A DNA stretch of 64,000 nucleotides from NCBI GenBank assembly GCA_902799045.1, contig CADBZH010000011.1, positions 118,434 through 182,433 on the forward strand. The letters run 5' to 3'. The notes beneath the pieces were generated by a model. It saw nothing but the letters and a program-made list of their open reading frames with translations. It made no database searches and was not told where the DNA came from. This stretch comes from an uncultured Eubacteriales bacterium. GTDB lineage: Bacteria > Bacillota > Clostridia > Christensenellales > Aristaeellaceae. Below are positions 1 through 64,000 of the stretch, in pieces. A program made the position numbers and the translations under genes. Numbering within the stretch: the first letter of the stretch is position 1; every line of letters begins with the position of its first letter.

Positions 1-1215
1 CAGCTCGCGCATGGTCTCCATCGCAACGGAAACCGCGATCAGCAGGGAGCTCGCCGCGAAGGGCAGGCTGACGCCGGCAATCGCGTAGATGATCATCGGG
101 ATCACAGCCAGCACCGCCAGATAGATCGCGCCAAACATCGTGATGCGGCGGGTGATCTTCTTGATGTAGTCGCTGGTGGGCTTGCCCTGGCGAATGCCGG
201 GGATCATGCCGCCGTTATTCTGGATGTTCTTGGCAATCTCAACCGGATTGAAGGAAATCTCAGAATAGAAGAAGGTGAAGCCGAAAATCATCAGGGCGAA
301 GATCAGCTGATACAGCGCGTGCGTCGAGGAGACGTGCGCGGTCCACCAGGCGTTCGCCGCGGAATTCGGGAAGAACGCCAGGATGGTGGCCGGGAACTGC
401 ATGATCGCGTTGGCGAAGATCAGCGGCAGCACGCCGGAGGCGTTCAGCTTCAGCGGGATGTGGGTGCTCTGGCCGCCATACATCCTGCGACCCACCATGC
501 GCTTGGCATACTGGATGCGGATGCGGCGCTCGGCCAGGTCAACCAGCACGATGCCCACGACCAGGATGATGAAAACCAGCAGGGAAGCAATGACAGCGGG
601 AATGCTGACCGCTTCGGGATGGGTGAAGATGTTCACCACGTTGGTGCCCACGCTGCGCGCCAGGTTGGAGATGATGCCGGCGAAGATCAGCAGGCTGATG
701 CCGTTGCCGATGCCGTTCTCCGTGATGCGCTCGCCCATCCACATGGCAATCGCCGTGCCCGCGGCCAGGCAGAAGCCGATGGTCATCAGGCCCAGGAAGC
801 CGTTGGTGGCGTTGGCATGGAGGCCGATGGTCAGCGCGATGGCCTGGATGAAGCCCAGACCCACCGTCACGTAACGGGTGATCTGCGCGATCTTCTTGCG
901 GCCTTCCTCGCCTTCCTTCTGCAGCTCCTCCAGCTTCGGAATCGCCACGCACAGCAGCTGCATGATAATGCTCGCGTTGATGTACGGGGTGATGCCCATC
1001 GCCATGATGGTGTAATTGGAAAGATCCGAGCCGGTCATCGAATTGATGAAGCCCAGCAGGGAGTAGCGCTCCAGCGCCGACGCGATCAGGCTCGTATTGA
1101 CGCCCGGGGTCGGCACGTAGCACAGCAGCCGATAGATCAGCAGCATGCCCAGCGTGTACAGGATCTTCCTGCGAAGATCGGCGATCTTCCAGGCGTTCTT
1201 CAATGTCTCAAGCAT
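1..1215 (-). CDS. secY: Preprotein translocase SecY (C-terminus runs off window start)
   Basis: Manual minus-strand translation from ATG at 1215: MLETLKNAWKIADLRRKILYTLGMLLIYRLLCYVPTPGVN... Absent from ORF track because there is no stop in the window. Lies directly downstream of rplO as in spc operons. Confidence 0.93.
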   Translation of the reverse strand, partial: MLETLKNAWKIADLRRKILYTLGMLLIYRLLCYVPTPGVNTSLIASALERYSLLGFINSMTGSDLSNYTIMAMGITPYINASIIMQLLCVAIPKLEELQKEGEEGRKKIAQITRYVTVGLGFIQAIALTIGLHANATNGFLGLMTIGFCLAAGTAIAMWMGERITENGIGNGISLLIFAGIISNLARSVGTNVVNIFTHPEAVSIPAVIASLLVFIILVVGIVLVDLAERRIRIQYAKRMVGRRMYGGQSTHIPLKLNASGVLPLIFANAIMQFPATILAFFPNSAANAWWTAHVSSTHALYQLIFALMIFGFTFFYSEISFNPVEIAKNIQNNGGMIPGIRQGKPTSDYIKKITRRITMFGAIYLAVLAVIPMIIYAIAGVSLPFAASSLLIAVSVAMETMREL

Positions 1216-1216
1216 A

Positions 1217-1657
1217 TCAGAACACCTCGACTTTCCCGCCTGCCGCCTCGATCTTCTCCTTGGCCGTGGCGGTGAACTTGTTCGCCTGCACGGTCAGCTT
1301 CTTGGTGATCTCGCCGTTGCCGAGGATCTTCACGCCGTCCTGAACGTTCTTCAGGATGCCGGCCTGGATAAGCTCGACCGGGCTCACGACCTCGCCGTCC
1401 TCAAAGATGTTGAGGCGCTCGACGTTCACGGTCGCGTATTCCACGCGCCACTTGTTGGTGAAGCCGCGTTTCGGCAGGCGCATGGTGAGGGGCATCTGGC
1501 CGCCCTCGAAGCCGGGCCGCTTGCCGCCGCCAGAGCGGGCCTTCGCGCCCTTGTGACCTTTACCGGAGGTCTTGCCCAGACCGGAACCCGTGCCGCGCCC
1601 CAGGCGCTTCGGGGCCGTGGTAGCGCCCACGGCGGGTTTGAGATCATGAAGTTTCAT
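1217..1657 (-). CDS. rplO: 50S ribosomal protein L15
   Basis: 146 aa, MKLHDLKP...[18 protein letters not shown] motif, operon position. Confidence 0.97.
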
Positions 1658-1672
1658 GGTGTTCTGACCTCC

Positions 1673-1855
1673 TTATTCTGCAACTTCTTCGACCTTGACC
1701 ATGTGCTTCACCTTGAAGATCATGCCGCGGATGGCGGGATTGTCTTCCTTCACGACCGTGTGGCCGATGTGGTGCAGGCCCAGCGCCTCGATCGTGGCGA
1801 TCTGGTCCTTCAAGCAAGCGATGGTGCTCTTGGTCTGCGTAATCTTAAGCTTCAT
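1673..1855 (-). CDS. rpmD: 50S ribosomal protein L30
   Basis: 60 aa, [10 protein letters not shown]...; between rpsE and rplO. Confidence 0.95.
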
Positions 1856-1869
1856 ATCGTGTTACCCCC

Positions 1870-2373
1870 TTAACCGAGCAGCTCTTCGACGGTCTTGCCG
1901 CGCATCGCCGCAACCTGTTCGGCGCTGCGAAGCTGCTTGAGTCCTGCCAGGGTGGCGCGAACCATGTTGATCTTGTTGTTGCTGCCGATGGACTTGGTGA
2001 CGATGTCCTTGATGCCGGCAGCCTCCAGGACGGCGCGCACCGGGCCGCCGGCGATCACGCCGGTGCCCTCCGGAGCAGGCAGCATCTTCACCCTGCCGGT
2101 GCCGAACACGCCCACCACCTCGTGGGGAATGGTCGTGCCGTTCAGCGGAATCGTGATCATGGACTTCTTCGCGTCCTCCAGGCCCTTGCGAATGGCCTCG
2201 GGGATTTCAACCGCCTTGCCCATGCCGCAGCCAACGGTGCCGGGATTCTCGGTGTCGCCCACAACCATCAGCGCGCTGAAGCGCATGTTGCGGCCGCCCT
2301 TGACGGTCTTGGACACGCGATTCACGGCAACCAGCTTTTCCAAATATCTGTTATCTTCTTCTCTGCGCTGCAT
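1870..2373 (-). CDS. rpsE: 30S ribosomal protein S5
   Basis: 167 aa, [24 protein letters not shown] motif. Confidence 0.97.
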
Positions 2374-2392
2374 TGCGTATAAACCCTCCTAA

Positions 2393-2761
2393 TCAGAAGT
2401 CCAGACCGCCTTCGCGAGCGCCAGCTGCCAGCTCGGCCACGCGACCGGTGTAGATATAGCCGCCGCGATCAAAGACAACTTCCTTGATCCCAGCCTTCAG
2501 GGCGCGCTCGGCCACGATCTTGCCGACGATCTTGGCCTCGCCCTTCTTGTCGCACTCAGCCAGCTGAGCGGCGATCTCCTTCTCCACCGTGCTGGCAGCC
2601 GCCAGGGTGTTTCCGGCTACGTCGTCAATGACCTGAGCATAGATGTGCTTGTTGCTGCGGAATACGCACAGCCGGGGACGATCGGGCGTCCCGCTGATCT
2701 TTTTGCGTACGCGCTCATGACGGATCTTGCGAACCTCGTTGCGATCACGCTTATTAAACAT
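2393..2761 (-). CDS. rplR: 50S ribosomal protein L18
   Basis: 122 aa, [18 protein letters not shown] ... [12 protein letters not shown]. Confidence 0.97.
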
Positions 2762-2779
2762 TTGCGGTTCCCTCCCTCT

Positions 2780-3328
2780 TTACTTCTTACCGGCTTTGCC
2801 TTCCTTGTGACGGACATACTCGCCCTCATAGCGAATGCCCTTGCCGTGGTACGGCTCCGGCTTGCGGATGGCGCGGATGTCTGCGGCGATGGCGCCGACC
2901 AACTGCTTGTCAATGCCCTTCACGGAGAAGTTCACGTTGCTCTTGTCAACGTCAAACTCGATCCCCTCGGGCGCGTCCACGATCACGGGATGAGAATAGC
3001 CCACGGAAACCGTCAGCTGGTTCTTGTTCCACTCGGCAATACGCCAGCCGACGCCTTCGATATGCAGCTTCTTCTCGAATCCCTGGGTGACGCCAACAAC
3101 CATGTTGTTGATCAGGGACCGGTACAAACCATGCATCGAGCGGTGGGGCTTGCTGTCGGACGGGCGGCTCACGAGCACTTCGCTGCCAACCTGCTCGACT
3201 TTGATATCCTTGTTAACCTTCTGACTCAGTTCACCCTTGGGGCCCTTGACAGTCACGGTGTTGTCGTCCGCGATGGTCACGGTCACGCCGGCGGGAACCG
3301 GAATCGGAAGTCTACCGATTCGACTCAT
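2780..3328 (-). CDS. rplF: 50S ribosomal protein L6
   Basis: 182 aa, MSRIGRLPIPVPAGVTV..., operon position. Confidence 0.97.
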   Translation of the reverse strand: MSRIGRLPIPVPAGVTVTIADDNTVTVKGPKGELSQKVNKDIKVEQVGSEVLVSRPSDSKPHRSMHGLYRSLINNMVVGVTQGFEKKLHIEGVGWRIAEWNKNQLTVSVGYSHPVIVDAPEGIEFDVDKSNVNFSVKGIDKQLVGAIAADIRAIRKPEPYHGKGIRYEGEYVRHKEGKAGKK

Positions 3329-3349
3329 TCTAGTGCACCTCCAACTTTT

Positions 3350-3751
3350 TTACCAGATATAGGCCAGAACTTCGCCGCCGATACCCGCGTTGCGGGCTTC
3401 CTTGTCGGTCATCACGCCCTTGGACGTGGACACGATGGCGATTCCCAGGCCGCCCAGGACCTTCGGGATCTCCTCGTTCCTGGCGTAAACGCGCAGTCCA
3501 GGCTTGGAAATGCGCTTCAGTCCCTTGATGACGGATTCCTTGCCCTGAACATACTTCAGGGTGACCTTGATCTGGCCCTGGATGCCGTCGTCGATATAAT
3601 CAACAGACTTGATGTAGCCTTCGTCCAGCAGAATCTTCGCGATCGCCTTCTTCATGTTCGAAGCGGGCATCGTCACGCTGTCGTGTCTGGCAATCAGGCC
3701 ATTGCGGATCCTGGTGAGCATATCCGCGATGGGATCATTAATAACAGCCAT
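3350..3751 (-). CDS. rpsH: 30S ribosomal protein S8
   Basis: 133 aa, [13 protein letters not shown] motif. Confidence 0.97.
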
Positions 3752-3777
3752 TTTGTTACCTCCTAATTACTGCCGGA

Positions 3778-3963
3778 TTACCAGCTGGCCTTGCGAACCC
3801 CCGGAATCTGGCCCGCGTAGGCCAGTTCACGGAAGCAGATGCGGCACACGCCATACTTGCGAAGCACGGAATGCGGGCGGCCGCAGATGCGGCAGCGGGT
3901 ATAGGCGCGGGTAGAAAACTTCGCGGGACGCGCCTGCTTGACCTTCATGCTTGTCTTAGCCAC
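3778..3963 (-). CDS. rpsN: 30S ribosomal protein S14 type Z (zinc form)
   Basis: 61 aa with CRICGRP...CRICFRE Cys4 ribbon. Confidence 0.96.
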
Positions 3964-3982
3964 GTTGAATTTCCTCCTTCAA

Positions 3983-4525
3983 TCAAGCATTCTGGAACGG
4001 CATGCCCAGCAGGCGCAGCAGTTCCTTCGCTTCCTCGTCGGTCTTGGCGGTGGTGACGAAGATCATCTCCATGCCGCGGATCTTTTCAACCTTGTCGTAC
4101 TCGATCTCGGGGAAAATCAGCTGCTCGCGAACGCCCAGGCTGTAGTTGCCGCGTCCGTCGAAAGCCTTCGTGGAAACGCCGCGGAAGTCGCGCACGCGGG
4201 GCAGCACGATGCTGACCAGCTTGTCCGCAAACTCATACATGCGGTCGCCGCGCAGGGTCACCTTCGCGCCCACGTTCATGCCTGCACGCAGCTTGAAGTT
4301 CGCGATGCTCTTCTTGGCCTTGGTCACCAGGGGCTTCTGGCCCGCGATGGTCGTCAGCTCCTCCACAGCCAGTTCCAGCGCCTTGGCGTTGTCCTTGCAA
4401 TCGCCCAGGCCCATGTTGATAACGATCTTTTCCAGGCGCGGAATCTCCATCACGTTCTTGTACTCGAAACGCTGCTTCAGCGCCGGAGCCACTTCCGCGC
4501 GGTACTTATCCTTTAATCTAGCCAC
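3983..4525 (-). CDS. rplE: 50S ribosomal protein L5
   Basis: 180 aa, typical L5 sequence and position. Confidence 0.97.
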
Positions 4526-4546
4526 TGTGTCCGTCCTCCCTTAACA

Positions 4547-4897
4547 TCAGTTGTCGAACACCGCTTTGCACTGCTTGCACACGCGGCGCTTGCGGCGGGA
4601 CTGCTTGCCCTCGCCTTCGATAAACACATGGCCGATGCGGGTGGGCTTGCCGCACTTGGGGCAGATCACCATCACGTTGGAGGCGTCGATCGCCGCTTCC
4701 TTCTCGATGATGCCGCCGGGCATGCCCTGTCCACGGGGCTTCTGGTGCTTCTTCACCATGTTGATGCCTTCGACGATGATGCGGCCCGTCTCCGGAAAGA
4801 CCTTCTGAACCTTGCCAGTGTTGTCCTTCTTGTTCTTGTCGGTGCCAGCGATCACCTTGACGGTATCGCCGACCTTAACCTTAAGCTTAACTGCCAT
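4547..4897 (-). CDS. rplX: 50S ribosomal protein L24 (Cys4-ribbon variant)
   Basis: 116 aa, KVGDTVKVIAG KOW motif; C-terminal CPKCGK...CKQCKA. Confidence 0.95.
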   Translation of the reverse strand: MAVKLKVKVGDTVKVIAGTDKNKKDNTGKVQKVFPETGRIIVEGINMVKKHQKPRGQGMPGGIIEKEAAIDASNVMVICPKCGKPTRIGHVFIEGEGKQSRRKRRVCKQCKAVFDN

Positions 4898-4909
4898 GGT
4901 GCACCTCCA

Positions 4910-5218
4910 TTAAAGCACTTCGGGCGCCAGCGAAACGATCTTCATATAATCCTTTTCGCGGAGCTCGCGAGCCACGGGCCCAAAGATGCGGGTGCCCCTG
5001 TCGGGACGACGATACTGCTTGCGCGTGCGGACGATCACGGCCTTCACCACGTCGCCCTTCTTCACGGCGCCGCCGGGCGTAGCACTCTTCACAGACGCCA
5101 CGACCACGTCGCCTACGCTGCCGGTGCGGCGGAAAGAACCGCCCAGCACGCGGAAGCACATGATTTCCTTAGCGCCGGAATTATCGGCTACCTTCAAACG
5201 AGTTTGAGGCTGAATCAT
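4910..5218 (-). CDS. rplN: 50S ribosomal protein L14, unusually short (102 aa instead of ~122)
   Basis: [18 protein letters not shown]... and ...[29 protein letters not shown] match L14, but the segment between RRPD and RGTRIFGPV is missing (see findings). Confidence 0.9.
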
Positions 5219-5242
5219 TGTTTTCTTCCTCCTTGCCGGCGA

Positions 5243-5503
5243 TTACTTCGCCTTTTCGATGATTTCTACCAGACGCCAGTGCTTTTCCTTGGAAAGCGGG
5301 CGGGTCTCCATGATCTTCACGGTGTCGCCGATGCCGCACTGGTTCTCTTCGTCATGGGCCTTGATCTTGTTGGTACGGTTCATGATCTTGCCGTACAGCG
5401 GATGCTTCACGCGGGTGCGAATCGCGACGACGATGGTCTTGTCCATCTTATCGGAAACAACCACGCCGATACGAGTTTTGCGCATGCCTCTTGCTTCAGC
5501 CAT
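5243..5503 (-). CDS. rpsQ: 30S ribosomal protein S17
   Basis: 86 aa, [14 protein letters not shown] ... [11 protein letters not shown]. Confidence 0.97.
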
Positions 5504-5524
5504 TTTCAGTTGCCTCCTTTCGCC

Positions 5525-5737
5525 TTACGCCTTCCCGGCCAGCTGGCGCTGACGGATGACGGTCTTGACCCGCGCGATGCTCTTCTTGCAGTCGCGGATG
5601 GCCGCGGTGTTCTGCAGCTGGCCGGTCGCCAGCTGGAAGCGCAGGTTGAACAGCTCGCTCTTCTTGTCCTTCAGATCGGTGTCGAGCTCAGCCATGGTCT
5701 TGGCCTCCAGGGCCTTCAGTTCGTCCTTGGTTTTCAC
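5525..5737 (-). CDS. rpmC: 50S ribosomal protein L29
   Basis: 70 aa, [14 protein letters not shown] motif; start overlaps rplP stop by 4 nt. Confidence 0.96.
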
Positions 5738-6186
5738 TGCTCTTCACCACCCATCTCAGTATTGGCTTCTTCCTTAACCGCCTCGCGCTTGATAAACTTG
5801 GTGGTGATCGGAAGCTTGTGGGCCGCCAGGCGCAGGGCCTCGCGAGCCAGCTCCTCCGGAATGCCGCCCATCTCGAACAGCACACGGCCGGGCTTGATGA
5901 CGCTCACCCAGTACTCCGGAGCGCCCTTGCCGGAACCCATTCGGGTCTCAGCGGGCTTGGCGGTAATGGGCTTGTCGGGGAAAATCTTGATCCAGACCTG
6001 GCCGCCACGCTTGGTGCGGCGGGTCATAGCCTGACGGGCAGCCTCAATCTGGTTGGAGGTCACCCAGCCGGGCTGGGTCGCTACGAGACCGTAGTCGCCG
6101 TAAGCGAGGAAATTGCCGCGCTGGGCCTTGCCCTTCATGCGACCGCGCTGCTGCTTGCGGTGCTTGACTCTCTTCGGCATCAGCAT
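5734..6186 (-). CDS. rplP: 50S ribosomal protein L16
   Basis: 150 aa, [19 protein letters not shown]. Confidence 0.97.
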
Positions 6187-6189
6187 AGC

Positions 6190-6972
6190 TTAATTGCCTC
6201 CTTCCTTACGCTCAGTGCGCTCGCCGCGTTCCCTGCGCTCGCCGCGCGGGCCGCGATCGTTTCTGTCGTTCCTTCTGCGGTCACCGCGGCCGGCAAACGG
6301 GCTCTTGATGTCGGTGTAACCGGCGAGCACCTTCTTGCCGTTCTGCGGCAGGACCTGGCCCTTGTAGATCCACACCTTCACGCCGATGCGGCCATAGGTC
6401 GTCTTGGCCTCGCAGAAGCCATAGTCGATGTTGGCGCGCAGCGTCTGCAGCGGGATCGAGCCCTCGTGATACCCCTCGGAGCGGGCGATGTCCGCGCCGC
6501 CCAGGCGGCCGGAAACCGTGGTCTTGATGCCCTTCGCGCCGGCCTTCATGGAACGGGCGATGCTCTGCTTCATGGCGCGGCGGAAGCTGATGCGCTTCTC
6601 CAGCTGCTGGGCGATGTTCTCGGCCACCAGGGTCGCGTCACAGTCGGGGTTCTTGATCTCCATGATGTCCAGGGCCACCTGGCGGCCGGTGAACTGCTCC
6701 AGCTCCTTCTTCAGGGCCTCGACGCCCGCGCCGCCCTTGCCGATCACGATGCCGGGCTTGGCGGTGAAGACGCTCACGTGCAGCTTGGCGCCGGTGCGCT
6801 GAATGTCAATCCGGGAAATACCGGCGGAGTTCAGCTTCTCCTTCAGGAACTTGCGAAGATTGTAATCTTCGATCAGGTTGTTGGAAAAATCCTTTTTCCC
6901 TGCGTACCACTTGGTGCTCCAGTCCAGGATGACACCAACGCGGGCGCCGTGGGGATTAACTTTCTGTCCCAT
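6190..6972 (-). CDS. rpsC: 30S ribosomal protein S3 (R/E-rich C-terminal tail)
   Basis: 260 aa, [15 protein letters not shown] domain GKGGAGVE. Confidence 0.97.
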
Positions 6973-6985
6973 TTTATATCCTCCC

Positions 6986-7366
6986 TCACTTCTGGTCGAG
7001 CACGATCGTGATGTGGCTGGTGTGCTTCTTAATCATGTCGGCACGACCGTGGGAACGCGCCCAGTAACGCTTCAGGGTCGGGCCCTGGTTGGCGTACACT
7101 TCCGCCACGTACAGGCTGGAGCGATCCATCTCCTTGTACTCGGCGTTGGCGATCGCGCTGGTCAGCAGCTTCTCAACCACCGGCGCGGCGCTCTTGGGCG
7201 TATACATGAGGATTGCCAGCGCATCGTCAACCTGCTTGCCGCGGATCAGATCCACAACGATCTTCGCCTTGCGGGGAGCAACGCGGACGTACTTGGCAGT
7301 CGCGCGCGGGCGCTTGTCGGCATTGGCCTGACGCGCCGCGGCCTTCTCTTTGACACGAGTTGCCAT
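6986..7366 (-). CDS. rplV: 50S ribosomal protein L22
   Basis: 126 aa, typical L22 core and operon position. Confidence 0.96.
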
Positions 7367-7386
7367 AATCTCTTACACTCCTTCCG

Positions 7387-7665
7387 TTACTTGCGGGACG
7401 ACGCTTTTTCACCGGCGTGGCCCCTGAAGGTACGGGTGGGGGCGAATTCGCCGAACTTGTGTCCGACCATATCCTCGGTTACATAGACCGGAACATGCTT
7501 GCGGCCGTCATGGACGGCAACCGTGTGCCCGATGAAATCCGGGAAGATCGTGGAGCTGCGGGACCAGGTCTTCAGAACCTTCTTGTCGCCGCTGGCGTTC
7601 ATTTCCTGCACGCGCTTGAGCAGCGCGGGCTGAATGAAAGGACCCTTTTTGACAGATCTGCTCAT
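7387..7665 (-). CDS. rpsS: 30S ribosomal protein S19
   Basis: 92 aa, [10 protein letters not shown] ... [13 protein letters not shown]. Confidence 0.97.
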
Positions 7666-7687
7666 TTGGTTTGCCTCCTTTCAGGCC

Positions 7688-8524
7688 TTACTTGTTCTTC
7701 TTGGGACGGCTGATAATCAGCTTGTCCGAGTACTTGCGATGCTTGCGGGTCTTGACGCCCTGCGTCTTCTTGCCCCACGGAGACATCGGAGCGGGCATGC
7801 CCACCGGGGAACGGCCTTCGCCGCCGCCGTGCGGGTGGTCCACCGGGTTCATCACGACGCCGCGAACGGTGGGACGGATGCCCATGTGGCGCTTGCGACC
7901 GGCCTTGCCGATGCGCACGTTGCTGTGGTCGGTGTTGCCAACCTGGCCGATGGTCGCGCGGGCGTTCAGGCTCACCTTGCGAACCTCGCCGCTGGGCAGG
8001 CGGATCTGGGCGGCGTCGCCCTCCTTCGCCATCACCTGCGCGGCCGTGCCGGCGGAGCGGACCATCTGGCCGCCGCGGCCAACCTTGATCTCGATGTTGT
8101 GCACCAGGGTGCCCAGCGGGATGTTGGCGATCGGCAGGCAGTTGCCGGGCTTGATGTCGGCGGTCGGGCCGCTCATCACGGTGTCGCCCACCTTCAGGCC
8201 CAGGGGGCTGAGGATGTAGCGCTTCTCGCCGTCGGCGTAAACCAGCAGGGCGATGAAGCAGGTGCGGTTGGGATCGTACTCAATCGCCTTCACGGTGGCG
8301 GGGATGCCGTCCTTCTGGCGCTTGAAGTCGATGATGCGATACTTGCGACGCGCGCCGCCGCCCTGGTGGCGAACGGTGATCTTGCCCTGGTTGTTGCGGC
8401 CCGCCTTGTGGCGCAGGTCCGTCACCAGAGAGCGCTCGGGCGTCTTCTTGGTGACCTCTTCAAAGGTCAGAACCGACATGAAGCGCCGCGCGGGCGAAGT
8501 CGGCTTGTACACTCGAATTGCCAT
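7688..8524 (-). CDS. rplB: 50S ribosomal protein L2
   Basis: 278 aa, [15 protein letters not shown] motif. Confidence 0.98.
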
Positions 8525-8614
8525 TGTCTTTTCTCCCTTTCTTTCTTTGGCCCTTTTTCGGCGGGCCTTACCATTGTGGAAGCCCTTTCAGGCTTCAAAG
8601 GGTAATCTCCCTGA

Positions 8615-8920
8615 TTACTCTTCCTCGGCCATGCCCTCGAAGAACGGAATCGGCTTGGAATCCGGCTTCAGGGTGACGATGGCCTTCTTGATCTCAGGGG
8701 TGCGGCCCTGATAGCGGCCCTGGCGCTTGATCTTGCCGATCGTGCGCATGGTGTTGACGTTCTGAACCTTCACGCCCTCGAAAATGCTCTCGATGGCCTG
8801 CTTGATCTCGGTCTTGTTCGCGCCGATAGCCACCTGGAAGGTGAACTTCTTGTCGGCCATGTCGGCGTAGCTCTTCTCGGTCAGAACCGGCTTGATGATG
8901 ATATCATAGGGGCTCTTCAT
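8615..8920 (-). CDS. rplW: 50S ribosomal protein L23
   Basis: 101 aa, typical L23; start overlaps rplD stop. Confidence 0.95.
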
Positions 8921-9549
8921 TCCGCGTACACCTCCTCAACCAGCTTCACGGCGTCCTGGGAAATGATGAACTTGTCGCAGTTCAGGATGTCGACCACGTT
9001 CAGGCTGCCCACGAAGGTGGTCTTGACGCCCTGGATGTTGTTCGCGGCGCGCACGACCATGGGCTCCACGTCCTTGGTCACGATCAGCGCCTTCTTGTCG
9101 GCGCCCAGCGCCTTCAGCATCTTCACGACGTTCCTGGTCTTGGCCTCGGCCTCGGTCAGGGTGATGTTGTCCACCACCACGATCTCCTGCTCGGCAGCCT
9201 TGCTGCTCAGCGCGCTCTTCATCGCCAGGCGACGAACCTTGCGCGGCACGGAGATGCGATAGTCACGGGGCTTCGGGGCGAACACCACGCCGCCGTGGGT
9301 GAACTGGGGAGCTCTGCGGCCATGATGGCGCGCGTTGCCGGTGCCCTTCTGGCGATAGATCTTACGGCCGCCGCCGCGCACCTCGGTGCGGGTGAGGGCG
9401 GACTGGGTGCCCTGGCGCTGCGCGTTCATGTAGGCGCGCACCACAGCGTGCATGGCGCTGATATGGGGCTCGACGCCGAAAACCTCGTCGGAGAGAGCGA
9501 TCTCACCAACCGCGGCGCCCTGCATGTTGAATACTTTCACATTTGCCAT
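8917..9549 (-). CDS. rplD: 50S ribosomal protein L4
   Basis: 210 aa, [19 protein letters not shown] motif. Confidence 0.97.
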
Positions 9550-9564
9550 TGTTGCGTCCTCCTA

Positions 9565-10206
9565 TTAACCCTTCACGGCGTCGCGCACCATCACCAGGCT
9601 GCCGTTCGCGCCGGGGATCGCGCCCTTCACCATAAGCAGGTTGCGCTCGGCGTCCACCTTGACGATCTCAAGGTTCTGCACCGTCACGCGGTCTCCGCCG
9701 TACTGGCCGGGCATGTGCTTGTTCTTGAACACGCGGGAAGGATCAGAGTTAGCGCCCATGGAACCCACGCCGCGATGATACTTGGAACCGTGCGCCATGG
9801 GGCCGGTGTGCTGGTTCCAGCGCTGGATGACGCCGCTGTAGCCGTGGCCCTTGCTGGTGCCGATCACGTCGATCTTGTCGCCTTCGGCGAACACGTCGCA
9901 CTTGATCTCGTCGCCCACGCTGTAGCCGCTGATGTCCTCAAAGCGGAACTCGCGCAGGTGCCGCGCAGGCTTCACGCCAGCCTTGGCGAAGTGGCCCTGC
10001 TCCGGCTTGTTCAGCAGCTTCTTGGCCCGCTGTTCGCTGAGTTCGTCAAAGCCAACCTGTACCGCTTCATAGCCGTCGGTCTTCACGGTCTTCACCTGCG
10101 TCACAGTGCAGGGGCCCGCTTCCACGACGGTGACCGGCACCAGACGACCGTCAGATACGAAAATCTGGGTCATGCCGATCTTCTTGCCGAGAATTGCTTT
10201 CTTCAT
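9565..10206 (-). CDS. rplC: 50S ribosomal protein L3
   Basis: 213 aa, [12 protein letters not shown] ... [12 protein letters not shown]. Confidence 0.97.
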
Positions 10207-10364
10207 GGTTACACCTCTCTACATGTTGTACAAACCGTTTTACAGTTTGCTCGGAGGTTTCTCACGCCTCCTATTGATAAGCCGCTTGGCTCCGGGCTTC
10301 AACCGGACGATCATCCGCGGAAAACGCAGGATTCCGCAAAGAGCGCGTCCGTCCGCCGTTCGTC

Positions 10365-10673
10365 TTACAGCTTGATCTCGATTTCAACGCCCGCCGGCAG
10401 ATCCAGCTTGGTCAGAGCGTCCACCGTCTGGGGGGTCGGCCGCAGGATGTCGATCAGGCGCTTGTGCGTCCTCATCTCAAACTGCTCGCGGGAATCCTTG
10501 TGCTTGTGCGGGGAACGCAGGATCGTCACGATCTCCTTCTCGGTCGGCAGCGGGATCGGGCCGGACACGCGGGAACCGGTGCGCTTGGCCGTCTCCACGA
10601 TGCGCGCTGCGCTCTGGTCGATGATGGAATGCTCATAGGCCTTGAGCTTGATGCGGATCTTCTGGTTTGCCAT
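10365..10673 (-). CDS. rpsJ: 30S ribosomal protein S10
   Basis: The 102-aa form [15 protein letters not shown]... starts at ATG 10673, preceded by AGGAGGAAAGAAC. The longer track ORF (to 10961) is a non-homologous upstream read-through. Confidence 0.96.
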
Positions 10674-10959
10674 GTTCTTTCCTCCTGTTGAACTCATGCA
10701 CACGCTGCCGGGCGTGTTCTGTGTTTTTTTCTCGGCGATTGCTCTCGCAATCGCCGCGCGACGGGCATGAGCTCCGTCGTCCGATTGTCGGACATAGTCC
10801 CCGGAAATTCCCGGCTGTGCGCCTCGCGTTGGTTCAAACGCCAGCCGCGTTTGTGCCGCAACCTTCCGGTTCATCCCATTTGTCACCGCCGTGCCTGGCC
10901 TTCGCAGCCCCGCGATTCCGGCAAAATCGCGCATGGATGCCCCAGCACACAGCTTTATC

Positions 10960-10988
10960 ATTATACCCTATCCGCCCCACAGAATCAA
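10960..10988 (-). promoter_or_regulatory. Candidate sigma-70 promoter of the S10 operon (TTGATT-17-TATAAT)
   Basis: Minus strand has TTGATT (10988-10983), a 17-nt spacer, then TATAAT (10965-10960). This gives a ~280-nt structured leader before rpsJ. Confidence 0.5.
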
Positions 10989-11009
10989 ATTAATTCTGTG
11001 ATTTCAATG

Positions 11010-11489
11010 TTATTTTTTAGCTAAATGCGTTCCAGTGGTTCGGGATTCGTCATATTTACTGCCTTCTACATCAAGAGTCCCTTGTTTTGTAACTTCCACT
11101 TCTTCAATGTCAGCAGACACTCCATTGACACAGTACATGAATAGCTTTCCTTCGCTGACAATGCCCATCATTATCACACTCAATTCATTCCGTTTGATAA
11201 TCTCCTTTGCATATTGAATGTCGCCTGGTGACAAGCTGTTCACTTTTGGTGGATGAGAATGTACTATACCCCGGAAAGTTATTCCTTCTCGCTTCCATTT
11301 TCCAACAATCTGCTGTATCTGATTGCTGAAACGGCAACCAAATCGTGTGGAGTATGCCTTAAAATCCTTCTCAAAAGCATCAATACCGTCTTCATATGTT
11401 GAACCAATAATGCCACACGTCTCGACCTCGAAGTACTCCAGGGATGCTATTATTGAATCGAAAACACTATCGCAAATTGTAATCTTCAT
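11010..11489 (-). CDS. JAB/MPN (JAMM) metallopeptidase-domain protein, orphan, in an AT-rich cassette
   Basis: EVETCGIIG glutamate motif plus an exact HxHx7Sx2D (HSHPPKVNSLSPGD). ~35-40% GC against >60% in the flanks. Start is uncertain (ATG 11489 or 11522, neither with a clear SD). Confidence 0.8.
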   Translation of the reverse strand: MKITICDSVFDSIIASLEYFEVETCGIIGSTYEDGIDAFEKDFKAYSTRFGCRFSNQIQQIVGKWKREGITFRGIVHSHPPKVNSLSPGDIQYAKEIIKRNELSVIMMGIVSEGKLFMYCVNGVSADIEEVEVTKQGTLDVEGSKYDESRTTGTHLAKK

Positions 11490-11501
11490 ATTTAGATAGA
11501 T

Positions 11502-11550
11502 GGGGCTGTGAAACAAAAGCATTTGAAAAGTGCTTGAGCTTCACAGCCCC
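11502..11550. repeat. Nested hairpin at the GC/AT composition boundary (GGGGCTGTGAA ... TTCACAGCCCC, inner AAGCA/TGCTT)
   Basis: 11-bp perfect outer arms read directly. Lies between the PIN toxin stop and the JAB start, so it may be the terminator of the TA operon. Confidence 0.6.
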
Positions 11551-11565
11551 TTCATCTACCATTTA

Positions 11566-11955
11566 TCACATATAGCGTTCATAGAACTCCGCCACGGTCA
11601 GCACGATCTCATCTCTGGGAAAGTGCTGGCCGTTGCCCGTCACCAGGGGCGCGTGACAGTATCGGGCCACCTCGTAGAACTTGCGGTCCGATTCGTCGGT
11701 GAAAGGCATGTCTGTAATCGGCGGCGCGACCACAGAAAAACCCTGCTTCAAAAGCGGCTCCAGCAGCGCGCTAACTTCCCATTTCTGAAAGCGAAACTTG
11801 GGATAGCGCAGTACCCGCCGGTATTCCTCCACGATACGGAAGTCATAGCACAGGTTGAAGCGGCCCGCGATGGCCGCGCTGACGATGGCTCCCGGCTTGC
11901 GCCCAGGCGACCACAGCGCCGAAACGAGCACATTGGTGTCCAGCACGACGTTCAT
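11566..11955 (-). CDS. PIN-domain toxin (PIN_3/VapC-like)
   Basis: 129 aa, MNVVLDTNVLVSAL... acidic PIN N-terminal motif; 4-nt overlap with the upstream antitoxin. Confidence 0.85.
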   Translation of the reverse strand: MNVVLDTNVLVSALWSPGRKPGAIVSAAIAGRFNLCYDFRIVEEYRRVLRYPKFRFQKWEVSALLEPLLKQGFSVVAPPITDMPFTDESDRKFYEVARYCHAPLVTGNGQHFPRDEIVLTVAEFYERYM

Positions 11956-12233
11956 GGTGTCTCCGTCCCCCGCGCCTCGGCAATCGCCGCCTCGATCTCG
12001 TCATCCGTCATGAAGCCCTCCGCGGCAGCCCGACCGCGCATATTGTTGAAGGCGGCCATAGCCCGCGCCTGACGCACAGCCTGTACAGTCTCATCGAAGC
12101 CGCCTTCCGGAATCTCAATCATCAACGCGGCGGGCTTGCCGTTGTTGGTGATTACGACCTCGCCCCCACGCGCCAGGCTTTCCCACACTGCCTTGGACTC
12201 CGTCCGGAAGTCTCTCACTGAGTAGAACTCCAT
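11952..12233 (-). CDS. Phd/YefM-type antitoxin
   Basis: MEFYSVRDFRTESKAVWESL...VVITNNGKPAALMI. Start chosen at ATG 12233, 8 nt after GGGAGG. The track ORF start (12254) sits inside the predicted -10. Confidence 0.8.
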   Translation of the reverse strand: MEFYSVRDFRTESKAVWESLARGGEVVITNNGKPAALMIEIPEGGFDETVQAVRQARAMAAFNNMRGRAAAEGFMTDDEIEAAIAEARGTETP

Positions 12234-12253
12234 GTACATCGCCTCCCATATCA

Positions 12254-12282
12254 ATGATACACGATTGTGTCCGTTTTGTCAA
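12254..12282 (-). promoter_or_regulatory. Candidate TA promoter TTGACA-17-TATCAT overlapping a short ACAC/GTGT palindrome
   Basis: Minus strand TTGACA at 12282-12277 and TATCAT at 12259-12254, read directly. Confidence 0.5.
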
Positions 12283-12334
12283 CGTTTCATGTTAACAGTC
12301 GCGCATTTTTCTATGTTAAACCGCTCAAACCCGG

Positions 12335-12363
12335 TAGACAAAACCAGCGCGCAGGTATATAAT
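12335..12363 (+). promoter_or_regulatory. Candidate promoter of the RND gene (TAGACA-17-TATAAT)
   Basis: TAGACA 12335-12340 and TATAAT 12358-12363, in an AT-rich spacer. Confidence 0.4.
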
Positions 12364-12471
12364 TGAAGATATTACGAAAATGCTACAAATGTTTATATAC
12401 GATTCACAATTAGCTGTCATAATAGCTGTAACTGTGAGTTTCCAGACAGAGCGCAAAACGGGAGGCGCGGC

Positions 12472-15400
12472 ATGTTTTCCAAATTCAGCGTCAAAAAGCC
12501 CTACACCGTCATCGTGGGCATCATACTGGTCATCGTGCTGGGCTACATCTCCTTCACGAAGATGACCACCGACCTGCTCCCCAGCATGAACCTGCCCTAC
12601 GTGGTGGTCTACACCAGCTATGTCGGCGCGACGCCGGAGCAGGTGGAATCAGAGGTCACGCGGCCCATGGAGGCCGCCGTCGCCACGCTGACGGACGTCA
12701 AGAAGATCACGTCCTCCTCCCGGGACAACGTCTCCGTCGTCATCATGCAGTTCAACGACGGCGCGAACATGGACACCGCCCTCATCGAATTGAATTCCCG
12801 CCTGGAGCAGCTGCGCGGCGGCTGGGACGACGCCGTCGGCGCGCCCGTGGCCCTGAAGCTGAACCCGGACATGCTGCCCGTGGCGATCCTCTCCGTCTCC
12901 CGGGACGACATGGACATCCTCGCCCTCTCCGAATACGTGGAGGACGAGCTCGTCCCCTCCTTTGAATCGCTGAACGGCGTGGCCTCGGCCAGCGCCTCCG
13001 GCGTCATCGAGCAGCGGGTGGATGTGGTCATCGAACAGAGCCGCATCGACGTGCTCAACAGCGCCATCCTTCGCGACGTGGACGCCGAGCTTGCCGACGT
13101 GGAGCAGGAGCTAAACGACGCCCAGGCCCAGCTGTCCGACGGCAAGCGCCAGCTGGCCCGCGCCCGCCGAACGGCCTTCCAACAGATCGACGACGCCCTG
13201 AACGCCATCGACCAGGGCGAGCAGCAGATCCAGCCCGCCATCGACCAGCTCACCGCCAAGCGCGCCGAGCTGCAGGCCCAGCGCGACCAGCTGGCCCAGG
13301 CCGTCGCGAGCATGGAAGCCCTCGTCAACATGGATGACAACCAGCGCGCCGCTCTCGTTCAGACCCAGCAGGCGCTCGCCGCCCTCAAGCAGCAGCAGTC
13401 GGCGCTCCAGCAGCAGCTGGACGCCCTCGAGGCCACCGGCGAAAGCGATGCCCTCAAGGCCGCCCGCTCCGACCTGGAAAAGCAGGTCGAAGAGCTCACC
13501 CAGCAGCGCGACGCCCAGAAGCAGTACCTCGACGACCTCGCCCTGCTCAGCACCGACGCCCTTCGCGGAGAAATCGAGGGCCTGGAGGCCAGCGTCGCCG
13601 AAAACGAAGGCGCTCTCTCCGACGCCCAGGCCGAGCTCACCCGGATGCAGGGCGAAAAGGCTTCCCTGGAGCGGCGCGTCGCCGAGCTGGAGGCCCTGAT
13701 CCGCGAGGCCGAGGGCACACCCACCGAAGCGCCCTCCGAGGAACCCACGGAAGCGCCCTCCGGGGAGCCCACTGAAGCGCCCTCCGGGGAACCCACGGAA
13801 GCGCCCTCCGAAGAACCCACGGAAGTGCCCTCCGGGGAACCCACCGAAGCGCCCTCCGGGGAACCCACGGAAGCGCCCTCCGAGGAACCCACCGAAGCGC
13901 CCTCCGAAGAACCCACGGAGCAGCCCTCCGAAGCGCCTGCCGGGGAAAACGACGAAAACGCCGATCCCGCGGCCGCCGGCCTCGAAGCCACCCCCAGCCC
14001 GGAGGCGACGCCCGAGCCCACCGACACCCCCGCGCCCGACGCCCTCGCCCTGTTCCCGTTCGCCGCGGCCCAGGCCGAGGAGAGCGACCTGAGCAGCCTG
14101 CGCAGCCAGCTCGACCAGGCCAGGCAGGATCTGGCCGACCTGAACGCCGCCATCGACAGCCAGACCGGCAGCGTCGACGCCCTCAGCCAGACTCTCGCCG
14201 CCGACCGCCAGCGCCTCGCCGCCCGGCAGCAGGCCCTGGCCACGCTGACGGGTGAAAACGAGGACATCGCCTCCCGCCAGGCCGAGGCCCAGCGCCAGGT
14301 CGAAGCCCTCGACGCGCGCATCAGCGCCCTCGGCGAAGAGCTGGACCAGCTGAACGCCTCAACCGCCGACACCGAGGCCCTGCGCCAGCAGTCCGCCGCG
14401 CTCCAGGCCCAGATCGACGCCATCGAAAACTCCGATACCTACAAGGCCGCCGCCCTCGCGTCGGATCCCGAGGCGCTGAACGCCCAGTACACCGAGGCCC
14501 AGGCGGGCCTGGCCCAGCTGGACGCCGGCATTGCCCAGATCGACGGCACGCTCGACAAGCTGAAGAAGGGCATCATCCCCGCCGGCTACATCGACGGCAT
14601 CGACGAGGACACCAAGCTCTCCGACGCCCGCACGCAGCTGGAGGCCGCCCGCAAGCAGGCCGAGAGCGCCTTCTCCAACGCCTCCCAGAAGCTGCGCGAC
14701 GGCGAGGCGGAGCTGGCCAAGGCCCGCAAGGAATTCAACGAAAAGCGCGACGAGGCCCTGGAAAACGCCGGCCTCGACGGCGTCATCACGATGCAGATGG
14801 TCTCCGGCCTCATCGGCGCCCAGAACTTTTCCATGCCCGCGGGCTACGTCTATGACGCCGAAAACGAGCAGGTGCTGGTGCGCGTGGGCGACAAGTTCGA
14901 CACGCTGGACGCCCTGCGCCGCATGAAGCTGTTCGAGCTCGGCCTCGATTCCATCGACGAGGTGCGCCTGCTGGACGTGGCCAGCGTGGAGCTGACCGAC
15001 AACCGCGACGAGGTGTTCACCAAGCTGAACGGCGCGGACGGCATCCTGCTGTCCCTGGACAAGCAGTCCACCTATTCCACCGCCGACGTGGCCAAGACCA
15101 TCCTCGCCCGGGCGGACGCGCTGATGGCCGAAGACCCGAACCTGCACATCGTCGACCTGATGAACCAGGGCGAGTACATCGACATCATCGTCAGCTCCGT
15201 GCTGAACAACCTGCTCACCGGCGGCGGCCTGGCGATCCTGATCCTGCTGCTGTTCCTGATGGACTTCCGGCCCACCGTCACCGTGGCCTTCTCCATCCCC
15301 ATCAGCGTGGTCATCGCCTTCGTGTGCATGTATTTCTCCGGCATCACGCTGAACGTGCTGTCGCTGAGCGGCCTGAGCCTGGGCATCGGCATGCTGGTGG

Positions 15401-17562
15401 ACAACTCCATCGTCGCCATCGAAAACATCTACCGCCTGCACGACGAGGAGGGCGTGCCCCTGCTGCGCGCCTGCGTGGAGGGCGTGAAGTCCGTCTCCGG
15501 CGCGCTGTTCGCCTCGACGCTGACCACCATCTGTGTGTTCCTGCCCATCGTGTTCGTGCAGGGCATGGCCCGCGACCTGTTCGCGGACATGGGCCTCACC
15601 ATCGCCTTCTCGCTGCTGGCCTCGCTGCTGGTGGCCATGACGGTGGTGCCCGCCATGTGCTCGTTCCTGATGCGCCACTCCAAGCCCCACAGGCATCGCG
15701 TCTTCGGCGCGATCCAGCGCTTCTACACTTCGCTGCTGCGCGGGGCCCTGAAGGCGAAGCCGCTGGTGCTGCTGGCGGCGCTGGCGCTGCTGGCCTTCGC
15801 GGCGATGCAGGTGCCGAAGATGGGCATCTCCTTCATGCCGCAGGTCAACTCCCGCCAGATGAGCGCCGACCTCGCCTTCGCCCCGGAGATGACCGACGAC
15901 GACCAGAAGGCGCAGGCCATGGCCATCATGGACGGCATGATGGCGGTGGAAGGCGTGGAGTCCGTCGGCCTGATGGGCGGCAGCGGCGGCATGCTCTCCG
16001 GCCTGTCCGGCGGCAGCGGCATGAGCTATTACATCATGGTGGACGAATCGTCCGGCCGCAGGAACGTCGACATCGCCTCGGAGATCAGCGCCATCGGCGA
16101 ACGCCTCGGCGCGGACCTGTCCGTCCAGGCCAGCACCATGGACATCTCCATGATGACCGGCAGCGGCATCTCCGTGGAGATCACCGGCGACGACATCGAA
16201 ACCCTGCAGTCCATCGCGCTGGACGTGGCGGAGATCGCCCGCGGCACCGAGGGCGTCATCGACGTGGAAGACGGCCTGGAGGACGCCGTGCCGGAGCTGC
16301 GCATCGAGGTGGACAAGGAAAAGGCCATCGAAAACGGGCTGACCACCGCCCAGGTGTTCCAGTTCGTCGCCCAGAAGGTCACCGGGCGCACGGAGATCAC
16401 CCAGGTCACCTTCGACGGCCGGGAATACGGCGTCTTCGTGGCCGACGGCGCCAACGCCGACCTGCGCCCGGAGGACCTGGAGGACCTGGAGATCGAGGTG
16501 GACGGCGAGGAGGAAAACAAGCTGGTGCGCGTGGGCGACGTGGCCGACATCCGTCAGACCAGCAGCCTCTCCACCATCAACCGCGCCAGCCAGCGCCGCA
16601 ACGTGACGGTCACCTTCGGCGTGGCCGACGGCTACAGCGCCAACCATGTCAGCGATGCCTTCGAGGCCCGGCTGAAGGACTATGACGTGCCCGCCGGCTA
16701 CAACGTCACCCTCGGCGGCGAAAACGAGACCGTCATGGCCATCATGCAGGATCTGATCTGGATGGTCCTGGTGGCGATCCTGCTGATCTTCCTGATCATG
16801 GTCGCACAGTTCCAGAGCTTCAAGTCGCCCATCATCGTCATGTTCACGATCCCGCTGGCCTTCACCGGCGGATTGCTTGCCCTGCTGCTCACCGGCATGG
16901 ACCTGTCCATCGTCAGCATGCTGGGCTTCCTGGTGCTCTCCGGCGTGGTGGTGAACAACGGCATCGTGTTCATCGACTGCGTGAACCAGCTGCGCATCGG
17001 CGGCATGGAAAAGAAGGAGGCCCTCATCGAGACGGGCCGCATCCGCCTGCGCCCGATCCTGATGACAGCCCTGACCACCATCCTCGGCATGTCCACCATG
17101 GCCCTCGGCCAGGGCACCGGCGCGGAGATGATGCAGCCCATGGCCGTGGTCTCCATCGGCGGCCTCACCTACGCCACGCTGATGACGCTGTTCGTGGTGC
17201 CCGTGCTCTACGACCTCGTCAACGGCAAGACCATGAAGGCCCGCGAGATCCAGATGATCAAGGAAGCCGCCGGCATGACCGACGACTCCGTGCTGGACGG
17301 CGAGGACCGCATCGATGCCGAAGCCCCGACGGAGCCCGCGCCCGCCGCGGAAGCCCCCGTAGTGGAAGCCCCAGCGGAACCCGCGCCCGCCGCGGAAGCC
17401 CCCGTAGTGGAAGCCCCGACGGAGCCCGTGCCCGCCGCGGAAGTCCCCGCCGCGGAAATCCCGACTGAGCCCGCGCCCGCCGCGGAAGTCCCCGCCCTCT
17501 CGCCCGATTTCAGCTACACGACCCCGTCCAGGCCCCTGCGGATCAAGCTTGGCAAGCGGTAG
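12472..17562 (+). CDS. RND (AcrB/SwrC-like) efflux permease with a giant coiled-coil insertion and a repeat-rich C-terminal tail
   Basis: N-terminus (TM1 plus first porter-like region) and the C-terminal ~790 aa (multiple TM helices, second large loop) resemble the AcrB/AcrD/AcrF family. 1696 aa against ~1000-1100 typical. SD GGGAGG lies 7 nt before the ATG. Confidence 0.85.
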   Translation: MFSKFSVKKPYTVIVGIILVIVLGYISFTKMTTDLLPSMNLPYVVVYTSYVGATPEQVESEVTRPMEAAVATLTDVKKITSSSRDNVSVVIMQFNDGANMDTALIELNSRLEQLRGGWDDAVGAPVALKLNPDMLPVAILSVSRDDMDILALSEYVEDELVPSFESLNGVASASASGVIEQRVDVVIEQSRIDVLNSAILRDVDAELADVEQELNDAQAQLSDGKRQLARARRTAFQQIDDALNAIDQGEQQIQPAIDQLTAKRAELQAQRDQLAQAVASMEALVNMDDNQRAALVQTQQALAALKQQQSALQQQLDALEATGESDALKAARSDLEKQVEELTQQRDAQKQYLDDLALLSTDALRGEIEGLEASVAENEGALSDAQAELTRMQGEKASLERRVAELEALIREAEGTPTEAPSEEPTEAPSGEPTEAPSGEPTEAPSEEPTEVPSGEPTEAPSGEPTEAPSEEPTEAPSEEPTEQPSEAPAGENDENADPAAAGLEATPSPEATPEPTDTPAPDALALFPFAAAQAEESDLSSLRSQLDQARQDLADLNAAIDSQTGSVDALSQTLAADRQRLAARQQALATLTGENEDIASRQAEAQRQVEALDARISALGEELDQLNASTADTEALRQQSAALQAQIDAIENSDTYKAAALASDPEALNAQYTEAQAGLAQLDAGIAQIDGTLDKLKKGIIPAGYIDGIDEDTKLSDARTQLEAARKQAESAFSNASQKLRDGEAELAKARKEFNEKRDEALENAGLDGVITMQMVSGLIGAQNFSMPAGYVYDAENEQVLVRVGDKFDTLDALRRMKLFELGLDSIDEVRLLDVASVELTDNRDEVFTKLNGADGILLSLDKQSTYSTADVAKTILARADALMAEDPNLHIVDLMNQGEYIDIIVSSVLNNLLTGGGLAILILLLFLMDFRPTVTVAFSIPISVVIAFVCMYFSGITLNVLSLSGLSLGIGMLVDNSIVAIENIYRLHDEEGVPLLRACVEGVKSVSGALFASTLTTICVFLPIVFVQGMARDLFADMGLTIAFSLLASLLVAMTVVPAMCSFLMRHSKPHRHRVFGAIQRFYTSLLRGALKAKPLVLLAALALLAFAAMQVPKMGISFMPQVNSRQMSADLAFAPEMTDDDQKAQAMAIMDGMMAVEGVESVGLMGGSGGMLSGLSGGSGMSYYIMVDESSGRRNVDIASEISAIGERLGADLSVQASTMDISMMTGSGISVEITGDDIETLQSIALDVAEIARGTEGVIDVEDGLEDAVPELRIEVDKEKAIENGLTTAQVFQFVAQKVTGRTEITQVTFDGREYGVFVADGANADLRPEDLEDLEIEVDGEEENKLVRVGDVADIRQTSSLSTINRASQRRNVTVTFGVADGYSANHVSDAFEARLKDYDVPAGYNVTLGGENETVMAIMQDLIWMVLVAILLIFLIMVAQFQSFKSPIIVMFTIPLAFTGGLLALLLTGMDLSIVSMLGFLVLSGVVVNNGIVFIDCVNQLRIGGMEKKEALIETGRIRLRPILMTALTTILGMSTMALGQGTGAEMMQPMAVVSIGGLTYATLMTLFVVPVLYDLVNGKTMKAREIQMIKEAAGMTDDSVLDGEDRIDAEAPTEPAPAAEAPVVEAPAEPAPAAEAPVVEAPTEPVPAAEVPAAEIPTEPAPAAEVPALSPDFSYTTPSRPLRIKLGKR
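13720..13935 (+). repeat. 9 x 24-bp in-frame tandem repeat encoding PTEAPS(E/G)E
   Basis: Units read directly (cccac[c/g]gaagcgccctcc[g/a][g/a]gga[a/g]); aa 417-488 of the RND protein. Confidence 0.95.
17320..17499 (+). repeat. 4 x 45-bp in-frame tandem repeat encoding EAP(T/A)EPAPAAEAPVV in the RND C-terminal tail
   Basis: Direct reading of nucleotide and protein repeats. Confidence 0.9.
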
Positions 17563-17597
17563 TTCAAACACAACCCCACGACAGATACGCAATGGCA

Positions 17598-17743
17598 GGG
17601 GCGCCGTTGCGCCGCCCGCCCAAAACAAGACCCGGATTGCCACGTCGGGACATTTCATGTCCCTCGTCGCAATGACGTGTTCGATCAGGAATCGTCGTAC
17701 GTCATTGCGAGGAGAACCCGAAGGGTTCGACGTGGCAATCCGG
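17598..17743. repeat. Composite palindromic element: GC hairpin (A) plus an inverted pair of B units (CCGGATTGCCACGTCG...CGCAATGAC / GTCATTGCGAGG...GACGTGGCAATCCGG)
   Basis: A 17598-17621; B(-) 17632-17677; B(+) 17701-17743. The same architecture recurs at 38177-38298, 43410-43544 and 48510-48641, with a single B unit at 24144-24183. Confidence 0.9.
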
Positions 17744-17823
17744 TCTCTTCTCTATTTGCAAAATGTGACACTTCCTGCAGGCAGTTGCGCCGCCCCCGCA
17801 AAAGCGCGGCAGCCGCTATCCCT

Positions 17824-19845
17824 CTACTCCCTCTCGAATACCACGCCCGCGTCGCCCTCCGGCCAGACCTGTACGCTCTGGGCATACTGCCCCGGCGACC
17901 CGGCCAGGCTCAGGTACCAGCGTACGCGCCGCGACACATACACATACAGCTCGTTCAGCGTCACCGCGCCGTCGTAGTCCAAGTCGGCGCGCATGGCGGC
18001 CCGCGCCGATCGCTCCAGGCTCCAGCCGCCCGCCTCGCACAGCGCCCGGGCAAACACCGTCGCCATGGCGGATTCCGCGCCCTCGCCGAAGCCGATGCGG
18101 TGGCTGTCCTGCTCCAGCGCGGCGCTGGCGATCACCCGAAAGCGGCTGCCGTTCAGCTGCGCCGGTCCGACGCCGCCGCCGAACACCGCGTCGATGCCCC
18201 GCAGGATATCGTCGGTGCCGCTGGCCCTGCCGATCACGCCGCCGCTGCCGCAGCAGTCGACGACGACCAGGATCTCCCCCGGCACCTCGCCCAGCGCCTG
18301 CGCCAGCTCCGCCGCCGTCAGCACCGAGCCGTCGTACATCCGAAAGGACGTCATGCCGCCCTCGTAATAGCCGTGGCAGGTGATGTAAAACAGCGATACG
18401 TCCCCGTCCCGCGCCTCCCCGAAGGCCTGAGCGATGCCCGCCAGGATGCCGTCGCGGGAGGCGTCCAGCAGCGTGTTCACCCGAAAGCGCGCGCCTCCGA
18501 AGGACAGGCCGGACAGCATGCTGCGCAGCCCGGACACGGAGTTGATCGAGCCCGTGCGCACCGCCGCCACGGTGGAGGCGTAGTTCTGCTCCCCCACCAA
18601 CAGCGCCCGCCAGCGCTTCGGCGCGGGGCCCACCTCCACGTCCAGGGCGTCCGTGACGCCGCCGTCCACGCTGCGCACCGTCACGGTGCACGCGCCCTCG
18701 GCCAGGGCCCGCACCACGCCGCGCCGGTCGATCTCAACGATCCCCTCCGGCTCGGCCGCATAGGTCAGCCGCGGGTCGCTGGCGTTTTCCGGCAGCACCT
18801 CGCACTCGATGGCCGCGTCGTCTCCCACGCTCAGCGAAAGTCGCCGGGAGAGCAGGCTCACGCCCTCCACCGGCACATAGCGCACCGACACCCGGCAGCT
18901 GGCCCAAGCGCCACCCGCCGCGTAGGCGGTGATCACGGCCTCGCCGGCGCTGCGGCCCGTCACCAGTCCCTCGGCGCTCACCCGGGCGGACGCGGGGTTC
19001 GAGCTCTCCCAGTAGACCGGCCCGCCCGAGCCCTCCGGCAAGAGCGCCGCCTCCAGCTGCACACCGGAGCGCCCCGCCACCAGCAGCGCCTCGCGGGAGA
19101 GCGTCACGCTCTCGGCCAGCGCGCCCTCCACCCGCGTCAGCCGCAGGCTGTACAGGCCCGTCGCCCCGTCCAGCGAGGTCAGCCGCAGGCGATAGCGCCG
19201 CCCGGCCTGCGGATCGAAGCTCAGCAGGCACGCGCCGCCCTCGGTGCCCCCGGATTCCGCCAGCAGCGTCCCGTCCTCGTCAAACAGCTGCGCCAGCAGC
19301 CGCACGTCCGTCTCCGCCGGAACGCCGGTGATCGCCACCGTCCGCCCGTCAGGCGACTCGAAGGCATACCAGTGCGCGTCCCCCCGGCGGGCGAAGGCCT
19401 TGGAATACGCGTCCCCTTCGGCGTCCAGCGCCATGGGCATGTCAAAGCACCGGCTCAGCGCGTGGCGGGCGATCTCCAGCCGCGCCGCGCCCTCGCCGGT
19501 CAGGCGCAGGGTGTAGGTCGTTCCCGCGGTCAGGCGCAGGCTCAGCGCGGGCATCGTCCCTTCGCCCTCGCCCACCAGCGTCTGACCCTGCCAAAGCTCG
19601 GCGCGCGCCGACACCGGCCCCTCCCCGACGGGAAACAGCCAGACGTCGTACACGCTGCCGCTGGGAGGCATGAACGTGAACGCCGGCGAATCGCCCAGCT
19701 CCGCCACGGCCAGCTGCCCCGGCTCAAGCGCCACCGGCCCGTCGGCTCCAAAAACGCCCTCCGCGCCCGCGCCGGCGGCCAGCGCCAGCCCCAGGGCCGC
19801 CGCCAGCAACACCAGCGCCCGCAGGCGCGGAAGGATTTGCTTCAT
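17824..19845 (-). CDS. Secreted caspase-like (peptidase C14-type) protein with 2 PPC-like and 2 Big_2-like modules and an EF-hand-like loop
   Basis: Start at ATG 19845 (MKQILPRLRALVLLAAALGLALAAGAGA signal peptide, SD AAGGA). His motif FYITCHG and Cys motif VVVDCCGSGG. DLDYDGAVTLNE matches the DxDxDGxIxxxE pattern. Confidence 0.7.
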   Translation of the reverse strand: MKQILPRLRALVLLAAALGLALAAGAGAEGVFGADGPVALEPGQLAVAELGDSPAFTFMPPSGSVYDVWLFPVGEGPVSARAELWQGQTLVGEGEGTMPALSLRLTAGTTYTLRLTGEGAARLEIARHALSRCFDMPMALDAEGDAYSKAFARRGDAHWYAFESPDGRTVAITGVPAETDVRLLAQLFDEDGTLLAESGGTEGGACLLSFDPQAGRRYRLRLTSLDGATGLYSLRLTRVEGALAESVTLSREALLVAGRSGVQLEAALLPEGSGGPVYWESSNPASARVSAEGLVTGRSAGEAVITAYAAGGAWASCRVSVRYVPVEGVSLLSRRLSLSVGDDAAIECEVLPENASDPRLTYAAEPEGIVEIDRRGVVRALAEGACTVTVRSVDGGVTDALDVEVGPAPKRWRALLVGEQNYASTVAAVRTGSINSVSGLRSMLSGLSFGGARFRVNTLLDASRDGILAGIAQAFGEARDGDVSLFYITCHGYYEGGMTSFRMYDGSVLTAAELAQALGEVPGEILVVVDCCGSGGVIGRASGTDDILRGIDAVFGGGVGPAQLNGSRFRVIASAALEQDSHRIGFGEGAESAMATVFARALCEAGGWSLERSARAAMRADLDYDGAVTLNELYVYVSRRVRWYLSLAGSPGQYAQSVQVWPEGDAGVVFERE

Positions 19846-19880
19846 ATCTTTATCCTTTGTTGATGAGAGCGCAGGATGAA

Positions 19881-19938
19881 GGGAACAGGGAGCAGGAATG
19901 GCCGCTGCGGGCATCTCCCAACTCCTCACTCCTCACTC
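19881..19938. repeat. E-type element: purine-rich arm GGGAACAGGGAGCAGGAATG, then a loop, then pyrimidine-rich CATCTCCCAACTCCTCACTCCTCACTC
   Basis: Near-identical left arm at 31881-31901 and related ACTCC-rich arms at 24224-24290. Confidence 0.8.
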
Positions 19939-21858
19939 ATACTTCAAGTATTCCTCTTTGACGTACCCCTCCAGCTCGGCGGTATGCACGCTCACCCAGC
20001 CGTTTTCGTCCGGCTCGCCGCGCACGATCAGCCGCCGGTCCCGGGGCAGCTGCGCCAGCGCCATCGAGGCGGTGGTGGGCTGCTGGCGAAGGTTCAGCAG
20101 ATCCGCCGTCACCTTCGCGTAGCGCTCCCCGTCCTCGAGGGGCGGCAGCGGCGCGGGCGTGGGCAGCGGCGTGGGCTTGGGCCGCGCGGCCCCTACGCTG
20201 TCCGGCAGGGCGTCCAGGTCGGTCAGGCTGTATTCCGGCCACTGGATCCGCTCGAACGACAGTCCCGGATAGTAAAACGCCAGGATCTCCTGCCAGTTCT
20301 TGTTGTAGTGGCCCGCCATCCACTGCGCGCCGCGCTGGCTCATGCCCACGCCGTGGCCGAAGCGCCTGAAGCGGATCGTGAACCGCGCCGGCTCCCCTTC
20401 CGCGTCCGCTTCGGTGTCCACGCTGACGAGCTCGAAATCGGCGCTGTTCAGGCCCAGGCCGAGGCCCGCCTTGACCTGCTTATACACGTCCAGCGTCACG
20501 GTCCGCTCCGTAGCCACCCATTCCCGCGGCACCTCCGTGGGCGTGGGCAGCGGCTCGTCCGGCGCGGTGGGCATGGCGGACGCCGCTTCCGCGGGGGCTT
20601 CGGTCGCCGCTTCAGCGGTCGGTTCGGCAGTCGCTTCGGCCGTCGGTTCCGCCGTCGCCCCGGCGGTCGGCCCGGGCGTCGCCATCGGCTCCAGCACCTT
20701 CACCCGCAGCACGAAGGCCAGGCCGTCGCACATCAGGCTCCCCTTGAAGCGGGGCTTCACCGGCTCGATCGACGCGATCTCCGCCAGCTCCCATTCGCCC
20801 TCGCCGTAGCCCTCCTCGGCCAGCACGTCCCCCAGCTCCGCCTCCAGCATGGTCCTCAGCGCCTCGCTGCCCGCGCAGTCCGGCGCGATCGTCAGCTCGC
20901 TCTGCAGGCTCTTGGGGTTCTCCAGGTCGTAGGGGTCCTCGGTCATGGCCAGGTAGCCGTCGCTGCCCTCGATGCCCCAGAGCTGGCTGGGCAGCGCCGT
21001 CTGGCCGCCGTTGCTGGCGGTGTAGTAGCACACGGCAAACGCGCCTTCATACAGCCCCACCACGCCCCGGGTGGCCTCCACGGCCTCGATCACATTCGCG
21101 TACCCGGGATCGTAGCCCTTGAACACCTGGTCGGCGGTGGTGTCCACCACGTCGTATTCCCGGTCCGCGGCCTGCCACTTTCGCTGCAGCGCGTAGGTGC
21201 GCGCCGCCACGGCCTGGGCCTTCAGCGCCTCCACCGGAAAGCTGTCGCTCATCTCATAGGCCACCACGCCCAGCAGATACTCCTCCACCGGCAGCTTCAG
21301 CGTCGCCCACAGCGCGCCATCCCTGGCGGTCACGGTCAAATCGCCCGCGTACAGCGTGTCCTTTTCGCTCTGGTCGATGGTCAGCCCGTTCTCTTCCCCG
21401 TCCCCGGCCGCGTGCCGCGTCAGCGTCAGCGATGCGCCCATGTCGATCGTCAGCCCGCTGACGGTCAGGTACACCTCGCCCGCGCCCTCATACAGCGAAA
21501 GCCGCGCGCCGCGCTCAAACCGGAAGCCCGCGTCGCCGTCCACGGCGTAGACGCCCTCGACGGTGATGTCCAGCTGCTTCGGCGCGCCCAGCGACATCAG
21601 CGCCACCCGCAGCAGCCCGTCGTCCGCGATGGTCGATTCGGGCACCGGCGCCAGCGTCGCCACCGGCTCCGGCGTGCTCTCCAGCGCCTCCGCCGGGGGC
21701 AGCGTCACCCTGGCGGACGCCTCCGTCGCCGCCTCCTCGCCGCCAATCAGCCAGTCCAGGAAACCACCCGCGCTCGCCGGCATCGCCAGCACCAGCGCCA
21801 GGGCCAGCCCGAGCGCCATCGCCCGCGCCAGCCGCTTCATCCCTCTATTCATGTGCAT
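19933..21858 (-). CDS. SpoIID/LytB-domain protein with a P/T/A/E-rich linker and a C-terminal SH3-like domain
   Basis: AARTYAL, CYYTASNGGQT and FGHGVGMSQRGAQWMA motifs. Start chosen at ATG 21858 (GGAGGG 5 nt upstream, then signal peptide MKRLARAMALGLALALVLAMPASA). Confidence 0.85.
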   Translation of the reverse strand: MHMNRGMKRLARAMALGLALALVLAMPASAGGFLDWLIGGEEAATEASARVTLPPAEALESTPEPVATLAPVPESTIADDGLLRVALMSLGAPKQLDITVEGVYAVDGDAGFRFERGARLSLYEGAGEVYLTVSGLTIDMGASLTLTRHAAGDGEENGLTIDQSEKDTLYAGDLTVTARDGALWATLKLPVEEYLLGVVAYEMSDSFPVEALKAQAVAARTYALQRKWQAADREYDVVDTTADQVFKGYDPGYANVIEAVEATRGVVGLYEGAFAVCYYTASNGGQTALPSQLWGIEGSDGYLAMTEDPYDLENPKSLQSELTIAPDCAGSEALRTMLEAELGDVLAEEGYGEGEWELAEIASIEPVKPRFKGSLMCDGLAFVLRVKVLEPMATPGPTAGATAEPTAEATAEPTAEAATEAPAEAASAMPTAPDEPLPTPTEVPREWVATERTVTLDVYKQVKAGLGLGLNSADFELVSVDTEADAEGEPARFTIRFRRFGHGVGMSQRGAQWMAGHYNKNWQEILAFYYPGLSFERIQWPEYSLTDLDALPDSVGAARPKPTPLPTPAPLPPLEDGERYAKVTADLLNLRQQPTTASMALAQLPRDRRLIVRGEPDENGWVSVHTAELEGYVKEEYLKYE

Positions 21859-22063
21859 CAAAGCCCTCCATTGGCAGGTCTTGCCTGCGTATTTCCAATT
21901 CTTGCCAGTATTGGTCCCGGCTATACATTCGCCGCGAATCCAAGCCCCTCCCGCATGATTATAACACGAATCAACCGCGGATGTGGGGAGAAATCGGTAC
22001 TTTTCCGACAAATATGCGCATGTTTCGTCATAATTTCGATCCAAAGCCTGTACACAGCCCGCC

Positions 22064-22092
22064 TTGCAAGTTGTGCGAAGCCGGGCTATAAT
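22064..22092 (+). promoter_or_regulatory. Candidate promoter TTGCAA-17-TATAAT for the FHA-rodA-pbp operon
   Basis: TTGCAA 22064-22069, TATAAT 22087-22092. Confidence 0.5.
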
Positions 22093-22139
22093 GTATTTTG
22101 GTAAGTTGTCCCCATTATGCCGCGAAGGGAGGCCGCCCG

Positions 22140-22718
22140 ATGACGCAGAGCCTGTACGAGATCCTCGCCCTCGGGGCGCGCTATGTGTTCGCGGGGCTGA
22201 TGCTGCTGATCGTGCTGCGCGCCTGGCGCATCACGCTGGTGGACAGCCGCCGGGCCTCCACGCTGCGCCACCTCTCCCCCCAGACCGGCATCAGCGGCGA
22301 GCTGGTGGTGCTGGAGGGCGACGAGAAGGCCCGCCGCGGCATGAAATACCCGGTGATCCGCGAGGGCATGATCGGCTCCTCCCGCCGGGCGGACATCCGC
22401 GTGCGCCACTCCAGCGTCCGTCGCCGCCACGCCTATTTCCAGCTGACGGAGGACGGCCTCTACATCCGCACCCACGCCGGCGCCCCGATGCGCGACGCGG
22501 AGGGCCGGCCGGTGCGCGCCGTCACGCTGCCCGACGGCGGCGAATTCGCCCTGGGCCGCGTGCGGCTCCTGCTGGTGCTCACCGAAGCGCCCGAGCCGCC
22601 GCTCCGCCATCCCCGCGAGGATGAGGAGGCGGGCTATGCCGCGGACGAAGCCGACGCCTTTATGCCCCGCGACGGCGCCGGGGACGAATGGTTCGACGTG
22701 AATGACGACTATGAATAG
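22140..22718 (+). CDS. FHA-domain membrane protein
   Basis: Start ATG 22140 after GGGAGG; N-terminal TM helix; FHA-like core IGSSRRADIRVRHSSVRRRHAYF. Confidence 0.75.
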   Translation: MTQSLYEILALGARYVFAGLMLLIVLRAWRITLVDSRRASTLRHLSPQTGISGELVVLEGDEKARRGMKYPVIREGMIGSSRRADIRVRHSSVRRRHAYFQLTEDGLYIRTHAGAPMRDAEGRPVRAVTLPDGGEFALGRVRLLLVLTEAPEPPLRHPREDEEAGYAADEADAFMPRDGAGDEWFDVNDDYE

Positions 22719-22741
22719 GCTCCCGCCCAGAGGGTGATACC

Positions 22742-24037
22742 ATGGCACGAAACAAACTGGACCGGATGAAAAAGGCGCTGATGCGCTCGAATACAAATCT
22801 CTTGCTGTCGGCGGTGATGGTCTTCCAGGCGCTGGCGATGCTGCTGATCGCCTTCCAGAAGGAAGCGGTCAACCCGCAGGCGCTGGCGATGGCCGTGGCG
22901 CTGCCGCTGGTGACGTGGCTGGTGACGCGGCTGATGGGCCGCGTCTGGCCGGTGGACCGGGCCATTCTGATCCTGGTGATGTTCCTGTGCAGCGTCGGCA
23001 TCATCACGCTGTCCGACATCGCCAAGTCCGACATCACGCCGCGCACCCAGGGCCTCTACGCGCTGGGCGGCATCGCGGTGATGTTCGCCGGCGCGGCCTT
23101 CATCCGGCGCTGGCGCCACTGGAAGAAGCACACGCCGCTGTTGATGGCCCTTTGCCTCGTGGCGCTGGCCTCGCCGTTTCTGCCGGTCGTCGGCATCTAC
23201 AAATACGGCGCGCGCAACTGGGTGGGCCTCGGGCCCATCTCCGTGCAGCCCAGCGAATTCATGAAGCCGATCATGATCCTCTGCCTGGCCAGCGGCTTCT
23301 CCAACCGCCCTCGCTTCGCCCGGTGCGTCCCCACCATCGCCTTCGCGGCGCTTTGCTGCGGCATCCTGCTGGCGGAGAAGGACCTGGGCGCGGTGCTGCT
23401 GTACTTCCTCACCACCGTGTTCATGTACTACGTCGCCACCTCCAACGCCTTCATCAGCCTGGCGGGCCTGGGCATGGGCGCGGCGGCGGCGGTGATCGCC
23501 TATCGGGCGCTGCCCTACGTGCAGGATCGCGTGGCCATCTGGCAGAATCCCTGGAGCGACCCCCAGGAGAGCGGCTACCAGCTGATCCAGTCGCTGATCG
23601 CCATCGGCTCCGGCGGCCTGTTCGGCATGGGGCTGGGCATGGGCATGCCCAGGGACATTCCCCTCTACCACTCCGACTTCATATTCGCCTCGATCACCGA
23701 GGAGTTCGGCCTGATCTTCGCCATCGGCCTGCTGGCCGTGTACGTGCTGATCATCATGCGCGGGCTGATCGTGGCGTTCAACGCCCGCACGTCGTTCCAC
23801 TCGCTGGCGGCCTTCGGCCTGGTCATCATGCTGGGCCTTCAGACCATGCTGATCGCCGGCGGCAACACGAAGCTGCTGCCCCTGTCCGGCGTCACGCTGC
23901 CGCTGGTGTGCTACGGCGGGTCGTCGCTGGTGTCCACGTTCTTCTCCATGGGCCTGCTCCTGGGCCTGTCCTCGATGAACGCGGAGGACGAAGCCCGCGA
24001 TATCGAAACCCTGGAGCTGCGGGAGGAAACCGTTTAG
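22742..24037 (+). CDS. FtsW/RodA/SpoVE (SEDS) family peptidoglycan polymerase
   Basis: 431 aa polytopic protein; family motifs NWVGLGPISVQPSEFMK and GGSSLVS; upstream of a class B PBP. Confidence 0.9.
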   Translation: MARNKLDRMKKALMRSNTNLLLSAVMVFQALAMLLIAFQKEAVNPQALAMAVALPLVTWLVTRLMGRVWPVDRAILILVMFLCSVGIITLSDIAKSDITPRTQGLYALGGIAVMFAGAAFIRRWRHWKKHTPLLMALCLVALASPFLPVVGIYKYGARNWVGLGPISVQPSEFMKPIMILCLASGFSNRPRFARCVPTIAFAALCCGILLAEKDLGAVLLYFLTTVFMYYVATSNAFISLAGLGMGAAAAVIAYRALPYVQDRVAIWQNPWSDPQESGYQLIQSLIAIGSGGLFGMGLGMGMPRDIPLYHSDFIFASITEEFGLIFAIGLLAVYVLIIMRGLIVAFNARTSFHSLAAFGLVIMLGLQTMLIAGGNTKLLPLSGVTLPLVCYGGSSLVSTFFSMGLLLGLSSMNAEDEARDIETLELREETV

Positions 24038-24302
24038 TGGAGTGTGGAGTGAGGAGTTCCTGTGGAAATCCTTCGGATTTCTCTGATTGATTGGGGAAAC
24101 CGGTTTGCCCCGTGATAGAAATGAACCCCAGGCTCAAACGAACGTCATTGCGAGGAGGGCGCAAGCCCGACGTGGCAATCCGGTTCCCCCGAACCAACAA
24201 ATCCCGCAGGGATTTGCACCGCAACTCCTAACTCCTAACTTCCCCACTTCCAACTCCCCACTCCAACCCCTCGCTCCCAACTCCCCGTGGAGGTGATTAC
24301 CC
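24038..24302. repeat. Cluster of hairpins/repeats inside the rodA-pbp spacer (GGAGTG-rich and ACTCC-rich arms, UUCG hairpin, AAACCGGTTT palindrome, one B unit)
   Basis: Read directly: GAAATCC-TTCG-GGATTTC, B(+) 24144-24183, AAATCCC-GCA-GGGATTT, ACTCC-rich tract 24224-24290. Confidence 0.85.
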
Positions 24303-25709
24303 TTGAAGGAATTGCGCCGAAACATGCGCTTCGTGGGCGCGCTGGTGGTGGTCCTGTTCGTGGGACTGGCCGCCTGGTTCGCCATGACGGCCTTCACTCA
24401 GGGCAGCATCTGGGCTTCCGACGTGCGCAACAGCCGCCTGCGGGCCACGAACAGCCTCCGGGGCGACATCACCGACCGCGACGGCAACGTGCTGGCCACC
24501 ACCGCCGAAGACGGCACCCGGGAATACGCCGCCAACGCCATCGCCCGCCGCGCCCTGTCGCAGACCGTGGGCGATATCGCCGGCATGAGCGGCACCGGCA
24601 TCGAGACCTTCTACTCCGCCACGCTGCTGGACATCTCCACCTCCCTGCTGGACCGGCTCAGCGAGCTGTTCCACAGCCGGGACCACGTGGGCAGCAGCAT
24701 CCAGATCACCGTGGACGGCCCGCTGCAGGCCTGGATCGCCAGCGAATTCCCCTCGGGCTACCGCGGCGCGGTGTGCGTCACGAACTACAAGACCGGCGAG
24801 ATCCTGGCCATGGTCTCCATGCCCAACTACGATCCCTACGACCTGTCGAACCGCTCCGACACCCAGGTGGAGGACACGGCCTACCTGAACCGCTGCCTCC
24901 AGGGCCTTTACACCCCCGGCTCCGTGTTCAAGATCATCACGCTGGCCTCCGCCATCACGAACGACTCCGCCGTGATCGACCAGGACTTCAGCTGCTCCGG
25001 CGAGTGGACCTACGAGGGCGGCCGCATCGTCTGCGCCGGCGGCACGTCCCACGGCGCGCTGAATCTCAAGACCGCCTTCAAGCGCAGCTGCAACGTCACC
25101 TTCGGCAAGCTGGCCTACCAGCTGGGCCCCGAGCGCCTCACCCGCACCGCCGAGCGCTTCGGCTTCAATGAAAACTTCAAGTTCGGCGATTTCCTGATCT
25201 ACAACTCCGCCTTCCCCACCGAGTTCAACGGCATGAACGGCCTGGTCTGGGCGGGCATCGGCCAGGGCGAGGTGCTGGTGACGCCGCTGCACATGACGAT
25301 GATCTCCGGCGCCGTCGCCAACGGCGGCGTGATGATGAAGCCCTGGCTGATCCAGCGCGTCGCCAATTCCCTCGGCAAGCCCACCGCCACCGGCGTCCCC
25401 ACGGTCTATCGCCAGGTGCTCAGCGCCTCCGAGGCCGGCCTGATCGCGGAATACATGTACGCAACCGTCCAGAGCGGCACGGCCACCCGCGCCGCCATCA
25501 AGGGCTACACCGTCTGCGGCAAGACCGGCTCCGCCGAGGTCAGCGACGACAAGTCCGTCGAAACCAACGCCTGGTTCACCGGCTTCCTCTACGACGAAGC
25601 CCATCCCTACGCCATCTCCGTGGTCATCGAGGGCGGCGGCGCCGGCGCCCGCATGCCCAGCGAGCTGGCCGCCAAGGCGCTGAAAAAGGCGATTGAGTAT
25701 GTGGGATAG
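24303..25709 (+). CDS. Class B penicillin-binding protein (PBP2/PbpA-like transpeptidase)
   Basis: TTG start after GGAGGTG; SxxK (SVFK), SxN (SCN) and KTG (KTGS) motifs. Confidence 0.9.
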   Translation: MKELRRNMRFVGALVVVLFVGLAAWFAMTAFTQGSIWASDVRNSRLRATNSLRGDITDRDGNVLATTAEDGTREYAANAIARRALSQTVGDIAGMSGTGIETFYSATLLDISTSLLDRLSELFHSRDHVGSSIQITVDGPLQAWIASEFPSGYRGAVCVTNYKTGEILAMVSMPNYDPYDLSNRSDTQVEDTAYLNRCLQGLYTPGSVFKIITLASAITNDSAVIDQDFSCSGEWTYEGGRIVCAGGTSHGALNLKTAFKRSCNVTFGKLAYQLGPERLTRTAERFGFNENFKFGDFLIYNSAFPTEFNGMNGLVWAGIGQGEVLVTPLHMTMISGAVANGGVMMKPWLIQRVANSLGKPTATGVPTVYRQVLSASEAGLIAEYMYATVQSGTATRAAIKGYTVCGKTGSAEVSDDKSVETNAWFTGFLYDEAHPYAISVVIEGGGAGARMPSELAAKALKKAIEYVG

Positions 25710-25727
25710 CAAACCTCGGTATAGCGT

Positions 25728-25761
25728 TTGCAAACATCGGTTGCTTGCAATTATCGGTTGA
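25728..25761 (+). promoter_or_regulatory. Tandem 17-bp direct repeat TTGCAA-N2-ATCGGTTG x2 upstream of the DUF5655/ABC operon
   Basis: TTGCAAACATCGGTTGC followed by TTGCAATTATCGGTTGA. The second TTGCAA could act as a -35 (17 nt to TATCCT). Confidence 0.35.
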
Positions 25762-25799
25762 ATCCGTTATCCTGATATGGATCGCATCAAGGAGACCCC

Positions 25800-26207
25800 A
25801 TGCCCAGCATCATCACCCAGGACATACTGTTCTTCTTCGACGGCAGGCCGGCGGAGCTTTCACTGTACGGACAGCTGGCGGCTGAAATCGTCGCGCGCTG
25901 GCCGGACGCGCAGATCCGGGCGAAGAAGACCCAGATCGGCTTCTACTGCCCCGGCCTGTTCTGCTGCGTGAGCCTTGCGCCGGTGCGGTCAAAGGCCGAG
26001 CGGCCCGCGCACTTCATCACCGTCACCTTCGGCCTGGATCATCCGCTGGACGATCCCCGGGCGCTCATCGTGCCCATTCGGTCGAACCGATACACCCACC
26101 ACGTCCTCCTTGGCAGCGCCGGGGAGATCGACGGAACCCTGCTGGGCTGGCTGGACGCCGCCCATCGATTCACCATTGAAAGGACCGTGAACCATGCTCG
26201 AACTTAA
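25800..26207 (+). CDS. Hypothetical protein, DUF5655-like
   Basis: 135 aa; KKTQIGFY ... THHVLLGSAGEIDGTLLGWLDAAHRF pattern recalled from DUF5655 proteins; overlaps the ABC ATPase start. Confidence 0.5.
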   Translation: MPSIITQDILFFFDGRPAELSLYGQLAAEIVARWPDAQIRAKKTQIGFYCPGLFCCVSLAPVRSKAERPAHFITVTFGLDHPLDDPRALIVPIRSNRYTHHVLLGSAGEIDGTLLGWLDAAHRFTIERTVNHART

Positions 26208-26916
26208 AAACGTGACCAAGAGGTACCTGCGCCGGACGGCGCTGGACAACGTGTCCCTCGCGTTGGAGGAGGGCAAGACCTGCCTGCTGCTGGGGCCGAA
26301 CGGCTCCGGCAAGACCACGATGATGAAGCTGATCGCGGGCCTCTCCCGCCCCACCGACGGCGAGATCACCTTCGACGGCCAGGCCATCGGCAAGGTCACC
26401 AAGGCCCTCGTGGCCTACATGCCCACGGAAAACTATTTCTACAGCTACATGACCATCCGCGACATCGGCCGATACTATGCCGACTTCTTCACGGATTTCG
26501 ATCCCCGCTCCTTCGCGCGCCTGCTGTCGGAGATGGAGCTGGACGAGAAGGATCGCATCCGCCAGCTCTCCAGCGGCATGGCAGCGAAGCTGCGCCTGGC
26601 GCTGACGCTGAGCCGCGAAGCCAAGCTGATGATGTTTGACGAGCCGCTGAACGGCGTGGACATCCTCACCCGCACCCAGACCATCGAGGCCATCCTTGCC
26701 GGCCGCCGGGACGGCCGCACGATGCTGATCTCCACCCACCTGGTGGACGAGCTGGAGGACGTGGTGGACTACACCGTCTTCCTGAAGAAGGGCCAGCTGG
26801 TGATGGCGGGCGACAAGAGGGAGATCTGCGCGGGCCGCACGCTGAAGGACCTCTACCTGGAGGTCTATGGCCACGTTTCCCAGGAATCCGCGGAGGAGGT
26901 GCGCGAGCATGCTTAA
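26194..26916 (+). CDS. ABC transporter ATP-binding protein
   Basis: Walker A GPNGSGKT, signature LSSGMAAKL, Walker B LMMFDEP. Confidence 0.93.
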   Translation: MLELKNVTKRYLRRTALDNVSLALEEGKTCLLLGPNGSGKTTMMKLIAGLSRPTDGEITFDGQAIGKVTKALVAYMPTENYFYSYMTIRDIGRYYADFFTDFDPRSFARLLSEMELDEKDRIRQLSSGMAAKLRLALTLSREAKLMMFDEPLNGVDILTRTQTIEAILAGRRDGRTMLISTHLVDELEDVVDYTVFLKKGQLVMAGDKREICAGRTLKDLYLEVYGHVSQESAEEVREHA

Positions 26917-27691
26917 GCTGATGAAATACGAATTCCGCAAGCTGCGGACCACGCTTCTGGCGATGTTCGGCGCGCTCGTCGCGCTGGAGATCGGCTTCCT
27001 GGCAGGCATCGCCCAGAACAATGACAAGTTGACGGGCATCTGCATCGCGCTTTTGATGCTGCTCACGTTCCTGGTCTACGCCTACATCATCCTGGCGGGC
27101 ATGGCCAGCTATTCCCGCGAGCTGAAGGAAAAGTCCGGCTATCTGATCTTCATGACGCCGGTCAGCACGCCGGGCGTGGTGCTGTCGAAGCTGCTGTTCA
27201 CGGGCCTGGCCGCCCTGGTGGTCACCACCGTTTTCGGCGGCGTCGCCTGGCTGGACATCCGCCACCTGATACAGCGCGCACACCTGAGCGCCAGGGAACT
27301 GGAGCAGGTCAACATGATCCTGCGCTTCGGCCTGAACGCCAACGCCGATGTCTGGCAGATCATGCGGGTGATCGGCTACTACGCCGGCACCATCCTCATC
27401 CAGGTGATGCTCACCATGTGCACCGCCTATCTGTCCATCACCCTGGCCGCCACGCTGCTGCAAAACAAGAAGGGCTTCCTGCGCGCGCTGATCAGCCTGG
27501 CGCTGTTCGTCGGCCTCACCTGGGGCTCCAGCTGGCTCACCCAGCGCCTTATCTACAACCGGATCGACACCACCGCCACCCTCGCCCAGTTCATCAGCAC
27601 CCTCGGCTGGTCGTTCCTGCTCAACGCCGTCCTCAGCGTCGTGTTCACCGCCGCGTCGGTGTGGCTGCTGGAGCGGAAGGTAAACCTTTAA
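26909..27691 (+). CDS. ABC-2-type membrane permease (hypothetical)
   Basis: Start ATG 26909 after GGAGGAGG, overlapping the ATPase stop; about 6 predicted TM segments. Confidence 0.7.
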   Translation: MLKLMKYEFRKLRTTLLAMFGALVALEIGFLAGIAQNNDKLTGICIALLMLLTFLVYAYIILAGMASYSRELKEKSGYLIFMTPVSTPGVVLSKLLFTGLAALVVTTVFGGVAWLDIRHLIQRAHLSARELEQVNMILRFGLNANADVWQIMRVIGYYAGTILIQVMLTMCTAYLSITLAATLLQNKKGFLRALISLALFVGLTWGSSWLTQRLIYNRIDTTATLAQFISTLGWSFLLNAVLSVVFTAASVWLLERKVNL

Positions 27692-27707
27692 GCGTCAGGA
27701 GGGCAAC

Positions 27708-29615
27708 ATGACGGAATCCCTGAAGCGCCCCTTCAACGGCGCGCGCATGTCGCCGGAGCTGGAATTCAAGATCGCGAACCTGCCGGACTCGCCGGGCTGC
27801 TACCTGATGAAGTCGGAGGGCGAGATCATCTACGTGGGCAAGGCCAAGAACCTGAAAAACCGCGTCAGCCAGTATTTCCACTTCTCCGCCCAGCACACCC
27901 CCAAGGTGCGCGCGATGGTGGAAAAGATCGACGATTTCGACATCATGCTGGTGGACAACGAGCTGGAGGCCTTCACGTTGGAGTGCAACCTCATCAAGCT
28001 GCACATGCCCCACTACAACATCCTCCTGAAGGACGACAAGACCTATCCCTTCATCCGGGTGGACCTGCGGGAAAGCTTTCCCCGGGTGGCGCTGGTGCGC
28101 CGCCAGGAGAAGGACGGCGCGAAGTACTTCGGCCCCTTCCAGGGCGCGACGGTCGTGCGCGAGGTGCTGGACGTGGTGCGCATGGTGTTCCCGATCCGGG
28201 TATGCTCGAAGAAGCTGAACCCCGAAAAGCCGCTGCGCCCCTGCGTCCACCACCAGGTGGGCCAGTGCCCCGCGCCCTGCGCCGGCCTGATCTCCGAGGA
28301 GGATTACCGCGCGACCATCTCAAAGGTCATCGACTTCCTGAACGGCAAATACGCCCCGGTGCTCTCCGAGCTGAAGGAGCGAATGACGGAGGCCTCCGCC
28401 GAGATGAACTACGAGCGCGCCGCCCTCTACCGCGACCGCATCCGCGCCGTGGAGGCCGTGATGCAGAAGCAGAAGGCCATCTCCACCGCCCAGGCCGACC
28501 AGGACATCATCGCCGTCCTCCCGCACGACGCCGACGCCATGGTGCAGCTGATGTTCGTGCGCTCCGGGCGGATGATCGGCTCCGAGCGCTTCACGCTGGA
28601 AGGCGCCGCCGACGAGCCCCAGGGCGAGATCCTGACCCAGTTCATGCTGCAATACTACGGCCCGGAGATCACCCCGCCGCGCGAGATCCTGCTCTCGGCC
28701 ACGCCGCCGGAGCACGACGTGATCGAGCAGCTGCTGTCCGAGCAGCACGGCGCGCGCACCTACCTCCTCACCCCCCGCCGGGGCGAAAAGCTCAAGCTGG
28801 TGCGCATGGCGATCAAGAACCTGAAGGACGAGGCCCACAAGCTGGACCGCAGGAACGCCGGCAGCCGCGCCCGCACCATCGGCGCGCTGGAGGAGCTGCA
28901 GCAGGTGCTGAACCTGCCCACCCTGCCCCGGCGCATCGAGGGCTACGACATCTCCAACACCCAGGGGGCCCAGTCCGTCGCCAGCGAGGTGGTGATGGTG
29001 GACGGCCTGAGCGCCAACAAGGAGTATCGCCACTACCGCATCAAGACCGTCGAGGGCGCCAATGACTTCGCCTCCATGTACGAGGTCATCACCCGCCGCC
29101 TCTCCCACGGCCTGGACGAGCTGGCCGAGCGCCGCGAACAGGGGCTCGATCCCCAGGGCGGCAAGTTCTCGTGGCTTCCGGACCTGATCCTGGTGGACGG
29201 CGGCCGGGGCCAGCTGGCCGCGGCCATGGAGGCCATGGAGGCCCAGGGGCTGAGCATCCCGATAATCGGCCTGGCCAAGCGCATCGAGGAGATCGTGCTC
29301 CCCGGCGAGGCGGAGTCCATCCTGCTGGACCGCCACTCCAACGCCCTGCACCTGATCCAGCGCGTGCGCGACGAGAGCCACCGCTTCGCCATCATCCACC
29401 ACCGCGCCCTCCGCGGCCGCGCCTCCATCGCCTCCCGGCTGGACGGCATCCCCGGCGTGGGCGAAAAGCGCCGCAAGGCGATCCTCAAGCACTTCAAGAC
29501 CGTCGAAGCCCTCCGCGCCGCCAGCCTGGAGGACATCAAGAGCGTCCCCGGCATGCCGGAAAAGGTCGCCGAGAGCGTGTATCGGTTTATGCGGGAGGAT
29601 GCAAACCATGAGTGA
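27708..29615 (+). CDS. uvrC: Excinuclease ABC subunit C
   Basis: 635 aa; GIY-YIG (GCYLMKSEGEIIYVGKAKNLKNR), UVR domain, C-terminal HhH. Confidence 0.96.
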   Translation: MTESLKRPFNGARMSPELEFKIANLPDSPGCYLMKSEGEIIYVGKAKNLKNRVSQYFHFSAQHTPKVRAMVEKIDDFDIMLVDNELEAFTLECNLIKLHMPHYNILLKDDKTYPFIRVDLRESFPRVALVRRQEKDGAKYFGPFQGATVVREVLDVVRMVFPIRVCSKKLNPEKPLRPCVHHQVGQCPAPCAGLISEEDYRATISKVIDFLNGKYAPVLSELKERMTEASAEMNYERAALYRDRIRAVEAVMQKQKAISTAQADQDIIAVLPHDADAMVQLMFVRSGRMIGSERFTLEGAADEPQGEILTQFMLQYYGPEITPPREILLSATPPEHDVIEQLLSEQHGARTYLLTPRRGEKLKLVRMAIKNLKDEAHKLDRRNAGSRARTIGALEELQQVLNLPTLPRRIEGYDISNTQGAQSVASEVVMVDGLSANKEYRHYRIKTVEGANDFASMYEVITRRLSHGLDELAERREQGLDPQGGKFSWLPDLILVDGGRGQLAAAMEAMEAQGLSIPIIGLAKRIEEIVLPGEAESILLDRHSNALHLIQRVRDESHRFAIIHHRALRGRASIASRLDGIPGVGEKRRKAILKHFKTVEALRAASLEDIKSVPGMPEKVAESVYRFMREDANHE

Positions 29616-29648
29616 TCTCTAGGTGTCTGGGCCGAGCTGCCCCATCAC

Positions 29649-29677
29649 TTGACAGATCGTTGTATCTACTATAAAAT
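29649..29677 (+). promoter_or_regulatory. Strong candidate promoter TTGACA-17-TAAAAT
   Basis: TTGACA 29649-29654, TAAAAT 29672-29677. Confidence 0.55.
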
Positions 29678-29757
29678 AAACGTGTTCCGAAAGGGACCGA
29701 GGACGGACAACAAACGCGCATGGCGGTTGCAAACTGCCTCCGAAAGGAGGTGGTGCA

Positions 29758-29844
29758 ATGCGGATTACATTCCACATCGGAAGATTCACCATCACGGTCA
29801 TCGTGAGGGATCGCAAAGCAAGCAGCCGCCACTCGGCCAAGTGA
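29758..29844 (+). CDS. Candidate 28-codon small ORF (MRITFHIGRFTITVIVRDRKASSRHSAK)
   Basis: Perfect SD AAAGGAGGTG 5 nt before the ATG, downstream of the promoter. The SD is paired in CCTCC-GAAA-GGAGG. No homology assessed. Confidence 0.3.
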   Translation: MRITFHIGRFTITVIVRDRKASSRHSAK

Positions 29845-29971
29845 CGGCTGTAATGCGGGCTTAATGCCCAAGTTCAGCTAAAGGAGGTGCAACCGCGTGC
29901 GTGGTTCGTCCTCCGTATCTATTATATTACGGTCTTGGCCGCCTGTCAAGACATCAACGATGGAGGTCAAT

Positions 29972-30439
29972 ATGCCCATCCGCCCCGCCACGGAAGCCGA
30001 TGTCTCGCGGATCGCGGAGATCATCGTGTTCAACAACCGGCTCAACTTCTTTCCGATCTTCAGGGACGAGTCCTTTTCCTTCGGCACGGTGCAGGTGCTT
30101 CCGCTGGCGAGGCAATACCTGAACGACCCGGATCTGCTGCACAGGGCCTGGATATACGACGACGGCGTCGTCAAGGGGTTGACCGTGGTGAAGGGACCCG
30201 AGATCGAAAAGCTGTACGTGGAGCCCGCCTTCCAGGGCCGGGGCATCGGCGCGGCGCTGCTGGCATATGCCGTGGACGCGCTGGGCGCCCGATGGCTGTG
30301 GGCGCTGGAGAAGAACGAAGGCGCGCTGCGCTTCTACGCGCGCCACGGCTTCACGCCCACCGGCGCGCGCATGCTGGAGGAGGGGACGTCGGAATACCTG
30401 GTTCAATTGCAATATCATCCATCTCATGGGAGGTCATAG
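29972..30439 (+). CDS. GNAT family N-acetyltransferase
   Basis: QGRGIGAALL acetyl-CoA loop and ALRFYARHGF. Start ATG 29972 after GGAGG. An in-frame GTG at 29897 also has a strong SD. Confidence 0.85.
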   Translation: MPIRPATEADVSRIAEIIVFNNRLNFFPIFRDESFSFGTVQVLPLARQYLNDPDLLHRAWIYDDGVVKGLTVVKGPEIEKLYVEPAFQGRGIGAALLAYAVDALGARWLWALEKNEGALRFYARHGFTPTGARMLEEGTSEYLVQLQYHPSHGRS

Positions 30440-30443
30440 AAAT

Positions 30444-31874
30444 ATGGACTACGCCAACCTGGACAGGATCGTGGATTCCTACCGCGAGGAACTGATCGAA
30501 AACATCCGCAAGTGGGTCGCCATCCCCTCGGTGCAGGGGAAGCCCGCCGGCGCAAACGCCCCCTTCGGCGCCGAGGTGCGCCAGATGCTGGACACGGCGC
30601 TGGAGGACGGCCGCCGCTTCGGCTTTGAGGTGCGCGATATCGACGGCTATGCCGGCGACATCAGCTATGGCTCCGGCCCGCAGACCATGGGCATGCTGGC
30701 CCACCTGGACGTGGTGCCCCTGGGCGACGGCTGGACGCACGACCCGCTGGGCGGCGAGATCGAAGGCGGGCGGATGTACGGCCGCGGCACCACCGACGAC
30801 AAGGGCCCGGCCCTCTGCGCCCTCTACGCCATGCGCGCCGTGAAGGAGGCGGGCATCCCGCTGAAGGACGGCGTGCGCCTGATCCTCGGCTGCGACGAGG
30901 AGACCGGCATGAGCGACATGCGCCACTACGCCTCGAAGATCCGGATGCCCGATTACGGCTTCTCCCCGGACGCGGAGTTCCCCGTCATCAACATCGAAAA
31001 GGGCGGCGTGAACATGCGCCTCAGCAAGGTCACGGGCGGCGAGAGCGGCGCGGCGATCCCGGTCTATTCCCTCTATACCGGCGAGCGCCCCAACGTGGTG
31101 CCCGCCGAAGCCACCGCCGTGGTCGGCCTTGACTTTCTGACGCTGGACGCGCTGAACGAAAAGCTCGCCGCCATCGAGAAGGCCCACGACCGCTTCCGCC
31201 TCAGCGCCGCCGCCGAGGGCGAAGGCGCGGCGAAGATCACCGCCGCCGGCAAGGGCGCCCACGCGGCCATGCCCGAGGGCGGCGTCAACGCCGCGGGCAT
31301 GCTGCTGATCGCCCTGAAAGCGCTGGGCGCGGGTGGCGAAGGCGCCCGCGCGGCCATCGCCATGCTCGCGGACGCCGTGGGCATGGAGTACACCGGCAAG
31401 AGCCTGGGCATCGCCTGCGCGGACGAGCTGTCCGGCGCGCTGACCTGCAACCTGGGCATCCTTCGCTACGACGGCAATGAGCTCTCCGCCCTGCTGGACA
31501 TCCGCTATCCCCTCTGCGGCAGCGAGGAACTGATGCTGGGCCAGGCCGCCAAGCGCGTCGCCGAAGCCGGCATGAGCGTCTGCTGCGCCGCCAGCCACAC
31601 CCCGCTGCACGTGCCCGCCGATAGCAAGATCGTGCGCGGCCTGCTGAAGGTGTATCACGAAGTCACGGGCCTTCCGGCCTACACCATCGCCATCGGCGGC
31701 GGCACCTATTCCCGCATGATGCCCAACACCGTGGCCTTCGGCGTCTGCTTCCCCGGTGACATGGACGTGTGCCACATCGCCGACGAGTACATCGACGTGG
31801 AGAAGATGATGCTCGGCGTGAAGATCTTCGCCCACGCCATCGCCGAAATCGCCGGCGGACAGATCGAGGATTAG
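30444..31874 (+). CDS. pepV: M20-family dipeptidase (PepV/Sapep-like)
   Basis: 476 aa from ATG 30444 (GGGAGG upstream); HLDVVP, GRGTTDDKGP and GCDEETG motifs. Confidence 0.85.
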   Translation: MDYANLDRIVDSYREELIENIRKWVAIPSVQGKPAGANAPFGAEVRQMLDTALEDGRRFGFEVRDIDGYAGDISYGSGPQTMGMLAHLDVVPLGDGWTHDPLGGEIEGGRMYGRGTTDDKGPALCALYAMRAVKEAGIPLKDGVRLILGCDEETGMSDMRHYASKIRMPDYGFSPDAEFPVINIEKGGVNMRLSKVTGGESGAAIPVYSLYTGERPNVVPAEATAVVGLDFLTLDALNEKLAAIEKAHDRFRLSAAAEGEGAAKITAAGKGAHAAMPEGGVNAAGMLLIALKALGAGGEGARAAIAMLADAVGMEYTGKSLGIACADELSGALTCNLGILRYDGNELSALLDIRYPLCGSEELMLGQAAKRVAEAGMSVCCAASHTPLHVPADSKIVRGLLKVYHEVTGLPAYTIAIGGGTYSRMMPNTVAFGVCFPGDMDVCHIADEYIDVEKMMLGVKIFAHAIAEIAGGQIED

Positions 31875-31880
31875 AAATCC

Positions 31881-31953
31881 GGGAAGAGGGAGCAGGAAAT
31901 GCCGAAGAACGCGCAACGCATCCCTACTCCCTACTCCCTACTCCCTACTCCCC
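31881..31953. repeat. E-type element with a 4 x CCCTACTC microsatellite
   Basis: GGGAAGAGGGAGCAGGAAATG, loop, then CATCCCTACTCCCTACTCCCTACTCCCTACTCCCCC. Confidence 0.85.
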
Positions 31954-31982
31954 CAACGCAACAAAAGGAAGGATACATTCCC

Positions 31983-32672
31983 ATGTCTGCCAAACCTTTT
32001 TCCATCGCCATCGACGGGCCCGCGGGCGCGGGCAAATCCACCATGGCCAAGGCGCTGGCGAAGCAGCTGGACGCCATGTACCTGGACACCGGCGCCATGT
32101 ATCGCGCCTTCGGCCTCCACATGCTGCGCAGGGACGCCGTGAACAACCCCGCCGCCGTCGCCAAATGCGTCGAGGACGTGGACATCGCCGTGCGCTTCAT
32201 CGACGGCGCGCAGCACCTGTTCCTGGGCGACGAGGACGTGACCCGCGCCATCCGCGAGCCGGAGGTGTCCATGGCCGCCAGCACCGTCTCGGCCGTGCCC
32301 GAGGTGCGCGAGCGCATGGTGGCGCTGCAGCGCAAGATCGCCGAGGGCCAGAACGTCGTCATGGACGGGCGGGACATCGGCACCAAGGTGCTGCCGAACG
32401 CCACGCTGAAGATCTACCTCACCGCCTCCGCCGAGGAGCGCGCCCGCCGCCGCTGCAACGAGCTGGCGGAGAAGGGCATGCCGGAGCCCTACGAGCAGGT
32501 GCTTCAGGACATGATCCGGCGCGACTATCAGGACACCCATCGCGCCGCCTCCCCCCTCCAGCCCGCCGAGGACAGCGTCCACGTGGATTCCTCCCACCTC
32601 ACCATCGACGAAACCGTCGCACTGATGAAGGAACTCGCCCTGAAGGCCATCTCCTCGGCCGCCGACCGCTGA
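31983..32672 (+). CDS. cmk: Cytidylate kinase
   Basis: Start ATG 31983; IAIDGPAGAGKST P-loop; typical Cmk length of 229 aa. Confidence 0.93.
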   Translation: MSAKPFSIAIDGPAGAGKSTMAKALAKQLDAMYLDTGAMYRAFGLHMLRRDAVNNPAAVAKCVEDVDIAVRFIDGAQHLFLGDEDVTRAIREPEVSMAASTVSAVPEVRERMVALQRKIAEGQNVVMDGRDIGTKVLPNATLKIYLTASAEERARRRCNELAEKGMPEPYEQVLQDMIRRDYQDTHRAASPLQPAEDSVHVDSSHLTIDETVALMKELALKAISSAADR

Positions 32673-32691
32673 CCACACATCAGGTGATTGC

Positions 32692-33282
32692 ATGAACAAA
32701 CGCTTCTACCGCTTCATGTGCGCCTTCGTTCGCCCGTTCTACGCGCTGTTCTTTCCGGCGCGGGTGACGGGCACGGAGAACATTCCCCGCGAGGGCGCCT
32801 TCATACTCTGCTGCAACCACTGCAGCAACCACGATCCCTTCTACCTGGCCCTGCGCGAGCCGCAGCGCTATTTCCACTTCATGTCCAAGTCCAACCTGTT
32901 CAGGTGGAAGCCCGCGGCGGCCTTCTTCACGGCGCTGGGCGCCTTTTCGGTCGATCGCGGCAACAGCGACCTGGCCGCCATCCGCATGGCCCTGAGCCTG
33001 CTGAAGGAGGGCCACGGCCTGGCGATCTTCCCCCAGGGCACCCGCGTCAAGGACAACCACCCCGCGCCGATGCTGGAGGGCGTGTCCATGATCGCGCTGC
33101 GCTCCGGCGCGCCGGTGATCCCCGCCTACATCGGCGGCCCCTACCGCCTCTTCCGCAAGACCCAGCTCTCCTTCGGCCCGCCCGTCAGCTTCGAGGGCCT
33201 GCCCAAGCGCATGGACAGCCTCACCCTCGACGCCGCCACCCGCCGCATCGAGGCGGCCGTCTGGGGCCTCAAGGACGACTGA
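32692..33282 (+). CDS. plsC: 1-acyl-sn-glycerol-3-phosphate acyltransferase
   Basis: HX4D (NHCSNHD) and FPQGTR motifs. Confidence 0.88.
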   Translation: MNKRFYRFMCAFVRPFYALFFPARVTGTENIPREGAFILCCNHCSNHDPFYLALREPQRYFHFMSKSNLFRWKPAAAFFTALGAFSVDRGNSDLAAIRMALSLLKEGHGLAIFPQGTRVKDNHPAPMLEGVSMIALRSGAPVIPAYIGGPYRLFRKTQLSFGPPVSFEGLPKRMDSLTLDAATRRIEAAVWGLKDD

Positions 33283-33303
33283 TGCCGTTTTCATTCAAAA
33301 GCC

Positions 33304-33406
33304 GGATCCTTCGCCAGGGGATGGCGCCCATCGCTGTCAGCACTGCGCCGCCATCCCCTTCAGGGCGGTGCGCCCATCGGCGTCATCCTGAGCGAAGCGA
33401 AGGATC
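33304..33406. repeat. Nested palindromic element (outer GATCCTTCGC/GCGAAGGATC, inner AGGGGATGG/CCATCCCCT, GTCATCCTGAGCGAAGCGAAGGATC motif)
   Basis: Arms read directly; internal ~18-nt direct repeat GCGCCCATCG(C/G)(T/C)GTCA. Confidence 0.8.
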
Positions 33407-33563
33407 TTCTCCATTCCGCAAGCGCCAAAAAGCGGCGCAAATCACGTTAAAATTGCATTAATTCCAAAAAGTATGCAGGAATTATAAACATCCCAATCGA
33501 AATTACACGGATAGCGTTAATAGGTTATTTATGGCTGTACCCTGTGTACGGGATGAATAACCG

Positions 33564-35576
33564 TTGTGGAGGCGAAGGGCAATCGCGCGCGTTTTGTTGG
33601 CGCAGCACGCTGGTTTTTGCTTCGGCGTGCGCCGCGCCGTGGAGACCGCCGAGCGCTCGGCCCCGGCCTTGACGCTGGGCCCCATCATCCACAACCCGCA
33701 GGTCGTGGAGGCCCTGGAGGCGATCGGCGTTCAAAGCGTCCACTCCACGGAGGAGGTTCCCCCGTCCGCGCGGGTGGTGATCCGCTCCCACGGCATCGGC
33801 CAGGGCGCCCACCGGGCGCTGGCGGAGCGTGGCTGCGAGATCATCGACGCCACCTGCCCGTTCGTGCGCCGCATCCACGACATGGCCCGCGCCGCCTCGG
33901 AATCCGGCATGCCGCTGATCGTCATCGGCGAACGGGAGCATCCGGAGGTGCAGGGCATTCTGGGCTGGACGGACGCGCCAGCCTTCGCCGTGATGACGGA
34001 GGAGGATGTCAACGCCCTTCCCCCGCTTCAGGAGGCGCTGGTCGTGGCCCAGACCACCCAGGTGCAGGAGCGCTTTGACGCGCTGTGCGCGCTTCTGAAG
34101 GTGCGCGTCCCCCGCCTGGATATCCACGCCACCATCTGCACCGCCACGCGCGACCGGCAGGCGGAGGTCGTCGACATCGCCCGCCGCGCGGACGTGATGC
34201 TGGTCATCGGCGGGCGGGACAGTTCAAACAGTCGCAAGCTGTACAGGCTCGCTGCTGATATATGCCGCAGGACGTATTTCATCGAATCCGCGGCCGAATT
34301 GGACGGAATCGACATTGCACCGTCCGATGCGATTGGGATTACAGCCGGTGCATCCACGCCGGATTGTATCATTAAGGAGGTTGTTGCAAGAATGAACGAC
34401 ATCGAGAAGAAAGTCACCCCCGAAGAGAACCAGGAACTTGAAGTCATGTCAGAAGAAGCCATTGACAAGACCATAGTTCAAATTCGCCCCGGCCAGATCA
34501 TCACTGGCAAGGTCGAAATGATCACCGACGATGAGGTTTGCGTCAACATCGGCTATAAGTCTGACGGTATCGTAAAGAAATCCGAGCTTTCTTCCACCGA
34601 TGTCAAGGAAGGCGATGAGATCGAAGTCGAGGTCGTCAAGGTCAATGACGGCGAAGGCAACGTTCTGCTTTCCCAGAAGAACATCATCAACCGCAAGGCC
34701 TGGGAAGAGATCTGCGCCAAGGAAGAAGCCGGCGAGTTCGTCGAAGGCGTGGGCAAGGAAGCCGTCAAGGGTGGCTTGCTGGCCGACGTGGCGGGCATCC
34801 GCACCTTCATCCCCGCGTCCCAGCTCTCCCTGCGCTATGTCGAGAAGATCGATGAGTTCGTGGGCCAGCCCATGACGCTGAAGATCATCGAGATCGACAA
34901 GGCCAAGAAGCGCATCGTGGCTTCCCGCAAGGCCGTCCTGATGGCTGAGGAGGCCGAGAAGAAGAAGAAGATCTGGGAGAACCTGGAAGTCGGCACCGTC
35001 GTGAAGGGCATCGTTCGCCGCCTGGCGGACTTCGGCGCCTTCGTGGATATCGGCGGCGTGGACGGCCTGGTGCACGTCACCGACCTCAGCTGGGGCCGCG
35101 TGAAGCATCCCTCCGACGTGGTTTCCGTCGGCCAGGAGATCGACGTGAAGATCCTGAACATCGATCCCGAGCGCGAGCGCATCTCCCTGTCCTACAAGCA
35201 GACCCAGCCCCGCCCCTGGACGGTCGCCGGTGAGAAGTATCCCGTCGGCTCCGTGGTGGAGGGCAAGGTCGTTCGCATCACCACCTTCGGCGCGTTCGTC
35301 GAGCTGGAGCCCGGCCTGGATGGCCTGGTGCACATCAGCCAGTGCGCCCTGACCCGCATCGCGAAGGTCGAGGACGCCGTGAACGTGGGCGACATCGTGC
35401 GCGTGAAGGTGCTGGACGTCAACACCGAAGCCAAGCGCATCTCCCTGTCCATCCGCGAGGTGCTGGAGGACGAGGCGCTGGCCAGCGACGACGGCGAGTA
35501 TGACATCGACGAGATTCCCGCCGAGGAAGAGTACGTCGAGGAAGCCCCCGCTGAGGAAGCTCCCGTCGAGGAATAA
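33564..35576 (+). CDS. ispH: Bifunctional IspH (HMBPP reductase) / ribosomal protein S1 fusion
   Basis: N-terminal HAGFCFGVRRAV IspH domain followed by four S1 repeats (GKV..I..FGAFV). Start is uncertain (TTG 33564 or downstream). Confidence 0.9.
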   Translation: MWRRRAIARVLLAQHAGFCFGVRRAVETAERSAPALTLGPIIHNPQVVEALEAIGVQSVHSTEEVPPSARVVIRSHGIGQGAHRALAERGCEIIDATCPFVRRIHDMARAASESGMPLIVIGEREHPEVQGILGWTDAPAFAVMTEEDVNALPPLQEALVVAQTTQVQERFDALCALLKVRVPRLDIHATICTATRDRQAEVVDIARRADVMLVIGGRDSSNSRKLYRLAADICRRTYFIESAAELDGIDIAPSDAIGITAGASTPDCIIKEVVARMNDIEKKVTPEENQELEVMSEEAIDKTIVQIRPGQIITGKVEMITDDEVCVNIGYKSDGIVKKSELSSTDVKEGDEIEVEVVKVNDGEGNVLLSQKNIINRKAWEEICAKEEAGEFVEGVGKEAVKGGLLADVAGIRTFIPASQLSLRYVEKIDEFVGQPMTLKIIEIDKAKKRIVASRKAVLMAEEAEKKKKIWENLEVGTVVKGIVRRLADFGAFVDIGGVDGLVHVTDLSWGRVKHPSDVVSVGQEIDVKILNIDPERERISLSYKQTQPRPWTVAGEKYPVGSVVEGKVVRITTFGAFVELEPGLDGLVHISQCALTRIAKVEDAVNVGDIVRVKVLDVNTEAKRISLSIREVLEDEALASDDGEYDIDEIPAEEEYVEEAPAEEAPVEE

Positions 35577-35588
35577 TCCCACAGATCA

Positions 35589-35616
35589 AGAGCGGCACGT
35601 CTGTGCCGCTCTTTTG
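35589..35616 (+). terminator. Rho-independent terminator after ispH-rpsA
   Basis: AGAGCGGCAC-GTCT-GTGCCGCTCT followed by TTTTG. Confidence 0.8.
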
Positions 35617-35617
35617 T

Positions 35618-35798
35618 GGTTCATCACGGAAACCTGGGGAATGAGCGAAATGCAGTCAGCTTCCCCTGCGTACAGATCCTGAGCGGAGCGCAGCCGAAGG
35701 CCCGCGAAGCGCAGGATCTTTACGTTCCGTTAGTGAACAGCATCGAAAGAGAAAACCCGCAAGTCCCTTCGTCTCATTCCCGAGCTTCCCGTGAAGAG
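35618..35798. repeat. C/D composite element: inverted termini TTCA(T/C)CACGGAAACCTGGGGAATGAGCGAA flanking an AGATCCTGCGC...GCGCAGGATCT palindrome
   Basis: Left arm 35618-35660, D palindrome 35673-35719, right arm 35767-35798. Related copies at 37003-37104, 38026-38110, 47420-47543 and 57121-57220; a degenerate copy near 59765. Confidence 0.85.
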
Positions 35799-35942
35799 CA
35801 ATTTATTACAGCAAACATGATACTCTGGCAGCAGCAGGGGCGCCGTTGCGGCGCCCGCCCACAGCGCAGCGATTCGCGATTGGGCAGACGCGAAGGCAGA
35901 TCCTCCGCCATGCCGCTGCCCCGCGAACCATGGAGGCATACC

Positions 35943-36863
35943 ATGTCCAAAATCGAAACCTTCACCCTCCCCTCCCGCGCCGACGGCCTTCCGCTGTCCG
36001 TCTGCGTGGTGACGCCCGACGGCCCGCCCAAGGCCCTCGTGCAGTTCGCCCACGGCATGGCCGAGCACAAGGAGCGCTACCTGCCCTTCATGGAATTCCT
36101 GGCGGAGCACGGCTTCGCCTCCGTCATCAACGACCACCGCGGCCACGGCGCCAGCGTGAAATCCCCGGACGACTTGGGCTATTTCTACACCGGCGGTGCG
36201 GACGCGCTGGTCACGGATTTGCACCAGCTGACGCTCTGGTTCCGCCAGCGCTATCCGGGCCTGAAGCTGATCCTGTTCGGCCACAGCATGGGCTCGCTGG
36301 CCGTGCGCGTCTATCGCCAGAAATACGACGGCGATATCGACGCCCTCGTCGTCTGCGGCAGCCCCGGCGCGAACCCCGTCACCGGCGCGGGCCTCTTCCT
36401 GAACAGGCTGATGACCCTCTTCAAGGGCGAGCGCTACATCAGCAGGCTGTTCGTTCAAATGACCACCGGCAGCTTCAACAAGGGCAACCCCAAGTCCGGC
36501 AGCGCCAACGCCTGGCTGTCCACCAATCAGGACAACGTACAGAAGTACGACGCCGACCCTCTCTGCGGCTTCCCCTTCACGCTGAACGGCTACCGGGCGC
36601 TGCTGACGCTGATGCGCGACGCCTACCGCGCCGTGCCCGCGGGGCATCCCGACCTGCCGGTGCACTTCATCTCCGGCGAAAACGACCCCTGCGCCCCGGA
36701 CAAAAAGGGCTTCGAAAGCGCCGTGGCCTGCCTGAAGCGCGACGGCTACCGGACCGTCACGGCCAAGATGTACCCGAATATGCGCCACGAGATCCTGAAC
36801 CACGCCGAGCACCAACTGGTCTACGACGAGCTGCTGGAGCTGTTCGAGGGCTGGATCCAGTAA
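35943..36863 (+). CDS. Alpha/beta hydrolase (lysophospholipase/monoacylglycerol-lipase-like)
   Basis: Start ATG 35943 after GGAGG; GHSMGS nucleophile elbow. Confidence 0.8.
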   Translation: MSKIETFTLPSRADGLPLSVCVVTPDGPPKALVQFAHGMAEHKERYLPFMEFLAEHGFASVINDHRGHGASVKSPDDLGYFYTGGADALVTDLHQLTLWFRQRYPGLKLILFGHSMGSLAVRVYRQKYDGDIDALVVCGSPGANPVTGAGLFLNRLMTLFKGERYISRLFVQMTTGSFNKGNPKSGSANAWLSTNQDNVQKYDADPLCGFPFTLNGYRALLTLMRDAYRAVPAGHPDLPVHFISGENDPCAPDKKGFESAVACLKRDGYRTVTAKMYPNMRHEILNHAEHQLVYDELLELFEGWIQ

Positions 36864-36871
36864 CCCCCGAA

Positions 36872-37104
36872 GCTGTCTCAAAAATGAACAGGCATCCATA
36901 AAGCAGATGAATCGCTTCGTTTTTTCCTGGCGGGCGGCGCAACGCCGCCCCTACATATGCATCCCTGCTGTATGGTAATCCGTTTTGAGACAGCCCCTTT
37001 TGTTCTTCACGGAAACCCGGGAATGAGTGAAATGCCGTCGGCTTGCAAAGCGCACAGATCCTGCGCTTCGCGGGCCTGCGGCTGCGCTGCGCGCAGGATC
37101 TGTG
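36872..37104. repeat. Two adjacent nested palindromic elements (F: GCTGTCTCAAAA...TTTTGAGACAGC enclosing a GC hairpin; then a C/D copy)
   Basis: F arms 36872-36883 and 36983-36994; A-type hairpin near 36930-36953; D palindrome 37053-37104. Confidence 0.85.
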
Positions 37105-37255
37105 CGCAGCGTCAGAAGGCTCCGTTCTACTTATCCCCCAACACTCCTTGATGAGCCTTTTATTATGTATTCGTTAATTCTTGTTTCGGTACCTTGACAT
37201 TTATCCTTCTCCCCGCTATTATTTAGGTACCAAAACACGAAAGGACGGATGAATC

Positions 37256-37969
37256 ATGTTCAACCATTTCAATCGAATGAATCATCATTTCGACGCGCAT
37301 AATCCCATCAACGAACAGGAGCTCTTCCAAGCGGAGCATCGTCACGGCGGTCCCCGCCACATGCCCCGCGACTTCGGCCCGGGCCCCAGCCCCCGCTGCA
37401 TGCCCCGCGGCATGGCCCCGGACGGCTCCGGCTTTCCCCCCTTCGACGGACCCGGCGGCATGCCTCCCTTCGGCCATGGCCCGCGCGGTCCGCGCCGCCC
37501 CGACCCGGAATTCCTCCGCCGCCGCGTGGAGGACGCCGACCTGGCGGAGCTGATCGACATGGCAGGCCGCATGCTGCGCCGCCGTCCCCAGGGCGGCCCC
37601 GCCCAGGGCCAGGCGCTGGTGCTGTCGATCCTGCTGGGCCGGGATGCCCTCTCCCAGCGGGAGCTGCAGCAGATGCTGGGCATCCAGCCCGGCTCCCTCA
37701 GCGAGCTGGTGAGCAAGCTGGAGGCCAAGGGACTCGTCACCCGCGAAAAGGCGGAGGATCGCCGCGGCAACCTGCTGCGCATCACCGACGCGGGCCGCGC
37801 CGCCGCCACCGAAGCCACCGACACCCCCCGGGACGATCCCTTCTCCCCGCTGACCGACGAACAACAGGACGCCCTCGCCGACACCCTGCGCACGCTGCTC
37901 ACCCAGTGGATCGCCCAGCTGGACGAGGCTCCCCGCCTCCCCCGCGGCCAGAAGCCGGTGGAGCTGTAG
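37256..37969 (+). CDS. MarR-family transcriptional regulator with a His/Pro/Gly-rich N-terminal extension
   Basis: wHTH region LSQRELQQMLGIQPGSLSELVSKLEAKGLVTREKAEDRRGNLLRITDAG. Confidence 0.8.
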   Translation: MFNHFNRMNHHFDAHNPINEQELFQAEHRHGGPRHMPRDFGPGPSPRCMPRGMAPDGSGFPPFDGPGGMPPFGHGPRGPRRPDPEFLRRRVEDADLAELIDMAGRMLRRRPQGGPAQGQALVLSILLGRDALSQRELQQMLGIQPGSLSELVSKLEAKGLVTREKAEDRRGNLLRITDAGRAAATEATDTPRDDPFSPLTDEQQDALADTLRTLLTQWIAQLDEAPRLPRGQKPVEL

Positions 37970-38025
37970 AAGGTTCAAGCCGACGGACGCGGAGACATCC
38001 CACCGCTTGCCATGAAGAGCCAAAA

Positions 38026-38298
38026 AAGGTTCTTCACGGAATGTTGTGGGATTGGTATAACGCAGTCTGTAGACGTTGCGCACCGATCCTGCGCTTCGCG
38101 GGCCTGCGGCATTGAGGGTGGTATTCTGCCATGCGTTTCCATGCAGCCCTCAACTTTCCATCAAGAGCCGAAAAAACAGATTGCCACGTCGCTCCTTCGG
38201 AGCTCCTCGCGATGACACTGTGTACGCTTTTTCGCGGTACGCCGCGGTGACGCAGAACGTCATTGCGAGGAGGGCGCAAGCCCGACGTGACAATCCGG
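38026..38298. repeat. Degenerate C/D copy followed by a B(-)/B(+) inverted pair
   Basis: B(-) 38177-38216, B(+) 38259-38298. Confidence 0.85.
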
Positions 38299-38312
38299 TT
38301 TCCCGTCCTCAA

Positions 38313-39143
38313 TTAATCCTCAATTCCCATGATCCGGTTGCTGTTCTCCCACAGCTGTTCGGCCAATTGGTCCGGCCCGACGCCCCTCAATTCCGCCACC
38401 TTCGCGAAGGTATGCGCGATGAACGCCGGTTCGTTGCGCTTCCCGCGAAGCGGCACGGGGGCCATGTATGGGCAATCGGTTTCGATCAGCAGCCGGTCGG
38501 CGGGCACGTTTCGCGCCACCTCCGAAAGCTTCGGCGCGTTCTTGAAGGTCACCGCGCCGGACAGGCTGATGTAAAGCCCCAGGTCCAGGTACACCTTCGC
38601 GCTCTCCCAGCTGCCGGTGTAGCAGTGCATGATGCCCGCGGGCATCCGTCCCGCCCGGGCCCGCCCGCGCAGCATGTCCAGGCAGTCGCCGTGGGCCTCG
38701 CGGATATGCAGCTGCACGGGGATATGCCGCTCAAAGGCCATGTCCAGCTGTATGTCGAACACTTCCCGCTGCACATCCCTCGGCGAGAGATCGTAGTGAT
38801 AATCCAGCCCGATCTCCCCCAGCAGGCGGCACTTCGGCTTCTCAAGATACGCCCGCACCGTCGCCTCGGCCGCGCCGTCCCAGCCGCTGGCGTTGTGGGG
38901 ATGCACGCCGATGGCTCCGTACAGGAAATCCCGCGACTCGACGATTTCAAACACCTTTTGCTCGTTGCCCACGCCAATCAGCCTGCCGCCCTCGTCCGGA
39001 TCCCCGTCATAGAGCTTCTCCCGCGGGTCCGCCACCACCAGCGCCCGCGCCACGCCGGCATCCAAAAACCGCCGGATCACCTCGTCCAGGTCGGCGTCAA
39101 AGCGCGGGTCCGCGATGTGGCAGTGGGTGTCGAACAGCCTCAT
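38313..39143 (-). CDS. tatD: TatD-family metal-dependent hydrolase/DNase
   Basis: MRLFDTHCHI start motif; downstream of metG as in many Firmicutes. Confidence 0.9.
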   Translation of the reverse strand: MRLFDTHCHIADPRFDADLDEVIRRFLDAGVARALVVADPREKLYDGDPDEGGRLIGVGNEQKVFEIVESRDFLYGAIGVHPHNASGWDGAAEATVRAYLEKPKCRLLGEIGLDYHYDLSPRDVQREVFDIQLDMAFERHIPVQLHIREAHGDCLDMLRGRARAGRMPAGIMHCYTGSWESAKVYLDLGLYISLSGAVTFKNAPKLSEVARNVPADRLLIETDCPYMAPVPLRGKRNEPAFIAHTFAKVAELRGVGPDQLAEQLWENSNRIMGIED

Positions 39144-39273
39144 ATCCTAATTCCTCGTATCCTTGCAAACTTGCCGGGGGGATCGGGGGCGGCAGCGCCC
39201 CGATTAAAATCCGTTCCAGGCGACATGCGCGCCTGGACGGAATGTAATTTTGTTTTACAAAATTCATACCTTG

Positions 39274-39317
39274 CAGATTTGACGGCCAGAGTTCCTCAGG
39301 AACTCAAGTCAAATCTG
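39274..39317. repeat. 44-nt nested perfect palindrome CAGATTTGAC..GAGTTCCT-C-AGGAACTC..GTCAAATCTG
   Basis: Read directly; lies in the metG-tatD spacer. Confidence 0.85.
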
Positions 39318-39330
39318 TCAGGGGGGAGCA

Positions 39331-39356
39331 TTGAGGGGGGACCTGTCCCCCCTCAA
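39331..39356 (-). terminator. GC-rich hairpin just after the metG stop (TTGAGGGGGGAC..GTCCCCCCTCAA)
   Basis: 12-bp perfect stem. There is no clear U-tract, so terminator function is uncertain. Confidence 0.4.
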
Positions 39357-39362
39357 CAGGCG

Positions 39363-41342
39363 TTAGCCGATCTCGCTGCCCGGGGCGACATCCCCGTCCA
39401 CGGTCAGCAGCCGCACGCCGCCGTCCGGGTCCTCGGCGCAGAGCAGCATCCCCTCGGACACCTGCCCGGCCATCTTCCTCGGCGCGAAGTTGTTCACCAG
39501 CACCACGGTCTTGCCGACCATCTCCTCGGGGCTGTAGAACTTCGCGATGCCGCTGCACACGGTCTTGGTCTTCCCGCCTCCGATGTCCAGCGTCTCCTTC
39601 AGCAGCTTGTCGCTCTTTTCCACCTTCTCGCAGGCGATCACCTTCGCCGCGATCAGCTTGATCTTCATGAAGTCGTCGAAGCTGGCGATGCCGTCGTCGG
39701 CCTTCTTTTCAGCCTTCTCTTCCTTCTTTTCCGCCTTCTTTTCGGCCTTCTCCGCCTGCTTCAGCTCCTTCTCCTTCGCGGCGGCCATGGCCTCCAGCTC
39801 CTTCTTGATGTCCACGCGCGGGAACAGAGCCTCGCCCTTCTTCACCACGGTGCCGGCGGGCAGCCGGCCAAACGTCTGCACGCTCTCCCAGGTCTGAAGC
39901 GCCTCGTCCGTCACGCCCAGCTGGGCATAGATGCGCGCCGGGGTGGAGGGCATGGTGGGATAGATGTACACGCTGATGGCGCGGATGCACTCCGCCAGCA
40001 CGTACATCACGGTCTGGAGCCTGGGCAGGGTCTCCTCGCTCTTGCACAGCACCCACGGCTGGGTAATGTCGATGTACTTGTTGCATTCGCCGATCAGCTT
40101 CCAGATCTCGGAAAGCGCCACGGAGAACTGCAGCCGGTTCATCTGCTCCTCCACGGCCTTCGGCAGCGCCTCGAAGGTGGCGATCAGGCTGCGGTCCGGT
40201 TCCTCATAGGCGTTCGGGGCCGGCACCACGCCGCCGAAGTATTTCTCGATCATCGCCACGGTGCGGCTGACCAGGTTGCCCAGGTCGTTCACCAGGTCGG
40301 CGTTCATGCGGGTCAGCAGCGCCTCGTTGGTGTAGTTGCCGTCCGCGCCGAAGGGCATCTCCCTCATCAGGTAATAGCGCAGCGTGTCCACGCCATAGCG
40401 CTCGACGATCGGCGCGGGGTACACGATGTTGCCCTTGCTCTTGGACATCTTGTCCTCGCCGAACAACAGCCAGCCGTGGCCGAACACCTGCTTCGGCAGC
40501 TCAAGCCCCAGCGCGTGCAGCATGATCGGCCAGTAGATGGTGTGGAAGCGCACGATCTCCTTGCCCACCAGGTGCACGTCCGCCGGCCAGAACTTTTTGA
40601 ACTTTTCGTCGTGGTCGGTGCCGTAGCCCAGGGCGGTGATGTAGTTCGACAGGGCGTCGATCCACACGTACACCACGTGCTTCGGGTCAAAGTCCACCGG
40701 CACGCCCCACTTGAAGGACGTGCGGCTGACGCACAAATCCTGAAGCCCGGGGCGCAGGAAGTTGTTCAGCATCTCGTTCGCCCTCGACGGCGGCTGGATG
40801 AAGTCCGGGTGCTCCTCAATGTACTTTATCATCCAGTCCTGATACTTGCTCATCCGGAAGAAATAGCTCTCCTCCTTCATGGGCTCCACGGGCCGGCCGC
40901 AGTCCGGGCACTTGCCGTCCTTCACCTGGGTGGGCGTCCAGAAGCTCTCGCAGGGCGTGCAATACAGGCCCTCATACTCGCTCTTGTAGATGTCGCCCTG
41001 GTCGTAGAACTGCCTGAAGATCTTCTGCACGATCTTCTGGTGGCGGTCCTCGGTGGTGCGGATGAAGTCGTCGTACTCGATGTTCATCAGCTTCCACAGT
41101 TCCTTCGTCTCCGCCACGATCTTGTCCACGAACTGCTGCGGCGTCACGCCGGCCTCGGCGGCTTTGCGCTCGATCTTCTGGCCGTGCTCGTCGGTACCGG
41201 TCAGGAAGTAGGTGTCATAGCCCGTCTGCTTCTTGAAGCGGATCATCGTGTCCGCCGCGACGGTGGTATAGGTGTGGCCGATGTGCATGTTCCCGCTGGG
41301 ATAGTAGATCGGCGTCGTCAGATAGAACGTGGGCTTTGCCAT
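39363..41342 (-). CDS. metG: Methionine--tRNA ligase with C-terminal tRNA-binding (EMAP/Trbp111-like) domain
   Basis: Start ATG 41342 (GGGGGAGA SD); HIGH-type motif NMHIGH and KMSKS; K/E-rich linker. Confidence 0.96.
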   Translation of the reverse strand: MAKPTFYLTTPIYYPSGNMHIGHTYTTVAADTMIRFKKQTGYDTYFLTGTDEHGQKIERKAAEAGVTPQQFVDKIVAETKELWKLMNIEYDDFIRTTEDRHQKIVQKIFRQFYDQGDIYKSEYEGLYCTPCESFWTPTQVKDGKCPDCGRPVEPMKEESYFFRMSKYQDWMIKYIEEHPDFIQPPSRANEMLNNFLRPGLQDLCVSRTSFKWGVPVDFDPKHVVYVWIDALSNYITALGYGTDHDEKFKKFWPADVHLVGKEIVRFHTIYWPIMLHALGLELPKQVFGHGWLLFGEDKMSKSKGNIVYPAPIVERYGVDTLRYYLMREMPFGADGNYTNEALLTRMNADLVNDLGNLVSRTVAMIEKYFGGVVPAPNAYEEPDRSLIATFEALPKAVEEQMNRLQFSVALSEIWKLIGECNKYIDITQPWVLCKSEETLPRLQTVMYVLAECIRAISVYIYPTMPSTPARIYAQLGVTDEALQTWESVQTFGRLPAGTVVKKGEALFPRVDIKKELEAMAAAKEKELKQAEKAEKKAEKKEEKAEKKADDGIASFDDFMKIKLIAAKVIACEKVEKSDKLLKETLDIGGGKTKTVCSGIAKFYSPEEMVGKTVVLVNNFAPRKMAGQVSEGMLLCAEDPDGGVRLLTVDGDVAPGSEIG

Positions 41343-41612
41343 GGTTATCTCCCCCTCTGAATAAAAATCGCGCCCCCTGTTGCAGGGGCGCGGTGTGCGC
41401 GGTACCAACCCTATTCACGCGACCTGATGAATCGCGCCTTCTTGCCTGTAACGTGGCGGCAGGTCTGCCTACGTCGGGCGCTCAAGCCATGCGGCACTTC
41501 ACGTCCGAAGCTCCGGAGCCATGTTCACGCGCCCTCGGTTGTCGGCTCCCACCGTCCCGACTCTCTTTGAACCCCGGCGTCGCGCTACTCTCTCCTTCAA
41601 AGCCGTTGCAAC
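41343..41612 (-). promoter_or_regulatory. T-box riboswitch leader (Met) with terminator
   Basis: Minus strand has AGAGAGTA stem I motif, GGTGGGA distal motif, a candidate specifier GAAC-ATG-G, T-box AATAGGGTTGGTACCGCGC (41415-41397) and terminator CGCGCCCCTGCAACAGGGGGCGCG + ATTTTTA (41392-41362). Confidence 0.85.
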
Positions 41613-41613
41613 C

Positions 41614-41642
41614 ATTATAATGCCCCGCCGTGTTAAAGTCAA
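41614..41642 (-). promoter_or_regulatory. Promoter TTGACT-17-TATAAT for the metG leader
   Basis: Minus strand TTGACT 41642-41637, TATAAT 41619-41614. Confidence 0.6.
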
Positions 41643-41756
41643 GCCTATGGCGGGATATAGGCCGGTTTTCATGTCCACGCGCATTTTGTCTTTCCATTTT
41701 TCCCGGATTGTGCTATGATATGCACAACCCAATTTATCCGGAAAGGATGTGCCACC

Positions 41757-43295
41757 ATGCCCGCTAAGTGGTTGAAAGACGCCGTATTCTATGAGATCTA
41801 TCCCCAATCGTTCAAGGACACCAACGCCGACGGCATCGGCGATCTGCAGGGCATCATCGAGAAGCTGGACTATGTGAACTCCCTGGGCTGCAACGCCCTG
41901 TGGATCAACCCCTGCTTCGATTCCCCGTTCCGCGACGCCGGCTACGACGTGCGCGACTACAGGAAGGTCGCCTCCCGCTACGGCACGAACGCGGACCTCA
42001 TCCGCCTGTTCGACGAAGCCCACAAGCGGGACATGCGGGTGCTGCTGGACCTGGTGCCCGGCCACACCAGCGAGCAGCACGCCTGGTTCCGCGCCAGCCA
42101 GAGCGAGGACCAGCCCAACCCGTACACCAACCGCTACATCTGGACCGACCAGTGGTTTGCCGGCTGCGACCTGAACTTCATCGCCGGCGAGGCCGAGCGT
42201 CCCAACGCCTACATCGTCAACTTCTTCAAGTGCCAGCCCGCGCTGAACTACGGCTTCCTGAAGCCGCGCGCGCCCTGGCAGCTGCCGATGGACCACCCGG
42301 ACTGCATCGCCACCCGCGAGGCCATGAAGGACGTCATGCGCTTCTGGCTCAGCCAGGGCTGCGACGGCTTCCGCGTCGACATGGCCGCCTCGTTGGTAAA
42401 GTACGACGACGATCAAAAATCCGGCACCTGCGCCATCTGGCGCGAGGTCCGAGGGATGCTGGACGCGGAGTTTCCCGAGGCTGCCCTCGTGGCGGAGTGG
42501 AGCCGGCCGGACCTGTCGCTGCCCGCGGGCTTCGACATGGACTTCATCCTCAACGATCCCCACACGAATTACGCCACGCTGCTGCGCGACTACAACGCGC
42601 CGGTGGACAACACCTATTTCCGCCGGGACGCCCCCGCCCGGGACGCCCGCCGCTTCCTGGACATCTATCTGCCGTGGTACGAGGCCACCAGGGGCGTGGG
42701 CTACATCTCGCTGCCCACCTGCAACCACGACACGCCGCGCCCCCGCTGGCACCTGACCGAAACGGAGCTGAAGCTGGCCTACGCCTTCCTGTTTACGATG
42801 CCGGGCGTGCCCTTCCTGTACTACGGCGACGAGATCGGCATGCGCTACCGGATCCTGCCCACCAAGGAGGGCGGCTACCAGCGCACCGGCTCCCGCACGC
42901 CCATGCAGTGGGACGACACGGCGAACCTGGGCTTCTCCGAGGCCGACCCCCAGGTGCTCTACCTGCCCGTGGACCCCGCCGACGACGCGCCCACCGTGGC
43001 CGCCCAGGAGCGGGACCCGCACTCGCTGCTGCGCTTTGTGCGCGCGCTGCTCGCCCTGCGCCACGGGGAGCCGGATCTGCAGGCCGACGCCCCCTTCGAG
43101 CTGCTCTGCGCCGACCCGGACCGGCCGCTGATCTACCGCCGCGGCGGCCTGCTGCTGGCGATCAATCCCTCCGGCGAGGCCCTCTCCGCCGAAGCTCCCA
43201 TCGAGGGCCGCAAGCCCCTGTTCACCTTCGGCGACGCGACCCTCGACGGCGGGCGCCTCACCCTCGACGCGCAGTCGTTCGTGATCCTGAAATAG
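41757..43295 (+). CDS. GH13 alpha-glucosidase/oligo-1,6-glucosidase-like glycoside hydrolase
   Basis: Start ATG 41757; DAVFYEIYPQSF, GFRVDMA (nucleophile), AEW, NHD motifs. Confidence 0.88.
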   Translation: MPAKWLKDAVFYEIYPQSFKDTNADGIGDLQGIIEKLDYVNSLGCNALWINPCFDSPFRDAGYDVRDYRKVASRYGTNADLIRLFDEAHKRDMRVLLDLVPGHTSEQHAWFRASQSEDQPNPYTNRYIWTDQWFAGCDLNFIAGEAERPNAYIVNFFKCQPALNYGFLKPRAPWQLPMDHPDCIATREAMKDVMRFWLSQGCDGFRVDMAASLVKYDDDQKSGTCAIWREVRGMLDAEFPEAALVAEWSRPDLSLPAGFDMDFILNDPHTNYATLLRDYNAPVDNTYFRRDAPARDARRFLDIYLPWYEATRGVGYISLPTCNHDTPRPRWHLTETELKLAYAFLFTMPGVPFLYYGDEIGMRYRILPTKEGGYQRTGSRTPMQWDDTANLGFSEADPQVLYLPVDPADDAPTVAAQERDPHSLLRFVRALLALRHGEPDLQADAPFELLCADPDRPLIYRRGGLLLAINPSGEALSAEAPIEGRKPLFTFGDATLDGGRLTLDAQSFVILK

Positions 43296-43409
43296 CGTCG
43301 GAACCGCATTCCCGCGTCGAATCCATCCGGCTCCACAGCCGCAGCGCCCGATTGCAGAACAGGCATCACGTGCGCCGCTGCGCCGCCCGCCCTTGCCTTC
43401 CCCTGTGTA

Positions 43410-43544
43410 GGGGCGGCGTTGCGCCGCCCGCCCAAAACGAGGGCCCGGATTGCCACGCCGCTTCGCTCCTCGCAACGACGTACAACCAAGCGTTATCGCA
43501 CTGCGTCATTGCGAGGAACCCTTTAGGCCGACGTGATAATCCGG
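43410..43544. repeat. Composite A + B(-)/B(+) element, same architecture as 17598-17743
   Basis: About 55 nt of near-identity to copy 1 (GGGGCGGCGTTGCGCCGCCCGCCCAAAACGAGGGCCCGGATTGCCACG); extra A-like hairpin near 43370-43395. Confidence 0.9.
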
Positions 43545-43578
43545 GCTCCCGTTTCTCATTTCCGATTTTCCATCCACC

Positions 43579-44865
43579 TCACGCCCACGCCAGCCAGATC
43601 ACCAGCGCGCCGGAGGCGGCGGCGATCAGCGTGAACGGCACGCCGATGCGCAGGAAATCCTTCGTCGCCACGGTGTAGCCCTCCTTCTGGAGGATGCCGA
43701 TGCCGGCGATGTTGGCGCTGGCCCCGATGGGCGTGATGTTGCCGCCCAGGGTCGCGCCGATCAACAGCCCGAAGGCCAGCAGATAGGGTTCGACGCCAAG
43801 CATCCCCGAGATGCTCCCCACCACCGGCAGCATCGTCGCCACATAGGGTATGTTGTCGATGAACGCGCTCAGCGCCACCGACACCGCCACGATCATCCCA
43901 TACATCAGCGCCTTGCTGCTGCCGCCGACCTGCACGAACCCCTGGGCCACCGCGTCGATCACGCCCGCGGAAGTCAGCCCCTGGATCACCATGAACAGGC
44001 CGGTGAGCAGCAGCAGCGTCTTGTAATCGATGGCCTTCGCCACGCTCCTGACCAGCGAAGCGCCGCCGGCCCCGCGCAGCGCCTCATAGGCCACGCCGAT
44101 CACGGCCAGCGCCATGCAGATGATGCCGTTGGTCAGCTCCGGCTTGTTCTCAAACTGGCTCGCCGCGATCAGCAGCAGCACCGTGCCCGCCAGCAGCGCC
44201 GTGGGCACGTAGTCCTTCACCTCGGTCAGCCTGCCGGGGGTCACCCTGCGCCCCTTTTCCGCCCGGAACAGCCACAGCAGCACCGGAACCGTCAGCAGCG
44301 CGCCCGCCTCCACGGCAAAGAAGATACCCAGCCGCCCGCGGAAGAAGAAGAAATCGTTGAAGCTCATGCCCGCGTAGCCCGCCAGCAGGATGCTCGTGGT
44401 GTCGCCCACCAGCGTGGCCGCGCCCTGCAAATTGCTGGACACCGCGATGGCGATGATCACCGGGACCGGGTTGGTCTTGATCTGCTTCGCCACCGCCAGG
44501 CCCACCGGCGCCACCATCAGCACGGTGGCCACGTTGTCCACGAAGGCTGAGATCAGGCCGCTGAACAGGCTCAGCGCCACCACGGCCCAGCGCACGTCCG
44601 GCACGACCCTCAACAGGCCCTCCGCCATCCGCTGGGGCATGCCGCTGCGAATAAACAGCTCCACGATCGCCATCGTTCCCGTCAGCATCATCAGCACGTT
44701 CCAGTTGATCGCGCCGAGGGCGTCGCCCACGGGCAGGATCCCCAGCACGAGGAACACGGCCGCCCCGCCCAGCGCGATGATCCACCGCTGCTCCGAAAAC
44801 TTCAAAAGCAGCGCGTACATGACGGCGAACAGCACCAGCGCCAACACCATCTGGTTCAAGTCCAT
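43579..44865 (-). CDS. ArsB/NhaD-superfamily (citrate-transporter-like) anion permease
   Basis: Start ATG 44865 after AAGGAGG; polytopic; duplicated FxDN(V/I) motifs (SAFVDNVATV, SAFIDNIPYV). Confidence 0.75.
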   Translation of the reverse strand: MDLNQMVLALVLFAVMYALLLKFSEQRWIIALGGAAVFLVLGILPVGDALGAINWNVLMMLTGTMAIVELFIRSGMPQRMAEGLLRVVPDVRWAVVALSLFSGLISAFVDNVATVLMVAPVGLAVAKQIKTNPVPVIIAIAVSSNLQGAATLVGDTTSILLAGYAGMSFNDFFFFRGRLGIFFAVEAGALLTVPVLLWLFRAEKGRRVTPGRLTEVKDYVPTALLAGTVLLLIAASQFENKPELTNGIICMALAVIGVAYEALRGAGGASLVRSVAKAIDYKTLLLLTGLFMVIQGLTSAGVIDAVAQGFVQVGGSSKALMYGMIVAVSVALSAFIDNIPYVATMLPVVGSISGMLGVEPYLLAFGLLIGATLGGNITPIGASANIAGIGILQKEGYTVATKDFLRIGVPFTLIAAASGALVIWLAWA

Positions 44866-45082
44866 CGGCCTCCTTTTTTGCCAAAAACACAAGAACAGCT
44901 ATAGCCGCGCTATACCTGTTCATCCGCGAGGGCATACGCACAGCAAGGCTATGCGAGTCTCACAATTTAAAACCGCGCCGGGACAGGATTCCGTGATGAC
45001 GGCTTGGCTCCGCGCTTGGCGGCTGTTACTCCCTCACGCCCCCATTATAACACCCGGTGTCGCGGCTTTGGCTATCTTTGGG

Positions 45083-45718
45083 TTAAAACTGCAGCGCGGC
45101 CAGCTCCGCGTCGATGTTCTCATAGAATCGCGCCGCCTGCAGGCCGTCCACCAGGGCATGGTGGGCCATCAGCGTCACGGGCATCATCAGGCGTCCACGG
45201 TGGTCTGCCTCGAACCGTCCCCAGGAGATGCGGGGGTTCGATTCGTCGCCCCCCGCCGTGGGCTGGATCAGCTGCACATAGTGCAGCCAAGGCAGGCTGG
45301 TCACAAAATACAGCCCCTCCACGTCCGCGTCCTCCTCGATGGAGCCGCCCTCCCGGCTGCGCCGCCGCGCCGCCTCGGCACAGGAAAGGTATTCGTCCCA
45401 GCCCATATCGTGAAACAGCGTGCAGTACACGTAGGTGCCGTTCTCCAGCAGCTCCACGTGGCTGGTGCCGCAGGCGTCATACTCCGCGATCCCGCCGCCG
45501 TGGATGCGCCGCCGCAGCTCCGGCACGGCGTTGGCCGCGCGCGCCGCCACGTGCATGAACGCCAGGTAGAACGAACAGCCCCGCGCCCGGCAAAACTCCC
45601 GCAGCGCCGTCACGTCCACGTTCACCGTCACGCCCATCATCGGGTTTTGAAGACTGCGAAAATATTCAAAATGCGCCCGCCGCGGGTCGTTTTCCAGGTC
45701 GATCATCCGATAGTTCAT
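45083..45718 (-). CDS. cat: Type A chloramphenicol O-acetyltransferase-like protein
   Basis: 211 aa; MNYRMIDLENDPRRAHFEYF N-terminus and catalytic-His motif MAHHALVDG (compare HHAVCDG). Confidence 0.8.
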   Translation of the reverse strand: MNYRMIDLENDPRRAHFEYFRSLQNPMMGVTVNVDVTALREFCRARGCSFYLAFMHVAARAANAVPELRRRIHGGGIAEYDACGTSHVELLENGTYVYCTLFHDMGWDEYLSCAEAARRRSREGGSIEEDADVEGLYFVTSLPWLHYVQLIQPTAGGDESNPRISWGRFEADHRGRLMMPVTLMAHHALVDGLQAARFYENIDAELAALQF

Positions 45719-45720
45719 AC

Positions 45721-45842
45721 TAGAGTGTGTTTCTAAAGTCGAGGATGTGCAGTTTCGAGGGTATCAGGCTGCATTTCAAGGCGCTTTTCCGAAGGCTTAC
45801 TGGCTGCAAGTCGAGACACACTCTAATATCATGTTTTCCTCC
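45721..45842 (-). promoter_or_regulatory. Candidate cat translation-attenuation leader: SD + 11-codon ORF (MILECVSTCSQ, 45832-45797) + long-range stem abutting the cat ATG
   Basis: GGAGG (45842-45838) 5 nt before ATG 45832. Stem arms are 45825-45813 and 45733-45721 (10 bp, one mismatch, 2 bp). The 3' arm ends 2 nt before the cat start. Confidence 0.5.
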
Positions 45843-46048
45843 GCGGGATATCCCCTGTTGGCGCTCCTTCGATCCTGAAACAGCGCGGCAGGAGCGCCCT
45901 TTCGCCGCCCGCCATAAGCCTTCCCCCGGGGAAGGCGGCCGCACGTCGCGCCGACGGATGAGGCCGTTAGCCCATGTGACGCGCTTGCGTGCCGAGGCGG
46001 ACGCCGCAACGGCGCTCCTGCTGTCGGGTTATCCGCTATGTGCAGTTG

Positions 46049-47302
46049 TTACGCCATCGGCTCCGCCTTCACCTTGGCCAAGCGCACGAAGCGCGGCAGG
46101 CTGTTCTCCTTGGGCAGCTGGGTCTCGCCCTGGATCAGCGGCAGCGCATAGTCGATGAAGTCCTGGGTCAGGCCGTCGCCGGTCTCGTTGATCCACTCGA
46201 CGGGCACCTTCTTCTCGGTGTTGGCCACGTCGGTCAGGTTGAACAGCTTGATGTTGCAGACGTACTTGCCGTCCACATAGGTGCGCTCGAAGCCCACCAT
46301 CTTGTCGGTGATGCCCGCGACGGCGTTCTCCACGGCGGCCTTGCCGGCGGAGAAGCTCTCGTCGATGTCGGTCTGGCTGGCGCAGTGGGCCGCGCAGCGC
46401 TGCAGCAGGCTCAGCTCGATGCCGCGCACCTTCGCGCCGGTCTCGGCCTTCAGGTGATTGGCCAGGAAGGAGGCCAGGCCTCCCAGCTGGGTGTGGCCGA
46501 AGGCGTCCTTGGCGGCGTTCGCGCTGCCGTACTCGCTGATGAACTTGCCATCCTTGTCATGGATGCCCTCGGACACCACGACCAGGCACTTCTTCTGCCT
46601 GGCATAGATCGCCTTCACCTTCTCGGTGAACGCGGCCAGGTCGAAGTCCTTCTCGGGCAGGTAGATCAGGTCGGCGCCGTCCCCGGCGAAGCCGGCCAGC
46701 GCGGCGGCGGCGGTCAGCCAGCCGGCGTGACGGCCCATGCACTCCACGACGGTGATCATGCCGGTGTCATACACGGTGGAATCGCGATACACTTCCATCA
46801 CGGAGGTGGCGATGTACTTGGCGGCGGAGGCGAAGCCCGGGCAATGATCGGTGCCGTACAGATCGTTGTCGATGGTCTTCGGAATGCCCATCACGCGGCA
46901 CTCATAGCCGTTCTTCAGCATGAACTTGCTGATCTTGTTGCAGGTATCCATGCTGTCGTTGCCGCCGTTGTAGAAGAAATAGCGCACGTTGTACTTCTTG
47001 AAGATCTCCAGGATGCGCTTGTAGTCGGTGTCGTCCTCGTCGGGATCGGCCAGCTTGTAGCGGCAGGAGCCCAGCGCGGAGGAGGGGGTGTATTTCATAT
47101 AGGCAAGCTCCGTGGGATCCTCCTTGCCCATGTCGATCAGGTCGTCGTCCAGCACGCCCTTGATGCCGTGCAGCGCGCCCAGCACCTGGGTGATGTCCGG
47201 GTTCTCCAGCGCGGTCTTGATCGCGCCGTAGGCGGAAGCGTTGATGACGGCGCTGGGGCCGCCGGACTGACCGATGATACATGCGCCTTTCAGCTGGCTC
47301 AT
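46049..47302 (-). CDS. pfp: 6-phosphofructokinase, probably PPi-dependent (diphosphate--fructose-6-phosphate 1-phosphotransferase)
   Basis: 417 aa; GGPSAVINAS, GGNDS (instead of GGDGS) and PKTIDND motifs. Confidence 0.8.
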   Translation of the reverse strand: MSQLKGACIIGQSGGPSAVINASAYGAIKTALENPDITQVLGALHGIKGVLDDDLIDMGKEDPTELAYMKYTPSSALGSCRYKLADPDEDDTDYKRILEIFKKYNVRYFFYNGGNDSMDTCNKISKFMLKNGYECRVMGIPKTIDNDLYGTDHCPGFASAAKYIATSVMEVYRDSTVYDTGMITVVECMGRHAGWLTAAAALAGFAGDGADLIYLPEKDFDLAAFTEKVKAIYARQKKCLVVVSEGIHDKDGKFISEYGSANAAKDAFGHTQLGGLASFLANHLKAETGAKVRGIELSLLQRCAAHCASQTDIDESFSAGKAAVENAVAGITDKMVGFERTYVDGKYVCNIKLFNLTDVANTEKKVPVEWINETGDGLTQDFIDYALPLIQGETQLPKENSLPRFVRLAKVKAEPMA

Positions 47303-47419
47303 TGTGATTCATTCCTTTCAAAGTCGATGTATTGTTTCCGCGCGGAAGCCCTCCGCGCACACACGATCAATATAGCATAAAACCCGTCGCCTGTCTGACT
47401 CGCTGACGTTAAATCTGGG

Positions 47420-47543
47420 CTCTTCACGGAAACTTGGGAAAACGGGACGAGGGAACTTGCAGGTTTTCTCTTACGATGCGGTTCTCTGGCGGCATGGCAA
47501 GCCGCCTGCATTTCGCTCATTCCACAGGTTTCCATGATGAACC
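47420..47543. repeat. C-type inverted-terminal element
   Basis: Left CTCTTCACGGAAACTTGGG...; right arm GCATTTCGCTCATTCCACAGGTTTCCATGATGAACCC is the reverse complement of the C consensus. Confidence 0.8.
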
Positions 47544-47878
47544 CAAATCCATGTCCGTCGCCAATTTCATTCCTGCTGAAAAGAATTGCGTCCGGCATCC
47601 TCCCCGGGCCACTGGTTTTTCGCCGGCCAGCGCCTCCGCGCCGCGCCCAAAGCCCAAAATGTGACGGCCCTCTTACGGAAATGTGCCCGAAATCAGACAG
47701 ATTGCATAAATTGTGAGATATACAGCTGCATATTCGATGCATATATTCATTTGTTTTCACAATGCAACGCAGGATTTGCAGGAAAAATGTCGTATAATTA
47801 TTAGCATATGCAATGCATATACAGCGACCGAAGCACATATAATGTATCACAGTACCGACCATCGGGAGGGTGAAATCC

Positions 47879-48394
47879 ATGGAAAACGTGAAGTCAGGCC
47901 TGCGCGATTTTTCGGCGCTGAGCGCTCGAAAAAAGGCGATCCTGGTCGCCTGTGCCGCCGTCATGCTCGCGCTGCTCATCGCTCTTTGCATATCCATCAA
48001 TATGCGTTCGAATATACAGCGCGAATATACACAGGCCCGCGACGCCGCGGGCGAGGCGCTGTATTCGAACCTGTACATACTGATGCAGACCTTCGACATG
48101 ACGAGCGTCCCCAACACCGACGTGCAAAACGTCATACTGCCGCAGATGCGGGAATACTACATCGCTTCGGTCACGCTGAACAACCTGATCACCCAGACCT
48201 ACGGCCCGCGCTACACGGTGCTCACCGAGACCGACATCAGCAACCTCACCGCTGCCTTCACGGCCTATGAGACCGCCTATCGCAACAGTGCCCCCACCGA
48301 CCTGGCCCAGAGCAACATGCGCGCCTGCATGGATCGCATCAAGGAGCTGCTGAACACCCGCTACAGCCAGGGCGTGCTCCGCGCGGGGCGCTGA
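47879..48394 (+). CDS. Hypothetical membrane-anchored protein
   Basis: Start ATG 47879, 9 nt after GGGAGG; one N-terminal TM helix; no recognised domain. Confidence 0.55.
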   Translation: MENVKSGLRDFSALSARKKAILVACAAVMLALLIALCISINMRSNIQREYTQARDAAGEALYSNLYILMQTFDMTSVPNTDVQNVILPQMREYYIASVTLNNLITQTYGPRYTVLTETDISNLTAAFTAYETAYRNSAPTDLAQSNMRACMDRIKELLNTRYSQGVLRAGR

Positions 48395-48509
48395 CCGGAC
48401 GCAGGGAGCGGCACATCGCACAGAGCCGGCGGATTGATCCAACGCAATCCGCCGGCTTTCCACAGAGAACCCAAAAGGGTTCCCCCAACCAACGCATACA
48501 CGCAAAGGC

Positions 48510-48641
48510 CCGGATCGCCACACCCTTCTGATTTCCCCGCAATGACGTTTACGTTCGCGCTTTGTCGCGCGTCATTGCGAGGCCGAAGGCCGTGGCGATC
48601 CGGGTCTCTTTGCGCGGGGGCGGCGCTTCGCCGCCCCCGCT
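48510..48641. repeat. B(-)/B(+) pair followed by a 12-bp perfect GC hairpin (GCGGGGGCGGCG-CTT-CGCCGCCCCCGC)
   Basis: B(-) 48510-48547, B(+) 48571-48603, hairpin about 48613-48640. Confidence 0.85.
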
Positions 48642-48656
48642 GTCGCTTCGCATCGC

Positions 48657-50636
48657 TCAGAACTGGATCCCCGCGACGATCTGGCCGATGGTCTCCATGT
48701 CCAGGTTCGCGCCGTAGATGTTCAGGTTGCAATAGACGTCGTTCTCCAGCAGGTTGATGGACACGTCGCCGTCGCCAAAGTCGGTGACGTCGATCTGCCG
48801 GCCCTCGACGGGCGTGATGTCGCCGTTCTCGCCGACCACATAGCTCGTCGGCGTGCTGCCCGACTCGTAGAAGTACACATAGCACATGCCGCCCGCGCCA
48901 TTGGTGAAGGTCATGCTCACCGAATCAAAGGCGGTGTCCACGTCGCTCTGCTCCAGCGCCCAGCCCTCGGGCAGCCAGGTCAGCTGCGGCTCGTTGAAGG
49001 CCAGGACGCCGTCGTCCTCCGGCTCCTGATACTCATAGTCGCCGGTCTCCTCGCCCTCGAAGCTGTCGTCGCTGTAGTCGTAGGCCTCGACCTGCGCCTG
49101 TCTCATCGCGGCGAACAGGCCCACCAGCTTCTGCACGCTCTCGTCGGCCGTCAGGGCCTGCGCGTCGGACATCAGGGAGCCGTAGACCTGCATCAGCGCG
49201 GCCTGGAAGTTCTGATCCTGCTGCAGGTTGGCCATGGCCTCCTGGGACAGGTCGTCGATGGTCAGGGCCGCCTCATGGCCGGTGGCCAGGTCACCCAGCT
49301 CGCCGGTCTGAACGTCCACGTCGAAGGACACGCCCAGGGTCGCGCCGTTGCTGGTCATGGAGAACGCCACACTGTTGCTGGAGGTGCCGTCGGCGCTGCT
49401 GGTGCCGTTGTTCTGCAGCGAGGCATTCATGCCGGGAGCGACGGGCTCAACGCCCTTGGACTCAAAGTTGAAGGCAAAGCTGTGGGTGCCGTCGCCGGTC
49501 TCCTCATCCACGGTATTGCCGGCGGTCATGGACATGTTGCCAATGGTTTCGCCGTCCTGGAAAATGTTCATGATCACGTCCATGCTGATGTCATTCTCGC
49601 TCTCGGAATGGCCCGTCATGGTCATGTCGAAGCCCGCGTTCTGGCCTTCGGCGTTCACCTCATACTGGCACTGGACGCTGGTATCCTTCAGATCGCCCAC
49701 CTTGCTGGTGGAGATGTTCATCTCGATCGGGGCAATCTGCACGTCCGCCGGAACCTCGGCTTCGCCGTTCTGCGCCGCAATGTTGGCGATCATGCCGCTC
49801 ATGTCGATGGTCATCACGGCGTCCATGAGATCGACGACCTCGTCGTCGGACAGCTGCTCGGTCACATCCATGGTCATGGCCATGCCGGTCTTGCTGAACA
49901 GATCCTGGAAGCTGGTCAGATTCTTCAGGCCGGACTCCTCGGGCATCAGGCTGTAGAGCTTGAACATGGCGTCGTAGTAGTTCTTCAGCACGTCGTTGGC
50001 GCTGAACACTTTGTCGCACAGCTCGGCCATCTGCTCGGAGGTGATGGTGTAGGTGTACGTGTTCAGGGCATACTCCGTGCCCTCGATATCCACGGTCACA
50101 GGCGTGCCCTCGCCCCGGTCGATAACCTCGGCGAAGATGGCATTGCCCTGGGCCTCCAGCTCCTTCTTGAACTCGGGATCCTGCACGGCGTTGAGCAGTC
50201 CGGTATAGGCGGGGATGAACTCCTGCATGATGAAGTTCATCACCTCGGCGTTCTCGCCGCCGGCCATCTGTGCCTGCATGGCCTCCATGGCCTGGTTGAG
50301 CTGCCCGGTCAGGGCTTCCAGCGCCTCGGCGGACACCTTCACGGCCACGTCGCTCTTCTCGAACAGGGCGGTGATGCCGGTGTCGTCCACGCCCAGCTGC
50401 ATCGGGAACAGCGATTCGTTGTTCACCTGCAGGCTCAGGTCGTACACGGCCTTTTCGCCGTTGGCATATGCCCCCAGCCACAGCGCGGGATCCAGGGTCA
50501 CGCTCTCGTCGTTGTATGTAATGTTGACATCGTGGATCACCATCATTCGCGAGGCTTCCGCGGGCTGCCCCTCGCCGCCGGCGCCGGTCAGCATCATGGC
50601 GAGGCTGATCAGGATCGCAAGGATACTCATGCTCAT
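48657..50636 (-). CDS. Secreted/anchored hypothetical protein with a C-terminal DUF4367-like domain, Met/Asp/Glu-rich
   Basis: N-terminal hydrophobic segment. The C-terminal LTWLPEGWALEQSD...MTFTNGAGGMCYVYFYESG pattern resembles DUF4367. Confidence 0.55.
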   Translation of the reverse strand: MSMSILAILISLAMMLTGAGGEGQPAEASRMMVIHDVNITYNDESVTLDPALWLGAYANGEKAVYDLSLQVNNESLFPMQLGVDDTGITALFEKSDVAVKVSAEALEALTGQLNQAMEAMQAQMAGGENAEVMNFIMQEFIPAYTGLLNAVQDPEFKKELEAQGNAIFAEVIDRGEGTPVTVDIEGTEYALNTYTYTITSEQMAELCDKVFSANDVLKNYYDAMFKLYSLMPEESGLKNLTSFQDLFSKTGMAMTMDVTEQLSDDEVVDLMDAVMTIDMSGMIANIAAQNGEAEVPADVQIAPIEMNISTSKVGDLKDTSVQCQYEVNAEGQNAGFDMTMTGHSESENDISMDVIMNIFQDGETIGNMSMTAGNTVDEETGDGTHSFAFNFESKGVEPVAPGMNASLQNNGTSSADGTSSNSVAFSMTSNGATLGVSFDVDVQTGELGDLATGHEAALTIDDLSQEAMANLQQDQNFQAALMQVYGSLMSDAQALTADESVQKLVGLFAAMRQAQVEAYDYSDDSFEGEETGDYEYQEPEDDGVLAFNEPQLTWLPEGWALEQSDVDTAFDSVSMTFTNGAGGMCYVYFYESGSTPTSYVVGENGDITPVEGRQIDVTDFGDGDVSINLLENDVYCNLNIYGANLDMETIGQIVAGIQF

Positions 50637-50906
50637 GTTTTTTCCTCCTTCTATGCTCGTGCGGGCCCCGGCCCGCGTTTTGGTACATTCTCATATTACC
50701 ACGAAAACGTCTCCGTTGCAACTCGATTCTCCCGAAAAGCGACGGTCGCGGTCCAAAATGTCGCTTTTCGACGCCCAAATCGCAACCGATGCGGTATTTG
50801 GACGCGCCGCCGGCGCGGAAGGTTGCGCCGCCGCGTAAAATTCACGCGTATTGCATAGTTATACATAAATGGCCGCCATTTTGCGCATATTTTTACATTT
50901 TTGGCA

Positions 50907-50935
50907 TTGCATTGGCCGCGCCCCTGCGCTATAAT
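50907..50935 (+). promoter_or_regulatory. Candidate promoter TTGCAT-17-TATAAT upstream of argF
   Basis: TTGCAT 50907-50912, TATAAT 50930-50935; AT-rich TGCATA/TACAT boxes just upstream. Confidence 0.5.
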
Positions 50936-50966
50936 GATGAAAAAATACGCAACTCGGAGGCGCGCT

Positions 50967-51950
50967 ATGAATCTCAAAGGCAGAAGCTTTCTCACTCTGA
51001 TGGACTTTACCCCCGCGGAAATCGAGGGGCTGCTGGATCTGGCGGCGGAGCTGAAGGCCAAGAAAAAGGCCGGCATCCCCCACGCCGATTTTGCCGGCAA
51101 AAACATCGCGCTGATCTTTGAAAAGACCAGCACGCGCACCCGGTGCAGCTTCGAGGTCGCCGGGCACGATCTGGGCATGGGCGTCACCTATCTGGACCCC
51201 TCCGGCTCCCAGATCGGCAAAAAGGAATCCATCGCGGACACCGCGCGGGTGCTGGGCCGCATGTTCGACGGCATCGAGTATCGCGGCTTCGGCCAGGAAA
51301 TCGTCGAGACCCTCGCCAAATACGCCGGCGTGCCCGTCTGGAACGGCCTGACCAACGAATTCCACCCCACCCAGATCCTCGCCGACTTCCTCACCATTCA
51401 GGAACGCTTCGGAAAGCTCGGGGGCGTGAAGCTGGTCTACATGGGCGACGCGCGCTACAACATGGGCAACAGCCTGATGGTGGGCTGCGCGAAGATGGGC
51501 ATGGATTTCGTTGCCTGCGCCCCGAAGAAATACTTCCCCAACCCCGGGCTCGTCGAAAAGTGCCGCGGCTATGCTGCACAGAGCGGCGCGACCCTGAGCT
51601 TCATCGAGGACCCGAAGGAAGCCGTGCGGGGCGCCCACGTGATCTACACCGACGTGTGGGTCTCCATGGGCGAGCCGGACGAGGTGTGGGTGGAGCGCAT
51701 CGCGGACCTGAAGCCCTATCAGGTGAACGCCGCGCTGATGGACGCCGCCGGCCCGGACGCCGTGTTCATGCACTGCCTGCCCGCCTTCCACGACCTGAAC
51801 ACCGGCATCGGCCGGAAGATCCACGAAAAGTTCGGCCTCACCGCCATGGAGGTCACCGACGGCGTGTTCGAAGGCCCCCGGTCCATCGTGTTCGACGAGG
51901 CTGAAAACCGCATGCATACCATCAAGGCCGTCATGGCGGCGACGCTGTAG
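50967..51950 (+). CDS. argF: Ornithine carbamoyltransferase
   Basis: Start ATG 50967 after GGAGG; STRTR, HPTQ and HCLP motifs. Confidence 0.92.
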
Positions 51951-51967
51951 TATAAAAGGGTGATAAT

Positions 51968-53023
51968 ATGTCCAAACGCTATCTAATCCTGGCCGACGGC
52001 ACCGTCTATGAGGGCGAGGGCTTCGGCGCGTCCGTCGAAGGCGTGGGCGAGCTGGTGTTCAACACCGGCGTGGTGGGCTACATCGAAACGCTCACCGACC
52101 CCAGCTACTTCGGCCAGATCGTGATGCAGACCTTCCCGGCCGTGGGCAATTACGGCATCATCGAGGAGGACTTCGAGGGCGAATGCCACGTCAAGGGCTA
52201 TGTGGTGCGCGAATGGTGCCGCGAGCCCAGCAACTTCCGCAGCCAGTACACGCTTGACGAATTCCTGAAAAACCACGGCGTGCCGGGCATCTGCGGCGTG
52301 GACACCCGCGCCGTCACCCAGCGCATCCGCGAGAGCGGCGTGATGAACGCCATGCTCGCGGATCGCGTGCCGGAGGACCTGTCCGCCCTCGGGGCCTACG
52401 CCGTCACCGGCGGCGTGGCGAAGACCTCCGCGAAGGCAGTCACGGTCTATCCCCCGAAGGGCGGGAAGGTCTGCGCCGTCACGCTGGTGGACTACGGCAC
52501 CAAGCGCAACATCGTCCGCGAGCTGTGCGCCCGGGGCTGCGAGGTGACGGTGGTGCCCGCCGACACGTCCGCCGAGGCCATCCTCGCCGCGAACCCCGAC
52601 GGCGTGATGCTGTCCAACGGCCCCGGCGACCCGGCGGAGAACACCGCCTGCATCGCCGAGATCAAAAAGCTGCTGGGCCGGGTGCCGCTGTTCGGCCTGT
52701 GCCTGGGCCACCAGATGATGGCCCTCGCCGCCGGCGGGCAAACCACCAAGCTCAAGTACGGCCATCGGGGCGGCAACCAGCCCGTCACCGACCTTGAGAC
52801 CGGCCACACCTACATCACCAGCCAGAACCACGGCTACGCCGTCGTCTCCGACAGCCTGCCCGTCGGCAAGGTGCGCTACGTCAACGCCAACGACTCGACC
52901 TGCGAGGGCGTGGACTACCCCGATCTGAACGCCTTCTCGGTGCAGTTCCACCCCGAAGCCTGCGCCGGTCCGAGGGACACGAGCGTTTTGTTTGACAGGT
53001 TTGTTGGGATGATGAAGGGCTGA
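51968..53023 (+). CDS. carA: Carbamoyl-phosphate synthase small (glutaminase) subunit
   Basis: 351 aa; GLCLGHQ catalytic Cys motif, HGGNQPV. Confidence 0.95.
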   Translation: MSKRYLILADGTVYEGEGFGASVEGVGELVFNTGVVGYIETLTDPSYFGQIVMQTFPAVGNYGIIEEDFEGECHVKGYVVREWCREPSNFRSQYTLDEFLKNHGVPGICGVDTRAVTQRIRESGVMNAMLADRVPEDLSALGAYAVTGGVAKTSAKAVTVYPPKGGKVCAVTLVDYGTKRNIVRELCARGCEVTVVPADTSAEAILAANPDGVMLSNGPGDPAENTACIAEIKKLLGRVPLFGLCLGHQMMALAAGGQTTKLKYGHRGGNQPVTDLETGHTYITSQNHGYAVVSDSLPVGKVRYVNANDSTCEGVDYPDLNAFSVQFHPEACAGPRDTSVLFDRFVGMMKG

Positions 53024-53078
53024 GAGTCCAAACTCCACACTCGCCAACCTGCCTTCCAGCGGAAAGGAAGTAAATGAT

Positions 53079-56000
53079 ATGCCACTGAACAAGTCCATCA
53101 AGAAAGTCCTCATGATCGGCTCCGGGCCCATCGTCATCGGCCAGGCGGCGGAATTTGACTATGCCGGCGCCCAGGCCTGCCGGGTGCTGAAGGCGGCAGG
53201 CGTGAACGTGGTGCTGGTGAACAGCAATCCCGCCACGATCATGACCGACAACGCCCTGGCGGACGAGATCTACCTGGAGCCGCTGACGGTGCAAACCGTA
53301 AAGCGCATCATCGAAAAGGAGAAGCCGGACAGCATGCTGGCGGGCCTCGGCGGCCAGACGGGCCTGACCCTGGCCATGCAGCTGGACAAGGAGGGCTTCC
53401 TCGCCGCCCACGGCGTGAGGCTGATCGGCACCAACGCCGACGCCATCGACAAGGCCGAGGATCGCCAGCTGTTCAAGGACACCATGCAGCAAATCGGCGA
53501 GCCGGTCATCCCGTCGGACATCGCCGGTGACGTGGACGCGGCCCTCGCCATCGCGGACAGGATCGGCTATCCCGTCATCATCCGCCCCGCCTTCACGCTG
53601 GGCGGCACCGGCGGCGGCGTGGCCCACGATGAAGCACAGATGCGCCTCGCCGCCCGCACGGGCCTGGACGCCTCCCCCATCACCCAGATTCTGGTGGAAA
53701 AGTACATCGCGGGCTGGAAGGAGATCGAGTTCGAGACCATGCGCGACGCCGTGGGCAACTGCATCGCCGTTTGCAGCATGGAGAACGTCGACCCCGTGGG
53801 CATCCACACCGGCGATTCCATCGTCGTCGCCCCGGCGCTCACGCTGTCCAACAAGGAATACCAGATGCTGCGCAGCGCCTCGCTGAACATCGTGGGCGCC
53901 CTGGGCATCGTGGGTGGCTGCAACTGCCAGTTCGCCCTGAACCCGGACAGCTTTGAATACGCCGTCATCGAGGTCAACCCCCGCGTCAGCCGCTCCTCCG
54001 CCCTGGCCAGCAAGGCCACCGGCTATCCCATCGCGAAGGTCACCACCCAGATCGCCCTGGGCTACACGCTGGACGAGATCAAGAACGAGATCACCGGCAA
54101 GACCTGCGCCTGCTTCGAACCGGCGGTGGACTACATCGTCGTGAAGTTCCCCAAGTGGCCCTTCGACAAGTTCACCACCGCCTCCCGCAGACTCGGCACC
54201 CAGATGAAGGCCACCGGCGAGGTGATGAGCATCGCGCCCACGTTTGAGATGGCCCTGATGAAGGCCGTGCGCGGCGCGGAGATCAAGCTGGACACGCTGA
54301 ACAAGCCCGCGAGCGACGATCGGCCCGTGCTCGAGCGCCTGGCCGACGGCGACGACAACCGCATTTTCACCGTGTTCGAGGCCATCAAGGCTGGCGTCGC
54401 CATCGACGCGATCCACGCCATCACGAAGATCGACCGCTGGTTCCTGTACAAGCTGAAGCACCTGGCGGACTTCGAGGCGAAGATCGCGGGCGGCCTCACC
54501 GACGAGGACTATCGCCTCGGCAAGCAGCTGGGCTATCCGGACGCCGCCCTCGCCCGCCTCTCCGGCAGGAAGGACCTGCCGAAGTGTTCCTCCACCTACA
54601 AGATGGTGGACACCTGCGCCGCGGAGTTCGACGCCGAGACCCCCTATTTCTACGAGACCTTCGACGCCGCCTGCGATTCCCGCGGCTTCCCCCGCAGCGG
54701 AAAGCCCGTCATCATGGTGCTCGGCTCCGGCCCGATCCGCATCGGCCAGGGCATCGAGTTCGACTATTCCAGCGTGCATTGCGTGTGGACGCTGAAGCAG
54801 CTGGGCTACGACGTGGTGATCGTCAACAACAACCCGGAGACGGTCTCCACCGACTATGACACCGCCGACCGCCTCTACTTCGAGCCGCTGACCGACGAGG
54901 ACGTCATGCGCATCATCGAGGTGGAGAAGCCCGTGGGCGTGGTGGTGGCCTTCGGCGGCCAGACCGCCATCAAGCTCACCCAGCATCTGGACCGGGCGGG
55001 CGTCAGGATCCTCGGCACCAGCGCCGAGGGCATCGACATCGCCGAGGACCGCGAACGCTTCGACGCACTGCTGGAGCAATTCAGCATCCGCCGCCCGAAG
55101 GGCATGGGCGTGCGCACGCTCGACGAAGCGCTGAACGCCGCGAACGCGCTGGGCTATCCGGTGCTGCTGCGGCCCAGCTATGTCATCGGCGGCCAGAACA
55201 TGACCATCGCCCACGACGATCACGACGTGACCACCTACATGAACCGCATCCTCTCCGGCGGCATCGAAAACCCGGTGCTGGTGGACAAGTACATGCCCGG
55301 CGTGGAGCTGGAGGTGGACGTCATTTCCGACGGCACGGACGTGCTGATCCCCGGCATCATGCAGCACGTGGAGCGCGCCGGCGTGCACAGCGGCGATTCC
55401 ATCGCCGTCTACCCGCCCTTCAGCCTCGACGACGCCATGATGGACACCGTGGTCAGGAGCAGCGAAAAGCTGGCCCTGGCCCTGGGCACGAAAGGCCTGG
55501 TGAACATCCAGTACCTGGTCTATCACGGCGAGCTCTACGTCATCGAGGTCAACCCCCGCGCCTCGCGCACCATCCCCTACATCTCCAAGGTCACCGGCGT
55601 CCCGATGGTGGACCTGGCCAGCCGCGTGATGATCGGCCAGCCCCTGAAGGGCCTCGGCTACGGCACGGGCCTGTACAAGACCCCGCCCTACTGCGCCGTG
55701 AAGGTGCCGGTATTCTCCTTTGAAAAGCTCTCCGACGCCAACAGCTATCTCGGCCCGGAGATGAAGTCCACCGGCGAGGTGCTGGGCATCGGCAAGAACC
55801 TGTCCGAGGCGCTGTTCAAGGGCCTGGTCTCCTCCGGCATCCACCTGCCCCTCCCCGGCGAGAGGACGGGCGTGTTCATCTCCGTGGATGAGTACGACTA
55901 CCTGGAGGTCGTGGATGTGGCCCGCCGCTTCAGCGACCTGGGCTGCGCCCTCTACGCCACCGAGGGCACCGCCGAGACCATCCGCACCCTGGGCATCCCG

Positions 56001-57104
56001 GTCACGGCCATTCCCGGCATCCGCGAGAGCGATCACGCCTTCGACCTGCTGGAGAGCGGCCACGTGCACTACATCGTCTACACCGGCGCGCTGCTGGACA
56101 GCACCATCGAGGATTACATCGCCCTGCACCGCAAGGCCCAGCTGCTCGGCATCGCCTGCCTCACCTCGCTGGACACCGCGCGGGCCCTGGCGGACATCCT
56201 GCGCAGCCGCTACAGCCAGCAGAACACCGAGCTGGTGGACATCAACCACATGCGCGCCACTCACGGCACGCTGCGCTTTGCCAAGATGCAGGCCGCGGGC
56301 AACGATTACGTGGTGATCGACAACCTGGACGGCGCCATCTCCTGCCCGGAGAGCCTGGCCGTGCGCCTGTGCGAGCAGCACTACGGCGTCGGCGCGGAGG
56401 GCATGACGCTGATCGAAAAGAGTGACGTGGCCGACGCCAGGATGCGCCAGTACAACCGCGACGGCACCGAGGGCGGCATGGGCGGCAACGCCCTGCGCTG
56501 CGTGGCGAAGTACCTGTACGACCGCGGCCTCGTCGACCGGGCGGATATCACCGTGGAGACCGTCGGCGGCGTGAAGCGGCTGCACCTGTACACCCGCTAC
56601 GGCCGCGTCTCTTCCGTGGCGGTGGACATGGGCCCCGCCTCGTTCGACCCGAAGGCAGTGCCCTGCACGCTCGAGGTCGACCGGGCCGTGAACGTCCCCG
56701 CCGAAATCGGCGGCGAGGCCTACTCCATCACCTGCGTCTCCATGGGCAACCCCCACTGCGTGGTGTTCACCGACCGGGTGGACCGGCTGGACCTGGAGCA
56801 GCTGGGTCCCGTGTTTGAAAACGCGCCGCTGTTCCCCGAGCGGGTGAACGCCGAATTCGTGCGCGTCGTCAACCCCACCACGCTGCGCATGCGCTGCTTT
56901 GAGCGCGGCAGCGGCGAGACCATGGCCTGCGGCACCGGCGCCTGCGCCGCCGCGGCGGCCGCCATCGAAAACGGCCTGTGCCGAAAGGGCGCGGAGATCA
57001 CCGTGCAGGTGCCCGGCGGCACCCTGCGCGTCCGCTACACCGACGAGACGGTGATCCTCACCGGCAGCGTCGCCCAGGTGTTCGAGGCGGAGACGGAATA
57101 CTGA
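53079..57104 (+). CDS. carB: Carbamoyl-phosphate synthase large subunit fused in frame to a DapF-like (diaminopimelate epimerase fold) domain
   Basis: aa 1 to ~1057 are typical CarB (two ATP-grasp halves, MGS-like end). aa 1058-1341 (from ATG 56250) match DapF motifs FAKMQAAGNDY, SMGNPHCV and ERGSGETMACGTGA. No stop codon between the two parts. Confidence 0.85.
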   Translation: MPLNKSIKKVLMIGSGPIVIGQAAEFDYAGAQACRVLKAAGVNVVLVNSNPATIMTDNALADEIYLEPLTVQTVKRIIEKEKPDSMLAGLGGQTGLTLAMQLDKEGFLAAHGVRLIGTNADAIDKAEDRQLFKDTMQQIGEPVIPSDIAGDVDAALAIADRIGYPVIIRPAFTLGGTGGGVAHDEAQMRLAARTGLDASPITQILVEKYIAGWKEIEFETMRDAVGNCIAVCSMENVDPVGIHTGDSIVVAPALTLSNKEYQMLRSASLNIVGALGIVGGCNCQFALNPDSFEYAVIEVNPRVSRSSALASKATGYPIAKVTTQIALGYTLDEIKNEITGKTCACFEPAVDYIVVKFPKWPFDKFTTASRRLGTQMKATGEVMSIAPTFEMALMKAVRGAEIKLDTLNKPASDDRPVLERLADGDDNRIFTVFEAIKAGVAIDAIHAITKIDRWFLYKLKHLADFEAKIAGGLTDEDYRLGKQLGYPDAALARLSGRKDLPKCSSTYKMVDTCAAEFDAETPYFYETFDAACDSRGFPRSGKPVIMVLGSGPIRIGQGIEFDYSSVHCVWTLKQLGYDVVIVNNNPETVSTDYDTADRLYFEPLTDEDVMRIIEVEKPVGVVVAFGGQTAIKLTQHLDRAGVRILGTSAEGIDIAEDRERFDALLEQFSIRRPKGMGVRTLDEALNAANALGYPVLLRPSYVIGGQNMTIAHDDHDVTTYMNRILSGGIENPVLVDKYMPGVELEVDVISDGTDVLIPGIMQHVERAGVHSGDSIAVYPPFSLDDAMMDTVVRSSEKLALALGTKGLVNIQYLVYHGELYVIEVNPRASRTIPYISKVTGVPMVDLASRVMIGQPLKGLGYGTGLYKTPPYCAVKVPVFSFEKLSDANSYLGPEMKSTGEVLGIGKNLSEALFKGLVSSGIHLPLPGERTGVFISVDEYDYLEVVDVARRFSDLGCALYATEGTAETIRTLGIPVTAIPGIRESDHAFDLLESGHVHYIVYTGALLDSTIEDYIALHRKAQLLGIACLTSLDTARALADILRSRYSQQNTELVDINHMRATHGTLRFAKMQAAGNDYVVIDNLDGAISCPESLAVRLCEQHYGVGAEGMTLIEKSDVADARMRQYNRDGTEGGMGGNALRCVAKYLYDRGLVDRADITVETVGGVKRLHLYTRYGRVSSVAVDMGPASFDPKAVPCTLEVDRAVNVPAEIGGEAYSITCVSMGNPHCVVFTDRVDRLDLEQLGPVFENAPLFPERVNAEFVRVVNPTTLRMRCFERGSGETMACGTGACAAAAAAIENGLCRKGAEITVQVPGGTLRVRYTDETVILTGSVAQVFEAETEY

Positions 57105-57120
57105 TCCGCTCGACCGGCGG

Positions 57121-57220
57121 GGTTCATCACGGAAACCTGGGGGAATAAGCGAAAGGCAGTCAGCCAATCATGCGTTGCCAGCCAGCCACGTCCTGTTCAT
57201 TCCCCCAACCTTCCGTGAAC
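57121..57220. repeat. C-type inverted-terminal element (~100 bp)
   Basis: GGTTCATCACGGAAACCTGGGGGAATAAGC ... reverse-complement arm GTTCATTCCCCCAACCTTCCGTGAAC. Confidence 0.8.
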
Positions 57221-57232
57221 GCCTTCTTTCTA

Positions 57233-57261
57233 TTGACTTCCCCCACGAAATCCATTAGAAT
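57233..57261 (+). promoter_or_regulatory. Candidate promoter TTGACT-17-TAGAAT for the beta-mannosidase gene
   Basis: TTGACT 57233-57238, TAGAAT 57256-57261. Confidence 0.5.
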
Positions 57262-57298
57262 ACACTCAACCAAATAACATCACAAGGGGGAAACACCC

Positions 57299-59743
57299 AT
57301 GCAAAAGCTGTCCCTGAACGGCGCGTGGTCCCTGGACGTCATCGCCCGGGACGGCGCGCCCGTGTTCTCCGGCGTGCCGGCCACAGTGCCCGGCTCGGTG
57401 TATCACGACCTGCTGACCGCCGAGCGCATTCCGGATCCCTTCTGGCGCGACAACGAAAACGAGGCGCTGAAGCTGATGGCGAACGACTTCGTCTACACCC
57501 GCGCCTTCCAGGTCCCGGAGAGCCTGCTGGCCTGCGACCGGGTGCTGCTGCGCTGCGAGGGCCTGGACACATTGGCGGAGATCCGCCTCAACGGCACGCC
57601 GGTGGGCAGCGCCGACAACATGCACCGCACCTGGGAATTCGACGCCAAGGCGCTGCTGAAGGCTGGCGAAAACACCATCGCCGTCCTGCTGCACTCGCCC
57701 ACGGAATTCATCCGCCAGGCCTATGAGGCCGACCCGTGCGAGGGCTCGTCCGACGCCATGCGGGGCTTCCCTCACCTGCGCAAGGCCGCCTGCATGTTCG
57801 GCTGGGACTGGGGCCCGCGCCTGCCCGACGCCGGCATCTGGCGGGACATCGGCCTGATCGGCCTCACCCGCGCCCGCATCGGCGGCGTGCAGATCCACCA
57901 GCGCCACGAGGGCAGCCGGGTCGTCTGCCGGCTGGACACCCACGTCGCCCGCTGGGGCGGCGGCGAGCTGCACGTGGACGCCGCCATCACCGCGCCCGAC
58001 GGCCGCGTGTTCACCGGCACGGGCAGGAATTGCGAGATCGCCATCGAGGACCCGCAGCTCTGGTGGCCCAACGGCTTCGGCGAGCACCCGCTCTACGGCG
58101 TCTGTGTGGCGCTGAGCCTGGACGGCGTGGAGCTGGACCGCTGGGAGGGGCGCGTCGGCCTGCGCACGCTCACCGTGAAGCGCGAAAAGGACGAATGGGG
58201 CGAGAGCTTCTGCTTCAACGTCAACGGCGTGGACATCTTCGCCATGGGCGCGGACTACATCCCCGAGGACAACCTGCTGCCCCGGGTGACGCCCGAGCGC
58301 ACCCGCCGGCTGCTGGAGGACGCCGCGGCGGCCCACATGAACACCATCCGCGTCTGGGGCGGCGGCTACTACCCGGACGACTTCTTCTTTGACCTCTGCG
58401 ACGAGCTGGGCCTGATGGTCTGGCAGGACTTCATGTTCGCCTGCGCCGCCTACCGGCTCACCGACGCCATGGAGGAAAACCTTCGCGCGGAGTTCACCGA
58501 CAACATCCGGCGCCTGCGCCACCACGCCAGCCTGGCGCTCTGGTGCGGCAACAACGAGATGGAGGGCTTCATCGGCGCGGGCCTGTGGGTCACCGAAAAG
58601 CGCCAGCAGGCCGACTACATCAAGCTGTTCGAGTACATCATCCCCCAGGTGCTGAAGAAGGAGGACCCGGACACCTTCTACTGGCCCTCCAGCCCCTCCA
58701 GCGGCGGCAGCTTCGACGATCCGCAGAACCCGGATCGGGGCGACGTGCACTACTGGGACGTGTGGCACGGCATGAAGCCCTTCACCGACTACCGCAACCA
58801 TCGCTTCCGCTTCGTCTCGGAGTTCGGCTTCCAGGCCTTCCCCTCCATGGCGACCATCGAGGGCTTCACCCTGCCGGAGGACCGCAACGTGTTTGCCTAC
58901 GTGATGGAGAAGCATCAGCGCAACGCCTCCGCCAACGGCAAGATCGCGGAATACCTCTCGCAGACCTACCGCTTCCCCCGCGATCTGGACGGCTTCGTCT
59001 ATGCCAGCCAGCTGCTGCAGGCCCAGGCCATGCAGTACGGCGTGGAGCACTGGCGCCGCCACCGGGGCCGCTGCATGGGCGCGGTGGTGTGGCAGCTGAA
59101 CGACTGCTGGCCGGTGGTCAGCTGGGCCAGTATCGACTACCACGGCCGCTGGAAGGCGCTGCACTACTATGAAAAGCGCTTCTTCGCGCCGGTGCTGATC
59201 TCCTGCCACGAGGAGGGCGTGCTCAGCCAGGACACCAACGTCAACGCCGAACCCTTCGAGCTAAAGAAATCCGCGCGGCTGAACGTCTCCAACGAGACGA
59301 CGCGCCCGTTCACCGGCGTCGCCCGCTGGTCGCTGCGCCGGCCGGACGCCTCCGTGATCGCCGAGGGCGTCTTCGACGTGAACGTGCCCGCGCTCAGCGC
59401 CGTCTGGCTGCCGGAGCAGGATTTCTCCGACCAGGACACCTACGGCTGCTACTACGCCTACGAGCTTGCCGACGCCGCGGGCAACGCGGTGGGCGGCGGC
59501 ACGGTGCTGTTCTGCCCGCCGAAGCACTTCCGCTTTGAGGACCCGAAGCTCACCGCCCGCGTGGAGGGCGACGAGATCGTCGTCTCCGCCAGCGCCTATG
59601 CCCGCAGCGTGGAGATCCTTTGCGGCGCGGACACCCTCCTCTCCGACAACTACTTCGACATGAACGCCGGGGAGCGGCGCGTGAAGATCCTCCGCGGCAC
59701 GGCGGAAACCCCCGTCGCGCGCAGCGTGTACGACATCGGCTGA
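57299..59743 (+). CDS. GH2 beta-mannosidase
   Basis: 814 aa; N-terminal WSL...VPGSVYHDLL...IPDPFW and IRVWGGGYYPDDFFFDLCDELGLMVWQDFMFAC, typical of beta-mannosidases. Confidence 0.85.
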   Translation: MQKLSLNGAWSLDVIARDGAPVFSGVPATVPGSVYHDLLTAERIPDPFWRDNENEALKLMANDFVYTRAFQVPESLLACDRVLLRCEGLDTLAEIRLNGTPVGSADNMHRTWEFDAKALLKAGENTIAVLLHSPTEFIRQAYEADPCEGSSDAMRGFPHLRKAACMFGWDWGPRLPDAGIWRDIGLIGLTRARIGGVQIHQRHEGSRVVCRLDTHVARWGGGELHVDAAITAPDGRVFTGTGRNCEIAIEDPQLWWPNGFGEHPLYGVCVALSLDGVELDRWEGRVGLRTLTVKREKDEWGESFCFNVNGVDIFAMGADYIPEDNLLPRVTPERTRRLLEDAAAAHMNTIRVWGGGYYPDDFFFDLCDELGLMVWQDFMFACAAYRLTDAMEENLRAEFTDNIRRLRHHASLALWCGNNEMEGFIGAGLWVTEKRQQADYIKLFEYIIPQVLKKEDPDTFYWPSSPSSGGSFDDPQNPDRGDVHYWDVWHGMKPFTDYRNHRFRFVSEFGFQAFPSMATIEGFTLPEDRNVFAYVMEKHQRNASANGKIAEYLSQTYRFPRDLDGFVYASQLLQAQAMQYGVEHWRRHRGRCMGAVVWQLNDCWPVVSWASIDYHGRWKALHYYEKRFFAPVLISCHEEGVLSQDTNVNAEPFELKKSARLNVSNETTRPFTGVARWSLRRPDASVIAEGVFDVNVPALSAVWLPEQDFSDQDTYGCYYAYELADAAGNAVGGGTVLFCPPKHFRFEDPKLTARVEGDEIVVSASAYARSVEILCGADTLLSDNYFDMNAGERRVKILRGTAETPVARSVYDIG

Positions 59744-59862
59744 CCCGCAAAACCCGGAACAGGTCCTTCACGGAGCCTCGCGGGATCAGTCCGGCGCAGC
59801 CTGCTAACGCGTTTCACCGGCCAAAGCCATCGGAAGAGACAACCTGTGGTATCAGCCCAAAA

Positions 59863-59892
59863 GGGGGGCGCTGCCTTTCGGCAGTGCCCCCC
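59863..59892. terminator. Bidirectional GC-rich terminator hairpin between convergent genes
   Basis: GGGGGGCGCTGCC-TTTC-GGCAGTGCCCCCC, flanked by AAAA (5') and TGATTC (3'). Confidence 0.6.
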
Positions 59893-59925
59893 TGATTCAT
59901 TCCTTACAGCTTCCGCGCATTCAGC

Positions 59926-61524
59926 TTAGCGGCCAAACTGGCAGTCGTTGTTGCCGGAATCGGTGGTCCACATCTCCAGCATGTTGATGGGATCGTTGAA
60001 GTCAGCGATCCAGCCGTTGCGGGCGATGTCATAGTTGCCGGCCTTGCGGTCATCCAGGAACACGTTCCAGTCGCAGGTGCGGATGGTCATCTCGATGCCC
60101 ACGGCGGCCAGGTCCTGCTGGATGCACTCGGCGATGGCGACATGGCCGGAAGACTCGTTGGTCAGGTACTCGAAGCTGATGGGGTTGCTGGCGGACAGCA
60201 TCTCGCCGTCGAACTCAAAGCCGGCTTCCTTCAGCAGCTCGATCGCGCCTTCCACGTCCACTTCGTAGCCGTAGTAGCCCACGTTCTCCTCGTCCGGATA
60301 GGTGTAAGCGTCGTCGTTCTCCTTGAACACGCCGCCGTTGCCATCGGCCATACCCTCGGGGATGAAGGCGTTGGCGGGCTTCTGCTCGCACTGGCCCACG
60401 GTCTCGATGATATAGTCGCGGTCGATCAGCTTGGAGAAGGCCAGGCGCATGGCAGCCGCCTGCTCCACGGTCTTGCCGGCGAACAGGTCGCTCTTCACGT
60501 TGAAGCCCACATAGTAGGTGCCCAGGTTGTCGATGATGTGGAACTCGGGGTTGTCCTTCAGGTTCTGGATCTCATCGGTGGGAACGCTGTCGATGAAGTC
60601 CACGTCGCCGGCCTGATAGGCGGCATAGATGGCGGTGTCGTCAGCGGAGAGCATGAACTCCAGCTTCTCCAGCTTCACGTTCTCGGCAGGGCCGGAGGTC
60701 ACGAAGCCGGCTTCGTTGGCCCACGCGCCGGGATTCTCTTCCCAACCCTCGGCAGCCTCAACGGCCTGCTGGGGCACGGCGTAGAAGGCGGGGAACGCCA
60801 TCAGGTCCAGCATGTAGGCGCAGGGCGCGTCCAGCTCGACGGTCAGGGTGGCGCCATCCTCAGAGGCGGTCACGGCCAGGTTGTCCGGATAGCCCTTGAT
60901 GCCGTTGAACATATAGCTGTAGTCCGCGGCGGTCGCGGGAGCGGCGGCGCGCTTCCAGCTGTACTCGAAGTCCTTGGCGGTCAGGTCGGTGCCGTCGGAC
61001 CACTTCAGGCCTTCGCGCATGGTGAAGGTGTAGGTCAGGCCGTCCTCGCTCATCTCATAGCCGGTGGCGAAGTCGGGGGCCAGGTTGCCCTCGGCGTCAT
61101 AGGTGTACAGGCCGCCGAAGGAGGCGATCGCCAGGCAGGCGCCGTCCACGGAGCTGTTCAGAGCGGGATCCAGGTGATCCGGCTCGGAGGCCAGGTTCAG
61201 GCGCAGGGTGTCGGAACCCTCGACCGTGGCATACTGGAAGAACTTGAAGCCGAACAGGTTGGCATAGATGCCGTCCACGGTGGGCTTCTGCATATACAGG
61301 TCGTTGTAATAGTAGATCGGCATGATGGCGCCGGTGGCCATCAGGATGTCCTCGGCCTGATGCATCTTGGCTTCACGGGCCGCGAAGTCGGTCTCGCTCT
61401 TGATCTCGGCGATCAGAGTGTTGTACTCGGTCCAATCGGGCTCGGAGCCTTCATCTGCCATGGCGACGACGGCGCAGGAAAGCAGCATCATCATGGCCAG
61501 CAGCGCTGCAAGCAGCTTCTTCAT
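59926..61524 (-). CDS. oppA: Peptide/oligopeptide ABC transporter substrate-binding lipoprotein (family 5)
   Basis: Signal peptide with LLSC lipobox-like motif; family-5 SBP-like sequence; follows oppCDF. Confidence 0.85.
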   Translation of the reverse strand: MKKLLAALLAMMMLLSCAVVAMADEGSEPDWTEYNTLIAEIKSETDFAAREAKMHQAEDILMATGAIMPIYYYNDLYMQKPTVDGIYANLFGFKFFQYATVEGSDTLRLNLASEPDHLDPALNSSVDGACLAIASFGGLYTYDAEGNLAPDFATGYEMSEDGLTYTFTMREGLKWSDGTDLTAKDFEYSWKRAAAPATAADYSYMFNGIKGYPDNLAVTASEDGATLTVELDAPCAYMLDLMAFPAFYAVPQQAVEAAEGWEENPGAWANEAGFVTSGPAENVKLEKLEFMLSADDTAIYAAYQAGDVDFIDSVPTDEIQNLKDNPEFHIIDNLGTYYVGFNVKSDLFAGKTVEQAAAMRLAFSKLIDRDYIIETVGQCEQKPANAFIPEGMADGNGGVFKENDDAYTYPDEENVGYYGYEVDVEGAIELLKEAGFEFDGEMLSASNPISFEYLTNESSGHVAIAECIQQDLAAVGIEMTIRTCDWNVFLDDRKAGNYDIARNGWIADFNDPINMLEMWTTDSGNNDCQFGR

Positions 61525-61588
61525 AGGGTGTCTTCCTCCTAAATGATATTATCTGAAACGGCTTGGCCGTTAGAGATCCAAACGATGG

Positions 61589-62550
61589 CTATTCGTGCGG
61601 ATTCCAGCAGGCGATCTGGTGGCCGCCGCCGATGTCCACAAGGCCCGGGCACTCCTTCGCGCAGCGCTCGGTGGCATAGCGGCAGCGGGGCCGGAACGCG
61701 CAGCCTGCGGGCATGTTCAGCGGGCTGGGCACGTCGCCCTCCAGCGGAATGCGCTTGCGGGTGCGGGCGGTGTTCGGGTCGGGGATCGGGATGGCGGAGA
61801 TCAGCGACTGGGTGTACGGGTGCATCGGATGGGTGATCACCTCGTCCGCGTCGGCGATTTCCACGATCCTGCCCAGGTACATCACCGCGATGCGCTGGCT
61901 GATGTGCTGCACCACCAGCAAGTCGTGGGCGATGAACAGATAGGCGATGCCCAGCTGCTTCTGCAGGTCCTCGAACGTGTTGATGACCTGCGCCTGGATG
62001 GACACGTCCAGCGCGCTGACCGGCTCGTCGCAGACGATGAACTTCGGCTTCACGGCCAAGGCGCGGGCGATGCCAATGCGCTGGCGCTGGCCGCCGGAAA
62101 ACTCGTGGGCATAGCGGCGCGCGTGGTCGCTGTTCAGGCCGACCAGGTTCAAAAGCTCCGTGATCCGCTCGGCCCGCTCCTGCTTGGAGCTGTACAGGCC
62201 GTGGATGTCCAGCGGCTCGCCCACGATGTCGGAGACCGTCATGCGCGGGTTCAGGCTGGAATAGGGGTCCTGGAACACGATCTGCATTTCCTGGCGGAAA
62301 TTGCTGATGTTCTGGCTCGTCACCGGCGTGCCGTTGTAGATGATCTCGCCGGCGGTGGGCTTGTACAGGTGCAGGATCGTCCTTCCCACGGTGGTCTTGC
62401 CGCAGCCGCTCTCCCCCACCAGGCCCAGCGTCTCGCCGGCCTTGATGTTGAAGGACACGCCGTCCACGGCCTTCAGCGGCTTGCTGGAAAACCAGCCGGT
62501 GCGAATCGGGAAATACTGCTTGAGGTCCCTGACTTCAAGGAGGTATTCGC

Positions 62551-62554
<4 letters not shown>
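61589..62554 (-). CDS. oppF: Oligopeptide ABC transporter ATP-binding protein OppF-like
   Basis: Walker A GESGCGKTT, LSGGQRQR, C-terminal oligopeptide/dipeptide Cys-rich extension. Confidence 0.92.
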
Positions 62555-63564
<1,010 letters not shown>

Positions 63565-63569
63565 GTCGG

Positions 63570-64000
63570 TTACCTCCTCAGCTTCGGGTCAAAGGCGTCG
63601 CGCAGGCCGTCGCCCAGCAGGTTGAAGCTGAGCACGATCAGGCAGATGATGATCGCGGGGAACACCATCTTGTAGGGATAGCTCTGCATGCCGCCGCGGG
63701 CCGCATTCGCCAGCGAGCCCAGCGAGGGCATCGGCGCCTGCACGCCCAGGCCGATGAACGAGAGGAAGCTCTCGGTGAAGATGGCCGAGGGGATCTGCAA
63801 GGCCACGGAGATGAAGATCACGCTCATGCAGTTCGGCAGGATGTGCCTGCGGATGATGCGGCCGGGCTTCGCGCCCATGGCGCGGGCCGCCAGCACGTAT
63901 TCGTTGGTTTTGATGGAGAGGATCTGGCCGCGCACCAGGCGCGCCATGCCCACCCAGTAGAGCACGCCGAACACCACAAACAGCGAGATCATGTTCGTGC
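63570..64000 (-). CDS. oppC: Oligopeptide ABC transporter permease OppC-like (N-terminus beyond window end)
   Basis: C-terminal part of a BPD-type permease (..LGDGLRDAFDPKLRR); reading frame stays open to the window edge. Confidence 0.85.
   Translation of the reverse strand, partial: TNMISLFVVFGVLYWVGMARLVRGQILSIKTNEYVLAARAMGAKPGRIIRRHILPNCMSVIFISVALQIPSAIFTESFLSFIGLGVQAPMPSLGSLANAARGGMQSYPYKMVFPAIIICLIVLSFNLLGDGLRDAFDPKLRR

Follow-up and report, generated by a model that had tools for sequence, protein, structure and literature searches.

A stand-alone RND permease of Clostridia with a long coiled-coil hairpin in its docking subdomain, a possible stalk through the cell wall

We analysed a stretch of 64,000 nt from an uncultured Eubacteriales bacterium (hereafter the window) and found that one of its genes encodes a stand-alone AcrB/MdtB-type RND permease, whose docking subdomain is interrupted by a single intramolecular antiparallel two-stranded coiled-coil hairpin with arms of ~220-233 residues each (Table 1). 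We propose, with a probability of roughly 0.45, that the protein is a stand-alone proton-driven exporter and that its stalk extends through the wall, serving there as a built-in spacer or exit guide. How pumped compounds get past the thick wall of single-membrane bacteria is rarely asked. The AcrB-like pumps of Firmicutes (SwrC, FemT) pose a puzzle, as they have kept the docking domain while a partner is not known, and many Clostridia have elaborated precisely this domain into a long, length-constrained stalk.

Table 1. Features of the RND gene and its surroundings (positions in the window; aa, residues of the RND protein)
Feature	Position	Strand	Basis
Phd antitoxin gene, divergent, upstream of RND gene	11952-12254	-	
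Candidate sigma-70-like promoter, TAGACA-17 nt-TATAAT	12335..12363	+	consensus match only
Ribosome-binding site GGGAGG, 6 nt before ATG	12460..12465	+	sequence reading
Whole gene, 1696-aa RND permease with coiled-coil stalk	12472..17562	+	ORF call, Pfam, NCBIfam, MdtB alignment
TM1, porter subdomains, first DN strand and helix (aa 1-194)	12472..13053	+	MdtB alignment, AF2
Arm 1, outward-going helix (aa 195-415)	13054..13716	+	AF2, heptads, coevolution with arm 2
Disordered acidic Pro/Thr/Glu/Ala-rich tip (aa 416-537)	13717..14082	+	tandem repeat, PT match, AF2
Motif at distal start of arm 2 (aa 523-536, ALALFPFAAAQAEE; family pattern F..A.AE)	14038..14079	+	
Arm 2, returning helix (aa 538-770)	14083..14781	+	AF2, heptads, coevolution
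Conserved non-helical knob in arm 2 (aa 699-716, KGIIPAGYIDGIDEDTKL)	14566..14619	+	conservation, AF2, coevolution
Remaining DN, TM2-TM6, second large loop, TM7-TM12 (aa 771-1600)	14782..17271	+	ACR_tran, MdtB alignment
Cytoplasmic C-terminal low-complexity tail (aa 1601-1696)	17272..17559	+	tandem repeat
Big_2 protein gene, convergent, downstream of RND gene	17824-19929	-	

The initial annotation had read both ends of the protein as an ordinary RND permease and its first loop as enlarged to ~875 aa, and our searches agreed with it. The Pfam model ACR_tran (PF00873) matched at E = 2.4e-197 (658 bits; cutoff 28) in two stretches, an N-terminal one and a second one in which aa 772-1583 corresponded to profile positions 198-1020. 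In the alignment with MdtB (9lyq_B), aa 6-188 and aa 794-1584 fell on residues 16-199 and 229-1023, respectively. The core matched MdtB, ZneA, CusA and AcrB, which places it in the RND superfamily, and it is predicted to have 12 TM helices, with one large extracytoplasmic loop following TM1 and another following TM7. In the AF2 model TM1 is a helix at 11-31 and TM2 a helix at 899-928, giving a loop 1 of ~867 aa; TM2-TM6 helices lie within 899-1112 and the second half of the protein aligned continuously to ACR_tran. Family conservation across aa 1-194 was 0.82, and aa 771-1600 showed an ordinary core with no second insert by the ACR_tran profile. The DN and DC docking regions, the TM4 Asp, the TM11 RLRPILMT motif and the DN hairpin loop, whose region NFSMPAGYVYD...VRVGD is conserved in the family, were all kept. 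However, the protein differs from AcrB/MdtB/CusA-type pumps in having ~560 additional residues in DN, in NCBIfam subfamily scores far under the cutoffs (512 vs 1250) and in its proton relay. TM4 carries D977-N978, both invariant in the family, where AcrB has D407 and D408, and TM10 reads VVNNG, with Asn at the position of the Lys of MdtB and K940 of AcrB. The TM4 Asp-Asp and TM10 Lys of the AcrB-type (HAE-1) relay are therefore only partly present, indicating that the coupling may differ. The same partial relay was seen in the insert-free relatives P0243 and P0252.

The ACR_tran match splits around the insert at profile position ~197, the break that the initial annotation had expected, and the insert stands in place of MdtB residues ~200-228. 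Both alignments put it in DN of loop 1, as had been suggested for the docking subdomain, more exactly in the loop joining two short DN helices; arm 2 rejoins the subdomain at AGLDGVIT. The anchor-to-anchor span is 614 aa, compared with 47-57 aa in the two ordinary-length relatives.

The two ~220-aa heptad-like arms and the hairpin tens of nm long that had been read from the translation were both borne out. The arms are Q/A/L/E/D/R-rich and were predicted by AF2 as long helices with pLDDT of 85-96; arm 1 is briefly interrupted near aa 286-288, 322-323 and 359-360. Hydrophobic periodicity was weak in the single sequence and required the family-averaged profile, in which hydrophobicity peaked at a period of 3.45-3.6. 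Of the eight helical segments, seven had hydrophobic heptad positions a and d (0.5-0.9), the exception being segment 324-358 (a = 0.27, d = 0.85); e and g were polar and E/Q/R-rich, and b, c and f were Ala-rich (25-31%). Between the arms, APC-corrected mutual information (MI) peaked on the antidiagonal i+j = 951-965, about 955; this band held 30 of the top 200 MI pairs against 11.5 expected (p = 1.5e-6, uncorrected for 431 bands), with 229-735 close to the base and 407-548 close to the tip as the outermost coevolving pairs. The canonical a/d heptads, helical arms, coevolution band and fold neighbours (see below) together identify an antiparallel coiled-coil hairpin. At full extension such a rod would measure roughly 30 nm, and four breaks per arm could let it bend or fold back.

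The length of the arms appeared to be constrained. In the long-form clade it was near-constant while the tip was free to vary: the arm gap fraction in the family alignment was 0.01, and a return-arm segment of 191 aa (aa 640-830) was gap-free in 36 of 37 members. One protein (P0037) had 47 aa of arm 2 missing without a matching loss in arm 1. With Pro-rich windows as tip locator, a noisy method to which we give no weight, arm lengths covaried with a Pearson r of 0.44 and a Spearman coefficient of 0.15, and by the same locator the arms differed by no more than 45 aa in 80% of proteins. For the intermediate-length proteins L052 and P0124, pairwise gaps suggested matched distal losses from the two arms, although low-complexity coiled coils cannot be aligned reliably.

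The tip and the C-terminal tail are both repetitive. A 24-nt repeat (8.9 copies, 13719-13931) encodes the PTEAPS(E/G)E units of the tip, which had been counted as nine, and a 45-nt repeat (3.9 copies, 17320-17494) encodes the EAPxEPAPAAEAPVV units of the tail, which had been counted as four of 15 aa. The Pfam PT repeat matched the tip with 33.3 bits against a cutoff of 26.2, and we counted this linker match as support for an extracellular tip. The tip had pLDDT below 50 in the AF2 model, a conservation of 0.29 and a gap fraction of 0.31; it was hypervariable and disordered in most family members, ranged from 3 to 531 aa in relatives and was missing in P0122. The tail was also hypervariable among relatives. 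The only conserved patch in the variable tip was the motif at aa 523-536, in which the F530 position is hydrophobic family-wide and A533 and A535 are invariant. A second conserved element, the knob of arm 2, was predicted by AF2 as a small beta hairpin with short strands. Its P703, G705, G709, D711, D713 and T714 are near-invariant in the family, and it lies opposite the G249/P255 kink of arm 1, with coevolving pairs 254-699 and 261-698.

An ORF with two short tandem repeats could owe its insert to repeat-driven misassembly or chimerism, since short-read assembly could misjudge copy number. However, ENA contig L001, an independent contig that has 25 kb in common with the window, differs by six SNPs and one 61-bp indel and gives the same ORF, with a protein identical save S956T and equal repeat copy numbers. 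Moreover, dozens of MAGs carry this RND-stalk architecture, and the arms stay in frame, are conserved and coevolve; an artefact is thus hardly credible. Across numerous MAGs and assemblies, the long form was found in at least 120 clusters at 90% identity. More than 100 clusters at 50% identity, in Lachnospiraceae, Ruminococcus and Oscillospiraceae, had shorter hairpins at this site, whereas relatives of ordinary length had no insert. Short-stalk proteins such as those of L063 and L077 are about 1250-1300 aa long, and the expected stalk of the short form is 12-25 nm. The family is abundant in MAGs from human gut, livestock gut and rumen. The view of the stalk as an isolated oddity had to be given up: the window protein stands at the long end of a large subfamily in Clostridia. 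In the openly searchable literature, subscription-only papers being outside reach, we found no description of a coiled-coil RND protein of Firmicutes or Clostridia.

The gene appears to stand without the usual partners of an RND pump. We inspected ten loci, of which four were long-form (the window and three others, ±10 kb) and six short-form (nearest neighbours only). None of them had an adaptor (MFP) or outer-channel (OMF) gene adjoining the RND gene, in line with what had been noted at the window locus, where no MFP or OMF Pfam family occurred within ~10 kb on either side. The adjacent MFP and OMF genes of tripartite RND efflux were thus absent from these ten loci. TetR, MarR and VanZ genes adjoin some short-form members. 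Neighbouring genes were not conserved among relatives and therefore gave no clue to the substrate. Within the window, the wall-related genes for SpoIID, FtsW/SpoVE and PBP lie near the RND gene.

The hairpin recalls those of membrane fusion proteins (AcrA, EmrA, HlyD), which are also antiparallel two-stranded a/d coiled coils extending a pump from the inner membrane; that of EmrA is given as 127 A (PMC4158417). In contrast, the window protein has no lipoyl, beta-barrel or membrane-proximal domains, and its hairpin is a covalent part of the permease, so that there would be three per pump and not six. We detected no sequence similarity of the insert to MFP with Pfam/NCBIfam or in the PDB profile search. 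For the insert of the window protein and five homologues, Pfam and NCBIfam gave only sub-threshold matches of a generic coiled-coil kind (SMC, Rad50, MscS_porin and ATG16), and no dedicated family for it was found in either. A profile of the return arm and DN against PDB sequences returned nothing below E = 0.09; a match of the return-arm profile to OprM at E = 0.19 was dismissed as noise. The initial annotation had spoken of a fused adaptor-like hairpin: an adaptor by descent was rejected, with no MFP domain and nothing under E = 0.09, while its reading as a spacer is still plausible. By structure, the nearest PDB folds of the insert model were other long antiparallel coiled-coil hairpins, namely Rad50, enterococcal PrgA (6z9l) and SMC/MukB arms, over 595-823 aligned columns with weak E-values (1.8e-3 to 5e-3) and 10-12% identity; these stalks have the fold type in common with the insert and not homology. 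Foldseek with the model of aa 1-1200 recovered RND cores alone, and its TM-scores were poor owing to the bad model of the truncated core.

SwrC/YerP and FemT are of ordinary length, about 1050 aa. Together with their description, this length would set them apart from the window protein, which they resemble as single-gene AcrB-like pumps of single-membrane bacteria; their reported substrates are lipopeptides or lipids. B. subtilis SwrC/YerP (surfactin) and S. aureus FemT (lipid homeostasis) are stand-alone AcrB-like pumps and have been reported to resemble Gram-negative pumps closely, with the coiled coil unmentioned (bioRxiv 10.64898/2026.08.10.744025). A parallel is found in mycobacteria, where the coiled-coil inserts that the initial annotation had mentioned for MmpL proteins are real in MmpL4, MmpL5 and MmpL10 (PMC12501195, PMC12183618). 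These HAE-2 proteins are likewise RND permeases with an extracytoplasmic antiparallel coiled-coil hairpin, proposed to cross the wall without a TolC-like partner. In MmpL5 and MmpL10 the inserts serve trimerisation and reach across the wall (PMC12501195; PMC12183618), and the tube of MmpL5 was termed 'unique' in 2025 (PMC12501195). However, MmpL proteins carry the insert in their second loop (periplasmic domain 2) and not in DN of loop 1, and this insert is 196-255 aa and 10-14 nm long, compared with ~560 aa and ~30 nm here. MmpL proteins further have barrel-type heptads, a Met-lined lumen, a disulfide-bonded tip and a requirement for MmpS, whereas the window protein has a/d-only heptads and a disordered tip, and no MmpS-like gene was present among the neighbours of the RND gene in the window. 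The MMPL model gave only a partial match of 27 bits to the C-terminal TM bundle, and the MmpL combination of MMPL core, domain 2 coiled coil and MmpS was not found. The core family differs from MmpL as well, and the stalk looks like a case of independent evolution.

By analogy with the tube proposed for MmpL5 and MmpL10, three hairpins might form a six-helix barrel and substrates might cross the wall through its lumen. The architecture is analogous and the coiled coil is essential for MmpL5 efflux (PMC12501195; PMC12183618); the insert is also placed on the rim of the exit funnel, the arms are strictly conserved in length, and the Ala-rich b, c and f positions could permit close lateral packing. 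However, the MmpL5 barrel has type I/II heptads and a Met-lined lumen (PMC12501195), whereas here only a and d are hydrophobic, and there are three Met in arm 1 and none in arm 2. The Ala richness may merely mirror a GC content of 65-70%, and low-GC relatives have polar outer positions. Judged from sequence, the heptad pattern seems less compatible with a closed hydrophobic tube than with two-stranded hairpins that associate laterally, and the polar e/g positions and few Met give no apparent sign of a lumen, which would weaken a conduit role. We consider a closed conduit quite unlikely.

Another explanation keeps the stalk outside the substrate path, as a device for trimerisation, for anchoring or positioning in the wall, or for display of the tip in partner binding or as a receptor. 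PrgA-like long stalks of Gram-positive bacteria present distal domains, and PrgA was among our fold matches; the conserved distal motif, the conserved knob and the wall-related genes nearby would also suit such a role. AcrB-type pumps, on the other hand, form trimers without such a stalk, the gene neighbourhood varies among relatives, and the tip is hypervariable, disordered in most members and missing in one. Coiled-coil-driven oligomerisation has been described for MmpL10 (PMC12183618). On balance a pure scaffold seems somewhat unlikely.

Our preferred reading, a guide or spacer on a stand-alone exporter, may work as follows. DN would be the membrane-distal face, as in RND pumps, and the host is spore-forming and apparently single-membrane; being membrane-distal, DN should make the stalk point outward, into and through the peptidoglycan wall. 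Should the protein form a trimer as its relatives do, three hairpins would encircle the exit funnel. The core would expel amphiphilic or lipidic compounds using the proton gradient, and the stalk would act as a strut or guide of fixed length, maintaining an exit path across the wall and bringing the tip to the cell surface, a built-in stand-in for the Gram-negative adaptor and outer channel. The broader proposition, that this RND family of gut and rumen Clostridia has its own trans-wall export duct in which three DN hairpins form a fixed-length stalk of 15-33 nm conducting or guiding substrates, is unlikely on present evidence. If true, it would be a solution to wall crossing that evolved independently of both MFP/TolC and the mycobacterial MmpL tube, and the first of its sort known from Firmicutes with a single membrane. 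As a second, independent case after the MmpL5 tube, found in a different phylum and inserted at a different site, the stalk of this family would point to a general principle of RND pumps with envelope-spanning helical extensions. The family may also bear on the tolerance of commensals to bile acids, lipids or antimicrobials.

The gene seems to be transcribed on its own. The upstream spacer is 217 nt long and AT-rich (GC 0.40-0.51), and the candidate promoter in it had 11 of 12 consensus matches, where 0.7 such sites were expected in shuffles; both the separate promoter region and the convergent orientation of the next gene, the Big_2 gene, had been anticipated from the letters. A scan downstream of the RND gene found no intrinsic terminator. 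A dispersed palindromic element occupies this downstream region.

The product of the pump gene belongs, by its core, to the RND/ACR_tran family. Pfam ACR_tran matched it at E = 2.4e-197 in two pieces, the second aligning profile positions 198-1020 with aa 772-1583, and in the alignment with its closest solved relative, MdtB (9lyq_B), MdtB 16-199 and 229-1023 corresponded to aa 6-188 and 794-1584. Among NCBIfam models the core was nearest to the generic 'RND_permease_2' and the CusA/CzcA subfamilies, with scores far under the cutoffs. Because the ACR_tran match was split and the MdtB alignment interrupted there, aa ~195-770 (about 575 residues) have no counterpart in an ordinary pump, where they replace ~30 residues; the ACR_tran alignment was unbroken in the second loop, which is therefore insert-free. 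The insertion site (ACR_tran profile position ~197, MdtB 200-228) lies in the N-terminal docking subdomain (DN; AcrB residues 181-273). Both the split of the core in loop 1 and the docking-subdomain site had been claimed in the initial annotation, and both were borne out. DN, the membrane-distal portion of loop 1, builds the exit funnel and, in Gram-negative pumps, is turned towards adaptor and TolC. The ancestral state was seen in two insert-free proteins of the representative library, P0243 (1054 aa) and P0252 (1025 aa), in which a short helix-loop-short helix bridges the gap between the final strand ahead of the site and the conserved AQNFSMPxGY hairpin. The distance from GVAS to AQNFSMPAGY was 614 aa in our protein versus 47-57 aa in these two. 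Sequence comparison further revealed a non-canonical proton relay (D977-N978 in TM4 and no Lys in TM10) throughout the clade, insert-free relatives included. Lipopeptides and lipids are the reported substrates of characterised Firmicute relatives (bioRxiv 10.64898/2026.08.10.744025).

The stalk ORF is genuine: the architecture is carried by at least 120 homologous clusters and by a near-identical ENA contig (L001), which overlaps the window over 25 kb with 6 SNPs and a 61-bp indel between them. The L001 protein differed only by S956T, and its repeat copy numbers were equal.

Both arms of the insert were rich in A, Q, L, E, D and R with less than 1% Pro, and its central 115-122 residues contained 23% Pro and 23% Glu. 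The mean hydrophobicity of 37 family members had its top period at 3.45-3.6 residues over most of both arms. With the register assigned, seven of the eight helical segments had hydrophobic residues at heptad positions a and d (pooled L33/I16 and L42/A24), the exception being 324-358 (a 0.27, d 0.85), while e and g were polar, with E, Q and R commonest. Judged from sequence, this is the canonical two-stranded coiled-coil pattern. A closed hydrophobic tube, as proposed for MmpL5, whose 13-nm barrel has type I/II heptads and a Met-lined lumen (PMC12501195), is less likely for the stalk, given the polar e and g positions and arms nearly without Met.

The AF2 model of aa 1-1200 placed helices at 191-285, 289-321, 324-358 and 361-414 in arm 1 and at 540-593, 599-652, 655-663, 666-698 and 716-765 in arm 2, with 416-537 disordered and a small beta element (701-715) between the last two helices. 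In the model of aa 175-800, built with a 68-sequence alignment, arm pLDDT reached 85-96. Foldseek matched the latter, with weak E-values, to long antiparallel intramolecular coiled coils (Rad50, enterococcal PrgA, and the arms of condensin, MukB and Smc); NCBIfam hits outside the core were confined to coiled-coil stretches of the SMC and Rad50 models. When mutual information with APC correction was computed for 127 non-identical inserts of the long-hairpin form, or long form (effective number 39), a single inter-arm ridge emerged at i+j = 951-965, and the best parallel-register band was far weaker. Of the 40 highest-ranking inter-arm pairs, 11 fell in this band (2.3 expected, p = 1e-5), as did 30 of the 200 highest (11.5 expected, p = 1.5e-6); neither p value is corrected for the 431 bands examined. 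Since coevolving pairs occur all the way from 229-735, close to the base, to 407-548, close to the tip, the arms are paired antiparallel over their whole length. Heptads, predicted helices and coevolution together show the insert as an antiparallel coiled-coil hairpin, as had been claimed. At a rise of 1.5 A per residue, its ~220 paired residues would make a rod ~30 nm long. Helix breaks fall at matched places in both arms, so the rod is segmented and may bend. The tip, coded in part by a 24-nt repeat of 8.9 copies, is an acidic linker of the PT type (Pfam PT repeat above cutoff).

The architecture is not rare, and while the observation in the initial annotation stands confirmed, its interpretation is supported only in part, for the site and the hairpin. 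Protein searches recovered the clusters (90% identity) at 54-76% identity and near-full coverage, with lengths of 1639-2451 aa, and a scan of one genome per GTDB species, with motifs diagnostic of return arm and DN junction, was positive in 163 species genomes. Matches of at least 50% identity came from uncultured Clostridia of gut and rumen (RUG and RGIG MAGs, Candidatus Faecivicinus, Candidatus Pullichristensenella, Aristaeellaceae), their complete proteins being 1442-1994 aa. Those of 27-39% identity were 1244-1417 aa long and came from Lachnospiraceae (Blautia, Fusicatenibacter, Oliverpabstia, Hespellia), Ruminococcus, Oscillospiraceae and Acutalibacteraceae; they kept the base motifs (…LxDAQxQLxxGK… outward, …AQNFSMPAGY on the return), but with hairpins that are shorter and mostly lack a PT tip. 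Among the best 150 representatives of a 50%-identity library, ~130 were 1200-1650 aa, and proteins of ordinary length appeared only near 35% identity. Anchor-to-anchor distances are bimodal (200-450 and 550-900 aa). Our protein thus stands, with its long stalk and PT tip, at the extreme end of a large subfamily. Arms of the long-form clade were almost without indels (gap fraction 0.01), and a return-arm segment had the same length, 191 aa, in all but one of 37 members, while the tip (3 to 531 aa) and the low-complexity repeats of the C-terminal tail were hypervariable, which points to selection on stalk length. In the long-form P0037, 47 aa of arm 2 are missing, the conserved non-helical IIPGG...DEDT knob among them, and arm 1 shows no corresponding loss; an assembly error may lie behind this, or else a naturally occurring variant whose stalk is bulged or shortened. 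Tails of P0053, P0097, P0105, P0114 and P0120 carry P/Q/G/Y-rich repeats, up to ~800 aa in all, for instance GAQPGYVPPVNPAAN in many copies, or units of the PQGY type.

The pump gene stands alone (sigma-70-like promoter by consensus match, GGGAGG ribosome-binding site), between a divergent Phd/PIN toxin-antitoxin pair and a convergent Big_2 surface protein gene. The claimed absence of an adjacent adaptor or outer-channel gene held at all ten loci: MFP/OMF genes were found neither within ±10 kb at the window and three other long-form loci nor among the nearest neighbours at six short-form loci (shorter hairpin, same site). Neighbourhoods all differed among the nine loci outside the window. TetR, MarR or VanZ genes, usual neighbours of drug or toxin efflux pumps, adjoin some short-form members. 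A VanZ-family gene lies directly upstream in two unrelated members (L073, L002), a short-form Fusicatenibacter protein and the long-form P0070; VanZ/TetR/MarR proximity may be a weak recurrent association.

With MFP/OMF genes not adjacent, the protein is not part of a tripartite RND system, and it also falls outside the fused adaptors. Nor is it an MmpL, having an RND/ACR_tran core and its insert in a different loop. The coiled-coil extensions of MmpL4, MmpL5 and MmpL10 are a close functional analogy (PMC12501195, PMC12183618). However, our insert occupies another subdomain in another loop, has two to three times the length and differs in heptad type and tip, and no MmpS partner was seen among the pump gene's neighbours; because of these differences the stalk looks independently evolved. 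We found no description of a coiled-coil RND protein in Firmicutes or Clostridia in the full-text-searchable literature, and databases name the homologues only 'efflux RND transporter permease subunit'.

With the RND core, DN site, antiparallel hairpin, conserved arm length and lack of partner genes established, we favour a role of the stalk as a fixed-length strut or guide, which would keep the exit path open and carry the acidic tip to the surface. The stalk would stand on top of the docking domain and point outward, and since the pump is presumably a trimer, three hairpins would encircle the exit funnel. A stalk of ~30 nm plus a periplasmic headpiece of ~7 nm would reach far enough for a Gram-positive wall, by general wall figures rather than this organism's. 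Judging by the SpoIID, FtsW/SpoVE and PBP genes in the window, the host is a spore-forming Firmicute.

Features of the window and their positions
Feature	Position	Strand	Content
Pump ORF	12472-17562	+	1696 aa
Cytoplasmic tail of pump	17272-17559		4 x EAPxEPAPAAEAPVV
S10 ORF	10365-10961	-	longest ORF 198 aa
Low-GC island	11010-12254	-	Phd/YefM antitoxin, PIN toxin, JAB-domain ORF
Palindromic element	17632-17743		~110 nt, between convergent RND and Big_2 genes
Palindromic element, further sites	24168-24183; 38176-38298; 43445-43544
IspH/LytB-S1 ORF	33564-35576	+	670 aa, IspH/LytB joined to four S1 RNA-binding domains
Apparent CarB-DapF fusion	53079-57104	+	1341 aa, uninterrupted

The dispersed palindromic element has outer arms of 16 nt (100% complementary) around a nested 16-nt inverted repeat. 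Its outer arm gave 7 matches at the four loci (0.14 expected), and the RND/Big_2 spacer folded as RNA with z = -7.4. The only Rfam match, a plant miRNA, was spurious, since its 30.5 bits fall below the cutoff of 84. In appearance the element resembles intergenic repeats of the REP or MITE type, and it may act as a bidirectional terminator. The low-GC island (0.40-0.47 vs ~0.65 in the flanks) has the S10 ribosomal operon on one side and the pump gene on the other; its JAB ORF is absent from the ENA gene call of the near-identical contig. In the apparent fusion, a complete carbamoyl-phosphate synthase large chain precedes a C-terminal diaminopimelate epimerase (two DAP_epimerase domains at ~aa 1100-1331). 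The IspH/LytB-S1 fusion is common in Firmicutes. The true S10 start is probably internal, because the S10 domain covers only aa 103-197 and the ENA call is 102 aa.
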